NCBI GenBank assembly: GCA_045612565.1
Contig: JAZKZG010000040.1
Coordinates: 1 to 56,090, forward strand
Reading direction: 5' to 3'
DNA from: Eubacteriales bacterium
GTDB lineage: Bacteria > Bacillota > Clostridia > Oscillospirales > QAKW01
Length of the DNA: 56,090 nucleotides
The stretch's first letter is position 1. Each line of letters opens with the position of its first letter. Below the pieces are notes generated by a model. It searched no databases. It was not told the DNA's origin and worked only from the letters and a program-made list of their open reading frames with translations. Made by a program: the position numbers and the translations under genes. Positions 1-56,090 of this stretch are shown piece after piece.

Positions 1-144
1 GGCGGTATGACAAGTACCCCCGCACTTGGAACTCTTATCCAGACTGCAGGTACAGAGGATGTTGCGGCTGCTTACGCTGCAACCTACCCTGTAGCGCTTA
101 TCGCTGTTGTATTAGTTTCACAATTCTTAATTATATTATTCTAG
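1..144 (+). CDS. 3' end of an AspT/YidE/YbjL-family antiporter (partial, runs off the window)
   Basis: Frame 1 reads GGMTSTPALGTLIQTAGTEDVAAAYAATYPVALIAVVLVSQFLIILF*. GxxTSTPAL and Y..TYP are the conserved C-terminal repeat motifs of this family. It lies directly upstream of the fumarase genes. Confidence 0.8.
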   Translation, partial: GGMTSTPALGTLIQTAGTEDVAAAYAATYPVALIAVVLVSQFLIILF

Positions 145-153
145 GAGGCAACA

Positions 154-996
154 ATGAGAGAGATTGATGTCAGCAAACTCACCGACACAATTGAAAAATT
201 GTGTATTGATGCAAACAACCACCTTCCCTGCGACGTAAAAGAAGCAATAGAAAAATGCCGTGCTTGTGAAGACGGCTCAATTGCTTGCGGTATTCTCGAC
301 AACATTATCGAGAACTACAACATTGCAGACAAAGAGAATGTTCCGATTTGTCAGGACACAGGTATGGCTTGTGTATTTCTTGAAATCGGTCAGGACGTTC
401 ATTTTGTAGGCGGCGACCTTACTGACGCTATCAATGAGGGCGTTCGTCGTGGCTATGACAAAGGCTACCTCAGAAAGTCAGTTGTAAAAGACCCCGTTCG
501 CCGCGGTAACACAGGCGACAATACACCTGCTATGATCTATACAGAGATCGTTCCCGGTGATAAGGTTAAAGTTACACTCGGACCTAAGGGCTTTGGTAGT
601 GAAAATATGAGCGCTGTTCGTATGTTCAAGCCTTCAGCAGGTCTTCAGGGTATTAAAGACTTTATTATCGAAACAGTTAAGATTGCAGGACCCAACCCCT
701 GTCCTCCCATCGTAATCGGTGTTGGTATCGGCGGTACATTTGACAAAGCTGCTCTTCTTGCTAAAAAAGCAATTATGCGTCCGCTTAATACAAGCCATCC
801 CGATCCCTACTATGCAGACCTCGAAAAAGAGATGCTCGAAAAGGTTAACGAACTTGGTATCGGACCCCAGGGCTTTGGCGGTAAAACAACAGCAATCGGT
901 CTTAACATCGAAACTCTTCCCACACATATCGCAGGTATGCCGTGCGCAATCAACATCAACTGCCACGTAACCCGTCATAAATCGGAGGTACTCTAA
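154..996 (+). CDS. Fe-S hydro-lyase (class I fumarate hydratase / tartrate dehydratase) alpha subunit
   Basis: PICQDTG, KGFGSEN, GPNPCPP, GPQGFGG and CH..RH motifs; GGAGG SD upstream. Confidence 0.95.
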   Translation: MREIDVSKLTDTIEKLCIDANNHLPCDVKEAIEKCRACEDGSIACGILDNIIENYNIADKENVPICQDTGMACVFLEIGQDVHFVGGDLTDAINEGVRRGYDKGYLRKSVVKDPVRRGNTGDNTPAMIYTEIVPGDKVKVTLGPKGFGSENMSAVRMFKPSAGLQGIKDFIIETVKIAGPNPCPPIVIGVGIGGTFDKAALLAKKAIMRPLNTSHPDPYYADLEKEMLEKVNELGIGPQGFGGKTTAIGLNIETLPTHIAGMPCAININCHVTRHKSEVL

Positions 997-997
997 T

Positions 998-1555
998 ATG
1001 GAAAAGAAAGTTACTTTACCTTTAACAGAAGAACTTGCAAAAACACTTAAAGCAGGTGATACAGTACTTCTTACAGGCTATATCTACACATCACGCGATG
1101 CAGGTCACAAGAGAATGTGCGAAACTCTTGCAAAGGGTGAGCCGCTTCCGTTTGACCCCACCGATGCTACAATTTACTACGTTGGACCCACACCCGCAAA
1201 GCCCGGTCAGGTAATCGGCTCTGCAGGTCCTACAACCAGCGGTCGTATGGATGCTTACGCTCCCACAATGATGAGCGTTGGCGCTCGCGGTATGATTGGT
1301 AAGGGCGCAAGACTTCCCGAAGTTGTTGACGCTATGAAAAAATATTCAGGCGTATACTTTGGTGCAATCGGCGGTGCAGGTGCACTTCTTGCAAAACAGA
1401 TCAAAAGCTGTGAACTCGTTGCATACGAAGATCTCGGTGCAGAAGCACTTAGAAAACTTTATGTAGAGGATATGCCTCTTGTTGTTATAATCGACAGCGA
1501 GGGTAACAACCTCTACGATTTCGGTCCCGAAAATTATCTTAAGAACAAAAAATAA
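998..1555 (+). CDS. Fe-S hydro-lyase (fumarate hydratase) beta subunit
   Basis: RDAGHKR, YYVGP, SAGPTTSGRMD, MIGKG and IIDSEGNNLY motifs; starts 1 nt after the alpha-subunit stop. Confidence 0.95.
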   Translation: MEKKVTLPLTEELAKTLKAGDTVLLTGYIYTSRDAGHKRMCETLAKGEPLPFDPTDATIYYVGPTPAKPGQVIGSAGPTTSGRMDAYAPTMMSVGARGMIGKGARLPEVVDAMKKYSGVYFGAIGGAGALLAKQIKSCELVAYEDLGAEALRKLYVEDMPLVVIIDSEGNNLYDFGPENYLKNKK

Positions 1556-1557
1556 AT

Positions 1558-1593
1558 AAAAACTGTGTAGACATTCGTCTACACAGTTTTTTT
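1558..1593. terminator. Bidirectional intrinsic terminator
   Basis: AAAAACTGTGTAGAC-attc-GTCTACACAGTTTTT perfect hairpin between convergent genes. Confidence 0.9.
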
Positions 1594-3574
1594 ATATATC
1601 GTAAAGTATCAGTATCGGGCAGGTCGACCACGGGTGACAGAGGCTTGTGTTTTTCTTTTGTTCCTTGCCCCACGCCTCGTACGTTGTGGTGGCACCTTCT
1701 TTAAGCATATTGAGCCACGCACCCTCATCTTTTATTTTTTGAAGTACCGACTCAATTTCACCGTTTTGCTTTAGTGCCTGTAAAACGTAAAACGAAAAAT
1801 ACGTTCCGCAATCGGTAATAGGTTTTTTCTTTAAAAAACTGATTATGCCGTCTTTGTTTTCGTCGGTGATTCCGATAGAGAATAAAAGCGGAATCGCATT
1901 TGAATGCATTGCGCTGTGGTCGGTTGACGGCTCGTCGGCAAAAAGCCCTGTTTTTTCTCTGAAAAACTCTTTTACAAACGCACTTTCGCAGCGTGTTATA
2001 TCACGGGTTGGCATATTAAGCAGAGTATACATTTTATTCAAGCATTTTTGGGCGCCGATATAAAAAGCATTTATTACGTTGTGACAGCTGTCGCCGATTT
2101 CGCCCTCGGTTACAGCATCGTAATCATCACGCATATTCTGCGGCCAGTCGACAAGGTTCCATTTTTCATGGACGCCTGCAAGCAGACCGTCGTTACGCTC
2201 GTAATCTTTAAAATAGTCTAAAATCCCCTCGACTGTGGGCAGAATCTTTTCTATAAACGAAAGGTCGTTTGTCAGTTTATAGTACCACAGTACAACGAGC
2301 GGATAGCAGAGCGAAAAATCGGCAATTTCCTGCATAAACGAGCAGGTAGACACCGCCATAAGACCTTTGCAGATTTTTGCAGACTGCGCAAAATCAACGA
2401 TTGTCTTTTTAAGCGGCTCGGGGTTGCCTGTGAGTATCGCGTATGCGACGGCGGATATACACGCATCCCCCAGATACTGACCTTTTTCTCGCGTAGGACA
2501 GTCGGTAAAGCACTCTTGCGAAGCATATTTTATCGTGTTTTTGCATAACTCCCATATCTTTGCAAGTGTGCTGTCGTTAAAGTCGGGGTTGCAGACGCAC
2601 TCAAAGGGCAGATGCCTTACGGTAACGTGAATATCGGTGATATCTACGTCCTCGGGCGTAAGTATCTGTGCGTAACGAAAGCCTTTGTAATCAAAAGCGC
2701 AAAAGCTGTCAGCCTTACCCGACAGTATCCATCTGTCCTCGTAAAGACAGTTACAGCGCATATCGTAGCGTACGCTTCCATCGTCGTTTAATTCTTCGCC
2801 GTAGCGGATTGTGAGGGTGTCGTTTTTGTTTCCCTTTGCAACTATGTTGAGATAGCCTATAATCTCGCGACCGATATCAATAAATATTGCGTTTTTGTCT
2901 TTGGTTATTGTTTGCGGTTTTATTTTGTAATGCACAAGCATTGGTGCACTTTGACGGCAGAGCGTGTAATCAACGTGCTCTCTTTGACGTGCGAACTGCC
3001 AACCGCTGTCGTCAAAGTCGGGCTTTTCAAAGCCGATTTGTGCCGAGTTTGAATCGATAGTTTCGCAAAACAGTGTTTTGTGTGCCTTGACCGCGATATC
3101 GTGTACGCTGTAGGCGGTATGGCGCACACACTTAAACGAACCGTCAGATGCAAGCACCTCGTTTCCGTCACAAAAAATCTGACAGATTAGCCCGTGTCTG
3201 TGGTCGCCGCTTACCCATACGCGATTTATAAGTCCTTGATAGTAGGTGTGCACCGCTATTGTGTTTTCGCCGCTTTTTATATACTGCGAAATATCAATAT
3301 CGTTATAATAATAGTGCCACGGATACGCGGGCGACGGACCCGAGCCTACAAATCTTCCGTTTATATATAAAAAGTAGTAGTCGTCCGCCGAAATATGTAT
3401 ATTGCATTTTTCAAACTCTCCGACGCTGAACTTTTTTCGAAAAAGTATATGCGAGTTTAAAAGCGCGTCGTCGTGAGTGGGTGTGTGCTTTTGCTTTTCT
3501 TTGTGAAAAACGTCGTTTAACGGAGTGCGGTCAAAAAAGCTGTCGTCCGTTATCCATTTTGCGTTATCGTTCAT
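1592..3574 (-). CDS. Alpha-L-rhamnosidase (GH78), no signal peptide
   Basis: N-terminal ISADDYY..YING module, DCPTREKGQYLGD catalytic motif, GATTTYEAW and SLCHPWS C-terminal motifs. Confidence 0.9.
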   Translation of the reverse strand: MNDNAKWITDDSFFDRTPLNDVFHKEKQKHTPTHDDALLNSHILFRKKFSVGEFEKCNIHISADDYYFLYINGRFVGSGPSPAYPWHYYYNDIDISQYIKSGENTIAVHTYYQGLINRVWVSGDHRHGLICQIFCDGNEVLASDGSFKCVRHTAYSVHDIAVKAHKTLFCETIDSNSAQIGFEKPDFDDSGWQFARQREHVDYTLCRQSAPMLVHYKIKPQTITKDKNAIFIDIGREIIGYLNIVAKGNKNDTLTIRYGEELNDDGSVRYDMRCNCLYEDRWILSGKADSFCAFDYKGFRYAQILTPEDVDITDIHVTVRHLPFECVCNPDFNDSTLAKIWELCKNTIKYASQECFTDCPTREKGQYLGDACISAVAYAILTGNPEPLKKTIVDFAQSAKICKGLMAVSTCSFMQEIADFSLCYPLVVLWYYKLTNDLSFIEKILPTVEGILDYFKDYERNDGLLAGVHEKWNLVDWPQNMRDDYDAVTEGEIGDSCHNVINAFYIGAQKCLNKMYTLLNMPTRDITRCESAFVKEFFREKTGLFADEPSTDHSAMHSNAIPLLFSIGITDENKDGIISFLKKKPITDCGTYFSFYVLQALKQNGEIESVLQKIKDEGAWLNMLKEGATTTYEAWGKEQKKNTSLCHPWSTCPILILYDI

Positions 3575-3596
3575 AATAAGTTACCTCTTTTATAGA

Positions 3597-3655
3597 ATTT
3601 TACAATACAAAATATGAAAAATCAAGTTGATTAAAGGCGGCTGTTGTATTACAAT
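3597..3655. promoter_or_regulatory. Back-to-back sigma-A promoters for the GH78 gene (-) and the MBL hydrolase (+)
   Basis: Minus strand TTGATT-17-TAAAAT (3625->3597); plus strand TTGATT(3627)-17-TACAAT(3650). The two -35 boxes form the palindrome AATCAA-G-TTGATT. Confidence 0.65.
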
Positions 3656-3673
3656 AAAAAAGAGGTGACTCAA

Positions 3674-4393
3674 ATGAAAATTACTTTTTTGGGGACAAGC
3701 CACGGCGCACCTGAAAAATTAAGAAAATGCACATCAACTCTTATTGAGTCGGGTCAAAACCGATACCTTATTGATATCGGTACAAACCCGATTGAATATT
3801 TTGCCGATAACGGGATTGCGGTCGATAGTGTAAAAGCGGTTTTTATAACGCATATGCACGGCGACCACACCCACGGCCTCATGCCGTTTGTTGACCTTTG
3901 CGGATGGTATTATAAAAAATCAAATCCCAAGGTATTTGTGCCCGATAATGTTGACAGTGTAAAAAAGACAACAGCTGAGTGGCTTAGTTTAAATGGCAGT
4001 ACGCTTAGTGACAGAATTGAGTTTTTTGCTGTAAACGAGGGCGTTATTTTTGACGACGGCATAATAAAGGTGATCGCCTTTAAAACGATGCACTGCAACA
4101 ACTCATTTGCGTATCTTGTTGAATGTGAAAATAATCGTGTGCTGTTTACAGGTGACCTGAGTTCAAAGCCCGAAACTGATTTTCCGATTTCGGTATTTGA
4201 AAAACCGCTTGACCTTTGCGTTTGCGAGAGTGCGCATTTTGAATTTACAAAGCTTTTGTCGATATTTAAAGGTAAAAATGTAAAAAATCTTTATTTTAAT
4301 CATCTTTATCCGCCCAGAAAAAATTCGTTTAACGAGTTTAAAAATGAGGTACCCTCACAAATTGCAACTGATAATATGCAAATAGAATTATAA
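3674..4393 (+). CDS. MBL-fold metallo-hydrolase, RNase Z/arylsulfatase-like
   Basis: FLGTSHG, THMHGDHTHG (HxHxDH), FTGD, ESAH and NH motifs. Start moved to ATG 3674, which follows an AGAGGTGA SD. Confidence 0.8.
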   Translation: MKITFLGTSHGAPEKLRKCTSTLIESGQNRYLIDIGTNPIEYFADNGIAVDSVKAVFITHMHGDHTHGLMPFVDLCGWYYKKSNPKVFVPDNVDSVKKTTAEWLSLNGSTLSDRIEFFAVNEGVIFDDGIIKVIAFKTMHCNNSFAYLVECENNRVLFTGDLSSKPETDFPISVFEKPLDLCVCESAHFEFTKLLSIFKGKNVKNLYFNHLYPPRKNSFNEFKNEVPSQIATDNMQIEL

Positions 4394-4425
4394 AAAAATA
4401 CGACGGAATTTTCCGTCGTATTTTT
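4394..4425. terminator. Bidirectional intrinsic terminator
   Basis: AAAAATACGACGGAA-tt-TTCCGTCGTATTTTT between convergent genes. Confidence 0.85.
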
Positions 4426-4435
4426 ATTTGTGTTT

Positions 4436-5599
4436 TTATCCAATAACGCTTTTTCCTTTGAAAATGACTTGCTTTAGATTAAGTTCGTCATCCAAAAATA
4501 CAAGGTTTGCGTATTTACCCACTTCTATCGTGCCAACCTCGTTATCCACACCGATTGCTTTTGCGGGGGTTGTCGATGCCATACGAAAAAGTTCGGTTAC
4601 TGTTGCACCCGTGTGCGCTTTAAAGTTTTTAACAGCTCTGTCCATAGTGAGCCTTGAGCCTGAAAGTTGCCCAAGTTCGTTGTAGTTAAGGTCGACGGTA
4701 CTGCGGAAATGTTCGGCGGGGTAGTCGGCAGGGTCATAGTCACATATTGTGCAGTCGGTAACAATTGCAATTCTGTCGGGACCCGCAAACTGATAAACAA
4801 GCGTTAGATTTGCGGGTTTTACGTGTATTCCGTAACTGTCGGGGATGAGTTCATAAATCATTTCAGGGCAGATAAGACAGCCGACTGCAGCCGTTTCCTG
4901 TATAGTACCCGTGATGTTCCACGAATCGTTGCCCAGATGACAGCCCATCGCATCAAAAAGGTGTGTGGCAATACGTGCGCCCTTGTCAACGGCAGCACGT
5001 GTTTGCTTTGGCGATGCGTTTGTGTGCCCTACTGCAGCAGTGATTCCTTTTTCTTTTAAGAAATCACCGAATGAGCCGTCTTTATCCATTTCGGGAGCAT
5101 ACATCCACTGCGCAACCTTACCGCGTGTCGCCTCATATAGCGGCAGATACTCGTCGGGGTCGGGACCGACTCTTGCAAACTGGCTTGATTTTGCGCCGCG
5201 TTCGGGGTTTACAAACGGACCTTCAAAGCTGACTGCATAAACATTGGGCAGTAGCCCTTCGTCAATCATTCCCTGTACAATCTTTGTGTTTTTTAAAAGC
5301 GACTCTTTTGTCTGGCTGTAACTCATTGTTGCAACCATTGTGGTCGAGCCGTGTAAAAGGTGGTGATGTGCTGTCTTTTGGGGATCGATTTCCCATCTGT
5401 TTGCGCCGCCGTCGCCATGGATATGTATATCCACAAAACCCGGACCCACAAGCATTCCTTTTGCGTCAATTACTTCGTCAGCGTCTTTTATAGAAAGATT
5501 TTGACCCACAGCGCATATTTTATCATCTTTAATAAGAATTGTAGCGTCTTTTAAAATTTTATCATATAAAATTATGTTTGCGTTTATGATTGCTTTCAT
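4436..5599 (-). CDS. nagA: N-acetylglucosamine-6-phosphate deacetylase (NagA-like amidohydrolase)
   Basis: PGFVDIHIHG, EGPF, GHTNA, THLFDAM, VTD and PAKAIG...G.IEVGKYAN motifs. Start moved to ATG 5599 (GGAG SD). Confidence 0.8.
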   Translation of the reverse strand: MKAIINANIILYDKILKDATILIKDDKICAVGQNLSIKDADEVIDAKGMLVGPGFVDIHIHGDGGANRWEIDPQKTAHHHLLHGSTTMVATMSYSQTKESLLKNTKIVQGMIDEGLLPNVYAVSFEGPFVNPERGAKSSQFARVGPDPDEYLPLYEATRGKVAQWMYAPEMDKDGSFGDFLKEKGITAAVGHTNASPKQTRAAVDKGARIATHLFDAMGCHLGNDSWNITGTIQETAAVGCLICPEMIYELIPDSYGIHVKPANLTLVYQFAGPDRIAIVTDCTICDYDPADYPAEHFRSTVDLNYNELGQLSGSRLTMDRAVKNFKAHTGATVTELFRMASTTPAKAIGVDNEVGTIEVGKYANLVFLDDELNLKQVIFKGKSVIG

Positions 5600-5668
5600 T
5601 ATAAATTCTCCTGTTTTGTTAATTATAATATATATCAATAAAACTTAGGTGTCAATAAGGAGATTGTT

Positions 5669-6628
5669 ATGTGTACAGCGATTGCATTTAAAAATGATGG
5701 TTTTTATTTCGGACGCAACCTTGATTTATACTATCACTACAACGAGTCGGTGACGGTAACCCCACGTAACTTCAATTTTAAATTAAAAAACGGTAAAGAA
5801 ATCGTTTCTCACCTTGCAATAATTGGTATTGCAACGGTGTCGGAAGGCTTTCCGCTGTACTATGATGCTGTTAACGAGGCGGGGCTTTGTATGGCGGGTC
5901 TTAATTTTCCAAATAATGCAGTATATAACGATTTTGACAACGCCAAAAACAATATTGCGCCTTTTGAGTTGATTCCGTATATATTGTCAAGATGCAAAAA
6001 CGTTGATGATGCAATAAATGAACTTAAAAACATTAATTTGTGGGATATATCTTTTAACGAACAGTTTAAAAATACACCGCTTCACTGGATGCTTTGTGAC
6101 AAAGACCGCTGTGTAACAGTCGAGCCGATGCAACAACTCAAAATTTATGACAATCCCGTCGGTGTGCTTACAAACAACCCGCCGTTTGACTATCACCTTT
6201 ATAACCTTGCGAATTATATTAATGTTACATCCGACTACCCCAAAAACCGATTTTGTGAGGGCGTTGAAATAAAGCCTTACAGTCTTGGTATGGGGGGCAT
6301 AGGTCTGCCGGGCGATATGTCGAGCGGGTCGAGATTTGTACGTGCCGCGTTTGTAATGCAAAACTCGTTGTGTGATGACACATTGAGCCAGGCATTTCAT
6401 ATACTAAAATCGGTGGAACAACCGCGCGGTGTGACTTACACTAATGACGGAGAGTGCGAGTACACCCTGTACACAAGCGTGTGTGATGCAATCCGCGGTG
6501 TGTATTATTACACAACTTATAATAACAGCACTATTTCGGCTGTTTCGATGCACAACGAAAATCTTGACTCAGATCGCCTTGTGTCGTATCCTTTAAACAC
6601 GCAGCAAAATATATTTTATCACAATTAA
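5669..6628 (+). CDS. bsh: Choloylglycine hydrolase (bile salt hydrolase / penicillin V acylase family)
   Basis: N-terminal nucleophile Cys2 (MCTAI), FGRNLD, NE.GL.MAGLNFP, VLTNNPPF and GLPGD.SS.SRFVRA motifs; no signal peptide; AAGGAG SD. Confidence 0.85.
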   Translation: MCTAIAFKNDGFYFGRNLDLYYHYNESVTVTPRNFNFKLKNGKEIVSHLAIIGIATVSEGFPLYYDAVNEAGLCMAGLNFPNNAVYNDFDNAKNNIAPFELIPYILSRCKNVDDAINELKNINLWDISFNEQFKNTPLHWMLCDKDRCVTVEPMQQLKIYDNPVGVLTNNPPFDYHLYNLANYINVTSDYPKNRFCEGVEIKPYSLGMGGIGLPGDMSSGSRFVRAAFVMQNSLCDDTLSQAFHILKSVEQPRGVTYTNDGECEYTLYTSVCDAIRGVYYYTTYNNSTISAVSMHNENLDSDRLVSYPLNTQQNIFYHN

Positions 6629-7473
6629 ATTATATCGCGGTGTTTTGACTCGCGGTAGTGCGCGGGCGATATGCCCGTTTTTGCCTTGAAACAACTGCAA
6701 AAGTGGGTGGGACTGTTAAATCCTGTTAGTTCTGCTATGTCGGATATCGACAAATCGGATGTAGCAAGCATACGCTTTGCGGTGTGGGTGCGCGTATCGA
6801 TTATGTACTGGTGCACCGTTTTTCCGACGTGTTTTAAAAACATTCGGTTCAGGTGATATTCGTGATAGCCCGCGATATATGCAAGTTGTGCATTTGTTAT
6901 TTTTTTATCAATGTTTTGGTGTATAAACGAGCGCACTTTTTCAATTGTTTTAAGAGCGGGCGATTTTATAAGCGTTTCGCTTCTGTAGATGTCGATTAGC
7001 ACGTCTTTTAACAACGCACCGCTTTTTTCTAAAAAGAAGGGGGCTTTTGAGCCAAACTCTGTTATGATAGCCCTGATTTTTTCGCCAAGTTCATAGCCGT
7101 CCTCGATAAAAATATACGAGCCCAGCGCTCCGCCGTCGTCTATTGTGTCCTCGATTGTATATATGGGTGCTTTCCCTTTTGTTTTAAAAGGCGCAATTGG
7201 TTTTTTTATATCGTTGCGATTTTGAAAAAGGTCAAAGTTGAGGATATACAGTTCGCAACCGACTGCACCCGAAAAATTGTATGAACTACCGCCTATACAA
7301 TAAAACAGCGAACCCTCGCAAAGTTTTAGCGTTTTGCCGTCGATTTCAATTTGTGCATTGTTTGACACAAGATAAAAAATGCGCGAGTCAAAAACGTTGA
7401 CTGTGCCCGAACTTCCGCTATATGCTATTTTTTCGGCAAAGCGAATAAACGGATTGATGTCACTAACCTTCAT
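6625..7473 (-). CDS. AraC-family transcriptional regulator
   Basis: N-terminal cupin-like sensor domain; C-terminal double HTH (LAYIAGYHEYHLNRMF...ISDIAELTGFNSPTHFCSCFKAKTGISPAHYR). Confidence 0.92.
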   Translation of the reverse strand: MKVSDINPFIRFAEKIAYSGSSGTVNVFDSRIFYLVSNNAQIEIDGKTLKLCEGSLFYCIGGSSYNFSGAVGCELYILNFDLFQNRNDIKKPIAPFKTKGKAPIYTIEDTIDDGGALGSYIFIEDGYELGEKIRAIITEFGSKAPFFLEKSGALLKDVLIDIYRSETLIKSPALKTIEKVRSFIHQNIDKKITNAQLAYIAGYHEYHLNRMFLKHVGKTVHQYIIDTRTHTAKRMLATSDLSISDIAELTGFNSPTHFCSCFKAKTGISPAHYRESKHRDII

Positions 7474-7531
7474 AAATACCTCTGGTTTAAATATTTTTTA
7501 TTTATTCGAAAAAGTCTCGTTAGTATGGGTG

Positions 7532-7560
7532 TTGACTTTTAAATGCAAGAAATATATACT
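7532..7560 (+). promoter_or_regulatory. Sigma-A promoter for the beta-helix/GH28-like gene
   Basis: TTGACT-17-TATACT. Confidence 0.65.
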
Positions 7561-7592
7561 TGACTTAAATCATAAAGATGAGGCGAAAAATT

Positions 7593-8645
7593 GTGTTTTT
7601 ATCAAACGGATCTGAATATATTACACAACTTATAAATAATGCTGTTGCAAAAGGTGAGCATACTGCAACAGTTGTGGGCAATTATGAAATTGACACCGCT
7701 GTAAAAATTCCAAGTGACTTTACCTTGGTTTTGGACGGTTGTTATCTTAAAATGGCTGATGGGTGTTATTCAAATATGTTTGTAAACATATACCATGACA
7801 CCGAAATTGGAAAAACAACCGCGGGGACTGACCGAAATATTAAAATTATTGGAAAAAACAGAGCAGTGCTCGACGGTGGAAAATATAATGGATTGTCCGA
7901 AAAAACACAGCTTCAAAACGGTCTTCCACCAATATGGAAAAATAACCTTATTTTGTTCACAAATGTTGACGGCTTTGAAATATCGGGCATTGATTGCCAC
8001 AATCAGCGTTGGTGGGCACTTAATTTTGTTTATTGTGCAAACGGAAAACTGCACGATATAAACTTTAAGGCGTGCGATATTGCAGTTGACGAAGACGGTA
8101 ACGAATATCGCGGACTAAAGCGTGGAAAATATGCTGATATCCTTATAAAAAATGCTGACGGTATTGACTTGCGTCAGGGCTGTCACGATATTGAAATACA
8201 AAACATAAGTGGTTTTACCGAAGATGATTCAGTAGCGCTTACTGCTCTTGACGGCAGACTTGAAAAACAGTTTGCAGTAAGCGGTCTGCCGACTGATCTT
8301 TGTAATGTCACCATAAAAAATATTTCAACATCCGCCTTTTGTACAAATGTGCGTTTGCTTAATCAGGGTGATATAAAACTCCACGATATTCTGATTGACG
8401 GTGTGTATGATACTTCGGAGACTTCACAGCACATGGACCGCGGCATTTATGCTGTGCGTGTGGGTGATACACATCTTTATGGACCGCGTCACGCAACACG
8501 TGACGAAACGTATAATATCACTATTAAAAATGTGCGTTCCCGTGCAAAAATTGCTGCAGTAGGTCTTGCAGGAAATATGAAAAATCTTGTTATGCAAAAC
8601 ATACAGTGCTTTGACGGCGCATGTGAACTTGAAGATAACCGTTGA
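7593..8645 (+). CDS. Right-handed beta-helix glycoside hydrolase, GH28-like, no signal peptide
   Basis: NADGIDL and TEDDSVAL match the GH28 NTDG.D / GDD catalytic motifs, with repeated 'NITIKNV'-type beta-helix rungs. GTG 7593 follows GAGG; ATG 7578 is the alternative start. Confidence 0.7.
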   Translation: MFLSNGSEYITQLINNAVAKGEHTATVVGNYEIDTAVKIPSDFTLVLDGCYLKMADGCYSNMFVNIYHDTEIGKTTAGTDRNIKIIGKNRAVLDGGKYNGLSEKTQLQNGLPPIWKNNLILFTNVDGFEISGIDCHNQRWWALNFVYCANGKLHDINFKACDIAVDEDGNEYRGLKRGKYADILIKNADGIDLRQGCHDIEIQNISGFTEDDSVALTALDGRLEKQFAVSGLPTDLCNVTIKNISTSAFCTNVRLLNQGDIKLHDILIDGVYDTSETSQHMDRGIYAVRVGDTHLYGPRHATRDETYNITIKNVRSRAKIAAVGLAGNMKNLVMQNIQCFDGACELEDNR

Positions 8646-8652
8646 ATTTATT

Positions 8653-8679
8653 GACCTGTTATATAACAGGTCTTTTTTT
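8653..8679 (+). terminator. Intrinsic terminator after the beta-helix gene
   Basis: GACCTGTT-atat-AACAGGTC followed by T7. Confidence 0.85.
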
Positions 8680-8775
8680 GATGTTTGTTTTTTGCAATAA
8701 AATATTGATTTTATAACTTTATTATATTTGTTTTTTGTAATAAAATCAATAAAAAAGAAAAAGTTGGTGAGAGTT

Positions 8776-9708
8776 ATTAAATTTTGTGTAGGACTTGCAA
8801 AAAATGACGATAGATTTTTGGATTGCATAATTCATAACGCTTCGCATATACACGAGGTGTATTTTTCGTGGGGCGACTTTGCGAGTGGCAGAAGTGCGCA
8901 GACACACGATAGCGAACTTTTGCCATGGGAACTTATTGAAATACAAAAAAATGCACTCCAAAAACTGTCGCAAAACAGTATAGCGTTAAATCTTTTATTT
9001 AACGCAAACTGCTATGGCAAAGACAGCCAGTCACGTGTGTTTTTTGAAAAAATCGGAAACACCGCCGACTATATAAAACAAAATTTCGGACTTGCTTCTG
9101 TCACTACTGCATCGCCACTCATAGCAAAGTTTTTTAAAAACAACTTTGAGGATATCGAGGTGCGCGCGTCGGTCAATATGGAAATCGGCACAGTTGAAGG
9201 CATCGACTATCTATCTGACTATTTTGACAGTTTTTATATAAAGCGTGAACTCAACCGCGACAAGAATAAGGTGAAAGAACTTTCTGACTTTGCAAAATCA
9301 AAGGGTAAAAGTGTGTTTATACTTGCAAATAGCGGATGCCTTAACTATTGCTCAGCGCATAATTTCCACGATAATCTCGTGGCGCACGAGGCGGAGATTG
9401 CAAAGATGGATAACTGCTATAACTTTGGCGGTATCTGTCATGAGTTTTTAAAAAAACAAGAAAATATCTTTAAAATTATCGAACGCACCAATTTTGTGCG
9501 ACCCGAGGATATTGACGGATATGACGGACTCGTTACAGCCGCAAAACTCGCCACACGCATACACAAAAATCCCACCGAGGTTTTAAGCAGTTACATAAAT
9601 AAAAAATACAGCGGAGATATTCTGCGGTTGCTTGAACCCGCTCACAGCATATACCCATATGTTGTTGAAAACGGAAATCCGCTAATCATAAAAAAGATAG
9701 GAGAATAG
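8776..9708 (+). CDS. Peptidase U32-family (UbiU/TrhP/RlhA superfamily) Fe-S protein
   Basis: LNLLFNANC, RASVN, LANSGCLNYC...C, FVRPEDI and KLATR pattern of the U32 TIM barrel. Start uncertain: ATT 8776 behind GGTGA, or GTG 8767, TTG 8764 or TTG 8728. Confidence 0.7.
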   Translation: MKFCVGLAKNDDRFLDCIIHNASHIHEVYFSWGDFASGRSAQTHDSELLPWELIEIQKNALQKLSQNSIALNLLFNANCYGKDSQSRVFFEKIGNTADYIKQNFGLASVTTASPLIAKFFKNNFEDIEVRASVNMEIGTVEGIDYLSDYFDSFYIKRELNRDKNKVKELSDFAKSKGKSVFILANSGCLNYCSAHNFHDNLVAHEAEIAKMDNCYNFGGICHEFLKKQENIFKIIERTNFVRPEDIDGYDGLVTAAKLATRIHKNPTEVLSSYINKKYSGDILRLLEPAHSIYPYVVENGNPLIIKKIGE

Positions 9709-9710
9709 GT

Positions 9711-10793
9711 ATGATCAGTTCAAAACTCATAAAAGAAGTTGCCAAAAACGCGGGTGCTGACCTTTGCGGTATTGCACCGATGTCTCGTTTTTCGGGCGCA
9801 CCCGACGATATGAATCCTCAGTTTTTGTTTCCTGAGGCAAAAAGTTGCATCGGCTTTGTATTTAGAATTCCTCGCGGTGTTCAGCGCGGTATTGAAGAGG
9901 GTACACAGTTTTATCAGTATCCGTCGATGGCATACGGCGGTATAAACGAGATTTTTGCACCTGCTGTGCTCTATCAGGTGGGCAAGGTTATTGAAGACGA
10001 GGGTTATGAGGCATTTGTGTACCGTAATACAGGCGCACGTGGAAGTGTTTCGGATATGGATGGCTCTGAAGGTAACACACTCTCGCCTGAGGAACAGATT
10101 GAAATTAACGAAAATGCAAAGACGTCAACCGCTCATCACAGAAGTGTGCAGTTTACACGTCCCACACGCGATATAAATGTTGCACCCGATTTGCAGTTTC
10201 AGTTCAGAATTGCGGCGGTTGCGTGTGGTCTTGGCGAGATTGGCTGGAGCAAAATGCTCCTTACAAAAGAATTCGGACCGCTTCAGCGTGTTGCATTTAT
10301 TTTCACTGATGCCGAGTTTGACGAGTACGATAAAATTTATGACGGTGAGCCACTTTGCCGAAAGTGCGGTGCGTGTGTGCGCGAGTGTCCCGGCGGCTGT
10401 ATTCCCGCAATGAACTCGGGCAAGACTGTCACAATTGAGATGGAAGGCAAAAAAATCGAGTGGGGCGACATTGATATGTGGCGCTGTTACGCATTCTATA
10501 CTCACGCGGGCAGATACTACAATCCCTTTGTACCCAAGGAAGTGTGGGACAAAAACGAAGACGGTGCACTCGATCTTATGGAAGGTGTGACCGATGTTGC
10601 AAACGAACAGGAAATTATGAAGGTGTATACTGCTCTTCAAAAATATTTTCCGTCGTGGGTAGGCTATAATATGGCAAAGTGCGGTGGATGTATCCGCGCC
10701 TGTGTATCTATGCTTGAGAAAAAAGGCGGTTGTATGGAAGGCAGATTCAAAGAACCCTTACGCACCAAAAAAGCGTGGAGGCTTGACCGATAA
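9711..10793 (+). CDS. QueG/reductive-dehalogenase-like cobalamin + 2x[4Fe-4S] protein, paralog 1
   Basis: GADLCGIA..., P...FPEAKSCI, AAVACGLGEIG..MLLTKEFGP.QR...IFTD, CRKCGACVRECP, WRC and CGGCIRAC motifs; AGGAG SD. Confidence 0.8.
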   Translation: MISSKLIKEVAKNAGADLCGIAPMSRFSGAPDDMNPQFLFPEAKSCIGFVFRIPRGVQRGIEEGTQFYQYPSMAYGGINEIFAPAVLYQVGKVIEDEGYEAFVYRNTGARGSVSDMDGSEGNTLSPEEQIEINENAKTSTAHHRSVQFTRPTRDINVAPDLQFQFRIAAVACGLGEIGWSKMLLTKEFGPLQRVAFIFTDAEFDEYDKIYDGEPLCRKCGACVRECPGGCIPAMNSGKTVTIEMEGKKIEWGDIDMWRCYAFYTHAGRYYNPFVPKEVWDKNEDGALDLMEGVTDVANEQEIMKVYTALQKYFPSWVGYNMAKCGGCIRACVSMLEKKGGCMEGRFKEPLRTKKAWRLDR

Positions 10794-11119
10794 TGGAGAT
10801 TTTTGACTATACAGGTGATGATTTTAAAGCAGTTATGTCGTTTGAGGGCTGGAAGATAGGGCTACTTCGCTACAGTGACAGATTTGCAGATTTTAAAGTA
10901 AAAGAACGTCACCTTGAAACTGATGAGTGCTTTGTACTTTTGGAGGGAGAAGCCACTCTTTACGAAAACGATACCCCCTATACTATGCAAAAGTGCAAGG
11001 TGTACAACATAAAAAAAGGCGTGTGGCATCACATTGTTGTAAGCCCTGATGCCACGGTGCTTGTTGTTGAAAACAGCAATACCTCCAAAGATAACACAGA
11101 AAGGATAAGTGTTTTATGA
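10793..11119 (+). CDS. Small cupin-fold protein (ureidoglycolate-lyase-like)
   Basis: ERHLETDECFVLLEG ... KGVWHH ... VLVVEN metal-binding cupin motifs; TAATG overlap with the upstream stop; GGAGG SD. Confidence 0.75.
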   Translation: MEIFDYTGDDFKAVMSFEGWKIGLLRYSDRFADFKVKERHLETDECFVLLEGEATLYENDTPYTMQKCKVYNIKKGVWHHIVVSPDATVLVVENSNTSKDNTERISVL

Positions 11120-12006
11120 ACGCACAGGATATAAAGAGAATTGCGCGTGAGCTTGGCGCCACCGTTTGTAAAATCGGCAAGGTGTATGATGAGCCAAACC
11201 CTCAGCGCGACCCGAGAATGATTTTACCTAACGCAAAATGCATAATCGGTTTTGGTTTTCTGGTGCCAAAGGGTCTTTATATGACAATGGATCAAAATAC
11301 ACAGTACTATACATACACAACTCTCGGCGTAAAATATTTTGATGAGGAGTTTGCCGAGATATTTCTGCTAAAAATCGGCGGTATGATTGAGGATGAGGGG
11401 TATGACGCTTGTTTACAAAAGGCAATCCCCAACCTTCGTATAAAGGGTGACAAAACCACCAATCCCGAGGTGGTTGATACATACGAACTGGTTCACGCAG
11501 AAGCGGTTGAGGACGGCAAACCCGCCCCCGACGTTATAATCGACTTTGGCAAGGCGGCAAAGTCTTGCGGTCTTGGTGAAATGGGTCTTTCGGGCAAGAT
11601 TATAAATAAAGAATACGGTCCGTTTATGCGCTACTGCTTTATTATTACCGATATGCCGCTTGAGTGCGATGAGGAACTTTCGGAAAATATCTGCGACAAG
11701 TGTGGTAAGTGTATTACAGCCTGTCCCGGTAAAGCAATAAGCGAAACCGGACTTGATACCTGGCAGTGCAGTGTTTATTACAAAGGTGCACACAAGTCAA
11801 ATCCGTTTATTACCGATGACTTTTTAAAGGATAATCCCGAACGTGACGATATTTTAAACGGCAAAAAGCGTTTTGATGCCGAGTCGGCAAGAGCGATTTA
11901 TAAGGAACTTGACTTTTTACCCAACACGCAGTGGGGATATTCACCTTGTCTTTGTGGCAGAAAATGCGACGTTGCGTGTTATAAACATATAAAGGGGGAA
12001 GAATGA
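11116..12006 (+). CDS. QueG/reductive-dehalogenase-like cobalamin + 2x[4Fe-4S] protein, paralog 2
   Basis: LPNAKCII, AAKSCGLGEMG...YGPFMRYCFIITD, CDKCGKCITACP, WQC and CGRKCDVAC motifs; ATGA overlap with the cupin stop. Confidence 0.8.
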   Translation: MNAQDIKRIARELGATVCKIGKVYDEPNPQRDPRMILPNAKCIIGFGFLVPKGLYMTMDQNTQYYTYTTLGVKYFDEEFAEIFLLKIGGMIEDEGYDACLQKAIPNLRIKGDKTTNPEVVDTYELVHAEAVEDGKPAPDVIIDFGKAAKSCGLGEMGLSGKIINKEYGPFMRYCFIITDMPLECDEELSENICDKCGKCITACPGKAISETGLDTWQCSVYYKGAHKSNPFITDDFLKDNPERDDILNGKKRFDAESARAIYKELDFLPNTQWGYSPCLCGRKCDVACYKHIKGEE

Positions 12007-12007
12007 A

Positions 12008-12943
12008 ATGCAAAACAAAGTAATTGAAATTGCAAAAGCAAACGGCGCAGATATCGTCGGTTTTGCCCCCATATCGCGCTTTGATAAAAATGACCCCGTT
12101 TTAAAACTTATGCCAAATGCAAAAACGGTAATCGGTCTTGCATTCCGTATTCTTCGCGGAATTTACCGCGGTATTGAAGAGGGGAGCACCTATTATCAGT
12201 ACACCACAATGGCTGTCGAAAATATGGAAGAAACCATTATGCCGATGGCACAGCTTAAAGTGTCGATGATGCTTGAAGAAAACGGCTTTATTGCACTTCC
12301 TCAGCGCCGTCATCAGCAGATTATGGCTCAAAAAGACAGCACCAACCCCGAGGTTGCGTACGACGCAATCTATCGCAACAAGGGTGCCGAAACACAAATA
12401 GATTTTCTTGACTGCGCTGTAAAGTGCGGTCTTGGTGAAAAAGGCTTCAGTGGTGCGCTTTTAACAGACGAGTTCGGTCCTATGGTGAGATTCTGCTTTA
12501 TTATCACCGATGCGGAATTTGACGCAACCGATATAAAGGCACCGCATCTTTGCGATAACTGTGGCAAGTGTAAGGCGGCGTGTCCGGGCAAGGCAATCTC
12601 AGATAACGGCACGGTTGATCCGTGGCAGTGCGCGGTATACTACAACGGTGCTAACGGCACAAAAAACCCGTTTATGCCGCCCGATGCGTTTGCAAACTTT
12701 GACAACAGGCTCGAGATTATTGCGGGTGAAGCCAAGGTAACTCCCGAAACAGCAAAGAAAATTCTTGATAATATCTATTTCTATCCGCCCGCTCAACATG
12801 CGTACCAGTGCTCAATCTGCGGAAGAGCGTGTGATATGGCGTGTTACAGTCATCTTGAAGGGAAGGGTGTGCTTACCAAAAAATTCAAGACCCCTTTCAA
12901 AAAGCGCGACGACTGGAAATTTGATTTAGATTCTTTTGAATAA
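12008..12943 (+). CDS. QueG/reductive-dehalogenase-like cobalamin + 2x[4Fe-4S] protein, paralog 3
   Basis: GADIVGFA, MPNAKTVI, RGIEEG, AVKCGLGEKG...FGPMVRFCFIITD, CDNCGKCKAACP, WQC and CGRACDMAC motifs. Confidence 0.8.
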   Translation: MQNKVIEIAKANGADIVGFAPISRFDKNDPVLKLMPNAKTVIGLAFRILRGIYRGIEEGSTYYQYTTMAVENMEETIMPMAQLKVSMMLEENGFIALPQRRHQQIMAQKDSTNPEVAYDAIYRNKGAETQIDFLDCAVKCGLGEKGFSGALLTDEFGPMVRFCFIITDAEFDATDIKAPHLCDNCGKCKAACPGKAISDNGTVDPWQCAVYYNGANGTKNPFMPPDAFANFDNRLEIIAGEAKVTPETAKKILDNIYFYPPAQHAYQCSICGRACDMACYSHLEGKGVLTKKFKTPFKKRDDWKFDLDSFE

Positions 12944-12944
12944 T

Positions 12945-12977
12945 AAAAAAGGAATGGTTTTTACCATTCCTTTTTTT
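12945..12977. terminator. Bidirectional intrinsic terminator closing the U32/QueG-like operon
   Basis: AAAAAAGGAATGGT-tttt-ACCATTCCTTTTTTT. Confidence 0.9.
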
Positions 12978-13015
12978 CAGTCTCCCCAAAAAACCGTGGC
13001 TTTTGTGGGGTATGA

Positions 13016-13708
13016 TTAAATTATCTTATGTATTTTGCCCTTGCCGATGATGTTGCCGCTTGTATCGATAATTTTGAATTTACTGCCTACAAAAAGAAGT
13101 TCTTGTGGCAAAAATTCAATCCTTATTATCTTTGCGGCGATGGGTGTTATCTGCTCTTTTGTATTTTTTAAAAACATTATCGGCACAAGTCTGTCTTTAA
13201 ATCTTTCGAGAAATACCACATTATATGTGTTTGTGTCAAACTTCAGCGAGTGTATGTCATAATTGTGTATATCTTTTGCAATTTCTTCAAGGTCAACTAA
13301 TACGTTAGGTATAGGCTCAATTAATCTGTGCGTGTCTGCATCTACCTCAACGGCATTGCACTTTGAATTTTCCAGGTAACTTATTCCAAATACAAAAGCC
13401 GGCACAATAATCAGTACGCAAAATATAAATGGTATGATCAGCACTTTAAAACGTGCTGTCAGTAACCCCAGAACAAGCAGTATTGTAAACAGAATAATTA
13501 CGATTATAACCTCAAAAATCTTGAATCCGATATTCCTGTACGGCGCACGGATGGTATATGGCTTGTTGCAATCGTGGCATATTTCCCACATTTCTTCTTT
13601 ATTGATACGGCGTAAAAAGCTTTGGTTGTATTTGTGCAAGTGTATTGTGTTTTTGGTAAACGCATCAATAGACGGCTCACCACAGTTTGGACAACGATAA
13701 CGCTTCAT
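13016..13708 (-). CDS. Hypothetical membrane protein with N-terminal CxxC...CxxC zinc ribbon and two TM helices
   Basis: CPNC ... CHDC, two hydrophobic segments, soluble C-terminus; GGAG SD. Confidence 0.65.
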   Translation of the reverse strand: MKRYRCPNCGEPSIDAFTKNTIHLHKYNQSFLRRINKEEMWEICHDCNKPYTIRAPYRNIGFKIFEVIIVIILFTILLVLGLLTARFKVLIIPFIFCVLIIVPAFVFGISYLENSKCNAVEVDADTHRLIEPIPNVLVDLEEIAKDIHNYDIHSLKFDTNTYNVVFLERFKDRLVPIMFLKNTKEQITPIAAKIIRIEFLPQELLFVGSKFKIIDTSGNIIGKGKIHKII

Positions 13709-13771
13709 AATTTTTCTCCGTTTTGGTTGATTATATCATAAATATGCATTCGTAACTGCAAAAGGTTACAT

Positions 13772-15145
13772 TCAATTAATATAATTCTTGTGGAATTTTG
13801 CAAACATAACCGAGGCTTCGGCTCGTGTGCCTGTGCCTCTTGGGTCAAATCTTGCTGCGCCTTTACCGTTTACTATATCTGCCTGTTGACAGGTATACAC
13901 TGCACTCTTTGCCCACTTGCTTATATTACCGTCGTCAACAAAACTCTCTTTATTTTCAACCTTTTTGAGAGTAATGCCCTTAAACTGCGCAAAATTAACA
14001 AGCATCAGACACATCTGTTCGCGGGTGACATTTGCATTTGGTGCAAATTCACCGTTTCCCATACCGTTTACAACATAGTTTTCACTCGCCCATTTTACTG
14101 CGGCTGAGTACCATTTTTTATCGGGTACGTCTTTAAACGATGTTGTTACGTTACGGTCGGTGGTATCAACGCCTGAAATATTTGCAAGTACCTGCACAAA
14201 CTGTGCGCGTGTGATGTTGTCGTTCGGTGAAAATGAGGTGTCGGTCGTGCCTGTGAATATACCGTGGGTATATGAATAATCAACATATTCTCTAAACCAC
14301 GAATTTTTAAAGACATCCGAAAATATTTTTGTAGTATCTGTGAGTACCTTTCTTAGTTCACCGCAAATATTACAGTTTTTGTCATATTTATCATCATACT
14401 GATGGTCGGGCATCCCTTCCGCCTCATAGACCCACAATGCGTTATCAAGTTCTCTTGCGTTTTGCAAAGCATAGTAATTTTTTTGGTCGGCTGTTGAACC
14501 GCTGTAGTAGACCGTTTCAACAAAAGAACTTTCAAATGCACCGCTTTCGATCGATTGTATATTTTGTGGCAAATAAATAACTTTGATGCCTTTACATCCG
14601 TAAAATGCCCTGTGAGCGATGTTGACCAGTGTGTCGGGTAGGTTTACTCTGGCAAGATTAATACAGTTTGAAAATGCGCGGTTAGGGATGGTGGTTATAC
14701 TGTCGGGTATTGTTATTGACGTAAGTGATACGCAAAGATTAAACACATAGTCACCAATACGCTCGACCGAATCGGGAATTTCAATCTGCTTTAGTGATGT
14801 GCAACTCGCAAATGCGCGGTTGCCTATTGATTTAACTCCGTCGGGGATAACGATTGATTTGAGTGCTTTGCAACCTGAAAAAGCAGAAACACCAAGCGCA
14901 GTAATCCGCTCATCCAGAACAACAGTTTCAATCTCTTCTTTGAACATATACCACGGTGAGCCGTCGTCTTCGCGGTCTTCCATCTGACCCTCACCGCTCA
15001 GGGTGAGCGTTTTTGTTTGGGTGTCATACACCCACGTCAGATTGTATCCGTACGTTCCGCTTGTGTCGCTGTACGCAAAAGCGACAGGAAAAACAGTGAA
15101 CATCAGCACCAGAGTGATTATAATTCCTGTAATTCGTTTTATCAT
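13772..15145 (-). CDS. Secreted BspA-type leucine-rich repeat protein with three C-terminal SLH domains
   Basis: Signal peptide (..FPVAFA), LKSIVIPDGVKSIGNRAFASC-type LRR_5 repeats, and SLH motifs (FSPNDNITRAQF, FAPNANVTREQ, FDPRGTGTRAEA). Confidence 0.9.
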   Translation of the reverse strand: MIKRITGIIITLVLMFTVFPVAFAYSDTSGTYGYNLTWVYDTQTKTLTLSGEGQMEDREDDGSPWYMFKEEIETVVLDERITALGVSAFSGCKALKSIVIPDGVKSIGNRAFASCTSLKQIEIPDSVERIGDYVFNLCVSLTSITIPDSITTIPNRAFSNCINLARVNLPDTLVNIAHRAFYGCKGIKVIYLPQNIQSIESGAFESSFVETVYYSGSTADQKNYYALQNARELDNALWVYEAEGMPDHQYDDKYDKNCNICGELRKVLTDTTKIFSDVFKNSWFREYVDYSYTHGIFTGTTDTSFSPNDNITRAQFVQVLANISGVDTTDRNVTTSFKDVPDKKWYSAAVKWASENYVVNGMGNGEFAPNANVTREQMCLMLVNFAQFKGITLKKVENKESFVDDGNISKWAKSAVYTCQQADIVNGKGAARFDPRGTGTRAEASVMFAKFHKNYIN

Positions 15146-15178
15146 AAGTGTTCCTCCTTTTGTTTATTGGTTAATTTC

Positions 15179-15239
15179 ATTATATAAAAAATAAAATTGC
15201 CTGTCAAATGTTGCAATTTTGATTTATTGGTGCTACAAT
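15179..15239. promoter_or_regulatory. Divergent sigma-A promoters for the LRR-SLH gene (-) and the MATE operon (+)
   Basis: Minus strand perfect TTGACA-17-TATAAT (15207->15179); plus strand TTGCAA(15211)-17-TACAAT with extended TG. Confidence 0.7.
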
Positions 15240-15270
15240 GAGTCAAAACGCAAGTTGCGAGGTGTTTTTT

Positions 15271-16641
15271 GTGAAAACTAAAGAGGTTAATATGCTCAAA
15301 GGCTCGATATTCAGGGGCCTTGTTTCGATGACAATTCCGATAATGGTGATGAACGTACTGCAGTCGCTTTTCAGTATTATCGATATGACGGTTCTCGGCG
15401 TTATGGTAAACGACGATGCGGTTGGCGCGGTAGGTGCATCAAGTACACTGATTTCACTCACAACGGGACTGCTTATAGGTATCGCAACAGGCTCTACCGT
15501 TGTTGTTGCAAAGCATCTCGGTCGCCACGAGGAAATTGATACGGACAAAGCGGTCGGCACCTCAATTCTTTTTGCAGCCGTGAGCGGTGTTGCGCTTATG
15601 ATATTCGGACTTATTTTTTCAAAGACCTTTCTTGTGTGGACAAACTGCCACGAAAGTTTGCTTCCCGATGCGGTGCTTTATTTCAGAATATACTTTTGCG
15701 CGGTGCCGTTTATAATGCTCTATAATTTCAGTGCATCAATACTTCGTGCTGACGGTGATACTAGCAGACCAATGGTGTATCTCACAATCGCGGGTATTTT
15801 AAAAATTGTTTTAAACATCGTTTTTATAAGCGTTTTTGATATGACGGTGGAGGGCGTGGGTATTGCCACAATCATTTCAAATGCGGTTGCTGCCGGACTT
15901 ACTTTTTCGGTGCTTATTAGCGGTAAAGACCATGTTCATTTTAAATTTAAATATTTTAGATTTTATTCTCACGAACTCAAAGAAATTCTGTTTATAGGTG
16001 TGCCGACGGGACTTCAGAGTGCGCTCTATTCACTCGCCAACACGGTTATCACCGCAACGGTAAACAGCTTTGGTGCGGCGGCAACAAAGGGTATTTCTAT
16101 TGCAAATCAGTTTGACGGCGTTTTGTATAATGTTTCGGTGTCTCCCTCGTATGCAACGTTGTCATACGTATCCCAAAACATCTCTGTCGGCAACGTAAAA
16201 CGCGCCAAAGAAAGCATTTATAAATCAATAATCATAACGACGGTTCTGGGTGCCACACTCGGCGCACTTTCGGCAATATTCTCGCCTCAGTTGTCGTCGA
16301 TTATGTCGGTCGATCCCGAAGTTATCAAATTCTCTTGTCAGAAGATGGTGATTATTTCAAGCACCTATTTTATCTGCGGTATAAAAGAAGTTTTAGATTC
16401 TACCATGCGCGGATTCGGACGTCCCATTATCCCTACCGTCTGCACACTTGTGTATATGTGCCTTTTCAGATTTGTGTGGGTATATGTAATCTTCCCGCTT
16501 TGCCCCAATATGACCTTTTTGTACCTCGTATGGCCGGTAGGTTGGATTTTGACAATTGCTACGACATTGGTATTTTACTTCCCGACAGTGAAAAAATTAA
16601 ATAAAAAATATGCTCAAAAGGAGTTACAATATGAAACATAA
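15271..16641 (+). CDS. MATE-family efflux transporter
   Basis: About 12 TM helices; MKTKEVNMLKGSI N-terminus; ILRA.GD..RP, N.VF...F.M.VEGV.IAT and SQN..VGN..R motifs. GTG 15271 follows GAGGTG. Confidence 0.9.
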   Translation: MKTKEVNMLKGSIFRGLVSMTIPIMVMNVLQSLFSIIDMTVLGVMVNDDAVGAVGASSTLISLTTGLLIGIATGSTVVVAKHLGRHEEIDTDKAVGTSILFAAVSGVALMIFGLIFSKTFLVWTNCHESLLPDAVLYFRIYFCAVPFIMLYNFSASILRADGDTSRPMVYLTIAGILKIVLNIVFISVFDMTVEGVGIATIISNAVAAGLTFSVLISGKDHVHFKFKYFRFYSHELKEILFIGVPTGLQSALYSLANTVITATVNSFGAAATKGISIANQFDGVLYNVSVSPSYATLSYVSQNISVGNVKRAKESIYKSIIITTVLGATLGALSAIFSPQLSSIMSVDPEVIKFSCQKMVIISSTYFICGIKEVLDSTMRGFGRPIIPTVCTLVYMCLFRFVWVYVIFPLCPNMTFLYLVWPVGWILTIATTLVFYFPTVKKLNKKYAQKELQYET

Positions 16642-17986
16642 ACTTTTACCACGTTTTCCGCTTTCAAATCCACGCAGACTGTGGCAACAGGACAACTTTG
16701 TTCTGTCAAACTTCTGTCCCGGACCTCTCGGTCTTGAAAAAAACACACCCGAAGACGACAGAATTATGCGCCGAAGCGTTAAAACTTGCTACGATGCGGG
16801 CTTTAACCTTTTAGAACTCGGCTGGGCAAGTCCATCCGGTGCAAAGGCAGCTGTGCAGATGGCAGAACAACTCGGTATCGGAATAATTTATCAAAACCTT
16901 ATGCGCTATGGCGGTATGGGTCCCAAAAACATTTTTTGTAAAACAAACGACCTGCTCGGTTCAATGGATGAAATGCGCCGTTGGAAATCGGTTGTGGGTT
17001 ACTATATCTGGGACGAGCCAACAACAATCGAGCAGATGCAGGTTACACGCAAGATGATTGATATGTGTGAGCGCGAAAGACCGTCTGCTCTTCCCTTTAC
17101 TGTGGCAAACCCGAGCTATAACAGACGCTTTTACTGGAAAGACGGCAACTACTCAAAATATATCGACAACTTCCTCGATATAATCGACCCGCCCGTTATG
17201 TCGTTTGACTATTATCCTGTAGGTACAAAAGAGCACGACAAAGAGCGTCAGCTTGACGAGTCACTTATGTGGTGCGACCTTGAGTACGTGCGCCGCGCAT
17301 CAAAAAAACGTAACGTTCCGTTCTGGTTTTATTATCAGGGTGAGAATTTACATAAAGAGGAGTTTTATATCTTCCCGATGATAAGACTTATGATGCACTC
17401 AGCACTCCTTTACGGCGTAAAGGGTCTTCAGCAGTATACCGCCCAACATTGTGTTATTGACGAAAAGGGCGGTCACGGTGAGTTTTTTGAAGATATAAAG
17501 CAAATTCACAAAGAACTTGCAGAGCTTGGCAGAACACTTATGGCACTCGAATGTACTCACGTAATCCACGACGATGCACTGCTTCCCGATTGTCCGTATA
17601 TGGAAAATCTCCGCACACCTATGAGCGAAAGCAAACTGCTTACAGGCAAACTTCCGTATCGTACTTCAATTTCGGAACTTACCGACAGTTACGGCAACGA
17701 CTATCTTATGGTTGTTAACCGCGACTATCTTAATGCTAAGGATATTACTCTTGAATTTAAAGAGGATATGCGCGTATACGAGGTGAGCCGTGAGGACGGT
17801 GAGCAGAGAGTTATTTGCGATAGCACCCGCACACTTACACAAAACTTTATCGAGGGCGGAATGGCGCTTTATCGCATAGAGCCTGTGGCAAACGAGCCGT
17901 CAATTGTTGAATATTATCTTGAAAAAGACCTTATTCCAACAACCGAAATTGCACCCATCGAAGACCCGCCTTATCCGAGAGATTAA
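16631..17986 (+). CDS. Uncharacterised glycoside-hydrolase-like TIM-barrel protein
   Basis: AGFN, VVGYYIWDEP, MSFDYYP, PFWFYYQ and ALLYGVKG pattern, plus a C-terminal beta domain (YLMVVNRD). ATG 16631 follows AAGGAG and overlaps the MATE 3' end. Confidence 0.6.
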   Translation: MKHKLLPRFPLSNPRRLWQQDNFVLSNFCPGPLGLEKNTPEDDRIMRRSVKTCYDAGFNLLELGWASPSGAKAAVQMAEQLGIGIIYQNLMRYGGMGPKNIFCKTNDLLGSMDEMRRWKSVVGYYIWDEPTTIEQMQVTRKMIDMCERERPSALPFTVANPSYNRRFYWKDGNYSKYIDNFLDIIDPPVMSFDYYPVGTKEHDKERQLDESLMWCDLEYVRRASKKRNVPFWFYYQGENLHKEEFYIFPMIRLMMHSALLYGVKGLQQYTAQHCVIDEKGGHGEFFEDIKQIHKELAELGRTLMALECTHVIHDDALLPDCPYMENLRTPMSESKLLTGKLPYRTSISELTDSYGNDYLMVVNRDYLNAKDITLEFKEDMRVYEVSREDGEQRVICDSTRTLTQNFIEGGMALYRIEPVANEPSIVEYYLEKDLIPTTEIAPIEDPPYPRD

Positions 17987-17992
17987 ATCAAA

Positions 17993-18013
17993 AAATTGTC
18001 CGTGGGACAATTT
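17993..18013 (+). terminator. Weak hairpin after the GH-like gene
   Basis: AAATTGTCC-gtg-GGACAATTT with a short U tract. Confidence 0.4.
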
Positions 18014-18111
18014 CACAAGGCTCTGCATTATATAACTTGGGTACCTTCCTTGAGAATAAGGTTCTTACACGACTATATATAACTTAAAATTGTATTCTTG
18101 AAGCGATTTTT

Positions 18112-20172
18112 ATGAAAAGTGAGTTTATTAAAAAAATATCAAACACCGACGCTTTTATGCAAAATCCCCTATTGCCACTTTGTCTTGGCGAGATAAAGTG
18201 TCGCGAAGGATGGCTTTATAATCAGTTAAAGCTTATGTCGGAGGGCATAACAGGACGGCTTTACGAGTACAGTCCGTACTTTAAAGAGGATCGCAACGGC
18301 TATCTTTACCCAGATACTAAAAAAGGCTGGGAGGAAATTCCGTACTGGCTTCGTGGCTTTTATCCGCTTGCAGTGTTGCTTGACAATAAGCGTATGCTTG
18401 ATATCGCACACACCTATATCGAAGCAATTTTTAAAAGCGCGGATAGTGACGGTTGGTTTGGTCCTGCATATTTAAAGACGTTTAAACAGACCGAAAACGG
18501 CGATGCTATCCCCGACCTATATCCAAATATGATGCTGTCGGATATGCTCTGCCTCTATTATGACTACACAAATGACGAGCGGGTGCTACCACTTTTTAAG
18601 GCGTATTTTGAGTTTTGCCTTTCGCTTTCGGACGAGCAGTTTTTACCGCCGCTTGACGACGGAAAGCTTCGTTGGCAAAAAATCCGCGCAGGCGATATGC
18701 TTGAGCCACTTTATTGGTACTATCGCAAAACAAACGACAAAACCGCGCTGACACTTGCAACCCGAGTTCACCGTGCAATTGCAAAGAGTACCTCAGGCTA
18801 CGTTGGCACCCATGCGGTCGATTTTTCACAGCGCTTTGCATACGATGCAATATATTCACAACAGTCGGGACAAAAGGAACATTTTGACCGTTCGGAATAC
18901 GAATATCAGAAATTTAAAATGGTGTGGGGACAGACTCCGCGCGGCATTTTTGCAGCAGATGAGCAAATTCGAAACGGCGCCATAGACCCGAGACAGTCGT
19001 TTGAGCCGTGCGGCATCGTCGAACTGGCAAAAAACTTCTATTCGCTTACACGTATAAGTGGAGACACGATATACGCCGACAGAGTGGAGGACGTGATGCT
19101 AAATCATTTTGCCGTCTGCTTTACGCCCGATTATAAACAAATTCGCTATCTCACATCGTCAAACGGACCGATTTTGTCAAACTACACGATGGCGGCAACC
19201 TATAACGGAAGTGAAAGTCATGACCGTTCGTATCAGCTTATGACACCAAATAATCGCTGTTGCGGACACAATACCGGTATGGGCTGGCCGTGGTACGTGC
19301 TTAATTTATGGCAAAAAACGTGCGATGGCGGCCTTGCGGCAAATTTGTATGCACCGTGTGAGATAAACACTGATAATATCTCGCTTAAAGTCAAAACCGA
19401 TTATCCGTTTAAAAACACAGTAAATGTTGAAATCGGCTTTGACGGTACCCGCCCCTTATACTTCAGAATCCCCGAGTGGTGCACCGCTTATATTTGCAGA
19501 ATTAACGGCAAGGTAATCGCTACGGGTACGCAAAAGGGCGGTTGGCTCAGAGTTGAACGCGAGTGGAAAACGGGAGAGGAACTCATACTTTCGTTCGGCA
19601 TGGAAATTTCACTCACAAAGTGGGCGGCAAACGGCAGCGTCAGTGTCGATATGGGTCCGCTTACATATTCAGTACGTATTAAAGAAAAATACCGCGTACC
19701 AAAAGACGCACTTGCATATAACCATCCACAGCCGCATCTGTGGGATAACTACGAGATTTTGCCTGATTCGCCGTGGAACTACGGGATTGTAAGAAACGGC
19801 GAGATAACCATCGCATCGGTGGAAAAAGAACTCCCAGCACAACCGTTTGACGAGAAAAATCCACCGATTGTACTACATGCAAAGGCAAAGCAAATTCCCG
19901 AGTGGCAACTGCAGGATTCCTGCGCGTCACAGTTACAGCAAAGTCCCGTCTACTGCGACGAAACAGAACAAACAATCGAGCTTATTCCGATGGGCTGTGC
20001 GCGACTTCGCATCGCGTGTCTTCCTGTTGTAACAGACGACAGTACATTGCCAAAATGGCAAAAGGTACCTTCTCACATCCCGCCCGAAATGCGCGAGACG
20101 ATGTATACACAGCACTATGATTTCAGTACCACAAATGCATACGACGGCCCCTGGAAGCCTGACGATGAATAA
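18112..20172 (+). CDS. GH127/GH146-like (DUF1680) beta-L-arabinofuranosidase-type glycoside hydrolase
   Basis: GWEEIPYWLRG, FEPCG, RCCGHN (Zn/Cys ligands), TDYPF, FRIPEW, GPLTYS and LIPMGCARLRI motifs; no signal peptide; weak SD. Confidence 0.82.
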   Translation: MKSEFIKKISNTDAFMQNPLLPLCLGEIKCREGWLYNQLKLMSEGITGRLYEYSPYFKEDRNGYLYPDTKKGWEEIPYWLRGFYPLAVLLDNKRMLDIAHTYIEAIFKSADSDGWFGPAYLKTFKQTENGDAIPDLYPNMMLSDMLCLYYDYTNDERVLPLFKAYFEFCLSLSDEQFLPPLDDGKLRWQKIRAGDMLEPLYWYYRKTNDKTALTLATRVHRAIAKSTSGYVGTHAVDFSQRFAYDAIYSQQSGQKEHFDRSEYEYQKFKMVWGQTPRGIFAADEQIRNGAIDPRQSFEPCGIVELAKNFYSLTRISGDTIYADRVEDVMLNHFAVCFTPDYKQIRYLTSSNGPILSNYTMAATYNGSESHDRSYQLMTPNNRCCGHNTGMGWPWYVLNLWQKTCDGGLAANLYAPCEINTDNISLKVKTDYPFKNTVNVEIGFDGTRPLYFRIPEWCTAYICRINGKVIATGTQKGGWLRVEREWKTGEELILSFGMEISLTKWAANGSVSVDMGPLTYSVRIKEKYRVPKDALAYNHPQPHLWDNYEILPDSPWNYGIVRNGEITIASVEKELPAQPFDEKNPPIVLHAKAKQIPEWQLQDSCASQLQQSPVYCDETEQTIELIPMGCARLRIACLPVVTDDSTLPKWQKVPSHIPPEMRETMYTQHYDFSTTNAYDGPWKPDDE

Positions 20173-20199
20173 AAAAAGACCCGAAAGGGTCTTTTTTTA
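20170..20199. terminator. Bidirectional intrinsic terminator
   Basis: TAAAAAAAGACCC-gaaa-GGGTCTTTTTTTA perfect hairpin. Confidence 0.92.
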
Positions 20200-21003
20200 T
20201 GGTTTAAAATATTCAAATATTGAAAGCCAACCTTCTTTTATCGCTTTATCGTGAGTGGCTTTGTCGCGGATTGTCCAGCCGACCATTGTCAGTCCCCACA
20301 GCTTTTCACATATTTTAACAGGCAATTCCTTTTTGTGCTTGAAATTGTATGCCACAAAGTCGGGCTTTGTTAAAAAGTTGGTCAAAAGCAACGTCATCAC
20401 AATTTTTAAGGGAAGCGCAAGTTTGTCCTTTGACTTTAAAAAGTTTTGCGAAAGCTGACCGCGAATTATTTCGGGTCTGTTCTTTTTTAGCCATAAAAGT
20501 ACGCGTGGGTCAAAACTCTCGATGCAATATGCACCGTCATAGTCCTTTAATGCATCACAAGTAGCTTTTGCAAGTTCGGCGTGGTTTTTACCAACGGGTT
20601 TTAACTCAATAACAAGCGGAGCCGCGCCGTCATAGAGTTTTAAGACATCACAAAATTCGGGGATAGTCTCATCTGTACCTTCTAAATGAATGTTTTTTAA
20701 ATCTGCTTTGGTAAGATCTTCGACTTTTCCGTCAAGACCTGTTGTTCGTGTGAGAGTGTTATCGTGGAATACTGCAAGTGTGCCGTCTTTTAAAAGATGT
20801 AGGTCGAGTTCGATGCCGTAACCGTTTTCTTTTGCAGCTTTAAATGCCATCATTGAGTTTTCGGGAACACCGTCACCGTGCAGACCGCGGTGGGCATAAT
20901 GGAAATTTTTGAGTTTTTCAAGGTCTGTGTGTCCGCGTCTACCGTCAAGAGCAAGAAGATATGCCAGGATTATAAGCAAAACAATCAGTATTACATTTTC
21001 CAA
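20197..21003 (-). CDS. Glycerophosphodiester phosphodiesterase with N-terminal membrane anchor
   Basis: YAHRGLH, PENS..AF, IELD, VFHD, IELK and IESFDP motifs; TTG start behind GGAGG. Confidence 0.92.
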   Translation of the reverse strand: MENVILIVLLIILAYLLALDGRRGHTDLEKLKNFHYAHRGLHGDGVPENSMMAFKAAKENGYGIELDLHLLKDGTLAVFHDNTLTRTTGLDGKVEDLTKADLKNIHLEGTDETIPEFCDVLKLYDGAAPLVIELKPVGKNHAELAKATCDALKDYDGAYCIESFDPRVLLWLKKNRPEIIRGQLSQNFLKSKDKLALPLKIVMTLLLTNFLTKPDFVAYNFKHKKELPVKICEKLWGLTMVGWTIRDKATHDKAIKEGWLSIFEYFKP

Positions 21004-21006
21004 GGC

Positions 21007-22326
21007 TTAGTCCTCCACATCAAAGGCTTCAAGACCTTTTTTGGTCTCGACCTTATTGTCGCCGTGACGTACAAACGCCATTGTTATAAACGATGCAAAC
21101 ACAAATATTGTTGCATAGGGGAAGAGTGTTTTATAGGAGATGTTTTCAAGCAACCAGCCTGCAACAATGGGTGTTGCAATTTGCGCCGACATCGAGAACG
21201 TGTAGTAAAGGCCCGTGAATTTGCCGACTTCGCTGCCCTTGCACATTTCAACTACCATTGGCAGTGAGTTTACGTTGATTGCCGCCCACGCAACGCCGAC
21301 AAGTACGAAAAGTGCATAGAGAATAGGGCTGAATTTGTCAGAAATCATTGTATACACAAACGCGGCACCAAAACTTGCCGAAAGCAGTAGTGTTCCAAAA
21401 CGTATAGTCTTGCGTCTGCCTATGTTACCTGCGATATTACCTATCGGGATGTAACTTACGATTGCACCCGCTGTTGCAATTGTAAGACAGGTGTTGGCTT
21501 GTCCGAGTGTCATACCCCATGTCTTTGTGGCGTAAACCGAAAACCAGGTGGTGACACCGTTATAGCCGATAAACCATAGTGCAATTGAAACGAGCAAAAA
21601 TGCGAGTGAGCGTTTAACATCTTTGGGCAGAGCCTCGCCTGTTTCGGTTTTCTCTACGAGGTTGTCTTCGGGATGTGCATCCTCATAGACCTTTTGCTCG
21701 GCGCAGAGTTTTGGTTCGTTTACAAGAAACATAACTACTGCAAGTGCACCCAGCATAATGGCACCTACTATTGCAAAGAGCGGAAGGTAGGATACGTATA
21801 CATCCGATTTTGTCTTGTATAAAAATGTTGTTAAGATAAGATAAATGATGCCGCCGAGAGCGCCCATAAGGTTTATGATAGCGTTTGCTTTACTTCTTAG
21901 CGGTTTGGGGGTTACATCAGGCATAAGTGCCACCGCAGGAGAGCGGTAGGTACCCATTGAAATGAGGAGTAATCCAAGGCCAATAATAAAGCAAACCGTT
22001 TTCCACGACGCAGGGCTGTTATGGTAACTGTCGGTTAAAATGGGGAGTGTCATCATAATAACAACCGCCGCAAGAGTACCGAAAAGAATAAACGGACGGC
22101 GTCTGCCCATCTTTGCACGGCACTTGTCCGAAAGACCGCCGAAAAGCGGGAGCAAAAAGAGCGCGAGTATGTTGTCGGCTGCCATAATGATACCCGACAA
22201 GCTCTCACCTATATTAAATGTTTCTGTAAGTATTTTCGGCACAAGGTTGTCGTATAACTGCCAGAAAGCGCAGATTGACAAAAACGCAAAGCCGATAAGA
22301 ACTGTTCGTTTTGTGTTAAGCTTCAT
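21007..22326 (-). CDS. MFS sugar transporter (MalT/SLC45-like)
   Basis: G.LSDK.R..MGRRRPFI, YRSPAVALMPDVTP..LRSKAN and VGKFTGLYY motifs; 12 TM helices. Confidence 0.9.
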   Translation of the reverse strand: MKLNTKRTVLIGFAFLSICAFWQLYDNLVPKILTETFNIGESLSGIIMAADNILALFLLPLFGGLSDKCRAKMGRRRPFILFGTLAAVVIMMTLPILTDSYHNSPASWKTVCFIIGLGLLLISMGTYRSPAVALMPDVTPKPLRSKANAIINLMGALGGIIYLILTTFLYKTKSDVYVSYLPLFAIVGAIMLGALAVVMFLVNEPKLCAEQKVYEDAHPEDNLVEKTETGEALPKDVKRSLAFLLVSIALWFIGYNGVTTWFSVYATKTWGMTLGQANTCLTIATAGAIVSYIPIGNIAGNIGRRKTIRFGTLLLSASFGAAFVYTMISDKFSPILYALFVLVGVAWAAINVNSLPMVVEMCKGSEVGKFTGLYYTFSMSAQIATPIVAGWLLENISYKTLFPYATIFVFASFITMAFVRHGDNKVETKKGLEAFDVED

Positions 22327-22511
22327 AAAAAACTCCTTTTAAAGTAGTATTCATATTATATATAATAATTATTGAAATGTCCACAAAAAAAGGCGCTCAA
22401 AAGCGCTCAATAAAATTATGATATCATATCAAACAAAAACAGTCAACTATTTTCAAATTATTTCTGCAAAATGCACAAAATAGTGTAAAAAACTCTATGC
22501 ACCATTACATA

Positions 22512-22540
22512 TTGTAATATGAAAAAAAGTGTGTTAACAT
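22512..22540 (+). promoter_or_regulatory. Sigma-A promoter driving an intergenic transcript
   Basis: TTGTAA-17-TAACAT with extended TG (22532-22533). The imperfect palindrome TTTCTGCA-aaa-TGCACAAA (22461-22479) lies upstream. Confidence 0.55.
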
Positions 22541-22545
22541 ATAGA

Positions 22546-22898
22546 CAAGAAAGGAAAAGGTGATACCGATGTTCTAAAAAGACCTAAAGGGTTAACAAAC
22601 GGTCGGTAAAGAAATAACCCGTCCTTAAGCAAAGACTTTTTTAAAATTCTTAAATCCAAATTTTAAAAGCACAGTAAAAAGTTTAACGTAAAAAAGGGTC
22701 ATCTCACCGTACGAGATTTATATAGATGTTTTATAGTAATTCAGATTAAATGTGTTTTTAAAAAAGAATTAAAAGTCTTGAGTATTCGAAAGTGAGGTTA
22801 AACGATGTTAGATATTAAGGGAGAACAGAAATGACCCCTTGACCGGTAAAACGCTGTAAAGAAAGTGCGGTCAGAGGGGTCATTTCGTTTTTGTTTTT
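22546..22898 (+). ncRNA. Candidate structured small RNA / leader with mini-ORFs (family not recognised)
   Basis: Bounded by a promoter and a strong terminator. Long-range stem 22632-22673 / 22751-22779. Three SD-ATG mini-ORFs and no long ORF on either strand. Confidence 0.45.
22828..22898 (+). terminator. Strong terminator hairpin with large structured loop
   Basis: GAAATGACCCCT-T-GACCG / CGGTC-A(G)-AGGGGTCATTTC (18 bp, one bulge), followed by GTTTTTGTTTTT. Confidence 0.75.
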
Positions 22899-22921
22899 AC
22901 TCTCTTTAAAATAGGTAGGAT

Positions 22922-22949
22922 TTCGTGTCGATTGTGACACGAATTTTTT
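22922..22949 (+). terminator. Second terminator-like hairpin insulating the DUF1836 promoter
   Basis: TTCGTGTC-gattgt-GACACGAA followed by T6. Confidence 0.55.
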
Positions 22950-22956
22950 ATTATAC

Positions 22957-23002
22957 AATCACGTGATTATCTATTGACAATCACGTGATTGTGTGCTAAT
23001 AT
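22957..23002 (+). promoter_or_regulatory. Sigma-A promoter with tandem AATCACGTGATT palindromic operators
   Basis: TTGACA(22974)-17-TAATAT(22997) with extended TG. Palindrome copies at 22957-22968 and 22979-22990; the second extends to a perfect 16-mer, ACAATCACGTGATTGT. Confidence 0.8.
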
Positions 23003-23032
23003 GATATTAAACAGTACGACGGAGGTGAAAAT

Positions 23033-23587
23033 ATGACGGCAACATATCCCGGAACTACAATAGAGGTAACTTGCCTTGGCGTTGGCAATTCAAAGGTGTT
23101 GTTTGACGGCATTTTTGCCTCGGGCGGAATATCACTGTCACAGGTTTGTGCTATGACGGGGCTTGAGCCGTATATTGTTCAGAATTGGGTTCGGCGCAAG
23201 TTTGTGGAACCACCCGTTAAAAAACTTTATTCAAGACAGCAATTTTCAAGAATAATAATTATTAATATGCTTCGTGAAACATTGCAGATTGACTCGATTT
23301 GCAATCTTATAAATATCATTGTCGGCAACCCGAATGACCCGACTGATGACCTTATAAGTGACGACGAACTGTATCATATATTTGTTGATATGCTTGCTGT
23401 AGGAGGTATTGATTTTACAAATGCACAGTCGGTCGCAGATGCTGCAAAAAAAGCGGTAGAAGGCTTTGATTCGCAAATTGCTGATGCAAAAAACAAACTT
23501 ATAAATATTCTACAGGTTATTATGTATGCACACGCATCATCGCAACTTCGTGATAGTTCAAAAGAAATGTTATCACGCTTAAACTAA
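23033..23587 (+). CDS. DUF1836-domain protein (putative MerR-like wHTH regulator)
   Basis: LSQV...TGL....VQNWVRRKFVEPPVKKLYS...IIIINMLRE.LQID.I pattern; GGAGGTGA SD. Confidence 0.8.
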   Translation: MTATYPGTTIEVTCLGVGNSKVLFDGIFASGGISLSQVCAMTGLEPYIVQNWVRRKFVEPPVKKLYSRQQFSRIIIINMLRETLQIDSICNLINIIVGNPNDPTDDLISDDELYHIFVDMLAVGGIDFTNAQSVADAAKKAVEGFDSQIADAKNKLINILQVIMYAHASSQLRDSSKEMLSRLN

Positions 23588-23600
23588 AGGGGGATTTATT

Positions 23601-24236
23601 ATGGCAATTATGCAGTGGTGGCAGTCACTTGGGCTCGGAACCCAGATTTTTTACTGTATTGCAATTCCTGCAACACTTGTTTTGTTAATTCAGACCGTAT
23701 CTATGCTTTTTGGCATTGATGACGGTGCGGAAGCCGACTTTGACACCGATGTTGGAGATACAGATATCGACGACGGAATTTTTGGTGACGATATTGATAT
23801 GGGCGACGATCTTGATGTTTCGGCACTCGACAGTCTTCACATATTTACATTCCGCGGAATTATTGCATTCTTTGTTGTGTTTGGCTGGGTTGGCGCCACG
23901 ATGCTTGCAAATGGCATAAACCTTTTTATAACACTGCCTGTAGCGTTTGTATGCGGAGCTTTAATGATGTTTGCAATTGCATATATGTTTAAAGGTGTTA
24001 TGCGGCTTCGTCAGAGCGGTACGGTTGATAATCGCAATGCAATCGGCGCCGCGGGTAAAGTATATCTAGAAATCCCACCTTCACGCTCGGGTGAGGGTAA
24101 GGTCAACATTATGCTTCAGGGCGCGTATGTTGAAAAAAATGCCGTTACCGACGAGGGTGAGCCGATACCGACAGGCAGCGAAATTATCGTTGTCGGTCTC
24201 AGTGGCGGCACAACTCTTGTTGTTAAACGTAAATAA
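23601..24236 (+). CDS. NfeD-like membrane protein (YuaF/YqiJ type)
   Basis: N-terminal TM, Asp-rich loop, FTFRGIIAFF..FGW TMs and a C-terminal OB fold (IG..GKVYL.IP..RSGEGKV...); directly upstream of flotillin. Confidence 0.85.
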   Translation: MAIMQWWQSLGLGTQIFYCIAIPATLVLLIQTVSMLFGIDDGAEADFDTDVGDTDIDDGIFGDDIDMGDDLDVSALDSLHIFTFRGIIAFFVVFGWVGATMLANGINLFITLPVAFVCGALMMFAIAYMFKGVMRLRQSGTVDNRNAIGAAGKVYLEIPPSRSGEGKVNIMLQGAYVEKNAVTDEGEPIPTGSEIIVVGLSGGTTLVVKRK

Positions 24237-24262
24237 ATAAATTAAAAAATGGAGGAAAAATT

Positions 24263-25657
24263 ATGCAACCCGAAATCATTTTATTAGTATCAGCCATCGT
24301 GCTTGTTCTGGTATCGTTCATTGTATGGATATGTTCAAGATACAGAAAATGCCCGTCTGACAAGATTATGGTAGTATACGGTTCTATCGGTAAAAACAAA
24401 GACGGTACAAACCGCAGTGCAAAGTGTATTCACGGCGGTGCCGAGTTTGTTATCCCCGTGTTCCAATCATATGCTTACCTCGATCTTACACCTATATCAA
24501 TTCAGGTGGACTTAAAGAGCGCACTTTCAAAGCAAAATATCCGTATTGACGTACCCTCACGTTTTACCGTTGGCATCTCAACAGAACCCGGTGTTATGCA
24601 AAACGCTGCAGAACGTCTTTTGGGACTTCAGCTTTCTGAAATACAGGAACTTTCAAAAGATATCATCTTCGGTCAGCTTCGTCTTATTATCGCAACAATG
24701 GATATTGAAGAAATCAATACCAACCGCGACAAATTCCTTGCCGCTGTAAGCGATAACGTTGAAACTGAACTTAAAAAGATTGGTCTTAGGCTCATTAACG
24801 TTAACGTTACCGATATCAGTGACGAATCGGGCTACATCGCAGCTCTTGGTAAAGAGGCGGCTGCAAAAGCTATAAACGATGCTAAAAAGAGCGTTGCCGA
24901 GCAGGATAGAGAAGGTTCTATCGGTGAGGCGAACGCTAAAAAGGAACAGAGAATTGAAGTTGCAAAGGCAGATTCACTTGCTATTGAAGGTGAAAATGAG
25001 GCAAAGATGAAAATTGCCATGTCAGAGGCTGCTCTTAAAGAAAAAGAAGCTGAGGCATTAAAGATTGCAACTACTGCCGAAAAAACACAGGCTGCTAAAG
25101 CCCTTGAAGAATCATACGCCGCTGAACAGGCTGCCGAAAAAGCAAGACGCGATAAAGAACAGGCAACTCTTGAGGCTGACGTTATCGTAAGAGCCGAGGC
25201 TAAAAAGCGTGAGATGGAACTCGCCGCCGAGGCTGAGGCTGAGCAGATCCGCCGCAAAGCAAAGGGTGAAGCTGACGCTATCTATGCAAAGATGGAAGCT
25301 GAAGCTCGCGGTGTTGAAGAAATACTTAAAAAACAGGCATCAGGTTTTGCAGAAATTGTAAAATCAGCAAACGGCGACGCAGAAGCTGCACTCAAACTTC
25401 TTATTGCCGACAAGCTCGAAGAACTTATGCGTGTTCAGGTTGATGCAATCAAGAATATTAAGATTGATAAAGTCACAGTATGGGATGGCGGTCAGAACGG
25501 TGACGGAAAGACCTCTACTGCAAACTTTATCTCGGGTATGATGAAGTCGGTACCTCCGCTTAACGAGGTGTTCTCGATGGCGGGTATGTCTCTCCCTTCA
25601 ATCCTCGGTCAGAAAACACCCGAGACCGAAACCGTAACTGATGTGACAGAACAGTAA
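24263..25657 (+). CDS. Flotillin-family (SPFH/band 7) protein
   Basis: N-terminal TM, RY.KCPSDKIMVVYG, SPFH domain (IIFGQLRL.IATM.IEEIN..RDKF) and an Ala/Glu-rich coiled coil (AEAEAEQIRRKAKGEADA). Confidence 0.93.
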   Translation: MQPEIILLVSAIVLVLVSFIVWICSRYRKCPSDKIMVVYGSIGKNKDGTNRSAKCIHGGAEFVIPVFQSYAYLDLTPISIQVDLKSALSKQNIRIDVPSRFTVGISTEPGVMQNAAERLLGLQLSEIQELSKDIIFGQLRLIIATMDIEEINTNRDKFLAAVSDNVETELKKIGLRLINVNVTDISDESGYIAALGKEAAAKAINDAKKSVAEQDREGSIGEANAKKEQRIEVAKADSLAIEGENEAKMKIAMSEAALKEKEAEALKIATTAEKTQAAKALEESYAAEQAAEKARRDKEQATLEADVIVRAEAKKREMELAAEAEAEQIRRKAKGEADAIYAKMEAEARGVEEILKKQASGFAEIVKSANGDAEAALKLLIADKLEELMRVQVDAIKNIKIDKVTVWDGGQNGDGKTSTANFISGMMKSVPPLNEVFSMAGMSLPSILGQKTPETETVTDVTEQ

Positions 25658-25658
25658 T

Positions 25659-26477
25659 ATGATTAAAGGTAAAGTCAACTCGAAAGAGGGATTTTTTACA
25701 CTTGCCGTAATTCTTTCAACTATGGTTATGTTTAATTTCTATGGTCTGGAAGGAGTATTGATTAGCGTAATTGTACTGCTCAGCGCGGCGTGTCTTATAT
25801 ATTTTGCCTGGTTTTATAAAAACGGACCGAAAAGCATTTTTGATAAGATTTATCTTTCGCTGTATATAGCAATATATATTTCAAACCTATTTTTGCAACG
25901 AAAAACTGTTATTCTGATTTATACCGTTTACTTTCTGGTGGCGATCGGTTATGGAATATACAAGTTTTTTGCAAATAAAGACACGTTTAATGACGAAGTT
26001 ATCTTTTATCTTGCAATATTTTGTGGTTTGTATTCCGTGACCGGCAGATATGTGTTTTTGAACGGTGACAACAAGTTAAAAATTATATCAATCATAATAG
26101 CGGCAGCAGTTGCAGTAATTCTGGCAGTCTTGTTGTTTATAAAAAAGATTGAATTTGAACGTCCTAAATTTTCAAACAAGGCACTATTAATTCTGATTGC
26201 TGTAATTGCAACTGCATTTGTGACTATCGTAACCGTTAAAAACTTAAATTATTGTCTTGACAGTTCAAAACCCGAAACGTATAGCGCAACAGTGCTATCA
26301 AAAGACGAAATCCGCAGGACAAGAGGCGCAGATCGTTATTACCTTATGCTTGAAATAAACGATAAGATATACAGATTTAAGGTGACAAGTTCCGAATATC
26401 GCAGTGTCGATATCAGCGACAATGTAGATGTATATCTCTTTGACGGCGCATTGTCACAACCTTATTTTATCAAATAA
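25659..26477 (+). CDS. Hypothetical multi-pass membrane protein
   Basis: About 7 hydrophobic helices and a C-terminal soluble beta-rich tail; starts 1 nt after the flotillin stop. Confidence 0.65.
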   Translation: MIKGKVNSKEGFFTLAVILSTMVMFNFYGLEGVLISVIVLLSAACLIYFAWFYKNGPKSIFDKIYLSLYIAIYISNLFLQRKTVILIYTVYFLVAIGYGIYKFFANKDTFNDEVIFYLAIFCGLYSVTGRYVFLNGDNKLKIISIIIAAAVAVILAVLLFIKKIEFERPKFSNKALLILIAVIATAFVTIVTVKNLNYCLDSSKPETYSATVLSKDEIRRTRGADRYYLMLEINDKIYRFKVTSSEYRSVDISDNVDVYLFDGALSQPYFIK

Positions 26478-26479
26478 AT

Positions 26480-26516
26480 ATGTGCAGAATCATTCGATTC
26501 TGCACATTAACTTTTT
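26480..26516 (+). terminator. Terminator of the DUF1836-flotillin operon
   Basis: ATGTGCAGAATC-attc-GATTCTGCACAT followed by an AT/T tract. Confidence 0.75.
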
Positions 26517-26525
26517 AAATGGTTA

Positions 26526-26553
26526 TTGACATTATGCAAAATGAGTTTATAAT
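26526..26553 (+). promoter_or_regulatory. Sigma-A promoter for the MFS gene
   Basis: TTGACA-16-TATAAT consensus. Confidence 0.75.
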
Positions 26554-26578
26554 TTGTTTTAGAGTAAGAAGGTGTAGT

Positions 26579-27844
26579 ATGAAACTGAAACAAATTACAG
26601 ATACAAAACGCGCAAGTCTTATATTATTTATTACAAGCTGGATACTTTATGCTGTAGTTTCGATGACAAAAAGCGCGTACTCCGCGTCAATTGCCTCAAT
26701 TATTGCCGAAGGTGTTTTTGATAAGTCGCAGGCGGGCATAATCAATGCGAGTTTTTACTTTTTCTACGGTACAGCACAACTCGTAGGTGCAAAGCTTGTT
26801 GATAAAGTTCAACCGTCAAAACTTGTTAACATGACGCTTATAGGTACGGCTATCTCGGTACTGGGAATGGCGTTTTCGAAAAGTTTTGTAATGATGTTTG
26901 TGCTGTGGAGTTTTTGCGGTCTTATTCAGTTTGCGATCTGGCCTGCAATTTTGCGTATAATAACCGAGTTTTTGCATCCCAGCCATACTTTCTCGGCAAT
27001 GAGTGCGATATCGTTTTGCTACTGCGGGGGTATGCTTCTTAACTATCTGTTCGCGTCGGTTGTACTTGCTTTTTCTCGTTGGCAGACACTTTTTATATTA
27101 ACATTTATAATCCTTTCGCTTACGTTTGTGATGTGGCGAATTGTAGTAGTAAAGACAAAAACCGCATGTGTGAAACTTCATTATGAGTATCAAAAGCATC
27201 TTTATGACGATAAGGATACATCACAGCAAGAAAAAACGCACAGTTTTTCAAAAATACTTGTATCAAGCGGACTTTTATTACTGCTTATCCCGTCGTTTAT
27301 GCGCACCGCACTTGATAACGGTGTAAAAGCATGGGTGCCGACAATGATTACCGAAAGTTATGTGGGAATATCACCCAGTTTCGCCAGTATACTCACAACC
27401 GCAATTGTTTTTGTTAACCTTGGCGGTATATTTATTGCGGGTATTCTTTATCCAAAAATCACAAAGAACTCGTTTTTTGCATCGGGACTTTGTTTTTTAA
27501 TAGCGGTGCCGTTTACGGTGGCACTACTCCTTATCGGCAAGATCTCGGTAGCACCTATTGTTATATTTCTTGCAATCATCACAACTATGATGTATGCCGG
27601 ACATCAGCTTATTGACGTGGTTATTCCCGCGCACTTTGCAAAGTACGGCTTTTCGGGATCGGTTGCATCAATTGTAAATGCAATCGCGTCATACGGCGCG
27701 GTTGTTGCCAATATCCTGTTTGGTGTTGTGGCGCAAAACTACGGCTGGAATGTGACCATTGTATTTTGGATAGTGTTTGCTATTATCGCGTTTGTTTTGT
27801 GCGCGGTTGCATCGCCTATATGGAAAAGATTTTCAAAAGAATAA
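26579..27844 (+). CDS. MFS transporter (OPA/GlpT-UhpT-like)
   Basis: 12 TM helices; ..SQAGIINASFYFFYG..Q, WSFCGLIQFAIWP and GSVASIVNAIASYG motifs. Start moved to ATG 26579 (AAGGTG SD, downstream of the promoter). Confidence 0.85.
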   Translation: MKLKQITDTKRASLILFITSWILYAVVSMTKSAYSASIASIIAEGVFDKSQAGIINASFYFFYGTAQLVGAKLVDKVQPSKLVNMTLIGTAISVLGMAFSKSFVMMFVLWSFCGLIQFAIWPAILRIITEFLHPSHTFSAMSAISFCYCGGMLLNYLFASVVLAFSRWQTLFILTFIILSLTFVMWRIVVVKTKTACVKLHYEYQKHLYDDKDTSQQEKTHSFSKILVSSGLLLLLIPSFMRTALDNGVKAWVPTMITESYVGISPSFASILTTAIVFVNLGGIFIAGILYPKITKNSFFASGLCFLIAVPFTVALLLIGKISVAPIVIFLAIITTMMYAGHQLIDVVIPAHFAKYGFSGSVASIVNAIASYGAVVANILFGVVAQNYGWNVTIVFWIVFAIIAFVLCAVASPIWKRFSKE

Positions 27845-27869
27845 AAAAAGCGGTCATTGACCGCTTTTT
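27845..27869. terminator. Bidirectional terminator overlapping the stop of the convergent gene
   Basis: AAAAAGCGGTC-att-GACCGCTTTTT. Confidence 0.75.
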
Positions 27870-29413
27870 AAATTTTCTATAATTTTTTCTGCACAGCGCA
27901 TTCCGTCAACGGCGGCAGACGTAATTCCGCCTGCATATCCTGCGCCTTCACCAGATGGGTACAGACCGTAAATTCCGAGCGCCTGATAACTTTGGTCACG
28001 TATTATGCGAACGGGTGACGAACTTCTCGTTTCGGGAAAGGTGAGCAGTGCATCCGCTGATGCAAAGCCATCTATTTTTTTGTTAAATTCGGGCAGTGCA
28101 TCTTTTATGCTGTCTACAATAAACTTCGGTAAAACGTTATTTATATCACAGTGTACTGTGTTGGGCAAAACTGTCGGCAAAACTTTTGTTTTGTCATAAT
28201 CTTTTTGCAAAAGGTCGCCCACATAACAGCAGGGGACTTTACCGCCGCCCACATCGTAAGCCTTTTTTTCGATGCTTTGCTGCAGGAGTATACCCTCTAA
28301 AATGTTGTCGCCGTCAAGGTCAGATGGTTTTACTTCAACCAAAAGTGCGCTGTTTGCGTTTTTGCCGTCGCGTTTTGAATAACTCATACCGTTTACTGCA
28401 ATCATATTCTGCTCACTTGATGCGTTTACTACAACGCCGCCGGGACACATACAAAACGTGTAAACCGCGCGTCCGTTTTGTAGATGTGATACCAACTTAT
28501 AGTCAGCAGCCCCCAGCGCTTTATGGTTTGAAAATTCGCCGTAGAGAGCCTTGTTTATGTCCTCTTGCAGATGCTCGATTCTCGCACCCATCGCAAACGA
28601 TTTTCGCTCGAAAATTATATTGTTGTCATAAAGCATTTTGTATGTGTCACGAGCCGAGTGTCCGATAGCAAGAATCAGATGTGAACAGGGGATTTTCGTG
28701 CCGTTTACCATGACCGATTTTATTACCGTGTCAAATTCTATATTTTCAACCTTTGCGCCGAAATTAACTTCACCGCCGAGGGAAATAATCTCTTTACGTA
28801 TATTTTTTACAACGTCAATTAATATATCAGTGCCGATGTGTGGCTTTGCCTCGTACAAAATTTTGGGGTCGGCACCAAATTCGCAAAATGTTTCGAGTAT
28901 AGTACGGCAACGCACGTCCTTTATGCCTGTATTGAGTTTGCCGTCAGAAAAAGTACCCGCACCGCCTTCGCCGAACTGTACGTTAGACTCGGGGTTAAGA
29001 GCCTCTCCCTTCCAAAAGCGTTCAACGTCTGCCTTGCGGGTGTCGGCATCCTGTCCGCGCTCAAAAACGATTGGTTTTAATCCCGCACGTGCAAGTGTAA
29101 GCGCCGCAAACATACCCGCAGGTCCAAAGCCCACAACAACAGGGCGCACATCACTTTCGCATTTTTGCCACACATATTTTTTCTTTGTGTAAACCTGCGC
29201 TTTTTTACACTGTTTTAATGCTGATTTTTCGTCTTTGACCTCGGCTAAAAACGAACAGCAAAAAACTATGTTATTTTTGTGCCTTGCATCTACCGATTTT
29301 TTGTAAAGAGTTGCAAAGACTATTCCTTTAATTTTGGTGTACTGCGACAAAATCGCCTTTGCGTCACCAAAATCGGTATCAAGAGGCAAATTAAGATTGT
29401 TTATTATAAGCAT
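27854..29413 (-). CDS. Uncharacterised FAD-dependent oxidoreductase (COG2509 type)
   Basis: VVGFGPAGMFAA, SNVQFGEGGAGTFSDGKL, PHIGTD, LAIGHSARD, YTFCMCPGG, ETRSSSPVRI and GEGAGYAGGI.SAAVDG motifs. Confidence 0.9.
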   Translation of the reverse strand: MLIINNLNLPLDTDFGDAKAILSQYTKIKGIVFATLYKKSVDARHKNNIVFCCSFLAEVKDEKSALKQCKKAQVYTKKKYVWQKCESDVRPVVVGFGPAGMFAALTLARAGLKPIVFERGQDADTRKADVERFWKGEALNPESNVQFGEGGAGTFSDGKLNTGIKDVRCRTILETFCEFGADPKILYEAKPHIGTDILIDVVKNIRKEIISLGGEVNFGAKVENIEFDTVIKSVMVNGTKIPCSHLILAIGHSARDTYKMLYDNNIIFERKSFAMGARIEHLQEDINKALYGEFSNHKALGAADYKLVSHLQNGRAVYTFCMCPGGVVVNASSEQNMIAVNGMSYSKRDGKNANSALLVEVKPSDLDGDNILEGILLQQSIEKKAYDVGGGKVPCCYVGDLLQKDYDKTKVLPTVLPNTVHCDINNVLPKFIVDSIKDALPEFNKKIDGFASADALLTFPETRSSSPVRIIRDQSYQALGIYGLYPSGEGAGYAGGITSAAVDGMRCAEKIIENLKSGQ

Positions 29414-30618
29414 TTTAAAACTCCGTCACCTGCAACAGCACCGCTCGACCACGCCCATTGTAGATTATAGCCGCCGCAGTCTCCGTCTACATCAATAATT
29501 TCACCCGCAAAAAACATACCTTTGTATTTTTTGCTCTCGAGGTCACGCGAAAGTTCGGTTTCTTTAACACCGCCGCAACAAACCTGAGCGTTGTTAAAGC
29601 CTGTGTTACCCGTAACTGAAAATTCAAAATGTTTTATTTTGTCTGCAATCACAGTAATGTCTTTTTCGGTTAAATCTGCAACATTTTGTGAAAGTTTAAA
29701 TCCGCAGTCCTTTAAAATAACCTGTCCCAAGCGTTTGTTTAAAAACCCGGTGAGATAGTTTTCCAAGGAGCGTTTGCAGAGCAATTCTTTTCGTGATTTT
29801 AATAACAAAACAAGAGTGTCTTTTTGCATTTTAGGTACAAGGTCGAGAGAAATTTTTGTGCCGGGCAGTGCATTGCGCGAAATCTGTAGAATAGGCGGAC
29901 CTGAAAGACCGTAATCGGTAAAAAGGACTTCACCGAATTCTGTGCGTTTACAACTGTTGCCTTGTATAAGCGACGCATTGCAGTCTATCTTTATGCCTTT
30001 TAATTGCTTTGTGATTTCGGTGTTTGTTTTAAGTTGTACAATAGCGGGGGAAAGGGGTGCACACTTTATTCCAAGACGCTGTGCAATCGATAAAACATCA
30101 CCTGTTGAACCTACCGACTTGCCACCCGCCACGAGACCGCCCGTGACGATTACTGTTTTTGCAAAAAACATTTCGTCAGTTGTTTTAATTGCATAGCCGT
30201 CTTGCTGTTTAATGTCTTTTACGGCACAGTTTGTCTTTATTTCAATATTGTTTTCTTCGCAAAAAAACCTGAAGGCATCAACAACGCTCGATGCCTGATA
30301 TGACATTGGGTATGCACGTCCATCGTCCTCAAAAACAATTTCGATGCCGATTTTTTTAAACATTTCTACCGAATCGTCAACAAAAAAACGTTCAAACACC
30401 GAGCCTATGAAGTCCGCACTCGCACCATGATAGTTTTTGAGTGTTGCGAACCTGTTTGTAATATTACATCTGCCGTTGCCTGTAGTAATGAGTTTTTTAC
30501 AGGCGCGGTCAAGTGCCTCAAATACCACAATTTGTATGTCGGGGCGGTTTTGCTTTAAGTAGACAGCCGAAAACAGCCCTGCGGCACCGCCGCCGATTAT
30601 TGCAACATCATATTTCAT
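29404..30618 (-). CDS. HI0933/YhiN/BaiN-family flavoprotein
   Basis: IIGGGAAGL, KKL.TTGNGRCNITN, GRAYP, GEVLFTDYGLSGP, AQVCCGGV and FFAGEIIDVDGDCGGYNLQWAWSSG motifs. Confidence 0.92.
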   Translation of the reverse strand: MKYDVAIIGGGAAGLFSAVYLKQNRPDIQIVVFEALDRACKKLITTGNGRCNITNRFATLKNYHGASADFIGSVFERFFVDDSVEMFKKIGIEIVFEDDGRAYPMSYQASSVVDAFRFFCEENNIEIKTNCAVKDIKQQDGYAIKTTDEMFFAKTVIVTGGLVAGGKSVGSTGDVLSIAQRLGIKCAPLSPAIVQLKTNTEITKQLKGIKIDCNASLIQGNSCKRTEFGEVLFTDYGLSGPPILQISRNALPGTKISLDLVPKMQKDTLVLLLKSRKELLCKRSLENYLTGFLNKRLGQVILKDCGFKLSQNVADLTEKDITVIADKIKHFEFSVTGNTGFNNAQVCCGGVKETELSRDLESKKYKGMFFAGEIIDVDGDCGGYNLQWAWSSGAVAGDGVLKCL

Positions 30619-30637
30619 AAAAACTCCATTTTAATTA

Positions 30638-30661
30638 ATGCCCTCACTTGCGTGAGGGCAT
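30638..30661 (-). terminator. GNRA-capped hairpin after the ABC permease (terminator or stabiliser)
   Basis: ATGCCCTCAC-gcaa-GTGAGGGCAT on the minus strand; weak U tract. Confidence 0.55.
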
Positions 30662-30665
30662 ATTT

Positions 30666-31649
30666 TTACCGTTCTTCTCTAAAATAATTAAGACCAAGAC
30701 TTGCGGGTGGCTGATATTCTCTCTTTTTACGCATACTTGTGATGATAAGAACAACAAGTGTTACAACATAGGGAATAGCCTTGAAAAGTTCCTGCGCCTC
30801 CATATTAAGTCCGAGGTAGTTGTGCACGATAAGAAGTGCACCGAAAAGGATTGAACCCAGGATACTTACGCTTGGTTTCCATATAACAAATATAACAAGC
30901 GCAATTGCAAGCCAACCGCGGTCGCCGAATGCGTTATTTGACCAGATACCGCTCTGATAGTCCATAACATAGTAAAGACCGCCGAGACCCGCAATAACAC
31001 TACCAACGACTGTGGCAACGTACTTATATTTTGTAACGTTGATACCTGCTGCATCCGCTGTTGCGGGGTTTTCGCCAACTGCACGGAGTTTAAGGCCGAC
31101 GCGTGTGCGGTTTAAAACAAAAGCGCAGATAAGCGATACTGCTATTGCAACATATGCAAGAAAACTGTATGACAAAAATATTTCGCCAAACCAACCGAGT
31201 TTGTTTGCAAACGGTAATGTTTTTGAAAAATAAAGGCTTGTTGTCGAGAGTGCAACCGATGGAACATCAGCACCTGCAAGACGGATAAGCGAACCGCCGA
31301 AAAAATTACCGAGACCAACGCCGAAGGTTGTCATTGCAAGACCGGTAACGTTCTGGTTTGCGCGGAGGGTAACTGTTAAAAAGCAGTATAAAAGACCCAT
31401 AAGTGCAGAACCGAGTATGCACGACAAAAGCGGTATCATAACTGCAAGAAAAGCATTGGCATCTGCGGCAGAAGCAAGTGATTGCTCGTAAAAGAATGCA
31501 CCGATAACGCCCGAGATACTGCCTACGTACATAATACCGGGGATACCTAAGTTAAGGTGACCCGATTTTTCGGTGATGATTTCACCTGTTGAACCGAAAA
31601 TAAGAGGAATACCCTGCAGAATTGCACGGTGGATAAATGTTACAATCAT
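30666..31649 (-). CDS. Nucleoside/purine ABC transporter permease 2 (NupC-like)
   Basis: GEIITEKSG.LNLG, GLKLRAVGENP..ADAAGINV, RGWLAIALVIF and PP.SLG..Y.RE motifs. Confidence 0.9.
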   Translation of the reverse strand: MIVTFIHRAILQGIPLIFGSTGEIITEKSGHLNLGIPGIMYVGSISGVIGAFFYEQSLASAADANAFLAVMIPLLSCILGSALMGLLYCFLTVTLRANQNVTGLAMTTFGVGLGNFFGGSLIRLAGADVPSVALSTTSLYFSKTLPFANKLGWFGEIFLSYSFLAYVAIAVSLICAFVLNRTRVGLKLRAVGENPATADAAGINVTKYKYVATVVGSVIAGLGGLYYVMDYQSGIWSNNAFGDRGWLAIALVIFVIWKPSVSILGSILFGALLIVHNYLGLNMEAQELFKAIPYVVTLVVLIITSMRKKREYQPPASLGLNYFREER

Positions 31650-32752
31650 TTTACTTCCTCCTTTTTACGAAACTTAATCTGATAGTTTATAAAAAACTCA
31701 CTGCCGATTATAAAGAATATAATAATACCTGTGATTATATCTGAAAATGCGTGGTTTAAGTTATAGGTGGTTGAAATCTGTGTTGCGCCCTTTTCTAAAA
31801 AGATTAAAAGGAACGAAGTCAGCACCATATAAAGCGGATTGAATTTTGCAAGCCACGAAACCATAATAGCGGTAAATCCTCTGCCTGCTGCGGTCTCGGA
31901 ATCGACTGTGTGGTTTGTACCTGATACAAGCAAAAATCCTGCGATACCGCAAAGCGCACCCGATATGATCATTGTGCGGATAATAACCTTTTTAACATTG
32001 ATGCCGATGTATTTTGCTGTGTTTTCACTCTCACCTACAACCGAGATTTCATAACCCTGTTTACTGTATTTGAGATACACATACATAAGCGCGGTGATTA
32101 TTGCAACGATTATAACGTTTACAAGGTATTTGTTACCTGCCACGGCGGGAATCCAACCTGCCTCGGTATTTGCGTTGATGACACCGATTTTACCCGAGCC
32201 TTTGGGTACCGACCATATCATTGAAAAATAATTGAGAATCTGAATTGCAATATAGTTCATCATAAGGGTAAAAAGAGTTTCGTTTGTACCCCATTTTGCT
32301 TTGAAAACGGCGGGGAAGAGCGCCCAGATACCGCCTGCCGTAATACTTGCGACAATCATTATAGGAAATAGAAGTACAGGCGGAAGTTTGTCGCCGATAA
32401 GAAGCATACATGCCGCAGTTGCAAGTCCGCCGACAAGCACCTGACCCTCGGCACCGATGTTCCAGAACTTCATTTTAAATGCGGGGGTTACCGCAAGTGA
32501 TACGCAAAGGAGCATTGCAACACCCTGAAGCAGTGTCCAGATTCTTCTTGATGTTCCAAAGTTGCCTTTAATCATTTCGGCATAAACGCCAAACGGATTA
32601 AGACCTGTAAAAGCAAATGTTATAACACCCGATACAATGAGTGCGGCAACAATTGCAATTGCACGTACTGTCCACGATTCCCACCAGAATAGGCTATCAC
32701 GTTTTACGATGTGGAAAAGCGGTTCGGTATTCGATTTTTGTTTTGCACTCAT
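31646..32752 (-). CDS. Nucleoside/purine ABC transporter permease 1 (NupB-like)
   Basis: FWNIGAEGQ, NETLFTLMMNY, GYEISVVGE..NTAKYIGI and GFTAIMVSWLA motifs. Confidence 0.9.
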   Translation of the reverse strand: MSAKQKSNTEPLFHIVKRDSLFWWESWTVRAIAIVAALIVSGVITFAFTGLNPFGVYAEMIKGNFGTSRRIWTLLQGVAMLLCVSLAVTPAFKMKFWNIGAEGQVLVGGLATAACMLLIGDKLPPVLLFPIMIVASITAGGIWALFPAVFKAKWGTNETLFTLMMNYIAIQILNYFSMIWSVPKGSGKIGVINANTEAGWIPAVAGNKYLVNVIIVAIITALMYVYLKYSKQGYEISVVGESENTAKYIGINVKKVIIRTMIISGALCGIAGFLLVSGTNHTVDSETAAGRGFTAIMVSWLAKFNPLYMVLTSFLLIFLEKGATQISTTYNLNHAFSDIITGIIIFFIIGSEFFINYQIKFRKKEEVK

Positions 32753-34287
32753 TACGCTTGTCCTCCCTGGTTGGATTTTGTCATAAGAAGACCGATTTCT
32801 TCTTTGGTTGATGTTCTTCCGTCAACAATACCTGTAACAGCGCCCGAACCGATAACAAGAATTCTGTCGCAAAGTTCGGTTAAAACGTCAAGGTCTTCAC
32901 CTACGAAGATTACGGCAACGCCGCGTTCTTTTTGCTGATTTAAAAGATTGTATATGGTATATGATGAGTTGATATCAAGTCCGCGCACGGGATAAGCCGC
33001 CATAAGAACTGTGGGTGACGATGCAATCTCGCGTCCTACAAGTACCTTCTGAACATTACCGCCCGAAAGACGACGCACAGGGGTTGATGCACCCGGAGTT
33101 ACAACCTCAAGGTCGCGGATTATCTTTTCTGCAAGGTCGTGAGGTGCTTTTCTTTCGAGGAACATTGATTTACCGCGTCTGTAGGAACGGAGCATCATAT
33201 TGTCGGTTATATCCATATTACCTACAAGACCCATACCGAGTCGGTCTTCGGGAACAAACGAAAGACGCACACCGAGTTCACGTATCTGCATTGGTGTTTT
33301 GTTTCGGAGGTCATCTTGGCTGTTTGTTTTTGGATTATTATAAATAATTTCGCCGTCAGAGAGTTTTTGAAGACCGGCAATTGCCTCTAAAAGTTCACGC
33401 TGACCGCTGCCTGCAATACCCGCAATACCGAGTATTTCGCCCGAACGTGCTTCAAATGATATATCTTTTAATACCTGTACACCTTCGCGGTTAAAGCAGT
33501 TTAAGTTTTTAACATCGAGGCGGACTTCAGGGTCTTTCGGCTCACTTCTTTCGATATTGAGTGAAATCTTTTTACCAACCATCATTTCGGTGAGTTCCGA
33601 TTCACTTGTTTGGGCAGTATTAACGGTGCCTATGTATTCACCTTTGCGAAGAACAGATACACGGTCTGAAAGTGCAAGTACCTCGTGCATTTTGTGGGTG
33701 ATTATGATGATTGATTTGCCATCATCACGCATACGGCGCAAAACTTTAAACAGCTTTTGTGTTTCTTGCGGAGTTAGAACCGCAGTCGGCTCGTCAAGAA
33801 TGAGTATGTCTGCACCGCGATAAAGCACCTTGATTATTTCAACTGTCTGTTTTTCCGAAACCGACATCTGATAAATCTTTTTGAGCGGGTCGATTTCAAA
33901 ACCGTATTTTTCACAGATATCTTTTACCTGTGAACTTGAAGTTTTAAGGTCATATTTACCTTCTTCTTCAAGACCGAGTATTATATTTTCGGTAGCGGAG
34001 AACACGTCAATCAACTTGAAGTGCTGATGAATCATACCGATTTTATGGTCAAATGCATCTTTTGGCGAACGGATAACAACCTCCTCACCGTCAATATAAA
34101 TATGACCGCTGTCGGGGAAATAAATTCCCGAAATCATATTCATAAGCGTGGTTTTTCCGCTACCGTTTTCACCAAGGATCGAAAGAATTTCGCCGCGGTT
34201 AACAGAAAGGTTAACGTCTTTGTTGGCAACTACCGAACCAAAGGTTTTCGTTATGTTTTTTAGTTCAATTGCGGGGGCTTGTGACAC
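32752..34287 (-). CDS. Nucleoside/purine ABC transporter ATP-binding protein (two-domain, NupA-like)
   Basis: GENGSGKTT Walker A, GMIHQHF, ILDEPTAVLT, VPEDR and LSGGNVQK motifs; GTG start. Confidence 0.93.
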   Translation of the reverse strand: MSQAPAIELKNITKTFGSVVANKDVNLSVNRGEILSILGENGSGKTTLMNMISGIYFPDSGHIYIDGEEVVIRSPKDAFDHKIGMIHQHFKLIDVFSATENIILGLEEEGKYDLKTSSSQVKDICEKYGFEIDPLKKIYQMSVSEKQTVEIIKVLYRGADILILDEPTAVLTPQETQKLFKVLRRMRDDGKSIIIITHKMHEVLALSDRVSVLRKGEYIGTVNTAQTSESELTEMMVGKKISLNIERSEPKDPEVRLDVKNLNCFNREGVQVLKDISFEARSGEILGIAGIAGSGQRELLEAIAGLQKLSDGEIIYNNPKTNSQDDLRNKTPMQIRELGVRLSFVPEDRLGMGLVGNMDITDNMMLRSYRRGKSMFLERKAPHDLAEKIIRDLEVVTPGASTPVRRLSGGNVQKVLVGREIASSPTVLMAAYPVRGLDINSSYTIYNLLNQQKERGVAVIFVGEDLDVLTELCDRILVIGSGAVTGIVDGRTSTKEEIGLLMTKSNQGGQA

Positions 34288-34357
34288 TGAAAGGTTACCT
34301 CCTGATATTTTTAATTCTCAAATAAAATATAAAAATTTTATATCTTGCTTCAAAATT

Positions 34358-34392
34358 AAAAAATCGGAGCGGGACGTTTTGTCCCGCCCGAT
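34358..34392 (-). terminator. Internal terminator/stabiliser after the BMP gene
   Basis: ATCGG-GCGGGAC-aaaac-GTCCCGC-T-CCGAT followed by a U tract on the minus strand. Confidence 0.75.
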
Positions 34393-34405
34393 AGATAAAG
34401 GTTTA

Positions 34406-35602
34406 TTAGAATTTTTCGTTAAGTCTTGTGATGCCGTCGATAGCAAGGTCAAAGTAGGGAGCGCTGCGGAATTTTGATTCGTTAAATGAGCCGTCTGCAA
34501 TAACCTCTGTATCTTTTTCGTAGTTAGCATCTGTGTCAACGTCTGCTTTGTAGCTGTCGAGTTTTGCACCGCCAACAGTGAATGTGCTTGTGTCAAATAC
34601 TTTACGTGTACCTGCAACGAGTTCAGCTTTTACAGTTTCGAGCTTTTCAACTGTGCCTTCAGCAGCAACAGCTGTGTTAACGTCTGTGAGAAGAACTGAC
34701 TCTGTAGCGATTGTACCTGTCCAGTCAGCAGCGATAGCTTCGCCGTTTTTAACGCAGTTGTAGATGTATTCATAGTAAGGTGCCCAGTTGATTCTTGAAG
34801 AAACGATGTATGTGTTGGGGCACTCTGACTGAGTTGAACCGTTGTATGAAACGTTGGGGATACCTGATTTTTCGCAAGTTGAAGGTGCGCCCATTGAGTC
34901 AGCATGCTGTGAAACGAGTTTAACGCCTTTTGAGATAAGTGTCTCTGCAGCTTCTTTTTCAAGAGTGGGGTCATACCATGAACCTGTGAACTGAACGTCC
35001 ATTGTAACTGTGGGGCAAACTGATTTTGCGCCGAGGTAGAATGATGTGTAGCCTGAGATAACTTCAGCGTATGTGAAAGCACCTACGTAGCCCATTTTTG
35101 CTTCTTCTGCAGTGAATTTACCTGCAGCGATCATCTCGTTGAGTTTGAGACCTGCAGCAACACCTGCGAGATATCTGCCTTCGTAGATTGATGCAAAAGC
35201 ATTGTGGTAGTTGTCAAGACCTTCTGTGTGAGCCTTTGTACCTGTTGCGTGACAGAACTGAACGTCTTTGAACTCTTTTGCGGCCTGGATCATAAAGTCT
35301 TCGTGACCGAAGCTGTTTGCGAAAACGATGTCGCAACCCTGGTCAACAAGGTCAGCAGCAGCGTCATAACATTCTGAGCCTTCGGGTACGTTTGTCTTCA
35401 TAACGATCTGGTCGTCTGTAAGACCGAGTTTTGACTTAAGTTCATCAACACCTTTGATGAAGTTAAGGTCATAGGTTGAGTTCTCGTCGTGGAGGCAGAT
35501 AAAGCCGATTTTTACGGTATCGTCTGCGCCACCGCCTGCGCAACCTGCGCATACGCCAAGAACAAGTACGAGTGTGAGTACGATTGCTAAGATTCTTTTC
35601 AT
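34406..35602 (-). CDS. BMP-family ABC substrate-binding lipoprotein (purine nucleoside)
   Basis: Lipoprotein-like signal (LGVCAGC), IFANSFG-type motif, YEGRYLAGVAAG, MGYVGAF and TGSWYD motifs; codon usage typical of highly expressed genes. Confidence 0.92.
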   Translation of the reverse strand: MKRILAIVLTLVLVLGVCAGCAGGGADDTVKIGFICLHDENSTYDLNFIKGVDELKSKLGLTDDQIVMKTNVPEGSECYDAAADLVDQGCDIVFANSFGHEDFMIQAAKEFKDVQFCHATGTKAHTEGLDNYHNAFASIYEGRYLAGVAAGLKLNEMIAAGKFTAEEAKMGYVGAFTYAEVISGYTSFYLGAKSVCPTVTMDVQFTGSWYDPTLEKEAAETLISKGVKLVSQHADSMGAPSTCEKSGIPNVSYNGSTQSECPNTYIVSSRINWAPYYEYIYNCVKNGEAIAADWTGTIATESVLLTDVNTAVAAEGTVEKLETVKAELVAGTRKVFDTSTFTVGGAKLDSYKADVDTDANYEKDTEVIADGSFNESKFRSAPYFDLAIDGITRLNEKF

Positions 35603-35649
35603 GGGTTTTCTCTCCTTAAAAATTTTATGTAAATTTAATTACACACAAA

Positions 35650-36222
35650 TTAACTGCGGAAAGTAATCTTTCCGTTTTCGATGCTGTCGATTATTGCAAG
35701 GCTGTCAACACGTATTCCTTTGTCACGGATACGTTTTCCGCCCTGTTGAAAACCTTTTTCAACCACAATACTGCAACCAACAAGTGTTGCGCCGGATTGA
35801 TTTACAACATCAATAAGACCCTCAAGTGCCGCACCGTTGGCAAGAAAATCGTCAACAATAAGTACACGGTCATCTTTATTTAAAAATTGTTTTTCAATCT
35901 TCATTGTATAGTTATTACCGTGAGTGTACGAGTGTACATTTGCGCAGTAAACATCATCTGACATATTAGAGGTTGTCCCTTTTTTTGCAAAAACAACAGG
36001 CAGGTTCATAACAGCACCGTATGCAACGGCAACCGCAATACCAGATGTTGCTGCAGTGACGAGCTTTGTGATGTTCTGGTCAGTAAAAGCGCGTTTCACT
36101 TCAAGTCCCGCTTTCATCAGGAGCGAAACGTCAACCTGATGGTTTAAAAAGTCACCGACTTTTACAACACCGCCATCCATGATTTCGCCACAGTCTAAAA
36201 TACGCTGTTCAATAAGATTCAT
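35650..36222 (-). CDS. xpt: Xanthine phosphoribosyltransferase
   Basis: VKVGDFLNHQVD, VFAKK, VHSYTH, VLIVDDFLANG (PRPP loop) and VEKGFQQG motifs; ATG 36222 follows GGGGG. Confidence 0.93.
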   Translation of the reverse strand: MNLIEQRILDCGEIMDGGVVKVGDFLNHQVDVSLLMKAGLEVKRAFTDQNITKLVTAATSGIAVAVAYGAVMNLPVVFAKKGTTSNMSDDVYCANVHSYTHGNNYTMKIEKQFLNKDDRVLIVDDFLANGAALEGLIDVVNQSGATLVGCSIVVEKGFQQGGKRIRDKGIRVDSLAIIDSIENGKITFRS

Positions 36223-36244
36223 CAAATCCCCCAAAATACAACAA

Positions 36245-36300
36245 AAACTGTATTTTTATAAATACAGTTTAATTTTATCACGCTGTATTTTTAAAGTCAA
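36245..36300 (-). promoter_or_regulatory. xpt/nup operon promoter with overlapping palindrome
   Basis: TTGACT-17-TAAAAT (36300->36272) with extended TG; palindrome AAACTGTATTT-N4-AAATACAGTTT (36245-36270) over the predicted start site. Confidence 0.65.
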
Positions 36301-36407
36301 TACTTTATACCTTATTATAAATATAAAATATAACGCTAATAAGAAATAGTGAATAGTTACGGATGGTCTTGCAAATTTTTCTTTTTCATATTACTTTTTA
36401 CCTCTAA

Positions 36408-36473
36408 AATAAAAAGCAGAGCGTTGGGAGACACTTCGTAAAGAAGTGCGCCTCTTTTGCTCTGCTTTTTATT
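36408..36473 (-). terminator. Composite terminator after the M23 gene
   Basis: 15-bp perfect stem AATAAAAAGCAGAGC / GCTCTGCTTTTTATT enclosing an inner hairpin CACTTC-gtaaa-GAAGTG. Confidence 0.75.
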
Positions 36474-38136
36474 ATCCAATATATCTCATCGGGTTAACTG
36501 CTGTACCGTTGATACGTAATTCAAAGTGAAGATGCGGTCCTGTTGAGTTACCTGTTGAACCTATTCTGCCGACCTGCTGACCTTGGTAAACAGTGTCACC
36601 CACAGAAACATTGTATGAACTCATATGTGCGTATGATGTGGTATAGCCGTTTGAGTGTTTGATTTTTACACATTTGCCAAGACCGCCTGACCAGCCCGAG
36701 AAAATTACAGTACCTGAGGCTGATGCATAAACGGGTTTGCCGTAAGCACCGTGCATAGTGAGGTCAACGCCACTGTGTCCACGGTAACCGCGAAATGCAC
36801 AGGAGGTATAACCGCCACTTATAGGGCGAATAAATGTGCCTGTACCTGCAAGAGGTGAGGTGGTAACGGGGAGCGCTTTTGTACCGACATAAATTTCACG
36901 TGTCGTGGGTTCGCGCGTTACTTTTTCCGAAACAATTTTTTTAGAAATCTGTGCGCCGTCAACATAAGTTACTTCGGCGGTAACAGCCTTTTCGCCTTTG
37001 CGTCCCGAAGTTTTTACTTTGGTTTGTGTCTTATAAAGCGAATCATCGTTGATTTTTTTTGTTTCATAAGCAATCTCTTCGGTGTACGAGATTGTTTTTA
37101 CAATCTTGATACCGAGGTAAACGTCAGGTTGTGAGATGTTAACTTTTCTGCCGGGAACAAGACGTCTTTCGTCGAGTTCGGGGTTGAGTGAATAGATTTG
37201 CGCACGTGTAAGACCTGTTGCCTTGCAGATGTCAGAAAGATAATCGTCTTCCTGAATAATGTAGTATCTCGGGTTTGTTGATGCCGAGAACATTGCGCGG
37301 ATTGCGTCCTCTTCAATAAAGTATGAGGGTGCATAAATACCTTTTTTGATTTCAACGTTTGCAACAAATTCTACCGATTCGTTTTCGGCGCCTGTTTTAT
37401 GCGGCTCTTTGAGTTCGTCAAGAATTGTTGTAAGAGTTTGCTCTGTTTCGGTTGCGGCAATGAGTTTGCCGTCAACATAAAGTCCGTAGTGTTCGCCGAT
37501 TTCTTCGCAAACAGCCGAATAAACATCGTCATACATCTCATCTGTCGAAACTTTTGATTTGTCAACTACAGCAAACGAGTATTGGGGTGATGTTTTCATA
37601 ACATAATTTTCGCCGATTGAGTTACCAAGGCGGTCTTCGACGTCTGAAACAAGGTCAGAAAACTCATTTTCGTTTGAAACATAACCTACAGCCCTGCCGT
37701 TAACGGTTACTTTGAGTGCAAGTGTGTAGAAGTTGGTCGAAAGTAAAATCGCAATAACGCCAACTGCCGAAAGTGCAGGTGCCCAGTATGAAAAGTCGCG
37801 GATAAAACTTTTTGGGATGAGCATAATGATTTTTATGCCGCGTTTTAAAATGAATTTTGAATATTTGATTACAAACTCACCGGTAAGATAGGTGAAGTTT
37901 ACGCAGAATAAAAATGCTTTTAAAAGAAATTTTGCAAAAGCAACTGCTGCGTTTTCTACAAAAAGACCTGTGTTGTAAATAAACTTAATAACAACATCGC
38001 CGAGTTTGCTTGTTACGTGGATGATGTCGCGGATCGACATATGTTTGATTGCGTGACCTGTCTTTAGCATAAAGCGCACAATAGCACGGACAGGAGCAAG
38101 TAGCCTTTCTTTAATTGTTTTGCTTTTATTTATCAT
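36472..38136 (-). CDS. Membrane-anchored M23 peptidoglycan endopeptidase with LysM and G5 domains
   Basis: TM helix; LysM (YIIQEDDYLSDI...LNP); G5 (EEIAYET..G..GEK..VGTK); M23 H-SGVD, YAHM and STGPHLHFE motifs. Confidence 0.92.
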   Translation of the reverse strand: MINKSKTIKERLLAPVRAIVRFMLKTGHAIKHMSIRDIIHVTSKLGDVVIKFIYNTGLFVENAAVAFAKFLLKAFLFCVNFTYLTGEFVIKYSKFILKRGIKIIMLIPKSFIRDFSYWAPALSAVGVIAILLSTNFYTLALKVTVNGRAVGYVSNENEFSDLVSDVEDRLGNSIGENYVMKTSPQYSFAVVDKSKVSTDEMYDDVYSAVCEEIGEHYGLYVDGKLIAATETEQTLTTILDELKEPHKTGAENESVEFVANVEIKKGIYAPSYFIEEDAIRAMFSASTNPRYYIIQEDDYLSDICKATGLTRAQIYSLNPELDERRLVPGRKVNISQPDVYLGIKIVKTISYTEEIAYETKKINDDSLYKTQTKVKTSGRKGEKAVTAEVTYVDGAQISKKIVSEKVTREPTTREIYVGTKALPVTTSPLAGTGTFIRPISGGYTSCAFRGYRGHSGVDLTMHGAYGKPVYASASGTVIFSGWSGGLGKCVKIKHSNGYTTSYAHMSSYNVSVGDTVYQGQQVGRIGSTGNSTGPHLHFELRINGTAVNPMRYIG

Positions 38137-38176
38137 TAAAAATCTCCGTCAAAATGTTTTCAGTTTGATTTCAAAA

Positions 38177-38312
38177 ATTACAATTCAGTAACAACTGCAT
38201 ATATCTTACAACATAATTGTAATAAAATCAAGTCTTTTTTGTAATTTTTAAATTTTGACACCCCTATTATTAGTATATTAATCATTCTGGTAAAAATTAC
38301 AAACCGGTAACA
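38177..38312 (-). promoter_or_regulatory. Two WalR-type boxes and a promoter upstream of the M23 gene
   Basis: Minus strand TGTTAC-N5-TGTAAT at 38296-38312 and 38177-38193 match TGTWAH-N5-TGTWAH; TTGATT-17-TAAGAT (38231->38203). Confidence 0.7.
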
Positions 38313-38345
38313 AAAAAGCCATCTGAAAATTCAGATGGCTTTAAA
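38312..38345 (-). terminator. Terminator of the PrsA-like gene
   Basis: AAAGCCATCTGAA-tt-TTCAGATGGCTTTTTT. Confidence 0.85.
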
Positions 38346-38346
38346 A

Positions 38347-39468
38347 TTATTCTTCTTCCTCTTCTTTTAGGGAATCTGCTACACCGGTTAACTGTTCTTT
38401 AAGTTCGTCTTCGGGAGTTTTTTCTTCGGTTACACGCGGGAGGTTTTTAACCGATAATTCTTCTAAAATAGTGTTGTTATAGCTGACACCGATGCGTTCT
38501 TTGAGTTCATCAAGAAGGTCGTTTGCTTCGGTGCTTTTCATATTCTCAATAAGTAACTTTTCGTTTTCGGGACTAAATGTGTCATCGTCGGTAAACGAAT
38601 ATTTCTCTATAATATGATAGCCCATATATGTTTGGATGATGCGTACATCACCCGGCTTCATCTCAAAAGCGGTTTTTACAAAAAGCGGAACGTACGATGT
38701 ATCATCCGAAGAGAAAACGTAACCGTCGGGATTTGTTACCATTCCTGTGTCTTCGTTGAATTCATCAAGAAGGTTTTCGTAGTCTTCGCCGTTCATAATG
38801 CGGTCATAAACGCGTTGTGCTTTCTGACCGATTTCGGCTTTTTTCTCGTTGGAATAATCGTTTGTTTCGTCATCACGTGTAGAGAAAAAGATGTGTTTTA
38901 CTTTTGAATAATATTCGTTATAATATTTTTCTATTTCATCGCGCGGGGTGGGTTCGATGGTGCTGTCAGGTCCGAAATAGTGCATAATAACGGCTTTTTC
39001 TTTTTCTTCGTTATAGTATTGCTCAATAAATTGGTCATAGTTATAACCTTGCTCTTCAAGAGCCTTTTTAAAGTTGTCTTTACCGCCGTACTGTTTAACG
39101 AGCGTTTCGATTGTGCTTTCGATTTCTTTTACAACCTCGGGGTCGAGTTCAAGACCGAGTTCGTCAAAGTGGATTGCATAAAGATTATAGGTTATTATGT
39201 AACTCTGCACTTTTGCATCAAGGTATTCCTGTGTTGTTGACGAATAAGTCTGGTCGATGTACTGATCCCAGATTTCGTCTTTTTCTTCAACACCTGTTTC
39301 TGTAAAAAACTGTGACTTGATGCTTTTTGCGGTGAGTTCATACTGTTTTCTCGAAACTTCGATGTCGCCGATTTTGAGCGCCCATTTTGCTGATGCGCAC
39401 GACCCGAGTGAGCCGAGCATCATAACACCGATGCATAGCACCGCTACTATATATTTAATTCTTTTCAT
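38347..39468 (-). CDS. PrsA/SurA-like parvulin peptidyl-prolyl isomerase lipoprotein
   Basis: Lipobox-like LGSC, SurA-type N-domain, parvulin VKHIFF..., F..TAFEMKPG and GYHII motifs; ATG 39468 follows GGAGGT. Confidence 0.85.
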   Translation of the reverse strand: MKRIKYIVAVLCIGVMMLGSLGSCASAKWALKIGDIEVSRKQYELTAKSIKSQFFTETGVEEKDEIWDQYIDQTYSSTTQEYLDAKVQSYIITYNLYAIHFDELGLELDPEVVKEIESTIETLVKQYGGKDNFKKALEEQGYNYDQFIEQYYNEEKEKAVIMHYFGPDSTIEPTPRDEIEKYYNEYYSKVKHIFFSTRDDETNDYSNEKKAEIGQKAQRVYDRIMNGEDYENLLDEFNEDTGMVTNPDGYVFSSDDTSYVPLFVKTAFEMKPGDVRIIQTYMGYHIIEKYSFTDDDTFSPENEKLLIENMKSTEANDLLDELKERIGVSYNNTILEELSVKNLPRVTEEKTPEDELKEQLTGVADSLKEEEEE

Positions 39469-39592
39469 AAATACCTCCAAATGATTATACACTAGTATTT
39501 TATCATATTTTAAGTTTTTGTCTATATCTAAAATGTAAAAATATTTTAAAAAAATGGTTTTATATGTAAATATAATATGTTATACTTGAATT

Positions 39593-40924
39593 ATGAAAAA
39601 GAATGATAAATTAACAGTAACAATTGAAGGATATTCGAGCGAAGGTCACGGCGTTGCAAAGCCCGACGGCTTTGTTTTGTTTGTACCCGGTGCGCTTGAG
39701 GGCGAAACTGCGCTTGTTCACGTGCTGAAAGTGAACAAGCACTTTGGTTATGCTAAAATTCTTGAGGTGATAAAGCCCTCCTCGCATCGCGTAGCCCCAC
39801 TATGCGAAGTGTGCGACAAGTGCGGCGGCTGTGCGATGTGGCACGCTGATTATAAAGAGGAAAAGCGCTTTAAAAAACTAAAGGTTGCGCAAAACCTCAA
39901 AAAAGCGGGGATTGATGTGCCGATAGGCGAGGTTGTGTCGACTGACAATTTTTTGGGTTATCGTAACAAGGCGCAGTATCCCGTACGCGAACAAAACGGA
40001 CAGATTGCGGTGGGGTTTTACCGTAACGGCAGTCATACCGTAATCGAGGGTGACTGCAAAATTCAGCCCAAAATTTTTGGTGCGGTTGCAACTAAAATAA
40101 AGGCACTTATGAAGGATTTTAATATTACCGCATATAACGAAATCAGCGGTAAGGGCACCTTGCGCCATATCTATCTTAGGTCAAACAATGATCAAAGTGA
40201 AATTATGCTCTGCCTTGTTGTAAACGGCAAATGGAGCGTAAAAAAAGAGTTCTACAACGTTCTTTTGGTAGATTTTCCGCAGATTTCTACAATTTGTATT
40301 AATTATAACGATAAAAAAACAAACGTAATACTGGGCAACAGATACGACGTGGTTTACGGCAGCGGCGCTATTACTGATACACTGTGCGGTAAGCAATTTA
40401 AAATTTCTCCGCAGTCGTTTTATCAGGTAAACCACGACGGCTGTGAGTTGCTATACGGCATCGCAAAAGACTATGTAAAGGGTGCAAAACGTCTGCTCGA
40501 TCTCTATTGCGGCATAGGTACAGTCGGTCTTTGTACGGTGGACAGTTCGTCGCATCTTGTGGGTGTTGAGATTGTGCCTGAGGCAATAAAAAATGCCAAG
40601 AGCAACGCTGAGGCTAACGGATTTTTTGACTGTGAATTTTATGCACTTGATGCGGCGGATGTCAAAACCGTTGCAGGCGGTGAATTCGATGCGATAATCG
40701 TCGACCCGCCGCGTAAAGGCTGTGATAAAAAGACTCTGGATTTTATAATAGAACAAAATCCCGAAAAGCTTGTGTATATTTCGTGCGACAGTGCAACACT
40801 TGCCCGTGACCTTGCGATTTTAAAAGACTATTTTAAAATTGAGTCGGTGACACCTGTAGATATGTTTCCAAAAACGCATCACTGCGAAGCAATCGCTCTT
40901 CTTCATAAAGTAGAATTACTATGA
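39593..40924 (+). CDS. rlmD: 23S rRNA (uracil-C5)-methyltransferase
   Basis: TRAM domain, C..C.KCGGC Fe-S motif, YRNK, SFYQVN, DLYCGIGT, IVDPPRKG, YISC and DMFP.T.H.E motifs. Confidence 0.93.
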   Translation: MKKNDKLTVTIEGYSSEGHGVAKPDGFVLFVPGALEGETALVHVLKVNKHFGYAKILEVIKPSSHRVAPLCEVCDKCGGCAMWHADYKEEKRFKKLKVAQNLKKAGIDVPIGEVVSTDNFLGYRNKAQYPVREQNGQIAVGFYRNGSHTVIEGDCKIQPKIFGAVATKIKALMKDFNITAYNEISGKGTLRHIYLRSNNDQSEIMLCLVVNGKWSVKKEFYNVLLVDFPQISTICINYNDKKTNVILGNRYDVVYGSGAITDTLCGKQFKISPQSFYQVNHDGCELLYGIAKDYVKGAKRLLDLYCGIGTVGLCTVDSSSHLVGVEIVPEAIKNAKSNAEANGFFDCEFYALDAADVKTVAGGEFDAIIVDPPRKGCDKKTLDFIIEQNPEKLVYISCDSATLARDLAILKDYFKIESVTPVDMFPKTHHCEAIALLHKVELL

Positions 40925-41607
40925 ACACAATATATTATGACATAACCGACTCGACAAATAGTCGGGCAAAGGAATATATAAAAACTCACGACTTTGAACG
41001 AATGCTTTTTGTGGCAAACGAGCAGACATCGGGTAGAGGGCGCCTCGGCAAAAGTTTTTTTTCGCCAAAGAACACGGGAATTTATATGTCATTTGCGTTT
41101 AAAAACAGCCTGTCCCTTTGCGACACTATGCATATAACGACTGCGGCGGCGGTGGCTGTGGCAAAAGCAATCGAAAAGCACACACCGTACCGCACCGCAA
41201 TAAAATGGGTAAACGATATATATATTAATGATAAAAAAGTGTGCGGAATTTTATGCGAGTCAACGGGTGGCTACGTTATAATCGGCGTTGGCGTAAACGT
41301 CACCACCTCCGACTTTCCTGATGAAATCAAGGATATTGCAACGTCACTCGGCACCGACTGCAAAGATTTGCTTATAAAAGAAATATGTGAGGGTCTTTGC
41401 GAAATCGCCGACGATATTTCGGACTATGATTATATCGGTTTTTACCGTGAACGCCTGATGTGGAAGGACAAAGAGATTGTTTTTGGCGAAAATAGCGCAA
41501 CTCTTGTCGATATCGATGAAAACGGTGCGCTGATAATTTTACAAAACGGCAATATAAAAACTCTCACCACCGGCGAAATATCAATAAAAAAATCTCCTAC
41601 GTTGTAG
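40921..41607 (+). CDS. birA: Biotin-[acetyl-CoA-carboxylase] ligase (no HTH domain)
   Basis: DSTN, QTSGRGRLG, IKWVNDI, KKVCGIL.E and IGVGVNV motifs. Confidence 0.92.
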   Translation: MNTIYYDITDSTNSRAKEYIKTHDFERMLFVANEQTSGRGRLGKSFFSPKNTGIYMSFAFKNSLSLCDTMHITTAAAVAVAKAIEKHTPYRTAIKWVNDIYINDKKVCGILCESTGGYVIIGVGVNVTTSDFPDEIKDIATSLGTDCKDLLIKEICEGLCEIADDISDYDYIGFYRERLMWKDKEIVFGENSATLVDIDENGALIILQNGNIKTLTTGEISIKKSPTL

Positions 41608-41616
41608 GAGATTTTT
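41588..41616. terminator. Bidirectional intrinsic terminator
   Basis: AAAAATCTCCTAC-gtt-GTAGGAGATTTTT. Confidence 0.9.
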
Positions 41617-41617
41617 G

Positions 41618-42745
41618 TTATTTGTATAAACTTTCTTTGCCCTTGATTTCGAGGGCTTGTTTGCCGAGATATGAAACAACGTCCATATCAAGAAACTGTG
41701 CGAGGTCGCGCATTTCTGCAACGGTGTTGATGTTGACCTCGATACCGTTTTCGAGACGCTCTTCCATTGCAAAAACTTCCTTTTCGCCGTGAGTATAAAT
41801 TCTGTCGCGGCCCTCGGCTTTGGGAGAGTTGCGAAGTTCGTCAAGGTATGCCGACAGATGCTTTTTGATAGCGTCCGCATCGCCGAAAATCTTGGGGTCG
41901 ATTACCATAAAACCGTGGCAGATACCGCCGTGTGTACCGACGTTTGTTTTGTCCGACGTGTCGCCCATAGAAATAATTGATGAGAAAAGTTCTGCAACCA
42001 TACCCCAGCCGTAGCCTTTGTGGCTTCCGCTGTCTTCGGTTGAGCCGCCGAGCGGTAAAATACCGCCGCCTGTCTTACCTATGATACAGCCGAGCACCTT
42101 TGCTGCGTCGGTCGATTCGTTGCCTGTATCGTCAATTGCCCATCCGTCGTGCAGGGGCTTATCGAGTTTGTTATAAACCTCGAGTTTTCCGCGGGTAACA
42201 ACGGTAGTTGACGAGTCAAACATAAACGGGTACGGCTCGGCAGGGAATGAGATTGCGATCGGGTTTGAGCCGAGCATTGCTTTTCTGCCAAAGGTGGGTA
42301 CCATAATTGCGGTAGTGTTGGTGGTTGAGATGCCGATAAGACCCTCGTCACACGCCATCTTTGAATAATAACCTGCGATGCCGTAGTGGGTTGAATTGCG
42401 CACAGTTACCATAGCAATTCCAACTTTTTTTGCCTTTTCAATTGCAAGTTTCATTGCCTTGTGTGCCACGACCTGACCCATGCCATCGTGTGCGTCGATT
42501 ACTGCCGAAACGGGTGTTTCAAAAACAGTCTCGGGCTGTGCCTCAACTTGAATAAGACCTTTTGCAATATCTTTGTGATAGCGCACAAGACGCTGTGTAC
42601 CGTGCGATTCAATGCCGTAAAGGTCGGCAAGTAAAAGCACGTCGGTGATGATTCCTGCGTCCTCTTTAGAAAAACCGAATTTTTCAAAAGCATCGTCGCA
42701 AAATCTTTTTAAATCGTGATATGAATATTTTATGTAGTTTTTCAT
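41618..42745 (-). CDS. Ldh_2-family (type 2 malate/L-lactate/ureidoglycolate) dehydrogenase
   Basis: ADLYGIESHG, VRNSTHYGIAGYY, LGSNPIA, GWAID and PLGG.....SHKGYG motifs. Confidence 0.92.
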   Translation of the reverse strand: MKNYIKYSYHDLKRFCDDAFEKFGFSKEDAGIITDVLLLADLYGIESHGTQRLVRYHKDIAKGLIQVEAQPETVFETPVSAVIDAHDGMGQVVAHKAMKLAIEKAKKVGIAMVTVRNSTHYGIAGYYSKMACDEGLIGISTTNTTAIMVPTFGRKAMLGSNPIAISFPAEPYPFMFDSSTTVVTRGKLEVYNKLDKPLHDGWAIDDTGNESTDAAKVLGCIIGKTGGGILPLGGSTEDSGSHKGYGWGMVAELFSSIISMGDTSDKTNVGTHGGICHGFMVIDPKIFGDADAIKKHLSAYLDELRNSPKAEGRDRIYTHGEKEVFAMEERLENGIEVNINTVAEMRDLAQFLDMDVVSYLGKQALEIKGKESLYK

Positions 42746-43215
42746 TATTTTATATAAGCTTTCTTGATTATTTGAGGCTCATAGGGTTTGTCCATAAAGT
42801 TTGTGGGTACGTTTGCAATTTCGTCAACAGCCTCAATGCCCGAAACAACCTTGCCGAATGCGGCATACTGACCGTCAAGATGCGGACTGTCTTCGTGCAT
42901 AATAAAGAACTGTGATCCTGCACTATCAGGCTCAGATGTACGTGCCATCGAGATAACACCGCGCTCGTGCTTTAAGTTGTTTGCAACGCCGTTTGCAAGG
43001 AATTCGCCCTTGATTGTCCAGTCGGGACCGCCTGTGCCAGTGCCGTTGGGACAACCGCCCTGAATCATAAAGCCGGGAATTACTCTGTGGAAGGTGAGTC
43101 CATCGTAAAACTTAGACTCAACGAGTTTTACAAAGTTTTCACAGGTTATTGGAGCAATATCGGGATATAGCTCAATTTCAATGTTCTTTCCGTTTTCAAG
43201 TTCTAAAACTACCAT
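42745..43215 (-). CDS. Cyclophilin-type peptidyl-prolyl cis-trans isomerase
   Basis: APITCENF, FHRVIPGFMIQGGCP, ISMAR, SAGSQFFI and HLDGQYAAFGKV motifs. Confidence 0.95.
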   Translation of the reverse strand: MVVLELENGKNIEIELYPDIAPITCENFVKLVESKFYDGLTFHRVIPGFMIQGGCPNGTGTGGPDWTIKGEFLANGVANNLKHERGVISMARTSEPDSAGSQFFIMHEDSPHLDGQYAAFGKVVSGIEAVDEIANVPTNFMDKPYEPQIIKKAYIK

Positions 43216-44490
43216 TTATTTATCCTCCGTATCGGTTACCTCAATTTTTTCAATGTTGGCACCCAAGTTTTTAAATTTTTCAATTATGTTTTCGTAACCG
43301 CGTTCAATGTACTCAATCTCTTCGATATGAGTTTTGCCCGAGGCGATAAGACCCGCAATAACCATCGCTGCACCTGCTCTAAGGTCGCATGAGCGGACGG
43401 GTGCGGCAAACAGTTCTGCACCGCCTTCAATACGTGCAACGTTGCCTGTTACCTCAATGGTTGCGCCAAGTTTGCGAAGTTCGTCAATGTATTTAAATCT
43501 GCTTTCCCAAATTGTTTCGGTAACTCGTGATACACCTTCTGCCTGTGTCATAAGCACAGCCATCTGCGGTTGCATATCGGTTGGGAAACCGGGATAGGGC
43601 ATAGTCTTGATTGACGAGCTTGAAATCGGCTTATCCGCAATAACGCGGATATAATCGTCAAACTCAACAACTTTAACATTCATTTCGGTTAGTTTGCGCG
43701 TTATACATTCAAGATGCTTTGGGATAACGTTTTTAACAGTGACGTCACCATGTGTTGCGGCGGCTGCTACCATAAATGTTCCCGCTTCAATCTGGTCGGG
43801 AATTACGGCATAACTTCCGCCTTTGAGTTCAGGCACACCGCGCACCTTAATGACGTCGGTACCCGCACCTGAAATGTTTGCACCCATCGAGTTAAGGAAG
43901 TTTGCAACATCAACTATGTGCGGTTCTTTTGCAACGTTTTCCATAACGGTCATACCATCTGCTGTTGTTGCTGCAATCATAACATTTATTGTGGCGCCCA
44001 CTGATACCACGTCAAAATAAATGTGATTTGCGGTAAGTTTATCGCAGTATGCATGAACGTTGCCGCGCTCAAAATCAACCTTTGCACCAAGATGCTCAAA
44101 GCCTTTTATGTGCTGATCAATAGGACGAAGGCCTATTGAACAACCGCCCGGCATCGCAACGGTTGCATCGTGAAATCTACCGAGAAGCGCACCGAGAAAA
44201 TAGTATGACGCACGCAGACGCTTTGCATAGTTATACGGCACCTCGGTAGTGGTGAGTTCGGAACAGTCGATTTTAACTGTTTTTGCATCCAGAAACTCAA
44301 CCGAAGCACCCATAACCTTGAGTATTTCAATAATATTTAAAACATCGCTTATCTGCGGAACATTTTCAATAATACAGCTGCCTTTTACCATAACAGCCGC
44401 AGGGAGTATTGCAACAATGGCGTTTTTTCCGCCGCTTATTTCAACCTCGCCTTCAAGTCTGCAGGGTCCGTTTACAACGATTTTGTGCAT
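43216..44490 (-). CDS. murA: UDP-N-acetylglucosamine 1-carboxyvinyltransferase
   Basis: SGGKNA, LRASYY, PGGCSIG.RPIDQH (catalytic Cys), SVGATIN, AKEPH, YPGFPTDMQ, DLRAGAA and IERGYE motifs. Confidence 0.96.
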   Translation of the reverse strand: MHKIVVNGPCRLEGEVEISGGKNAIVAILPAAVMVKGSCIIENVPQISDVLNIIEILKVMGASVEFLDAKTVKIDCSELTTTEVPYNYAKRLRASYYFLGALLGRFHDATVAMPGGCSIGLRPIDQHIKGFEHLGAKVDFERGNVHAYCDKLTANHIYFDVVSVGATINVMIAATTADGMTVMENVAKEPHIVDVANFLNSMGANISGAGTDVIKVRGVPELKGGSYAVIPDQIEAGTFMVAAAATHGDVTVKNVIPKHLECITRKLTEMNVKVVEFDDYIRVIADKPISSSSIKTMPYPGFPTDMQPQMAVLMTQAEGVSRVTETIWESRFKYIDELRKLGATIEVTGNVARIEGGAELFAAPVRSCDLRAGAAMVIAGLIASGKTHIEEIEYIERGYENIIEKFKNLGANIEKIEVTDTEDK

Positions 44491-44561
44491 ACCGACTCTC
44501 CTTTTTTAATAGTCCACTATTTAGTATAACATATTAATCTACTAAAATAAAGAAAAATTTA

Positions 44562-46562
44562 TTAATAGATGTAACTTTTACATAATTGTGTGAGCATCAC
44601 CGCAACTTCGGCGCGTGTTGCGCTCTTTTTTGGGGCAAAACTGCCGTCCGGCATACCATTTATAATACCTGCAGTCTGACAGGCTTCAACTGCAGTTTTT
44701 GCATACTTTGAAATGCTTTTTTTGTCGGTAAATGATATCGGCGTCTTTTCATCACGCAATGCTATTCCCATATAATCAGCATATTTTGTCAGCATAAAGC
44801 AGATTTGTTCACGGGTAACAAAACTATCTGGCTTGAATTCGGTTTTTGAAATACCGCTGACAATGCCGTTTTTATATCCCCACGCAACTGCTGTTTCGTA
44901 CCATCTGCCCGACTCCAGGTCGGTAAACGGTGTTTTGTGTTTTTGCATTTTGTCGCCCGACAGATTTGCCAAAACTTTAACAAACATCGCGCGTGTCATT
45001 GAACTGTCCGGCTCAAAAGTATTTTCGGCTGTTCCTGAAAATACACCGTGAGAAACACAGTATTCAACCTTGTCGGTGTACCATTTATTTTTTTGTACAT
45101 CGTCAAACACTTTGCCCGAGGGCTGAGTGTTATCTTCGAGCGATACGGTGAACGATTTTATGCAGTGCATCGGCTGATACGTGTTTTTTGAATAAATGTT
45201 CTCTAGAGGTGCCATATTTGAAAAGGTTGTTCCAACATAGCACGTTTCGGGGGTGTTGAGCGCTTCGGGACATATTTCTTTTGCATTGGTCTGCATCGCA
45301 AACTCGGTCTTTTTGTCGCCTGTTATGATGTTGATTGCAACGAAGTATTCACCTCGCGTGAGTTTTACTTCGTCAAACTCAATAAGATAATACCCTGCTG
45401 CATCAAAATGCTCGGTTGCAACCTTTTTATACGCGGTCATATCCTTTAATTTACCGCCTACGTTTATAAACACCTCAACCGTTGTGTCGGGAGTTGTGAT
45501 ATAAGTAGATACGGCGGTTACTGCCTCGTTTATTTTGGTCGGGTTAAAGCGTGTTATACACATTACACTCGGTTCGTATACATAGCCGTTGCCTGTCCAG
45601 CCGTAGCCGTCATATTGGTACATATTGTCATACAATGTGTTTTCGAACTCATACTCCGATGCAAAAATCTGATGGGTGATGAATTTGTCAAAGTATGAAA
45701 TGTAAAAATATCCGCTTGTGCCGTTGTTGTGGTAATTACCCCATGAGTTTTTTACAATAAATGCGCCGTCTGCTTCGGGCTTTTGTGAAAAGTTGTCAGC
45801 GCTGTAGTTGTCATCCCAGCCTACGATTGTGACCGAGTGATTTGGTGACGAACGTTGACCTTTATAATAATACGCTGTCTTGTCTGAGTTTTCGTTTAGT
45901 CTGCCGTACTCATAGTAAATTCCTGCGCCTACGGCACCGTTTTTATAAACGAGTTCTTTTACTTTTTGTATCGAAGCGATTTTATCGTCGCGCATATCGG
46001 AAATATATTCCTCGTCAAAGCCGCTGTTTGCACGAAGGTCGTAAAGATTGTATTCGAACATCTGTGTATTTTTAAGATATCCATAGCGCTTGAGTGTGTC
46101 GGGATTAACCGTTCTTTTGTCGCTTTCGCTAAACGGTTCGTCGGATTCGAGCACCGAACCCGAACGCGCAAGGTATGCTGTTGACATAACCTCGTTACCG
46201 CCGTCATTTACACCGCGCAGATATCCCCACTGCGGGTTTGTTAAATATGATGTTTCAAACTTCATTGTCTGCTCTGAAAAATCATAGAGTTTGCCTGTTT
46301 TTTTGGCAACGTTTGCCGATAGCAGTTCATTGTGTACAAACGCCCAGCAAACGCTTGTTTCTTTTTGTGCTGTAGTGGGTGTGAGATATCCCAGGTCAAG
46401 TGAACTGTAGTATGACGGCAGCGGAGTTTCTTGTCCTTTTACTGCAACAGTTGAAAACGATGCATCTGCGATGCCGTAAGGATTTTTGGCAAAACCGCAG
46501 TTGAAAAGATACGTTGCAACAACGGCAATTACGCTTATGTATGCTATAATTCTTCTTTTCAT
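44562..46562 (-). CDS. Secreted C1 (papain-family) cysteine peptidase with lectin-like domain and three SLH domains
   Basis: Signal peptide; Q..TSVCWAF, NHSVTIVGWDDNY and IVKNSWG catalytic motifs; YQYD lectin-like start; SLH repeats. ATG 46562 overlaps the trmL TGA. Confidence 0.88.
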   Translation of the reverse strand: MKRRIIAYISVIAVVATYLFNCGFAKNPYGIADASFSTVAVKGQETPLPSYYSSLDLGYLTPTTAQKETSVCWAFVHNELLSANVAKKTGKLYDFSEQTMKFETSYLTNPQWGYLRGVNDGGNEVMSTAYLARSGSVLESDEPFSESDKRTVNPDTLKRYGYLKNTQMFEYNLYDLRANSGFDEEYISDMRDDKIASIQKVKELVYKNGAVGAGIYYEYGRLNENSDKTAYYYKGQRSSPNHSVTIVGWDDNYSADNFSQKPEADGAFIVKNSWGNYHNNGTSGYFYISYFDKFITHQIFASEYEFENTLYDNMYQYDGYGWTGNGYVYEPSVMCITRFNPTKINEAVTAVSTYITTPDTTVEVFINVGGKLKDMTAYKKVATEHFDAAGYYLIEFDEVKLTRGEYFVAINIITGDKKTEFAMQTNAKEICPEALNTPETCYVGTTFSNMAPLENIYSKNTYQPMHCIKSFTVSLEDNTQPSGKVFDDVQKNKWYTDKVEYCVSHGVFSGTAENTFEPDSSMTRAMFVKVLANLSGDKMQKHKTPFTDLESGRWYETAVAWGYKNGIVSGISKTEFKPDSFVTREQICFMLTKYADYMGIALRDEKTPISFTDKKSISKYAKTAVEACQTAGIINGMPDGSFAPKKSATRAEVAVMLTQLCKSYIY

Positions 46563-47044
46563 AATGTTGTGAGTGACCCTTCGGTTTTTAACTCCCAAAA
46601 CCCTTGCTGACGCAGTGCTTCATAGCCGATTATTGCAACTGAATTTGAGAGGTTGAGGCTTCTTGCATCATTTATCATCGGTATGCGGATGCATCTGTCA
46701 TAATTGTCTTTAAGCAATCTTTCATCAAGACCTTTTGTCTCTTTGCCGAAGACAAGATAAACGTTGTCACCTGTGAGGTCGGCATCCGAATATATGTGTT
46801 TGCCCTTTGTGGTGCAGTAATAAAATTCGCCCTCATTTTTTTGCAAAAACTCGTCGTAGTTTTCGTATATCGTAAGGTCAAGATACTGCCAATAGTCAAG
46901 TCCTGCGCGTTTTACGGTACGGTCGGATATTTCAAACATAATCGGTTTTATTATGTGAAGTTTCATTCCCGTTGCGGCGCAGGTACGTGCAATATTACCT
47001 GTATTTTGTGGAATTTCCGGTTCAACTAAAACAATATTTATCAT
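46559..47044 (-). CDS. trmL: tRNA (cytidine/uridine-34 2'-O)-methyltransferase
   Basis: IVLVEPEIPQNTGNIARTCA, RAGLDYW, VFGKETKGL and RIPM...RSLNLSNSVAI motifs. Confidence 0.95.
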   Translation of the reverse strand: MINIVLVEPEIPQNTGNIARTCAATGMKLHIIKPIMFEISDRTVKRAGLDYWQYLDLTIYENYDEFLQKNEGEFYYCTTKGKHIYSDADLTGDNVYLVFGKETKGLDERLLKDNYDRCIRIPMINDARSLNLSNSVAIIGYEALRQQGFWELKTEGSLTTL

Positions 47045-47054
47045 AATTTATCCT

Positions 47055-47765
47055 TTATAAATTTATTGTGCATCTGAAAATTGTGCGTCCCTCACACACA
47101 GCTTCAATTAGATTATCCTGCCTTAAAAGTTGTATCATTTGTCCTTCAAAGCATTGACAGAGATAGTACATTTCAAAACTTTTTATGTCAATATTTTTTA
47201 ATTCCTCTGTCGACAGACAGTCAAGCGCAAACTTTATGTAAGTTACGTTGTTTACGTGTCCGTTTATGTCAAGGTCTGACTGTCTTACGGTATGCGTGTA
47301 TACAGGCTTTGGGTCGGTGGTCTTTGCACCCGAAAACTTGCCTTCAATACCCTTATCGGTGAGATATTCTTCAATCGGCATAGTCAGAACGTTTGAGCGT
47401 AACACCTCGTTAGTGTCGGCATCGATAAGACACCACTCGGTAAACGCCTTTGCAATTATTTTGCCTTGTTTTTCCAAAACGAAGGTACGCCCAAAGCGTA
47501 AAGGACCCGCTTTCAGTGGCCAGGTGGAAACGGTATACTCGTCACCAACTTTCAGATGTCCGTCAATTTCAAATCTGACACGTGCTATAACCCACTTTGC
47601 GTTTATCGTTTTTTTAATCGTGGAGGCATCCACTCCCAGTATGGCGGTGTGGTCTGTTACCGCCTCCTGAAATATGCTCATTATCTGCGAGGGCAGTGAA
47701 TATCCGCAGAATGCAACATCGTTCATCGATGCGGTGTTTGTTTTTGTGTATTTATTCATTGTCAA
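47055..47765 (-). CDS. Acyl-ACP thioesterase (double hotdog)
   Basis: FQEA...H, WVIARV, TW, WCLID and VRQSDLDINGHVNNVTY motifs. Confidence 0.88.
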   Translation of the reverse strand: MTMNKYTKTNTASMNDVAFCGYSLPSQIMSIFQEAVTDHTAILGVDASTIKKTINAKWVIARVRFEIDGHLKVGDEYTVSTWPLKAGPLRFGRTFVLEKQGKIIAKAFTEWCLIDADTNEVLRSNVLTMPIEEYLTDKGIEGKFSGAKTTDPKPVYTHTVRQSDLDINGHVNNVTYIKFALDCLSTEELKNIDIKSFEMYYLCQCFEGQMIQLLRQDNLIEAVCEGRTIFRCTINL

Positions 47766-48615
47766 TCATAACCATTTTGCCCGCGGGCACCTTTACTGTA
47801 AATGTGTCGGGATATTTTATACATATGTTAAGCCACAGGTCTGTAATGGTCGGATTGTACACGGTTTTTCCGTCTGCAGAGAATATAAGCGATTCGGAAG
47901 CCTTGACATAATCGTAAATTTCGATGTTTGTGGCATACCATACGTCATCGTGACCGCCCACTTTTTCAAGCAAGGTTTCAATAATGTCCCAGTTGCCCTG
48001 CTTTTCAAATTCATATGAATGCCCCCATACATAAAAGAACTTTATCGGGTGGTTAAGTGTTGTGTCTTCGTTCAAGAATTTGTCGCAGAGGTCAAAAAGC
48101 TCGGGGTCTTTGTGGTGACAGGTGGGATTAAGCCACAACCAGTCTTTTGGTAAATCAAAACTGTGAGTAGATTTTGTTGTACGTGCGTAAACAATACCGC
48201 ACAGTTTTAGAATGTCTGCTATCTGTTGGTTTACACTGCCGTTGGGGTATGCGTGACCGCGCACCATAACGCCGTATTCTTTTTCAAGAGTGCGTCTGTC
48301 CTCAATTATATCATAAACGGCATAAGGTGAGGGCACTATGGCAAGGGACGGGTGATTATATCCGTGTGTTGCGACCTCAAAAAGCGGTGAACTTTTGTAA
48401 AACTCAAGTGCCTCTGATCTTTTAAGACGTCTTGTCGGCTTGTCCTTATCGCTGTTCTCGTCAAGATACATTCCTGCATTTATATTAAAAGTACCTGCAA
48501 TCCCATGCTTTTTCATAAGTTCACCGAGGCGCACGTCGGTAAGCACACCATCGTCATAACTCAGAGTAAAGCATTTTGATTTTCCGTCGGGAAAAAGTAA
48601 GTTGTAGTTTCTCAT
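47752..48615 (-). CDS. Polysaccharide deacetylase (CE4), cytoplasmic
   Basis: FTLSYDDG, EVATHGYNHP, AYPNG and FYVWGHSYEF motifs; ATG 48615 follows GAGGTGA. Confidence 0.88.
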   Translation of the reverse strand: MRNYNLLFPDGKSKCFTLSYDDGVLTDVRLGELMKKHGIAGTFNINAGMYLDENSDKDKPTRRLKRSEALEFYKSSPLFEVATHGYNHPSLAIVPSPYAVYDIIEDRRTLEKEYGVMVRGHAYPNGSVNQQIADILKLCGIVYARTTKSTHSFDLPKDWLWLNPTCHHKDPELFDLCDKFLNEDTTLNHPIKFFYVWGHSYEFEKQGNWDIIETLLEKVGGHDDVWYATNIEIYDYVKASESLIFSADGKTVYNPTITDLWLNICIKYPDTFTVKVPAGKMVMIDNE

Positions 48616-48728
48616 CAAAATCACCTCATTAAATATATAACATAAATACTAAAAAAACGCAACTCATCTTGTAAATTTAATATATTTATTATATAATTAG
48701 ACATTATAATGATATAAAGGGAAAATTT

Positions 48729-49379
48729 ATGCTTGATACACGTCTTAAAATGGTATATGACCTCGTGCCTGCGGGTGTTGTTTGCGACATCGGTACCGAC
48801 CACGGCAAACTGCCCGTTTTTGCAATAAAATCAGGCAAATGCAAAAAGGCACTTGCGTGTGATGTTAATAAAGGACCGCTTTTGTCGGCAAAATCACTTG
48901 TGACAAAAGAGGGGTTATCGGACAAAATTAAACTTGTTTTGTCAAACGGGTTCAAAGACATCGAAAAACAGGATTTTGAAAACGTTGACTGTTTTGTTAT
49001 GGCAGGTATGGGCGGCGAACTCATTATAAATATCATATCGGCGCGTAAAACAGATGCATATATGGTACTTCAGCCGCAGAGCGCATACTATGAACTCATT
49101 GATTACTTAAAGCAAAACGGATACAGCATTTTTAAGCAGTGCTTTTGCGTGGAAGGACACCGCAGATATAACGCGATGCTTGTTAAATATACGGGCGACA
49201 GCAACATTGACGGCTACTTTACAAACGCGCAAAAAGACGATGCATTTTACGGTTTTTTGCAAAAGGAAACCGACAGAATAACGAGCGCAATATCGTGTAT
49301 TGAGGGCGCAAAAAATCCCGATACCGAAAGAATGGAAATTTTAAAATATATTTTGAGCGAGATTGAGAGGGAAAACTAA
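48729..49379 (+). CDS. trmK: tRNA (adenine22-N1)-methyltransferase
   Basis: RL..V, DIGTDHGKLP, DVNKGPL, AGMGGELI and LQP motifs; upstream of nif3, as is usual. Confidence 0.9.
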   Translation: MLDTRLKMVYDLVPAGVVCDIGTDHGKLPVFAIKSGKCKKALACDVNKGPLLSAKSLVTKEGLSDKIKLVLSNGFKDIEKQDFENVDCFVMAGMGGELIINIISARKTDAYMVLQPQSAYYELIDYLKQNGYSIFKQCFCVEGHRRYNAMLVKYTGDSNIDGYFTNAQKDDAFYGFLQKETDRITSAISCIEGAKNPDTERMEILKYILSEIEREN

Positions 49380-50129
49380 ATGAAAGTAATTGATATTTAT
49401 AACGCAGTGGATAAAATCTGTGATTTTAAAAGCGCATATCCGTGGGATAACGTTGGTCTTTTGGTAGGTGACAAAAACGCAGAGGTTACACGTGTGCTTG
49501 TAACACTTGATGCTGACCTTGAGGCGCTTAAAGAAGCAAAAAATATCGGAGCAAACCTTGTTGTAAGCCATCACCCTATCGTGTATGACGCACCTAAAAA
49601 AATCACACCCGACATTGCGGCATATCACTATGTTGCAAACGGTGTAAATGTTATTTCGGCGCACACTTGTCTTGATGCAGCAGAGGGCGGTGTGAGTGAC
49701 ACACTTGCACGTGCGTGCGGTCTTAAAAATATAGTATCGGCTGACCTTGACGGAGTGGCTCTTTTGCGTATGGGCGATAGTGATATATCCGACCCTGACG
49801 AGTTTTGCGAATTTGTTAAAAATTCACTTCCTTCAAAGCGTTGCGACGCTGTAATCTGCGGACCCGTAAAACGTGTTATCTGCGGTGGCGGAAGCGGCGG
49901 TGCTGTACCGATGGAAGCACTTTCTCTCGGCGCCGACACCCTCGTGACAGGCGAATGTAAGCACAATATTTTTGTTGCCTGCCGCAACCTTGGCATAAAT
50001 ATCTTTTCGTTTGGTCATTATGAGACCGAAAACCCCATTGTAAAGGTACTTACCGAAAAACTAAAATCACTTTTACCCGAAATGGAATTTGTGGCATTTT
50101 GCGACAACAACCCTGTAGACAGGAGATAA
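49380..50129 (+). CDS. Nif3-like dinuclear metal centre protein (YqfO/YbgI)
   Basis: WDNVGLLVG, VSHHP, SAHT.LD, GGSG, VTGE.KH and GHYETE motifs. Confidence 0.92.
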   Translation: MKVIDIYNAVDKICDFKSAYPWDNVGLLVGDKNAEVTRVLVTLDADLEALKEAKNIGANLVVSHHPIVYDAPKKITPDIAAYHYVANGVNVISAHTCLDAAEGGVSDTLARACGLKNIVSADLDGVALLRMGDSDISDPDEFCEFVKNSLPSKRCDAVICGPVKRVICGGGSGGAVPMEALSLGADTLVTGECKHNIFVACRNLGINIFSFGHYETENPIVKVLTEKLKSLLPEMEFVAFCDNNPVDRR

Positions 50130-50132
50130 TAA

Positions 50133-51860
50133 ATGGCACTTGATGCGGCATTTTTAACGTTTTTAACAAAAGAACTCGACTCGGAACTTGTCGGTCTTCG
50201 CGTGGAAAAAATCTTTATGCCTTCGCGTGATGAGACAGTGTTTGTTATGCGCGGTCACAAAAAGCATAGATTGCTGATAAATGCTTCGACCAATTCACCG
50301 CGTATATGCCTGACGCAAGATGAGTATGAAGCACCTGCGGTACCGCCGACCTTTTGTATGGTTATGCGAAAACACTTTCTCGGTGCAAAACTCACACGCG
50401 TGTTTATGCCCGATTTTGAGCGGTGTGTCCGTATTGATTTTGAGTGTAAAAACGACTTTTTTGAAACGGTAAATAAATCGGTTATTGTTGAACTTATGGG
50501 TCGTTCGGCAAATATGATGCTTGTTGATAGCGATAACAAAATCATTGATGCGATCAGGCGTGTTGACCTGTCCGATTCATCGGGCAGATGCATACTTCCC
50601 GGTGTACCCTATGCCAAGATGGCAGGACAGGCGGGTAAAACTGCGCTTACCGATTGCCAAAGTGCAGATGCTATTTTTGAAAATGACGAACTTTTGCTCG
50701 AAAATGCAATAATGAACAACATAAGCGGTATTTCACCAATCGTTGCGCGTGAACTTGCATACCGAGCTACAGGTGTGAGCGGGATGCGTATCCGCCAACT
50801 CGGTACGGGTGACCGCGACCGCCTTTTAAACCTGATTTGTGAACTGAAAGAAAACATTAAAAACGGTGACTGTAACCCTGTTATTATAAAGCAAAAAGAA
50901 AACGGAAAACTTGTTGATTTTTGCTTTATGAACGTGACGCAGTATGGTGATTTTTGCGAGATTTTACCGTTTGTCAGCCCGTCCCAAACTGTTGAGCAGT
51001 TTTTTGGTGCATCAGCAAAAAAAGCAAGATTTGAGCAAAAAACCAAAGACCTTTTTAATGCAATAACCCGCCTTTCTTCGCGCATAACGCGCACTTGTGC
51101 CGTTCGTGAAAAGGAACTGAAAAACGCAGATGATGCCGAAAAATACCGCATTTACGGTGAACTTATAAATGCAAATCTTTATTGTATGCAAAACGGTATG
51201 ACAAAACTCGTTTGTCAGAACTATTATGATGACTGCAAAGAAATTTCAATACCGCTCCGTGCTGACCGTTCACCTGCACAAAATGCACAACTTTATTTTA
51301 AAAAATATACAAAGGCAAAAAACTCGGCACAAATACTAAGTGAACTTATAAAAAAAGACAAAGAAGAACTTGTGTATCTCGATTCGGTGTTTATGGCACT
51401 TTGTGACTGCGAGACAATTGCCGATGCCGACGGCATACGCCTTGAACTCATAAACGGCGGTTACTTAAAGCGCACACGCAAGGCACAGCGCAGTGAAAAG
51501 CCCACAGCCCCACGTCAGTTTGAAAAAGACGGCTATACAATACTTGTGGGCAAAAACAATATGCAAAACGACTTTATCACGGTAAAAATGTCGCGCAAAA
51601 ACGATTTGTGGCTGCACACAAAAAACGTTCACTCGTCACACGTACTCATTCAAACTCACGGTACGGTGCCGCCCAATAGTGTAATTGAGTATGCGGCAAC
51701 ACTTTGCGCATACTACAGCAGGGCAAAAGATGACCTTAAGGTTGAGGTTGACTATTGCCCCGTTCAAAACGTCAAAAAGCCTGTCGGTGCAAAGCCCGGC
51801 ATGGCTGTTTATGACAACTATAACACAGTAATTGTAAATCCCTATAAACCGGAGAATTAA
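50133..51860 (+). CDS. rqcH: Ribosome quality control protein RqcH (NFACT/FbpA family)
   Basis: MALDA, PP.FCM.MRKH, FER, ELMGR.AN, NAQ.YFKKY.K.K, VGKNN.QND, WLH.K...SHV, VDY and KKP.GAKPG motifs. Confidence 0.9.
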   Translation: MALDAAFLTFLTKELDSELVGLRVEKIFMPSRDETVFVMRGHKKHRLLINASTNSPRICLTQDEYEAPAVPPTFCMVMRKHFLGAKLTRVFMPDFERCVRIDFECKNDFFETVNKSVIVELMGRSANMMLVDSDNKIIDAIRRVDLSDSSGRCILPGVPYAKMAGQAGKTALTDCQSADAIFENDELLLENAIMNNISGISPIVARELAYRATGVSGMRIRQLGTGDRDRLLNLICELKENIKNGDCNPVIIKQKENGKLVDFCFMNVTQYGDFCEILPFVSPSQTVEQFFGASAKKARFEQKTKDLFNAITRLSSRITRTCAVREKELKNADDAEKYRIYGELINANLYCMQNGMTKLVCQNYYDDCKEISIPLRADRSPAQNAQLYFKKYTKAKNSAQILSELIKKDKEELVYLDSVFMALCDCETIADADGIRLELINGGYLKRTRKAQRSEKPTAPRQFEKDGYTILVGKNNMQNDFITVKMSRKNDLWLHTKNVHSSHVLIQTHGTVPPNSVIEYAATLCAYYSRAKDDLKVEVDYCPVQNVKKPVGAKPGMAVYDNYNTVIVNPYKPEN

Positions 51861-51861
51861 A

Positions 51862-52851
51862 GTGGTAGACATTAAATTTACAGAGTGTGAAAATCCAATA
51901 GACTTAAATACCTTTGAGAGTGGGTTTACAAACTATATGTTAAAACTCACATATAAGCGCGAGGGTAACTGGTTGTATGCCGACCTTATGCCACAGGGCA
52001 ATATCGGGGTAAGCAGTTATGCGCTCTCTCACGCGGTATGTGTGGGTGAAACCGTGCGAATAACTCAGGACGCAATGCAAAAATGCGCAATCTTCCGCCT
52101 TGACGATTACATTGAAAGACTGGAAAAAAGTGCGGTGGATATGGGGCTTCCCACTATTGATAAAAATCTTTTGTCATATGGCATAACACAACTTTTAAGT
52201 CTTGAAAGACCGTATCTTTGTGACGGGACAGTTTTTGCACACATAACTTTTACATCGTGTGACCCCGATCCGACACAGTATTATGTAAAACAGGCGGTCA
52301 TTACCGTAATACTCGAAAAGGTAAAAACTCTGCCGATGCGCAATGGAATTTCGGTTGTTGCAACAAATGACTGTATGCTGTCGCAACCGCACAAAAACGG
52401 TGCACACTATATGCACGCGGTGCGTGAAAGTAACAAGCGCGTGAATGATATGGGTTATGACAGTGCACTCTGGCTGGACAGTGTATATAACAGATATATC
52501 GATTCGCTGTCGGGGCATGATCTTATGATACGTATTGGTGAGCGAATTATAGTCTGCGGTGACGGAGTTACCGTAAACAGCGCAAAGCAACTGTTTGACG
52601 ATTGGGGCATAGAAGTGTCTCCTGCAAGAATATCTACTGACTGGCTTAAAAAAGCATATAAAGAAGGAAATCTTCACGAGATTTTTGCGCTCAATACCCG
52701 TGATGTTGTTTTGCCTGTATCAAAACTTGTAATCGGTGACGAAATTCTGGAGTTTGACAGACCCAGACTTGCAAAAAAACTGTATGATGCACTCATCAGC
52801 ATCGAAAAGGGTGAATATCCCACAACATATAACTGGATATCGAGAGTATGA
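51862..52851 (+). CDS. Divergent branched-chain aminotransferase (PLP fold IV)-like protein
   Basis: FT.YM, IFRL...ERL..SA..MGLP, GYDSALWLD...RYI, WG.EV...IS and KLYD.L..I..G.....W match the IlvE scaffold, but several cofactor motifs are altered. Confidence 0.65.
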   Translation: MVDIKFTECENPIDLNTFESGFTNYMLKLTYKREGNWLYADLMPQGNIGVSSYALSHAVCVGETVRITQDAMQKCAIFRLDDYIERLEKSAVDMGLPTIDKNLLSYGITQLLSLERPYLCDGTVFAHITFTSCDPDPTQYYVKQAVITVILEKVKTLPMRNGISVVATNDCMLSQPHKNGAHYMHAVRESNKRVNDMGYDSALWLDSVYNRYIDSLSGHDLMIRIGERIIVCGDGVTVNSAKQLFDDWGIEVSPARISTDWLKKAYKEGNLHEIFALNTRDVVLPVSKLVIGDEILEFDRPRLAKKLYDALISIEKGEYPTTYNWISRV

Positions 52852-53744
52852 TAAGAAAACTTGAATTTGATATAGACGAAAACTTTCACGGCAAAACTGT
52901 TCTTGTGTTTTTAAAGGCACAGGGGTTTTCGTCACGTATAATAAAAGATATAAAATATAATCCTCACGGAATACTTATCCGAAATAAAAAAGTAACAGTC
53001 CAAAAACAACTTAAGCGCGGTGACAAACTCACTGTCTATATCCGCGAAAAAGACGAAACGTCGGTAGTACCGCGTGAACTTCCGCTTGACATTGTTTACG
53101 AGGATCGTGACGTTATTGTTTGCAATAAACCGCCGTTTATGGCAACGCATCCTTCACAGGATAATTTTGATTCTACACTTGCCAACGCACTCGCATACTA
53201 TTTCAAACAAAAAAACGATGATTGCATAATCCGCTCGGTAAATCGACTTGACAAAAACACAAGCGGAATAATACTTGTTGCAAAAAACGCACTTGCGGCG
53301 GGGATTCTGTCGGATGATCTTCGCGAAAAAAAGATCAAGCGCGAGTATATTGCAATTGTCGAGGGCGATATTGAATGTGACGGCACCGTTGACGCGCCCA
53401 TTGCACGTGCCGAGAATTCGACTATAAAACGCTGTGTCGATTTTGAAAAAGGTGAGCGGGCGGTGACACACTATACCGTTTTAAAACGCGGACATGATTT
53501 TACGTGTATAAAATTGAATTTGGAAACAGGACGTACACATCAGATACGTGTACATATGTCGCACATCGGCCACGCAGTTGTGGGTGACTTTTTATACGGC
53601 ACCGAATTCTTAGGCGGAATAAACCGTCACGCACTTCACTCGGCAAATATAACTTTTACCCATCCCATAACAAAACAAACTATGTATTTTGAAGCACCGC
53701 TTCCAAAGGATATGGAGAAACTCAATGAAACTATTGGTATTTGA
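52848..53744 (+). CDS. RluA-family pseudouridine synthase
   Basis: S4-like N-terminus, IVYED..VIVCNKP, NRLDKNTSG (catalytic Asp), LETGRTHQIRVH, VGD.LYG and ALHS motifs. Confidence 0.93.
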   Translation: MIRKLEFDIDENFHGKTVLVFLKAQGFSSRIIKDIKYNPHGILIRNKKVTVQKQLKRGDKLTVYIREKDETSVVPRELPLDIVYEDRDVIVCNKPPFMATHPSQDNFDSTLANALAYYFKQKNDDCIIRSVNRLDKNTSGIILVAKNALAAGILSDDLREKKIKREYIAIVEGDIECDGTVDAPIARAENSTIKRCVDFEKGERAVTHYTVLKRGHDFTCIKLNLETGRTHQIRVHMSHIGHAVVGDFLYGTEFLGGINRHALHSANITFTHPITKQTMYFEAPLPKDMEKLNETIGI

Positions 53745-56058
53745 CGGCAACTCAATAATAAATCGCGCTTTTTATGCAATTAAAGCGCTCACCGCAAAAG
53801 ACGGCACACCCACCAATGCAATTTACGGATTTTTAAAACTGTATTTCAAGTATTTTGAAATGTCAAAGCCCGATATGGTTGCGGTGGCATTTGACGTACG
53901 CGCAAAAACTTTCCGTCATAAGATGTATGATGAGTATAAGGCAGGCCGCCACGCAATGCCCGATGAACTGGGCGTTCAGTTTGAGCCGCTCAAGGATATC
54001 CTTCGCGCAATGAACGTGTGCATTTATGAAAAAGAGGGTTATGAAGCCGACGATATAATCGGCACCCTTGCAAAATACTGTGACGATAACGGCCATACTT
54101 GTGACATCGTATCGGGTGACCGCGACGATTTTCAACTTGTATCGGACAGTGTGCGCGTCATTATGCCCGTTACCCGCGGTGGTATGTCAGAGGTTGAAAT
54201 AATCGATAAAGCGGCCATTTTTGAAAAATACGCCCTTGAACCCCGCGACCTTATACAGTTAAAGGCAATTATGGGTGACTCGTCAGATAACATCAAAGGT
54301 GTTGCCGGCATCGGCGAAAAAGGCGCTCTCGCACTTATTCAGAAATTTAAAACACTTGATAATATTTATGATAATCTCGATGACGCATCAATAAAGGCGG
54401 GTACACGTAAAAAACTCGAAGAAGGGCGTGACAGTGCGTATTTGTCGCTCGACCTTGCCAGAATATGCCTCGAAACCCCCATCGAAATCACCGATGAAAA
54501 AATGCTCGTGAGTGACTACGACCAAAAGACTCTCACCGAACTTTTTGACCGCTACTCGCTTAACGGTTTTTTAAAGTCATTCGGACTCGAATCGCGCCTT
54601 GAATACGTTGAGGCAAAAAACGTGTATGAGGCAAAAGCATCTGCACTTACAGAAGAGTTTAAAGAGCGAGGTCTTTACTTTTTGATTGATGACGGTAAGA
54701 TGTATGCCGATACAAAAGACGGCGTTGCGGTTGTTTGTGATTACACTTCACTGTTACTCGATAATTCAATACAAAAAACCACCTTTAAACCAAAAGAGAT
54801 ATATAAACAACTTTTAAAAGACGTTGCTGACATCGAGCCGTTTTATGATATCGAGGTGGCACAGTATGTTATTGACCCGTCGGTGTCGGAATATACCCTT
54901 AAAAATATTGCAAAAACGGTGCTTGATAAAAATCTGCCTGATGATAACTTTATTGCACCTGCGGTCACAATACTCAAAGAAATACGCGAAAATCAGCAGA
55001 ATAAATTAGACGAGTGCGACCAGAACGAACTTTTATATAATATCGAGTTTCCGCTTACGGTCGTTCTTGCCGATATGGAAAACTGTGGTTTTTCAGTTGA
55101 TAAAACCGCACTTATAAACTACTCCAAAAAACTCGAAACAAACATAACCGCACTCGAAAACCAGATTTATTTTCTGGCGGGTGAGGAGTTTAATATCAAT
55201 TCACCAAAGCAACTCGGAGTTATACTTTTTGAAAAAATGGGACTGCCCCATGGTAAAAAGACAAAGAGCGGATATTCGACCAATGCCGAGGTACTTGCAA
55301 AACTGTCGGGTGAACATCAGATTGTTGATTGCATACTTGAATACCGTCAGTATGTAAAACTTAAATCAACTTATTGCGACGGTCTGCTCGGTCTTATTGA
55401 CGAAAGCGGAAAAATACATTCGAGTTTTAATCAGACGGTAACGCAGACGGGACGCATATCATCAACCGAGCCTAATTTGCAGAACATTCCTGTTCGTACA
55501 CAACTCGGACGTGAGATGCGTGCGATGTTTGTGGCTGATGATGAAAATGTGCTTGTCGATGCCGACTATTCGCAGATAGAACTGCGTGTACTTGCACACA
55601 TTGCAGATGACGCCGTAATGCTTGACGCATTCAAAAACGGAGCTGATATCCATACCGTTACCGCGGCGGGTGTATTTGGCGTACCCGAGGATTTTGTGAC
55701 CGAAGAAATGCGTCGTATGGCAAAGGCGGTAAACTTTGGTATTGTTTACGGCATTTCTGATTTTTCACTTGCACAGGATATAAAAACTACCAAAAAACAG
55801 GCAAAACAGTATATTGATAACTATCTTGAAAAATACAGCGGTGTGCGTGAGTATATGAAAAACGTTGTGGAAAAGGCAAAAGAGGACGGCTATGTTACCA
55901 CTCTTGCCAACCGCAGACGCTATCTTCCCGAACTTGCATCTTCAAACTTCATAACACGCTCATTCGGCGAACGTGTGGCACTTAATACCCCAATTCAGGG
56001 AACTGCTGCCGACATAATCAAAATTGCAATGGTGAAAAGGGAACATCCTATAGTATAG
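53725..56058 (+). CDS. polA: DNA polymerase I, apparently truncated at the C-terminus (motif C missing)
   Basis: MKLLVFDGNS 5'-3' exonuclease domain; YEADD, GD.SDNI.GV.GIG.K, TGRISS.EPNLQNIP, ADYSQIELR, KAVNFGIVYG and NTPIQGTAADIIK motifs. Similarity stops after IAMVK. ATG 53725 follows GGAG. Confidence 0.93.
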   Translation: MKLLVFDGNSIINRAFYAIKALTAKDGTPTNAIYGFLKLYFKYFEMSKPDMVAVAFDVRAKTFRHKMYDEYKAGRHAMPDELGVQFEPLKDILRAMNVCIYEKEGYEADDIIGTLAKYCDDNGHTCDIVSGDRDDFQLVSDSVRVIMPVTRGGMSEVEIIDKAAIFEKYALEPRDLIQLKAIMGDSSDNIKGVAGIGEKGALALIQKFKTLDNIYDNLDDASIKAGTRKKLEEGRDSAYLSLDLARICLETPIEITDEKMLVSDYDQKTLTELFDRYSLNGFLKSFGLESRLEYVEAKNVYEAKASALTEEFKERGLYFLIDDGKMYADTKDGVAVVCDYTSLLLDNSIQKTTFKPKEIYKQLLKDVADIEPFYDIEVAQYVIDPSVSEYTLKNIAKTVLDKNLPDDNFIAPAVTILKEIRENQQNKLDECDQNELLYNIEFPLTVVLADMENCGFSVDKTALINYSKKLETNITALENQIYFLAGEEFNINSPKQLGVILFEKMGLPHGKKTKSGYSTNAEVLAKLSGEHQIVDCILEYRQYVKLKSTYCDGLLGLIDESGKIHSSFNQTVTQTGRISSTEPNLQNIPVRTQLGREMRAMFVADDENVLVDADYSQIELRVLAHIADDAVMLDAFKNGADIHTVTAAGVFGVPEDFVTEEMRRMAKAVNFGIVYGISDFSLAQDIKTTKKQAKQYIDNYLEKYSGVREYMKNVVEKAKEDGYVTTLANRRRYLPELASSNFITRSFGERVALNTPIQGTAADIIKIAMVKREHPIV

Positions 56059-56090
56059 TTGGTTTTAAAGATGAATTAATAATGCGTTAT

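Follow-up and report, generated by a model that had tools for sequence, protein, structure and literature searches.

A U32-like gene and three RdhA/QueG-related paralogs form one operon

The window, that is, the whole 56,090-nucleotide stretch analysed here, carries an operon that we read, at a probability of roughly one half, as a multi-subunit iron-sulfur redox system built on an old module of a U32-like and an RdhA/QueG-like (P) protein and performing a reductive C-O step on a glycan-derived molecule. According to the ORF list, five co-directional, abutting genes of the + strand span positions 8764/8776-12943 between two terminators, in the order gene A (U32-like, 8728/8764/8776-9708, with alternative start positions), P1 (9711-10793, an RdhA/QueG-superfamily protein of 360 aa), a small cupin (10793-11119, 108 aa), and the RdhA/QueG-superfamily paralogs P2 (11116-12006, 296 aa) and P3 (12008-12943, 311 aa). 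The earlier note had described a five-gene + strand operon, and its ORFs as well as all four of its junctions (TAG-GT-ATG, TAATG, ATGA and TGA-A-ATG) are present in the sequence. Both bounding terminators that it named were also recovered: the scan returned a + strand hairpin 3' of the preceding gene (8653-8672; 8-pair stem, 4-base loop, T-run), and a + strand stem-loop followed by a T-run 3' of P3 (~12945-12978) was read directly from the sequence; the scan rule requires 3 G-C pairs, and the latter hairpin is absent from its output. The start of gene A is ambiguous. The codon at 8776 that had been proposed is an unusual ATT, yet homologues have their Met at this position of the alignment; in-frame TTG (8764) and GTG (8767) codons lie just 5' of it, and any of the three may serve.

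An AraC-family transcription regulator (6625..7473, - strand; HTH_18 E 2.7e-22, HTH_AraC E 1.3e-17) is transcribed divergently from the operon and is likely its substrate sensor. In the window genome, a GH28-like (polygalacturonase-like) gene (7578..8645, + strand; Glyco_hydro_28 E 2.3e-6, 27.4 bits against a cut-off of 22.9) sits between the two. Its product matches the NCBIfam polygalacturonase PglB at E 6.7e-7, far under cut-off, and a sequence search of the PDB returned no match. Ahead of it lies a promoter-like site (7532..7560, + strand; TTGACT-17-TATACT, 10/12 matches), a consensus match in a region that gave 22 such sites against 17.1 expected from shuffles.

A four-gene core lies above an older two-gene module

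The U32-like, P1, P2 and P3 genes follow one another in this order in 61 of the 65 related genome loci with at least 4.5 kb of downstream sequence, so that the co-occurrence considered in the earlier note holds across genomes. Where at least 1.5 kb of upstream sequence is available (68 related loci), the U32-like gene is preceded by a divergent AraC homologue in 60 cases. As judged from gene order, the conserved core is U32+P1+P2+P3 together with the divergent regulator. The cupin is optional (33/65 loci) and loses the place of a fixed pathway member that it had been given.

P1, P2 and P3 form three monophyletic orthologue groups (SH-aLRT 99-100), with P2 sister to P3. Simpler arrangements exist: two genomes of another family (L107/L108) carry the U32-like gene, a single P gene and an AraC gene, and in a distant U32-like clade 29 of 33 environmental metagenome loci harbor an adjacent co-directional P-like gene. 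In 28 of these loci the P-like gene lies upstream, and the U32-P pairing therefore outlasts gene-order inversion. A two-gene U32-like + P-like module is thus older and lies beneath the four-gene core. P2 and P3 are naturally fused in locus L058 and in five protein clusters (572-657 aa, with differing linkers), pointing to a P2/P3 heterodimer; of the three-subunit heteromer suggested earlier, it is this P2/P3 part that the fusions back. A second locus of the same genome, on the 7.4-kb contig C48, contains two paralogs and an AraC gene, and no U32-like gene was found on that contig; a dedicated U32 protein may therefore be dispensable for P proteins.

Of 11 other congeneric species, 2 were found to carry P1, and none of 49 further relatives searched did; MAGs from Lachnospiraceae, Christensenellaceae and Acutalibacteraceae nevertheless encode P1 at 86-91% identity. 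This distribution marks the operon as an accessory, horizontally spread trait of gut Clostridia. The family is large: a 90%-clustered protein collection holds 3633 relatives of the U32-like gene at E 0.001 or better and 2105 of P1, some of these clusters containing hundreds of member sequences, and a one-genome-per-species collection yielded at least 568 matching stretches. All source names for the operon proteins are 'hypothetical protein' or 'ferredoxin'. A literature search found no description of a U32+P operon in print, in line with the earlier statement that no operon of this composition has been characterised.

Recurrent neighbours are carbohydrate genes

A DUF5696 cluster, a putative glycosidase, is encoded at 29 of 80 loci; at 5 of them it interrupts the row of core genes and at 14 it immediately follows P3. 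Its representative matches the alpha-N-acetylgalactosaminidase 5wzn (E 6e-15) and the 3,6-anhydro-D-galactosidase 5opq (E 2.5e-8). A Gfo/Idh/MocA sugar dehydrogenase, nearest to DgpA and a sugar 3-ketoreductase, is present in 21 of 80. Around the metagenome loci we found LacI and IclR regulators, MFS sugar and SBP_bac_5 transporters, GH5-like and GH78 proteins, sulfatases and FAD_oxidored, each neighbour cluster being named after one representative. The glycosidase surroundings noted earlier are thus a recurrent feature, with DUF5696, Gfo/Idh/MocA, sugar transporters and sulfatases as partners. The glycosidase partner varies between loci, and no homologue of the GH28-like gene was found in the other 80, so that among the loci compared it stands only here. 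Directly beside the two-gene form of L107/L108 there is no sugar gene; a GH130 lies some genes away. The sugar link is one of neighbourhood, in genomes rich in such genes.

Gene A probably has a U32 fold and has its own set of conserved cysteines

Searched alone, gene A gave no Pfam match at E 0.1 or better and no NCBIfam match, so that the U32 call of the earlier note had to be backed through its relatives, a family profile and structural comparison. These back the fold: 22 of 54 relatives match PF01136 (best E 6.5e-14), the family profile reaches the MK0906 structure 5d88 (E 0.01), and the ESM Atlas model of a relative 66% identical to gene A (P0065) has a TM of 0.84 to PF01136 clusters. Gene A is likely kin to U32 at fold level, and its membership of the PF01136 family proper is marginal.

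Gene A probably shares the barrel fold with the U32 hydroxylases UbiU/UbiV, TrhP and RlhA and with structure 5d88, but differs from the hydroxylases in its cysteines and in being paired with an RdhA/QueG-like gene. Its conserved residues are C79, C188, C192 and C221 (numbered from 8776), spaced C-x108-C-x3-C-x28-C, which suggests a cluster site; distant clade members have, in addition, a CX3CX2CX2C tail at the C terminus. The hydroxylases carry CX6CX15CX3C, a motif described in part of PMC11574389 as essential for U32 oxidase activity. Because gene A lacks it, the label 'hydroxylase-like' that it had received is not supported.

The absence of this motif also bears on the rival explanation that fares best, which we hold to be unlikely. 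Here catalysis would fall to gene A, as a U32-type hydroxylase or oxidase that needs no O2 and whose substrate is sugar-derived or aromatic, and the P proteins would be dedicated Fe-S electron-transfer partners only, devoid of corrinoid chemistry. The U32 fold, the two ferredoxin-type clusters per P protein and the conserved U32-P pairing all fit, as does the account in PMC11574389 of characterised U32 enzymes as Fe-S hydroxylases that receive electrons from unknown partners. The pattern of constraint does not: over 65 loci the median identity of P1 is 87% against 61% for gene A, and 158 of its 360 residues are invariant in 62 orthologues, making P1 by these measures the slowest-evolving operon gene. 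The N-terminal, non-ferredoxin halves of the paralogs are moreover as conserved as their ferredoxin halves (median identity 87/86, 78/76 and 74/76%), which would be needless in simple electron carriers, and the C48 pair occurs without a U32 gene. Since both halves are equally constrained in all three paralogs, none is decaying, which answers the doubt that some might be failing copies.

The P proteins are distant members of the RdhA/QueG superfamily

P3 matches P2 at E 2.8e-62 and segments of P1 at E values down to 5.6e-18. With pairwise identities of 32-38% and 61 invariant columns, the paralogy of P1-P3 is, by sequence comparison, far beyond chance. The private motifs reported earlier, RGIEEG in P1 and P3, TNPEV in P2 and P3 and NPF in all three, are present as claimed, as is the pattern CxxCxxCxxxCP ... 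WxC ... Cx2-3CxxxC. Nine Cys are invariant across P1-P3. The eight cluster Cys (CxxCxxCxxxC ... C ... CxxCxxxC) align, with seven of them unchanged throughout a set of 28 sequences and the eighth almost unchanged, and an extra invariant Cys lies within A-x-x-C-G-L-G-E. The QueG cluster ligands, of which PMC4646009 lists some, come in the same order.

A profile of 28 members of the P family matches, in the PDB, RdhA 8q4h (E 1.6e-18), QueG 5d08 (7.9e-15), PceA 4uqu (1.4e-13) and 5d6s (3.5e-13); the single P3 sequence still matches 8q4h (1.5e-8), 4uqu (1.5e-7) and 5d08 (9.6e-7), with solved members overall between 1.5e-8 and 2e-5. These alignments are largely confined to the ferredoxin part and the final strands of the N-terminal domain; an N-terminal 'GAD-x-VG-x-A' stretch also aligns weakly with RdhA. 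Against NCBIfam, all three fall far below the curated cut-offs of 200 bits for QueG (TIGR00276) and 160 bits for RDH (TIGR02486): P1 scores 35.0 bits with RDH (E 1.4e-8) and 22.4 with QueG (E 5.3e-5), P2 52.4 (E 7e-14) and 45.5 (E 4.7e-12), and P3 35.9 (E 7.6e-9) and 35.4 (E 5.6e-9). These profile matches place P1-P3, as remote relatives, within the RdhA/QueG superfamily of class III cobalamin enzymes; the failed cut-offs and the motifs uphold the earlier view that they are neither QueG nor RdhA proper.

With QueG (5d08, 5d6s), the P proteins share the end of the cofactor domain, the ferredoxin domain, the order of the eight Cys and a cytoplasmic location without a Tat signal, and reductive C-O cleavage could plausibly be modelled on QueG. 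Unlike QueG, they have the extra Cys and lack both the DYH motif and the C-terminal HEAT-like domain, and they come as three co-conserved paralogs with a U32-like partner in sugar-gene neighbourhoods. The earlier claim that QueG motifs are missing stands for DYH, absent in all paralogs, and fails for VDT, a tripeptide found in P2. P1-P3 end 8-35 residues past the last cluster Cys. Because P2 stops after 8, there is no space for the HEAT-like tRNA-binding domain, of ~120 residues in the QueG account given in part of PMC5175355. P1-P3 were accordingly rejected as QueG proper.

They were likewise rejected as RdhA proper. RdhA/PceA (8q4h, 4uqu) and the catabolic NpRdhA (4ras) are their best solved relatives and share the two [4Fe-4S] motifs, but the RdhA proteins have 460-700 aa against ~300-360 aa, and the P proteins lack a Tat signal, an anchor gene and a reductase fusion. 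Two earlier observations are confirmed by this: there is no RR in the first 40 residues of P1-P3, and no small membrane-protein gene lies within the operon. The same features weigh against the idea that the P proteins are cytoplasmic reductive dehalogenases detoxifying or respiring gut organohalides. Their best solved relatives are tetrachloroethene dehalogenases and RDH is the top NCBIfam match of P1 and P2, but at 35-52 bits, and the operon is surrounded by sugar genes and by regulators of the sugar type; we regard this as improbable. We also know of no counterpart in dehalogenase operons to the obligate U32-like partner.

Cofactor and corrinoid context

In class III enzymes, base-off cobalamin is bound by an N-terminal nitroreductase-type module. 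The class lacks a sequence motif for this binding, according to PMC4646009, and for this reason cobalamin binding is not readable from the P sequences. Given this and the partial N-terminal alignment, that domain may instead hold a flavin or no cofactor. By analogy with its relatives, the P system is probably cobamide-dependent. A cobalamin riboswitch is present in the window genome, which therefore handles corrinoids. That the genome senses cobalamin would also suit a system that processes corrinoids themselves, a CblC-like fold with a redox chain catalysing dealkylation, decyanation or removal of the lower ligand; as PMC5175355 and PMC4646009 describe, the module with which QueG and RdhA bind cobalamin structurally resembles CblC, an enzyme of B12 processing. 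Such a role is nonetheless hardly probable: searches around the operon, in the window and 4 loci, gave neither a B12 riboswitch nor a corrinoid gene, corrinoid transport and synthesis genes are missing among the recurrent neighbours, and the regulators are AraC, LacI and IclR, with glycosidases as partners.

Least probable of all is that at least one paralog is an ordinary or spare epoxyqueuosine reductase serving tRNA modification, with gene A a TrhP/RlhA-type RNA hydroxylase: the weak QueG matches and the lack of a genomic QueG over the family cut-off (0/5 matches elsewhere, in an 86% complete assembly) would suit it, but the scores of 22-45 bits, the missing DYH and HEAT domain, the inducible-type operon with sugar genes, the patchy, transferred distribution and two canonical U32 genes elsewhere in the genome all speak against it.

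A proposed iron-sulfur system for reductive C-O chemistry

For the multi-subunit redox system that we favour, substrate would induce the operon through the AraC-type sensor. Its core would combine the U32-fold barrel, with its own four-Cys site, and an RdhA/QueG-superfamily protein with two [4Fe-4S] clusters, the latter partner having been triplicated in the window lineage; P1, as the most constrained copy, would likely be catalytic, and P2 and P3 would form a heterodimer. A cytoplasmic glycosidase (GH28-like; elsewhere DUF5696) or Gfo/Idh/MocA dehydrogenase would supply a glycan-derived small molecule, and low-potential electrons would feed the U32/P system for a deoxygenation, ring or ether opening, or O-dealkylation, with QueG epoxide reduction as the model. 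What the analysis establishes is the gene anatomy, the superfamily membership, the Cys ligand sets, the co-conservation, the fusions, the patchy distribution and the carbohydrate neighbourhoods. The cobamide cofactor, the physical U32-P contact, the sugar-derived substrate and the direction and type of reaction are what we infer, and a reductive rather than oxidative direction is a guess by analogy. To our knowledge, no anaerobic enzyme for reductive C-O cleavage of this kind is known in carbohydrate breakdown. A fuller version can be put forward tentatively, as somewhat doubtful: the U32-like barrel and the QueG/RdhA-like proteins would constitute a new cobamide/iron-sulfur complex for O2-free reductive C-O cleavage on a glycan-derived sugar or cyclitol (deoxygenation, anhydro/epoxide opening, O-methyl removal), some members of which would require a radical SAM metalloenzyme maturase of their own.

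For gene A, a possible analogy is offered by IspG-type reductive dehydroxylation, in which an Fe-S enzyme uses two electrons to take oxygen off a carbon skeleton; the comparison extends to IspH, mentioned in PMC11574389, and claims no sequence relation.

We know of only two characterised activities of class III cobalamin enzymes, dehalogenation and the reduction of epoxyqueuosine. The QueG structure paper (PMC4646009) predicts that further class III families exist and would be difficult to recognise, and the operon is a concrete, very common candidate for one. The poorly understood U32 family would gain a new fixed partner, and the module, located in inducible loci for sugar utilisation in gut Clostridia as well as in environmental degraders of glycans, points to a step that is missing from the known course of anaerobic glycan catabolism.

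The optional cupin

The cupin scores just below the Cupin_2 cut-off (PF07883; E 1.5e-5, 25.1 bits against 27.2) and matches two uncharacterised cupins in the PDB, 3d0j (E 4.3e-6) and 3d82 (E 2.3e-5). The classic HxH pair is absent from it; H40, E45 and H79 are invariant in 16 orthologues.

An operon of five tightly coupled genes

Five co-directional open reading frames occupy positions 8728/8776-12943 on the + strand, in the order gene A (U32-like), P1, cupin, P2 and P3, with P1-P3 being three paralogs of the RdhA/QueG superfamily. P1 spans 9711-10793 (+; 360 aa); the cupin, P2 and P3 measure 108, 296 and 311 aa. The tight coupling described in an earlier note on this DNA was found at every junction (TAG-GT-ATG between gene A and P1, TAATG between P1 and cupin, ATGA between cupin and P2, TGA-A-ATG between P2 and P3), as were both terminators said to bound the block, a hairpin at 8653-8672 before it and a stem-loop with a T-run at about 12945-12978 after it, the latter being missed by the terminator scan because its stem is A/T-rich. 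Codon 8776 is an ATT aligned with the initiator Met of homologues; TTG at 8764 and GTG at 8767 lie in frame just upstream, and the true start of gene A is therefore uncertain.

Paralogy of P1-P3 was corroborated by pairwise identities of 32-38% and 61 invariant columns in their alignment, and a genome search with P3 retrieved P2 at E 2.8e-62 and P1 at E values down to 5.6e-18. Every private motif that the earlier note ascribed to the paralogs is present in P1-P3. Its list of missing motifs stood in part: DYH and a twin-arginine signal are indeed absent, whereas P2 does contain a VDT tripeptide, which we regard as a chance occurrence.

Conservation and spread of the core genes

A one-genome-per-species scan yielded at least 568 stretches with gene A relatives, of which the best 80 were taken for locus comparison; almost all of these 80 come from gut or rumen MAGs, of Clostridia of several families. 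Conservation was counted by tblastn instead of from ORF lists, because the ORF caller had swapped some real genes for long antisense ORFs (minus-strand clusters of 21 and 12 members). Among these best 80 of at least 568 loci, P1, P2 and P3 follow in order and on the same strand in 61 of the 65 with at least 4.5 kb downstream, confirming the proposed co-conservation, and a divergent AraC-family gene, the presumed substrate sensor, is found in 60 of the 68 with at least 1.5 kb upstream. The cupin, by contrast, proved not to be the fixed member it had been taken for, being found in only 33 of 65 loci. The full trio is missing in four loci of this set, where L029 has P1 only and L042, L047 and L066 lack all three genes. 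Set against the window proteins, the loci show median identities of 87% for P1, 77% for P2, 75% for P3, 62% for the cupin, 61% for gene A and 34% for AraC. In a quick tree, in which three long branches (C48_389, C48_302 and G032_single) stayed unplaced, P1, P2 and P3 each fall into an orthologue group of their own (SH-aLRT 99-100), P2 being sister to P3; the triplication is therefore older than the spread of the operon.

P1 occurs in 2 of 11 other species of the window's genus and in none of 49 further relatives searched (E 1e-40 or better), whereas MAGs with the labels Lachnospiraceae, Christensenellaceae and Acutalibacteraceae have versions 86-91% identical to it. Such a patchy distribution fits an accessory trait that would have moved by gene transfer. 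A gene A relative (E 1e-15 or better) was detected in 8 of 400 sampled other genomes of the phylum. Of the sequence words sampled, 6-9% were found in three DNA-type gut metagenome runs, and no RNA run was among the matches listed; these figures have no bearing on expression or habitat.

Pairing of U32-like and P-like genes beyond the gut operon

In two genomes of another family, an AraC gene accompanies a U32-like gene (37-38% identical) and just one P-like gene, itself 37-38% identical to P1, an arrangement that we regard as an older, two-gene form of the module. In a distant, Cys-tailed U32-like clade from metagenomes, a co-directional P-like gene lies within 1.5 kb in 29 of the 33 loci flanked by at least 1.3 kb on either side. 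The P-like gene stands upstream of the U32-like gene in 28 of these 29 pairings, the order opposite to that of the gut operon, and one to five P copies are located within 5 kb of the metagenome U32-like genes. Because the pairing survives both great distance and a changed gene order, it argues for a shared function of the two proteins. We consider the U32/P module a real, functionally coupled unit, at a probability of roughly 95%. Distant U32 matches in six genomes (L100-L106, 22-26% identity) have no P-like neighbour and were set aside as other U32 subfamilies.

Several loci depart from these arrangements. The metagenome locus L126 (229-12839) holds six P-like copies, four in tandem before the U32-like gene and two after an AraC gene, and has an SBP_bac_5 binding protein at its front end. 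The window's own genome has a second locus (L008; 1751-4605 of the 7.4-kb contig C48), consisting of an AraC-family gene (3844-4605, +) and two divergent P paralogs at 2865-3773 (302 aa) and 1751-2920 (389 aa), both on the - strand; the U32-like gene and the cupin are absent from this contig, and a MatE gene lies near the P locus, as also in the window. In L078, a 1052-aa ORF (2766-5924) begins with 300 residues of U32-like protein, followed by about 750 residues without Pfam match; the contig is short, and the ORF may be either a fusion or a read-through error.

P1-P3 as members of the QueG/RdhA superfamily

Pfam matches of P1-P3 are confined to generic ferredoxin models, and their top NCBIfam matches, to reductive dehalogenase and QueG models, reach 22-52 bits where the cut-offs lie at 160 and 200. 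Compared with solved structures, a profile of 28 family members matched the tetrachloroethene dehalogenase 8q4h (E 1.6e-18), QueG 5d08 (E 7.9e-15) and PceA 4uqu (E 1.4e-13). The aligned span takes in the last part of the cofactor domain, with its A-x-x-x-G-L-G-E ... F-G-P ... T-D core, as well as the ferredoxin domain; an N-terminal G-A-D-x-V-G-x-A stretch is matched separately and weakly. Eight cluster cysteines, conserved across all P paralog groups, follow the order described for QueG (PMC4646009). A ninth Cys within A-x-x-C-G-L-G-E is invariant in the family (P1 C172, P2 C151, P3 C140), at a site where the aligned RdhA and QueG sequences have Ala, and could serve as an extra ligand or catalytic thiol. 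Since P1-P3, unlike QueG, have no DYH motif and are too short for the C-terminal HEAT tRNA-binding domain described for that enzyme (PMC5175355), they are superfamily members but neither QueG nor RdhA proper.

Class III cobalamin enzymes share no cobalamin-binding motif, as stated by the authors of the QueG structure (PMC4646009), and corrinoid binding by P1-P3 is therefore not readable from sequence. Median identities of the N-terminal and cluster halves are 87/86% for P1, 78/76% for P2 and 74/76% for P3 (59-63 orthologues). As the N-terminal halves are as conserved as the cluster halves, none of the three paralogs is decaying, and the N-terminal domain appears to have a function of its own. 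P2 and P3 form a single chain in the MAG locus L058 (11093-12931), and P2-P3 fusions make up five protein clusters (P0391-P0395; 572-657 aa) with linkers of differing length. Natural fusions of this kind, classic evidence for subunit contact, suggest that P2 and P3 work in contact.

Gene A and the cupin

Gene A alone gave no Pfam, NCBIfam or PDB sequence match. PF01136 is matched by 22 of 54 aligned gene A relatives (best E 6.5e-14), the family profile matches the U32 structure 5d88 at E 0.01, and the ESM Atlas model of a 66%-identical homologue (pTM 0.88) reaches TM 0.84 to PF01136-carrying clusters, which together place gene A in a predicted U32 fold. Its conserved cysteines, C79, C188, C192 and C221, differ from the CX6CX15CX3C motif reported as essential in U32 hydroxylases (PMC11574389). 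More distant clade members have an extra C-terminal CX3CX2CX2C tail, absent from the window's clade. Two ordinary U32 genes are located elsewhere in the window's genome. The cupin has a marginal Cupin_2 match, is related to two uncharacterised solved cupins, and its residues H40, E45 and H79 are invariant.

Carbohydrate-related neighbourhoods

In the window, a GH28-like gene ending in a terminator of its own stands between the AraC gene (6625-7473, -) and the operon, and GH78, GH127-like, amidohydrolase, bile-salt-hydrolase-family and MatE genes lie further out. Across the best 80 of at least 568 genome loci, with each neighbour cluster named from one representative, DUF5696 is the commonest recurrent non-core neighbour tabulated (29/80), besides Gfo/Idh/MocA oxidoreductases (21/80), radical SAM/SPASM proteins (8/80, usually between gene A and P1), YgjV-type membrane proteins (8/80), FAD_oxidored PF12831 (6/80) and ABC transporter parts (5-6/80). 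Fourteen of the 27 operon-adjacent DUF5696 genes directly follow P3, five lie between core genes and four between AraC and gene A. Solved enzymes that match the DUF5696 representative are the alpha-N-acetylgalactosaminidase 5wzn (E 6e-15) and the 3,6-anhydro-D-galactosidase 5opq (E 2.5e-8); for the Gfo/Idh/MocA representative, the nearest enzymes are DgpA, sugar 3-ketoreductases and GH109 members. Genes annotated around the metagenome loci encode, among others, LacI and IclR regulators, an MFS sugar transporter, SBP_bac_5 binding proteins and FAD_oxidored, together with GH5-like, GH78, MGH1-like and GHL-type hydrolases, sulfatases and CBM96. The operon is embedded in carbohydrate-utilisation neighbourhoods, and a sugar link of the module is probable. 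Pectin is a lead only, prompted by GH28-like, GH78 and GH127 genes in the window, by a GH78 gene that comes immediately after the U32-like one of L169, and by the YgjV-type protein in 8 of the best 80 of at least 568 loci, YgjV being listed in the KdgR regulon of Dickeya (PMC6127512).

A radical SAM/SPASM gene is inserted between the U32-like gene and P1 in L072 (1329-2324), L063 (9951-10877) and six other loci. The nearest NCBIfam models of these proteins are the metalloenzyme maturases TIGR04317 (E 1e-73, below cut-off) and TIGR04311, and the inserted gene is nearest to models named "tungsten cofactor oxidoreductase radical SAM maturase" and "putative metalloenzyme maturase", below their cut-offs, a hint that some hosts may have to supply a maturase for the system. 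URO-D-like (uroporphyrinogen decarboxylase family) genes lie directly beside the U32-like gene in L188 (2-3702) and L110 (3994-4884), in L188 in the usual P-like position and adjoining a sulfatase; these neighbours hint at methyl-corrinoid chemistry, but two loci are too small a number to carry that reading.

Proposed function and competing explanations

Collectively, we find a transferable operon under a substrate sensor, with a core of a U32-fold four-Cys protein and P proteins that each carry two [4Fe-4S] sites. In our proposal, a cytoplasmic glycosidase or sugar dehydrogenase would release or prepare a glycan-derived small molecule, low-potential electrons would run via the P-protein clusters to a cofactor in the N-terminal domain, and the P proteins and gene A would then perform a reductive C-O bond step. 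By homology, this cofactor is most likely a cobamide, which we favour with modest confidence. The bond step is proposed by analogy with the epoxide-to-alkene reduction described for QueG (PMC5175355, PMC4646009), and reductive C-O cleavage as the reaction type is a tentative and rather doubtful suggestion. P1, the slowest to evolve, is for that reason our leading candidate for the catalytic subunit, and P2/P3 would form a heterodimer.

The main rival has gene A do the catalysis, with the P proteins serving it as electron partners; the slow evolution of P1 speaks for catalysis by a P protein instead. Less likely are dehalogenation by the P proteins, which matched 8q4h best but are not RdhA proper; corrinoid processing by the U32/P system, in whose favour the window's genome has one cobalamin riboswitch elsewhere, but against which an Rfam search of the window and four loci found no riboswitch at the operon (sole match, a T-box in L064, away from it); and RNA modification by the paralogs or gene A, in whose favour no QueG over the family cut-off was found in the window's 86% complete assembly, but against which P1-P3 are too short for the tRNA-binding domain of QueG.

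Titles and abstract openings in the literature gave no description of the operon, its U32-like clade or the QueG-like paralogs, nor any publication under DUF5696; supplement tables possibly mention operon genes. Database names of gene A and the P proteins are, without exception, "hypothetical protein" or "ferredoxin". The operon is made of known superfamilies, and there is a fair chance that it represents new enzymology.

Other genes flanking the operon

Just beyond the AraC gene lies a choloylglycine (bile salt) hydrolase family gene (5669-6628; CBAH E 9.8e-92), which is probably unrelated to the operon. A 458-aa ORF without Pfam match (16610-17986) shares 32 bases with the end of the MatE gene and sits just upstream of the GH127-like gene (18112-20172). 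On the strand opposite the operon's end, a 230-aa protein (13016-13708, -) combines an N-terminal zinc-ribbon-like CxxC pair with hydrophobic stretches, and beyond it lies a BspA-type leucine-rich-repeat protein with three SLH domains (13772-15145, -).
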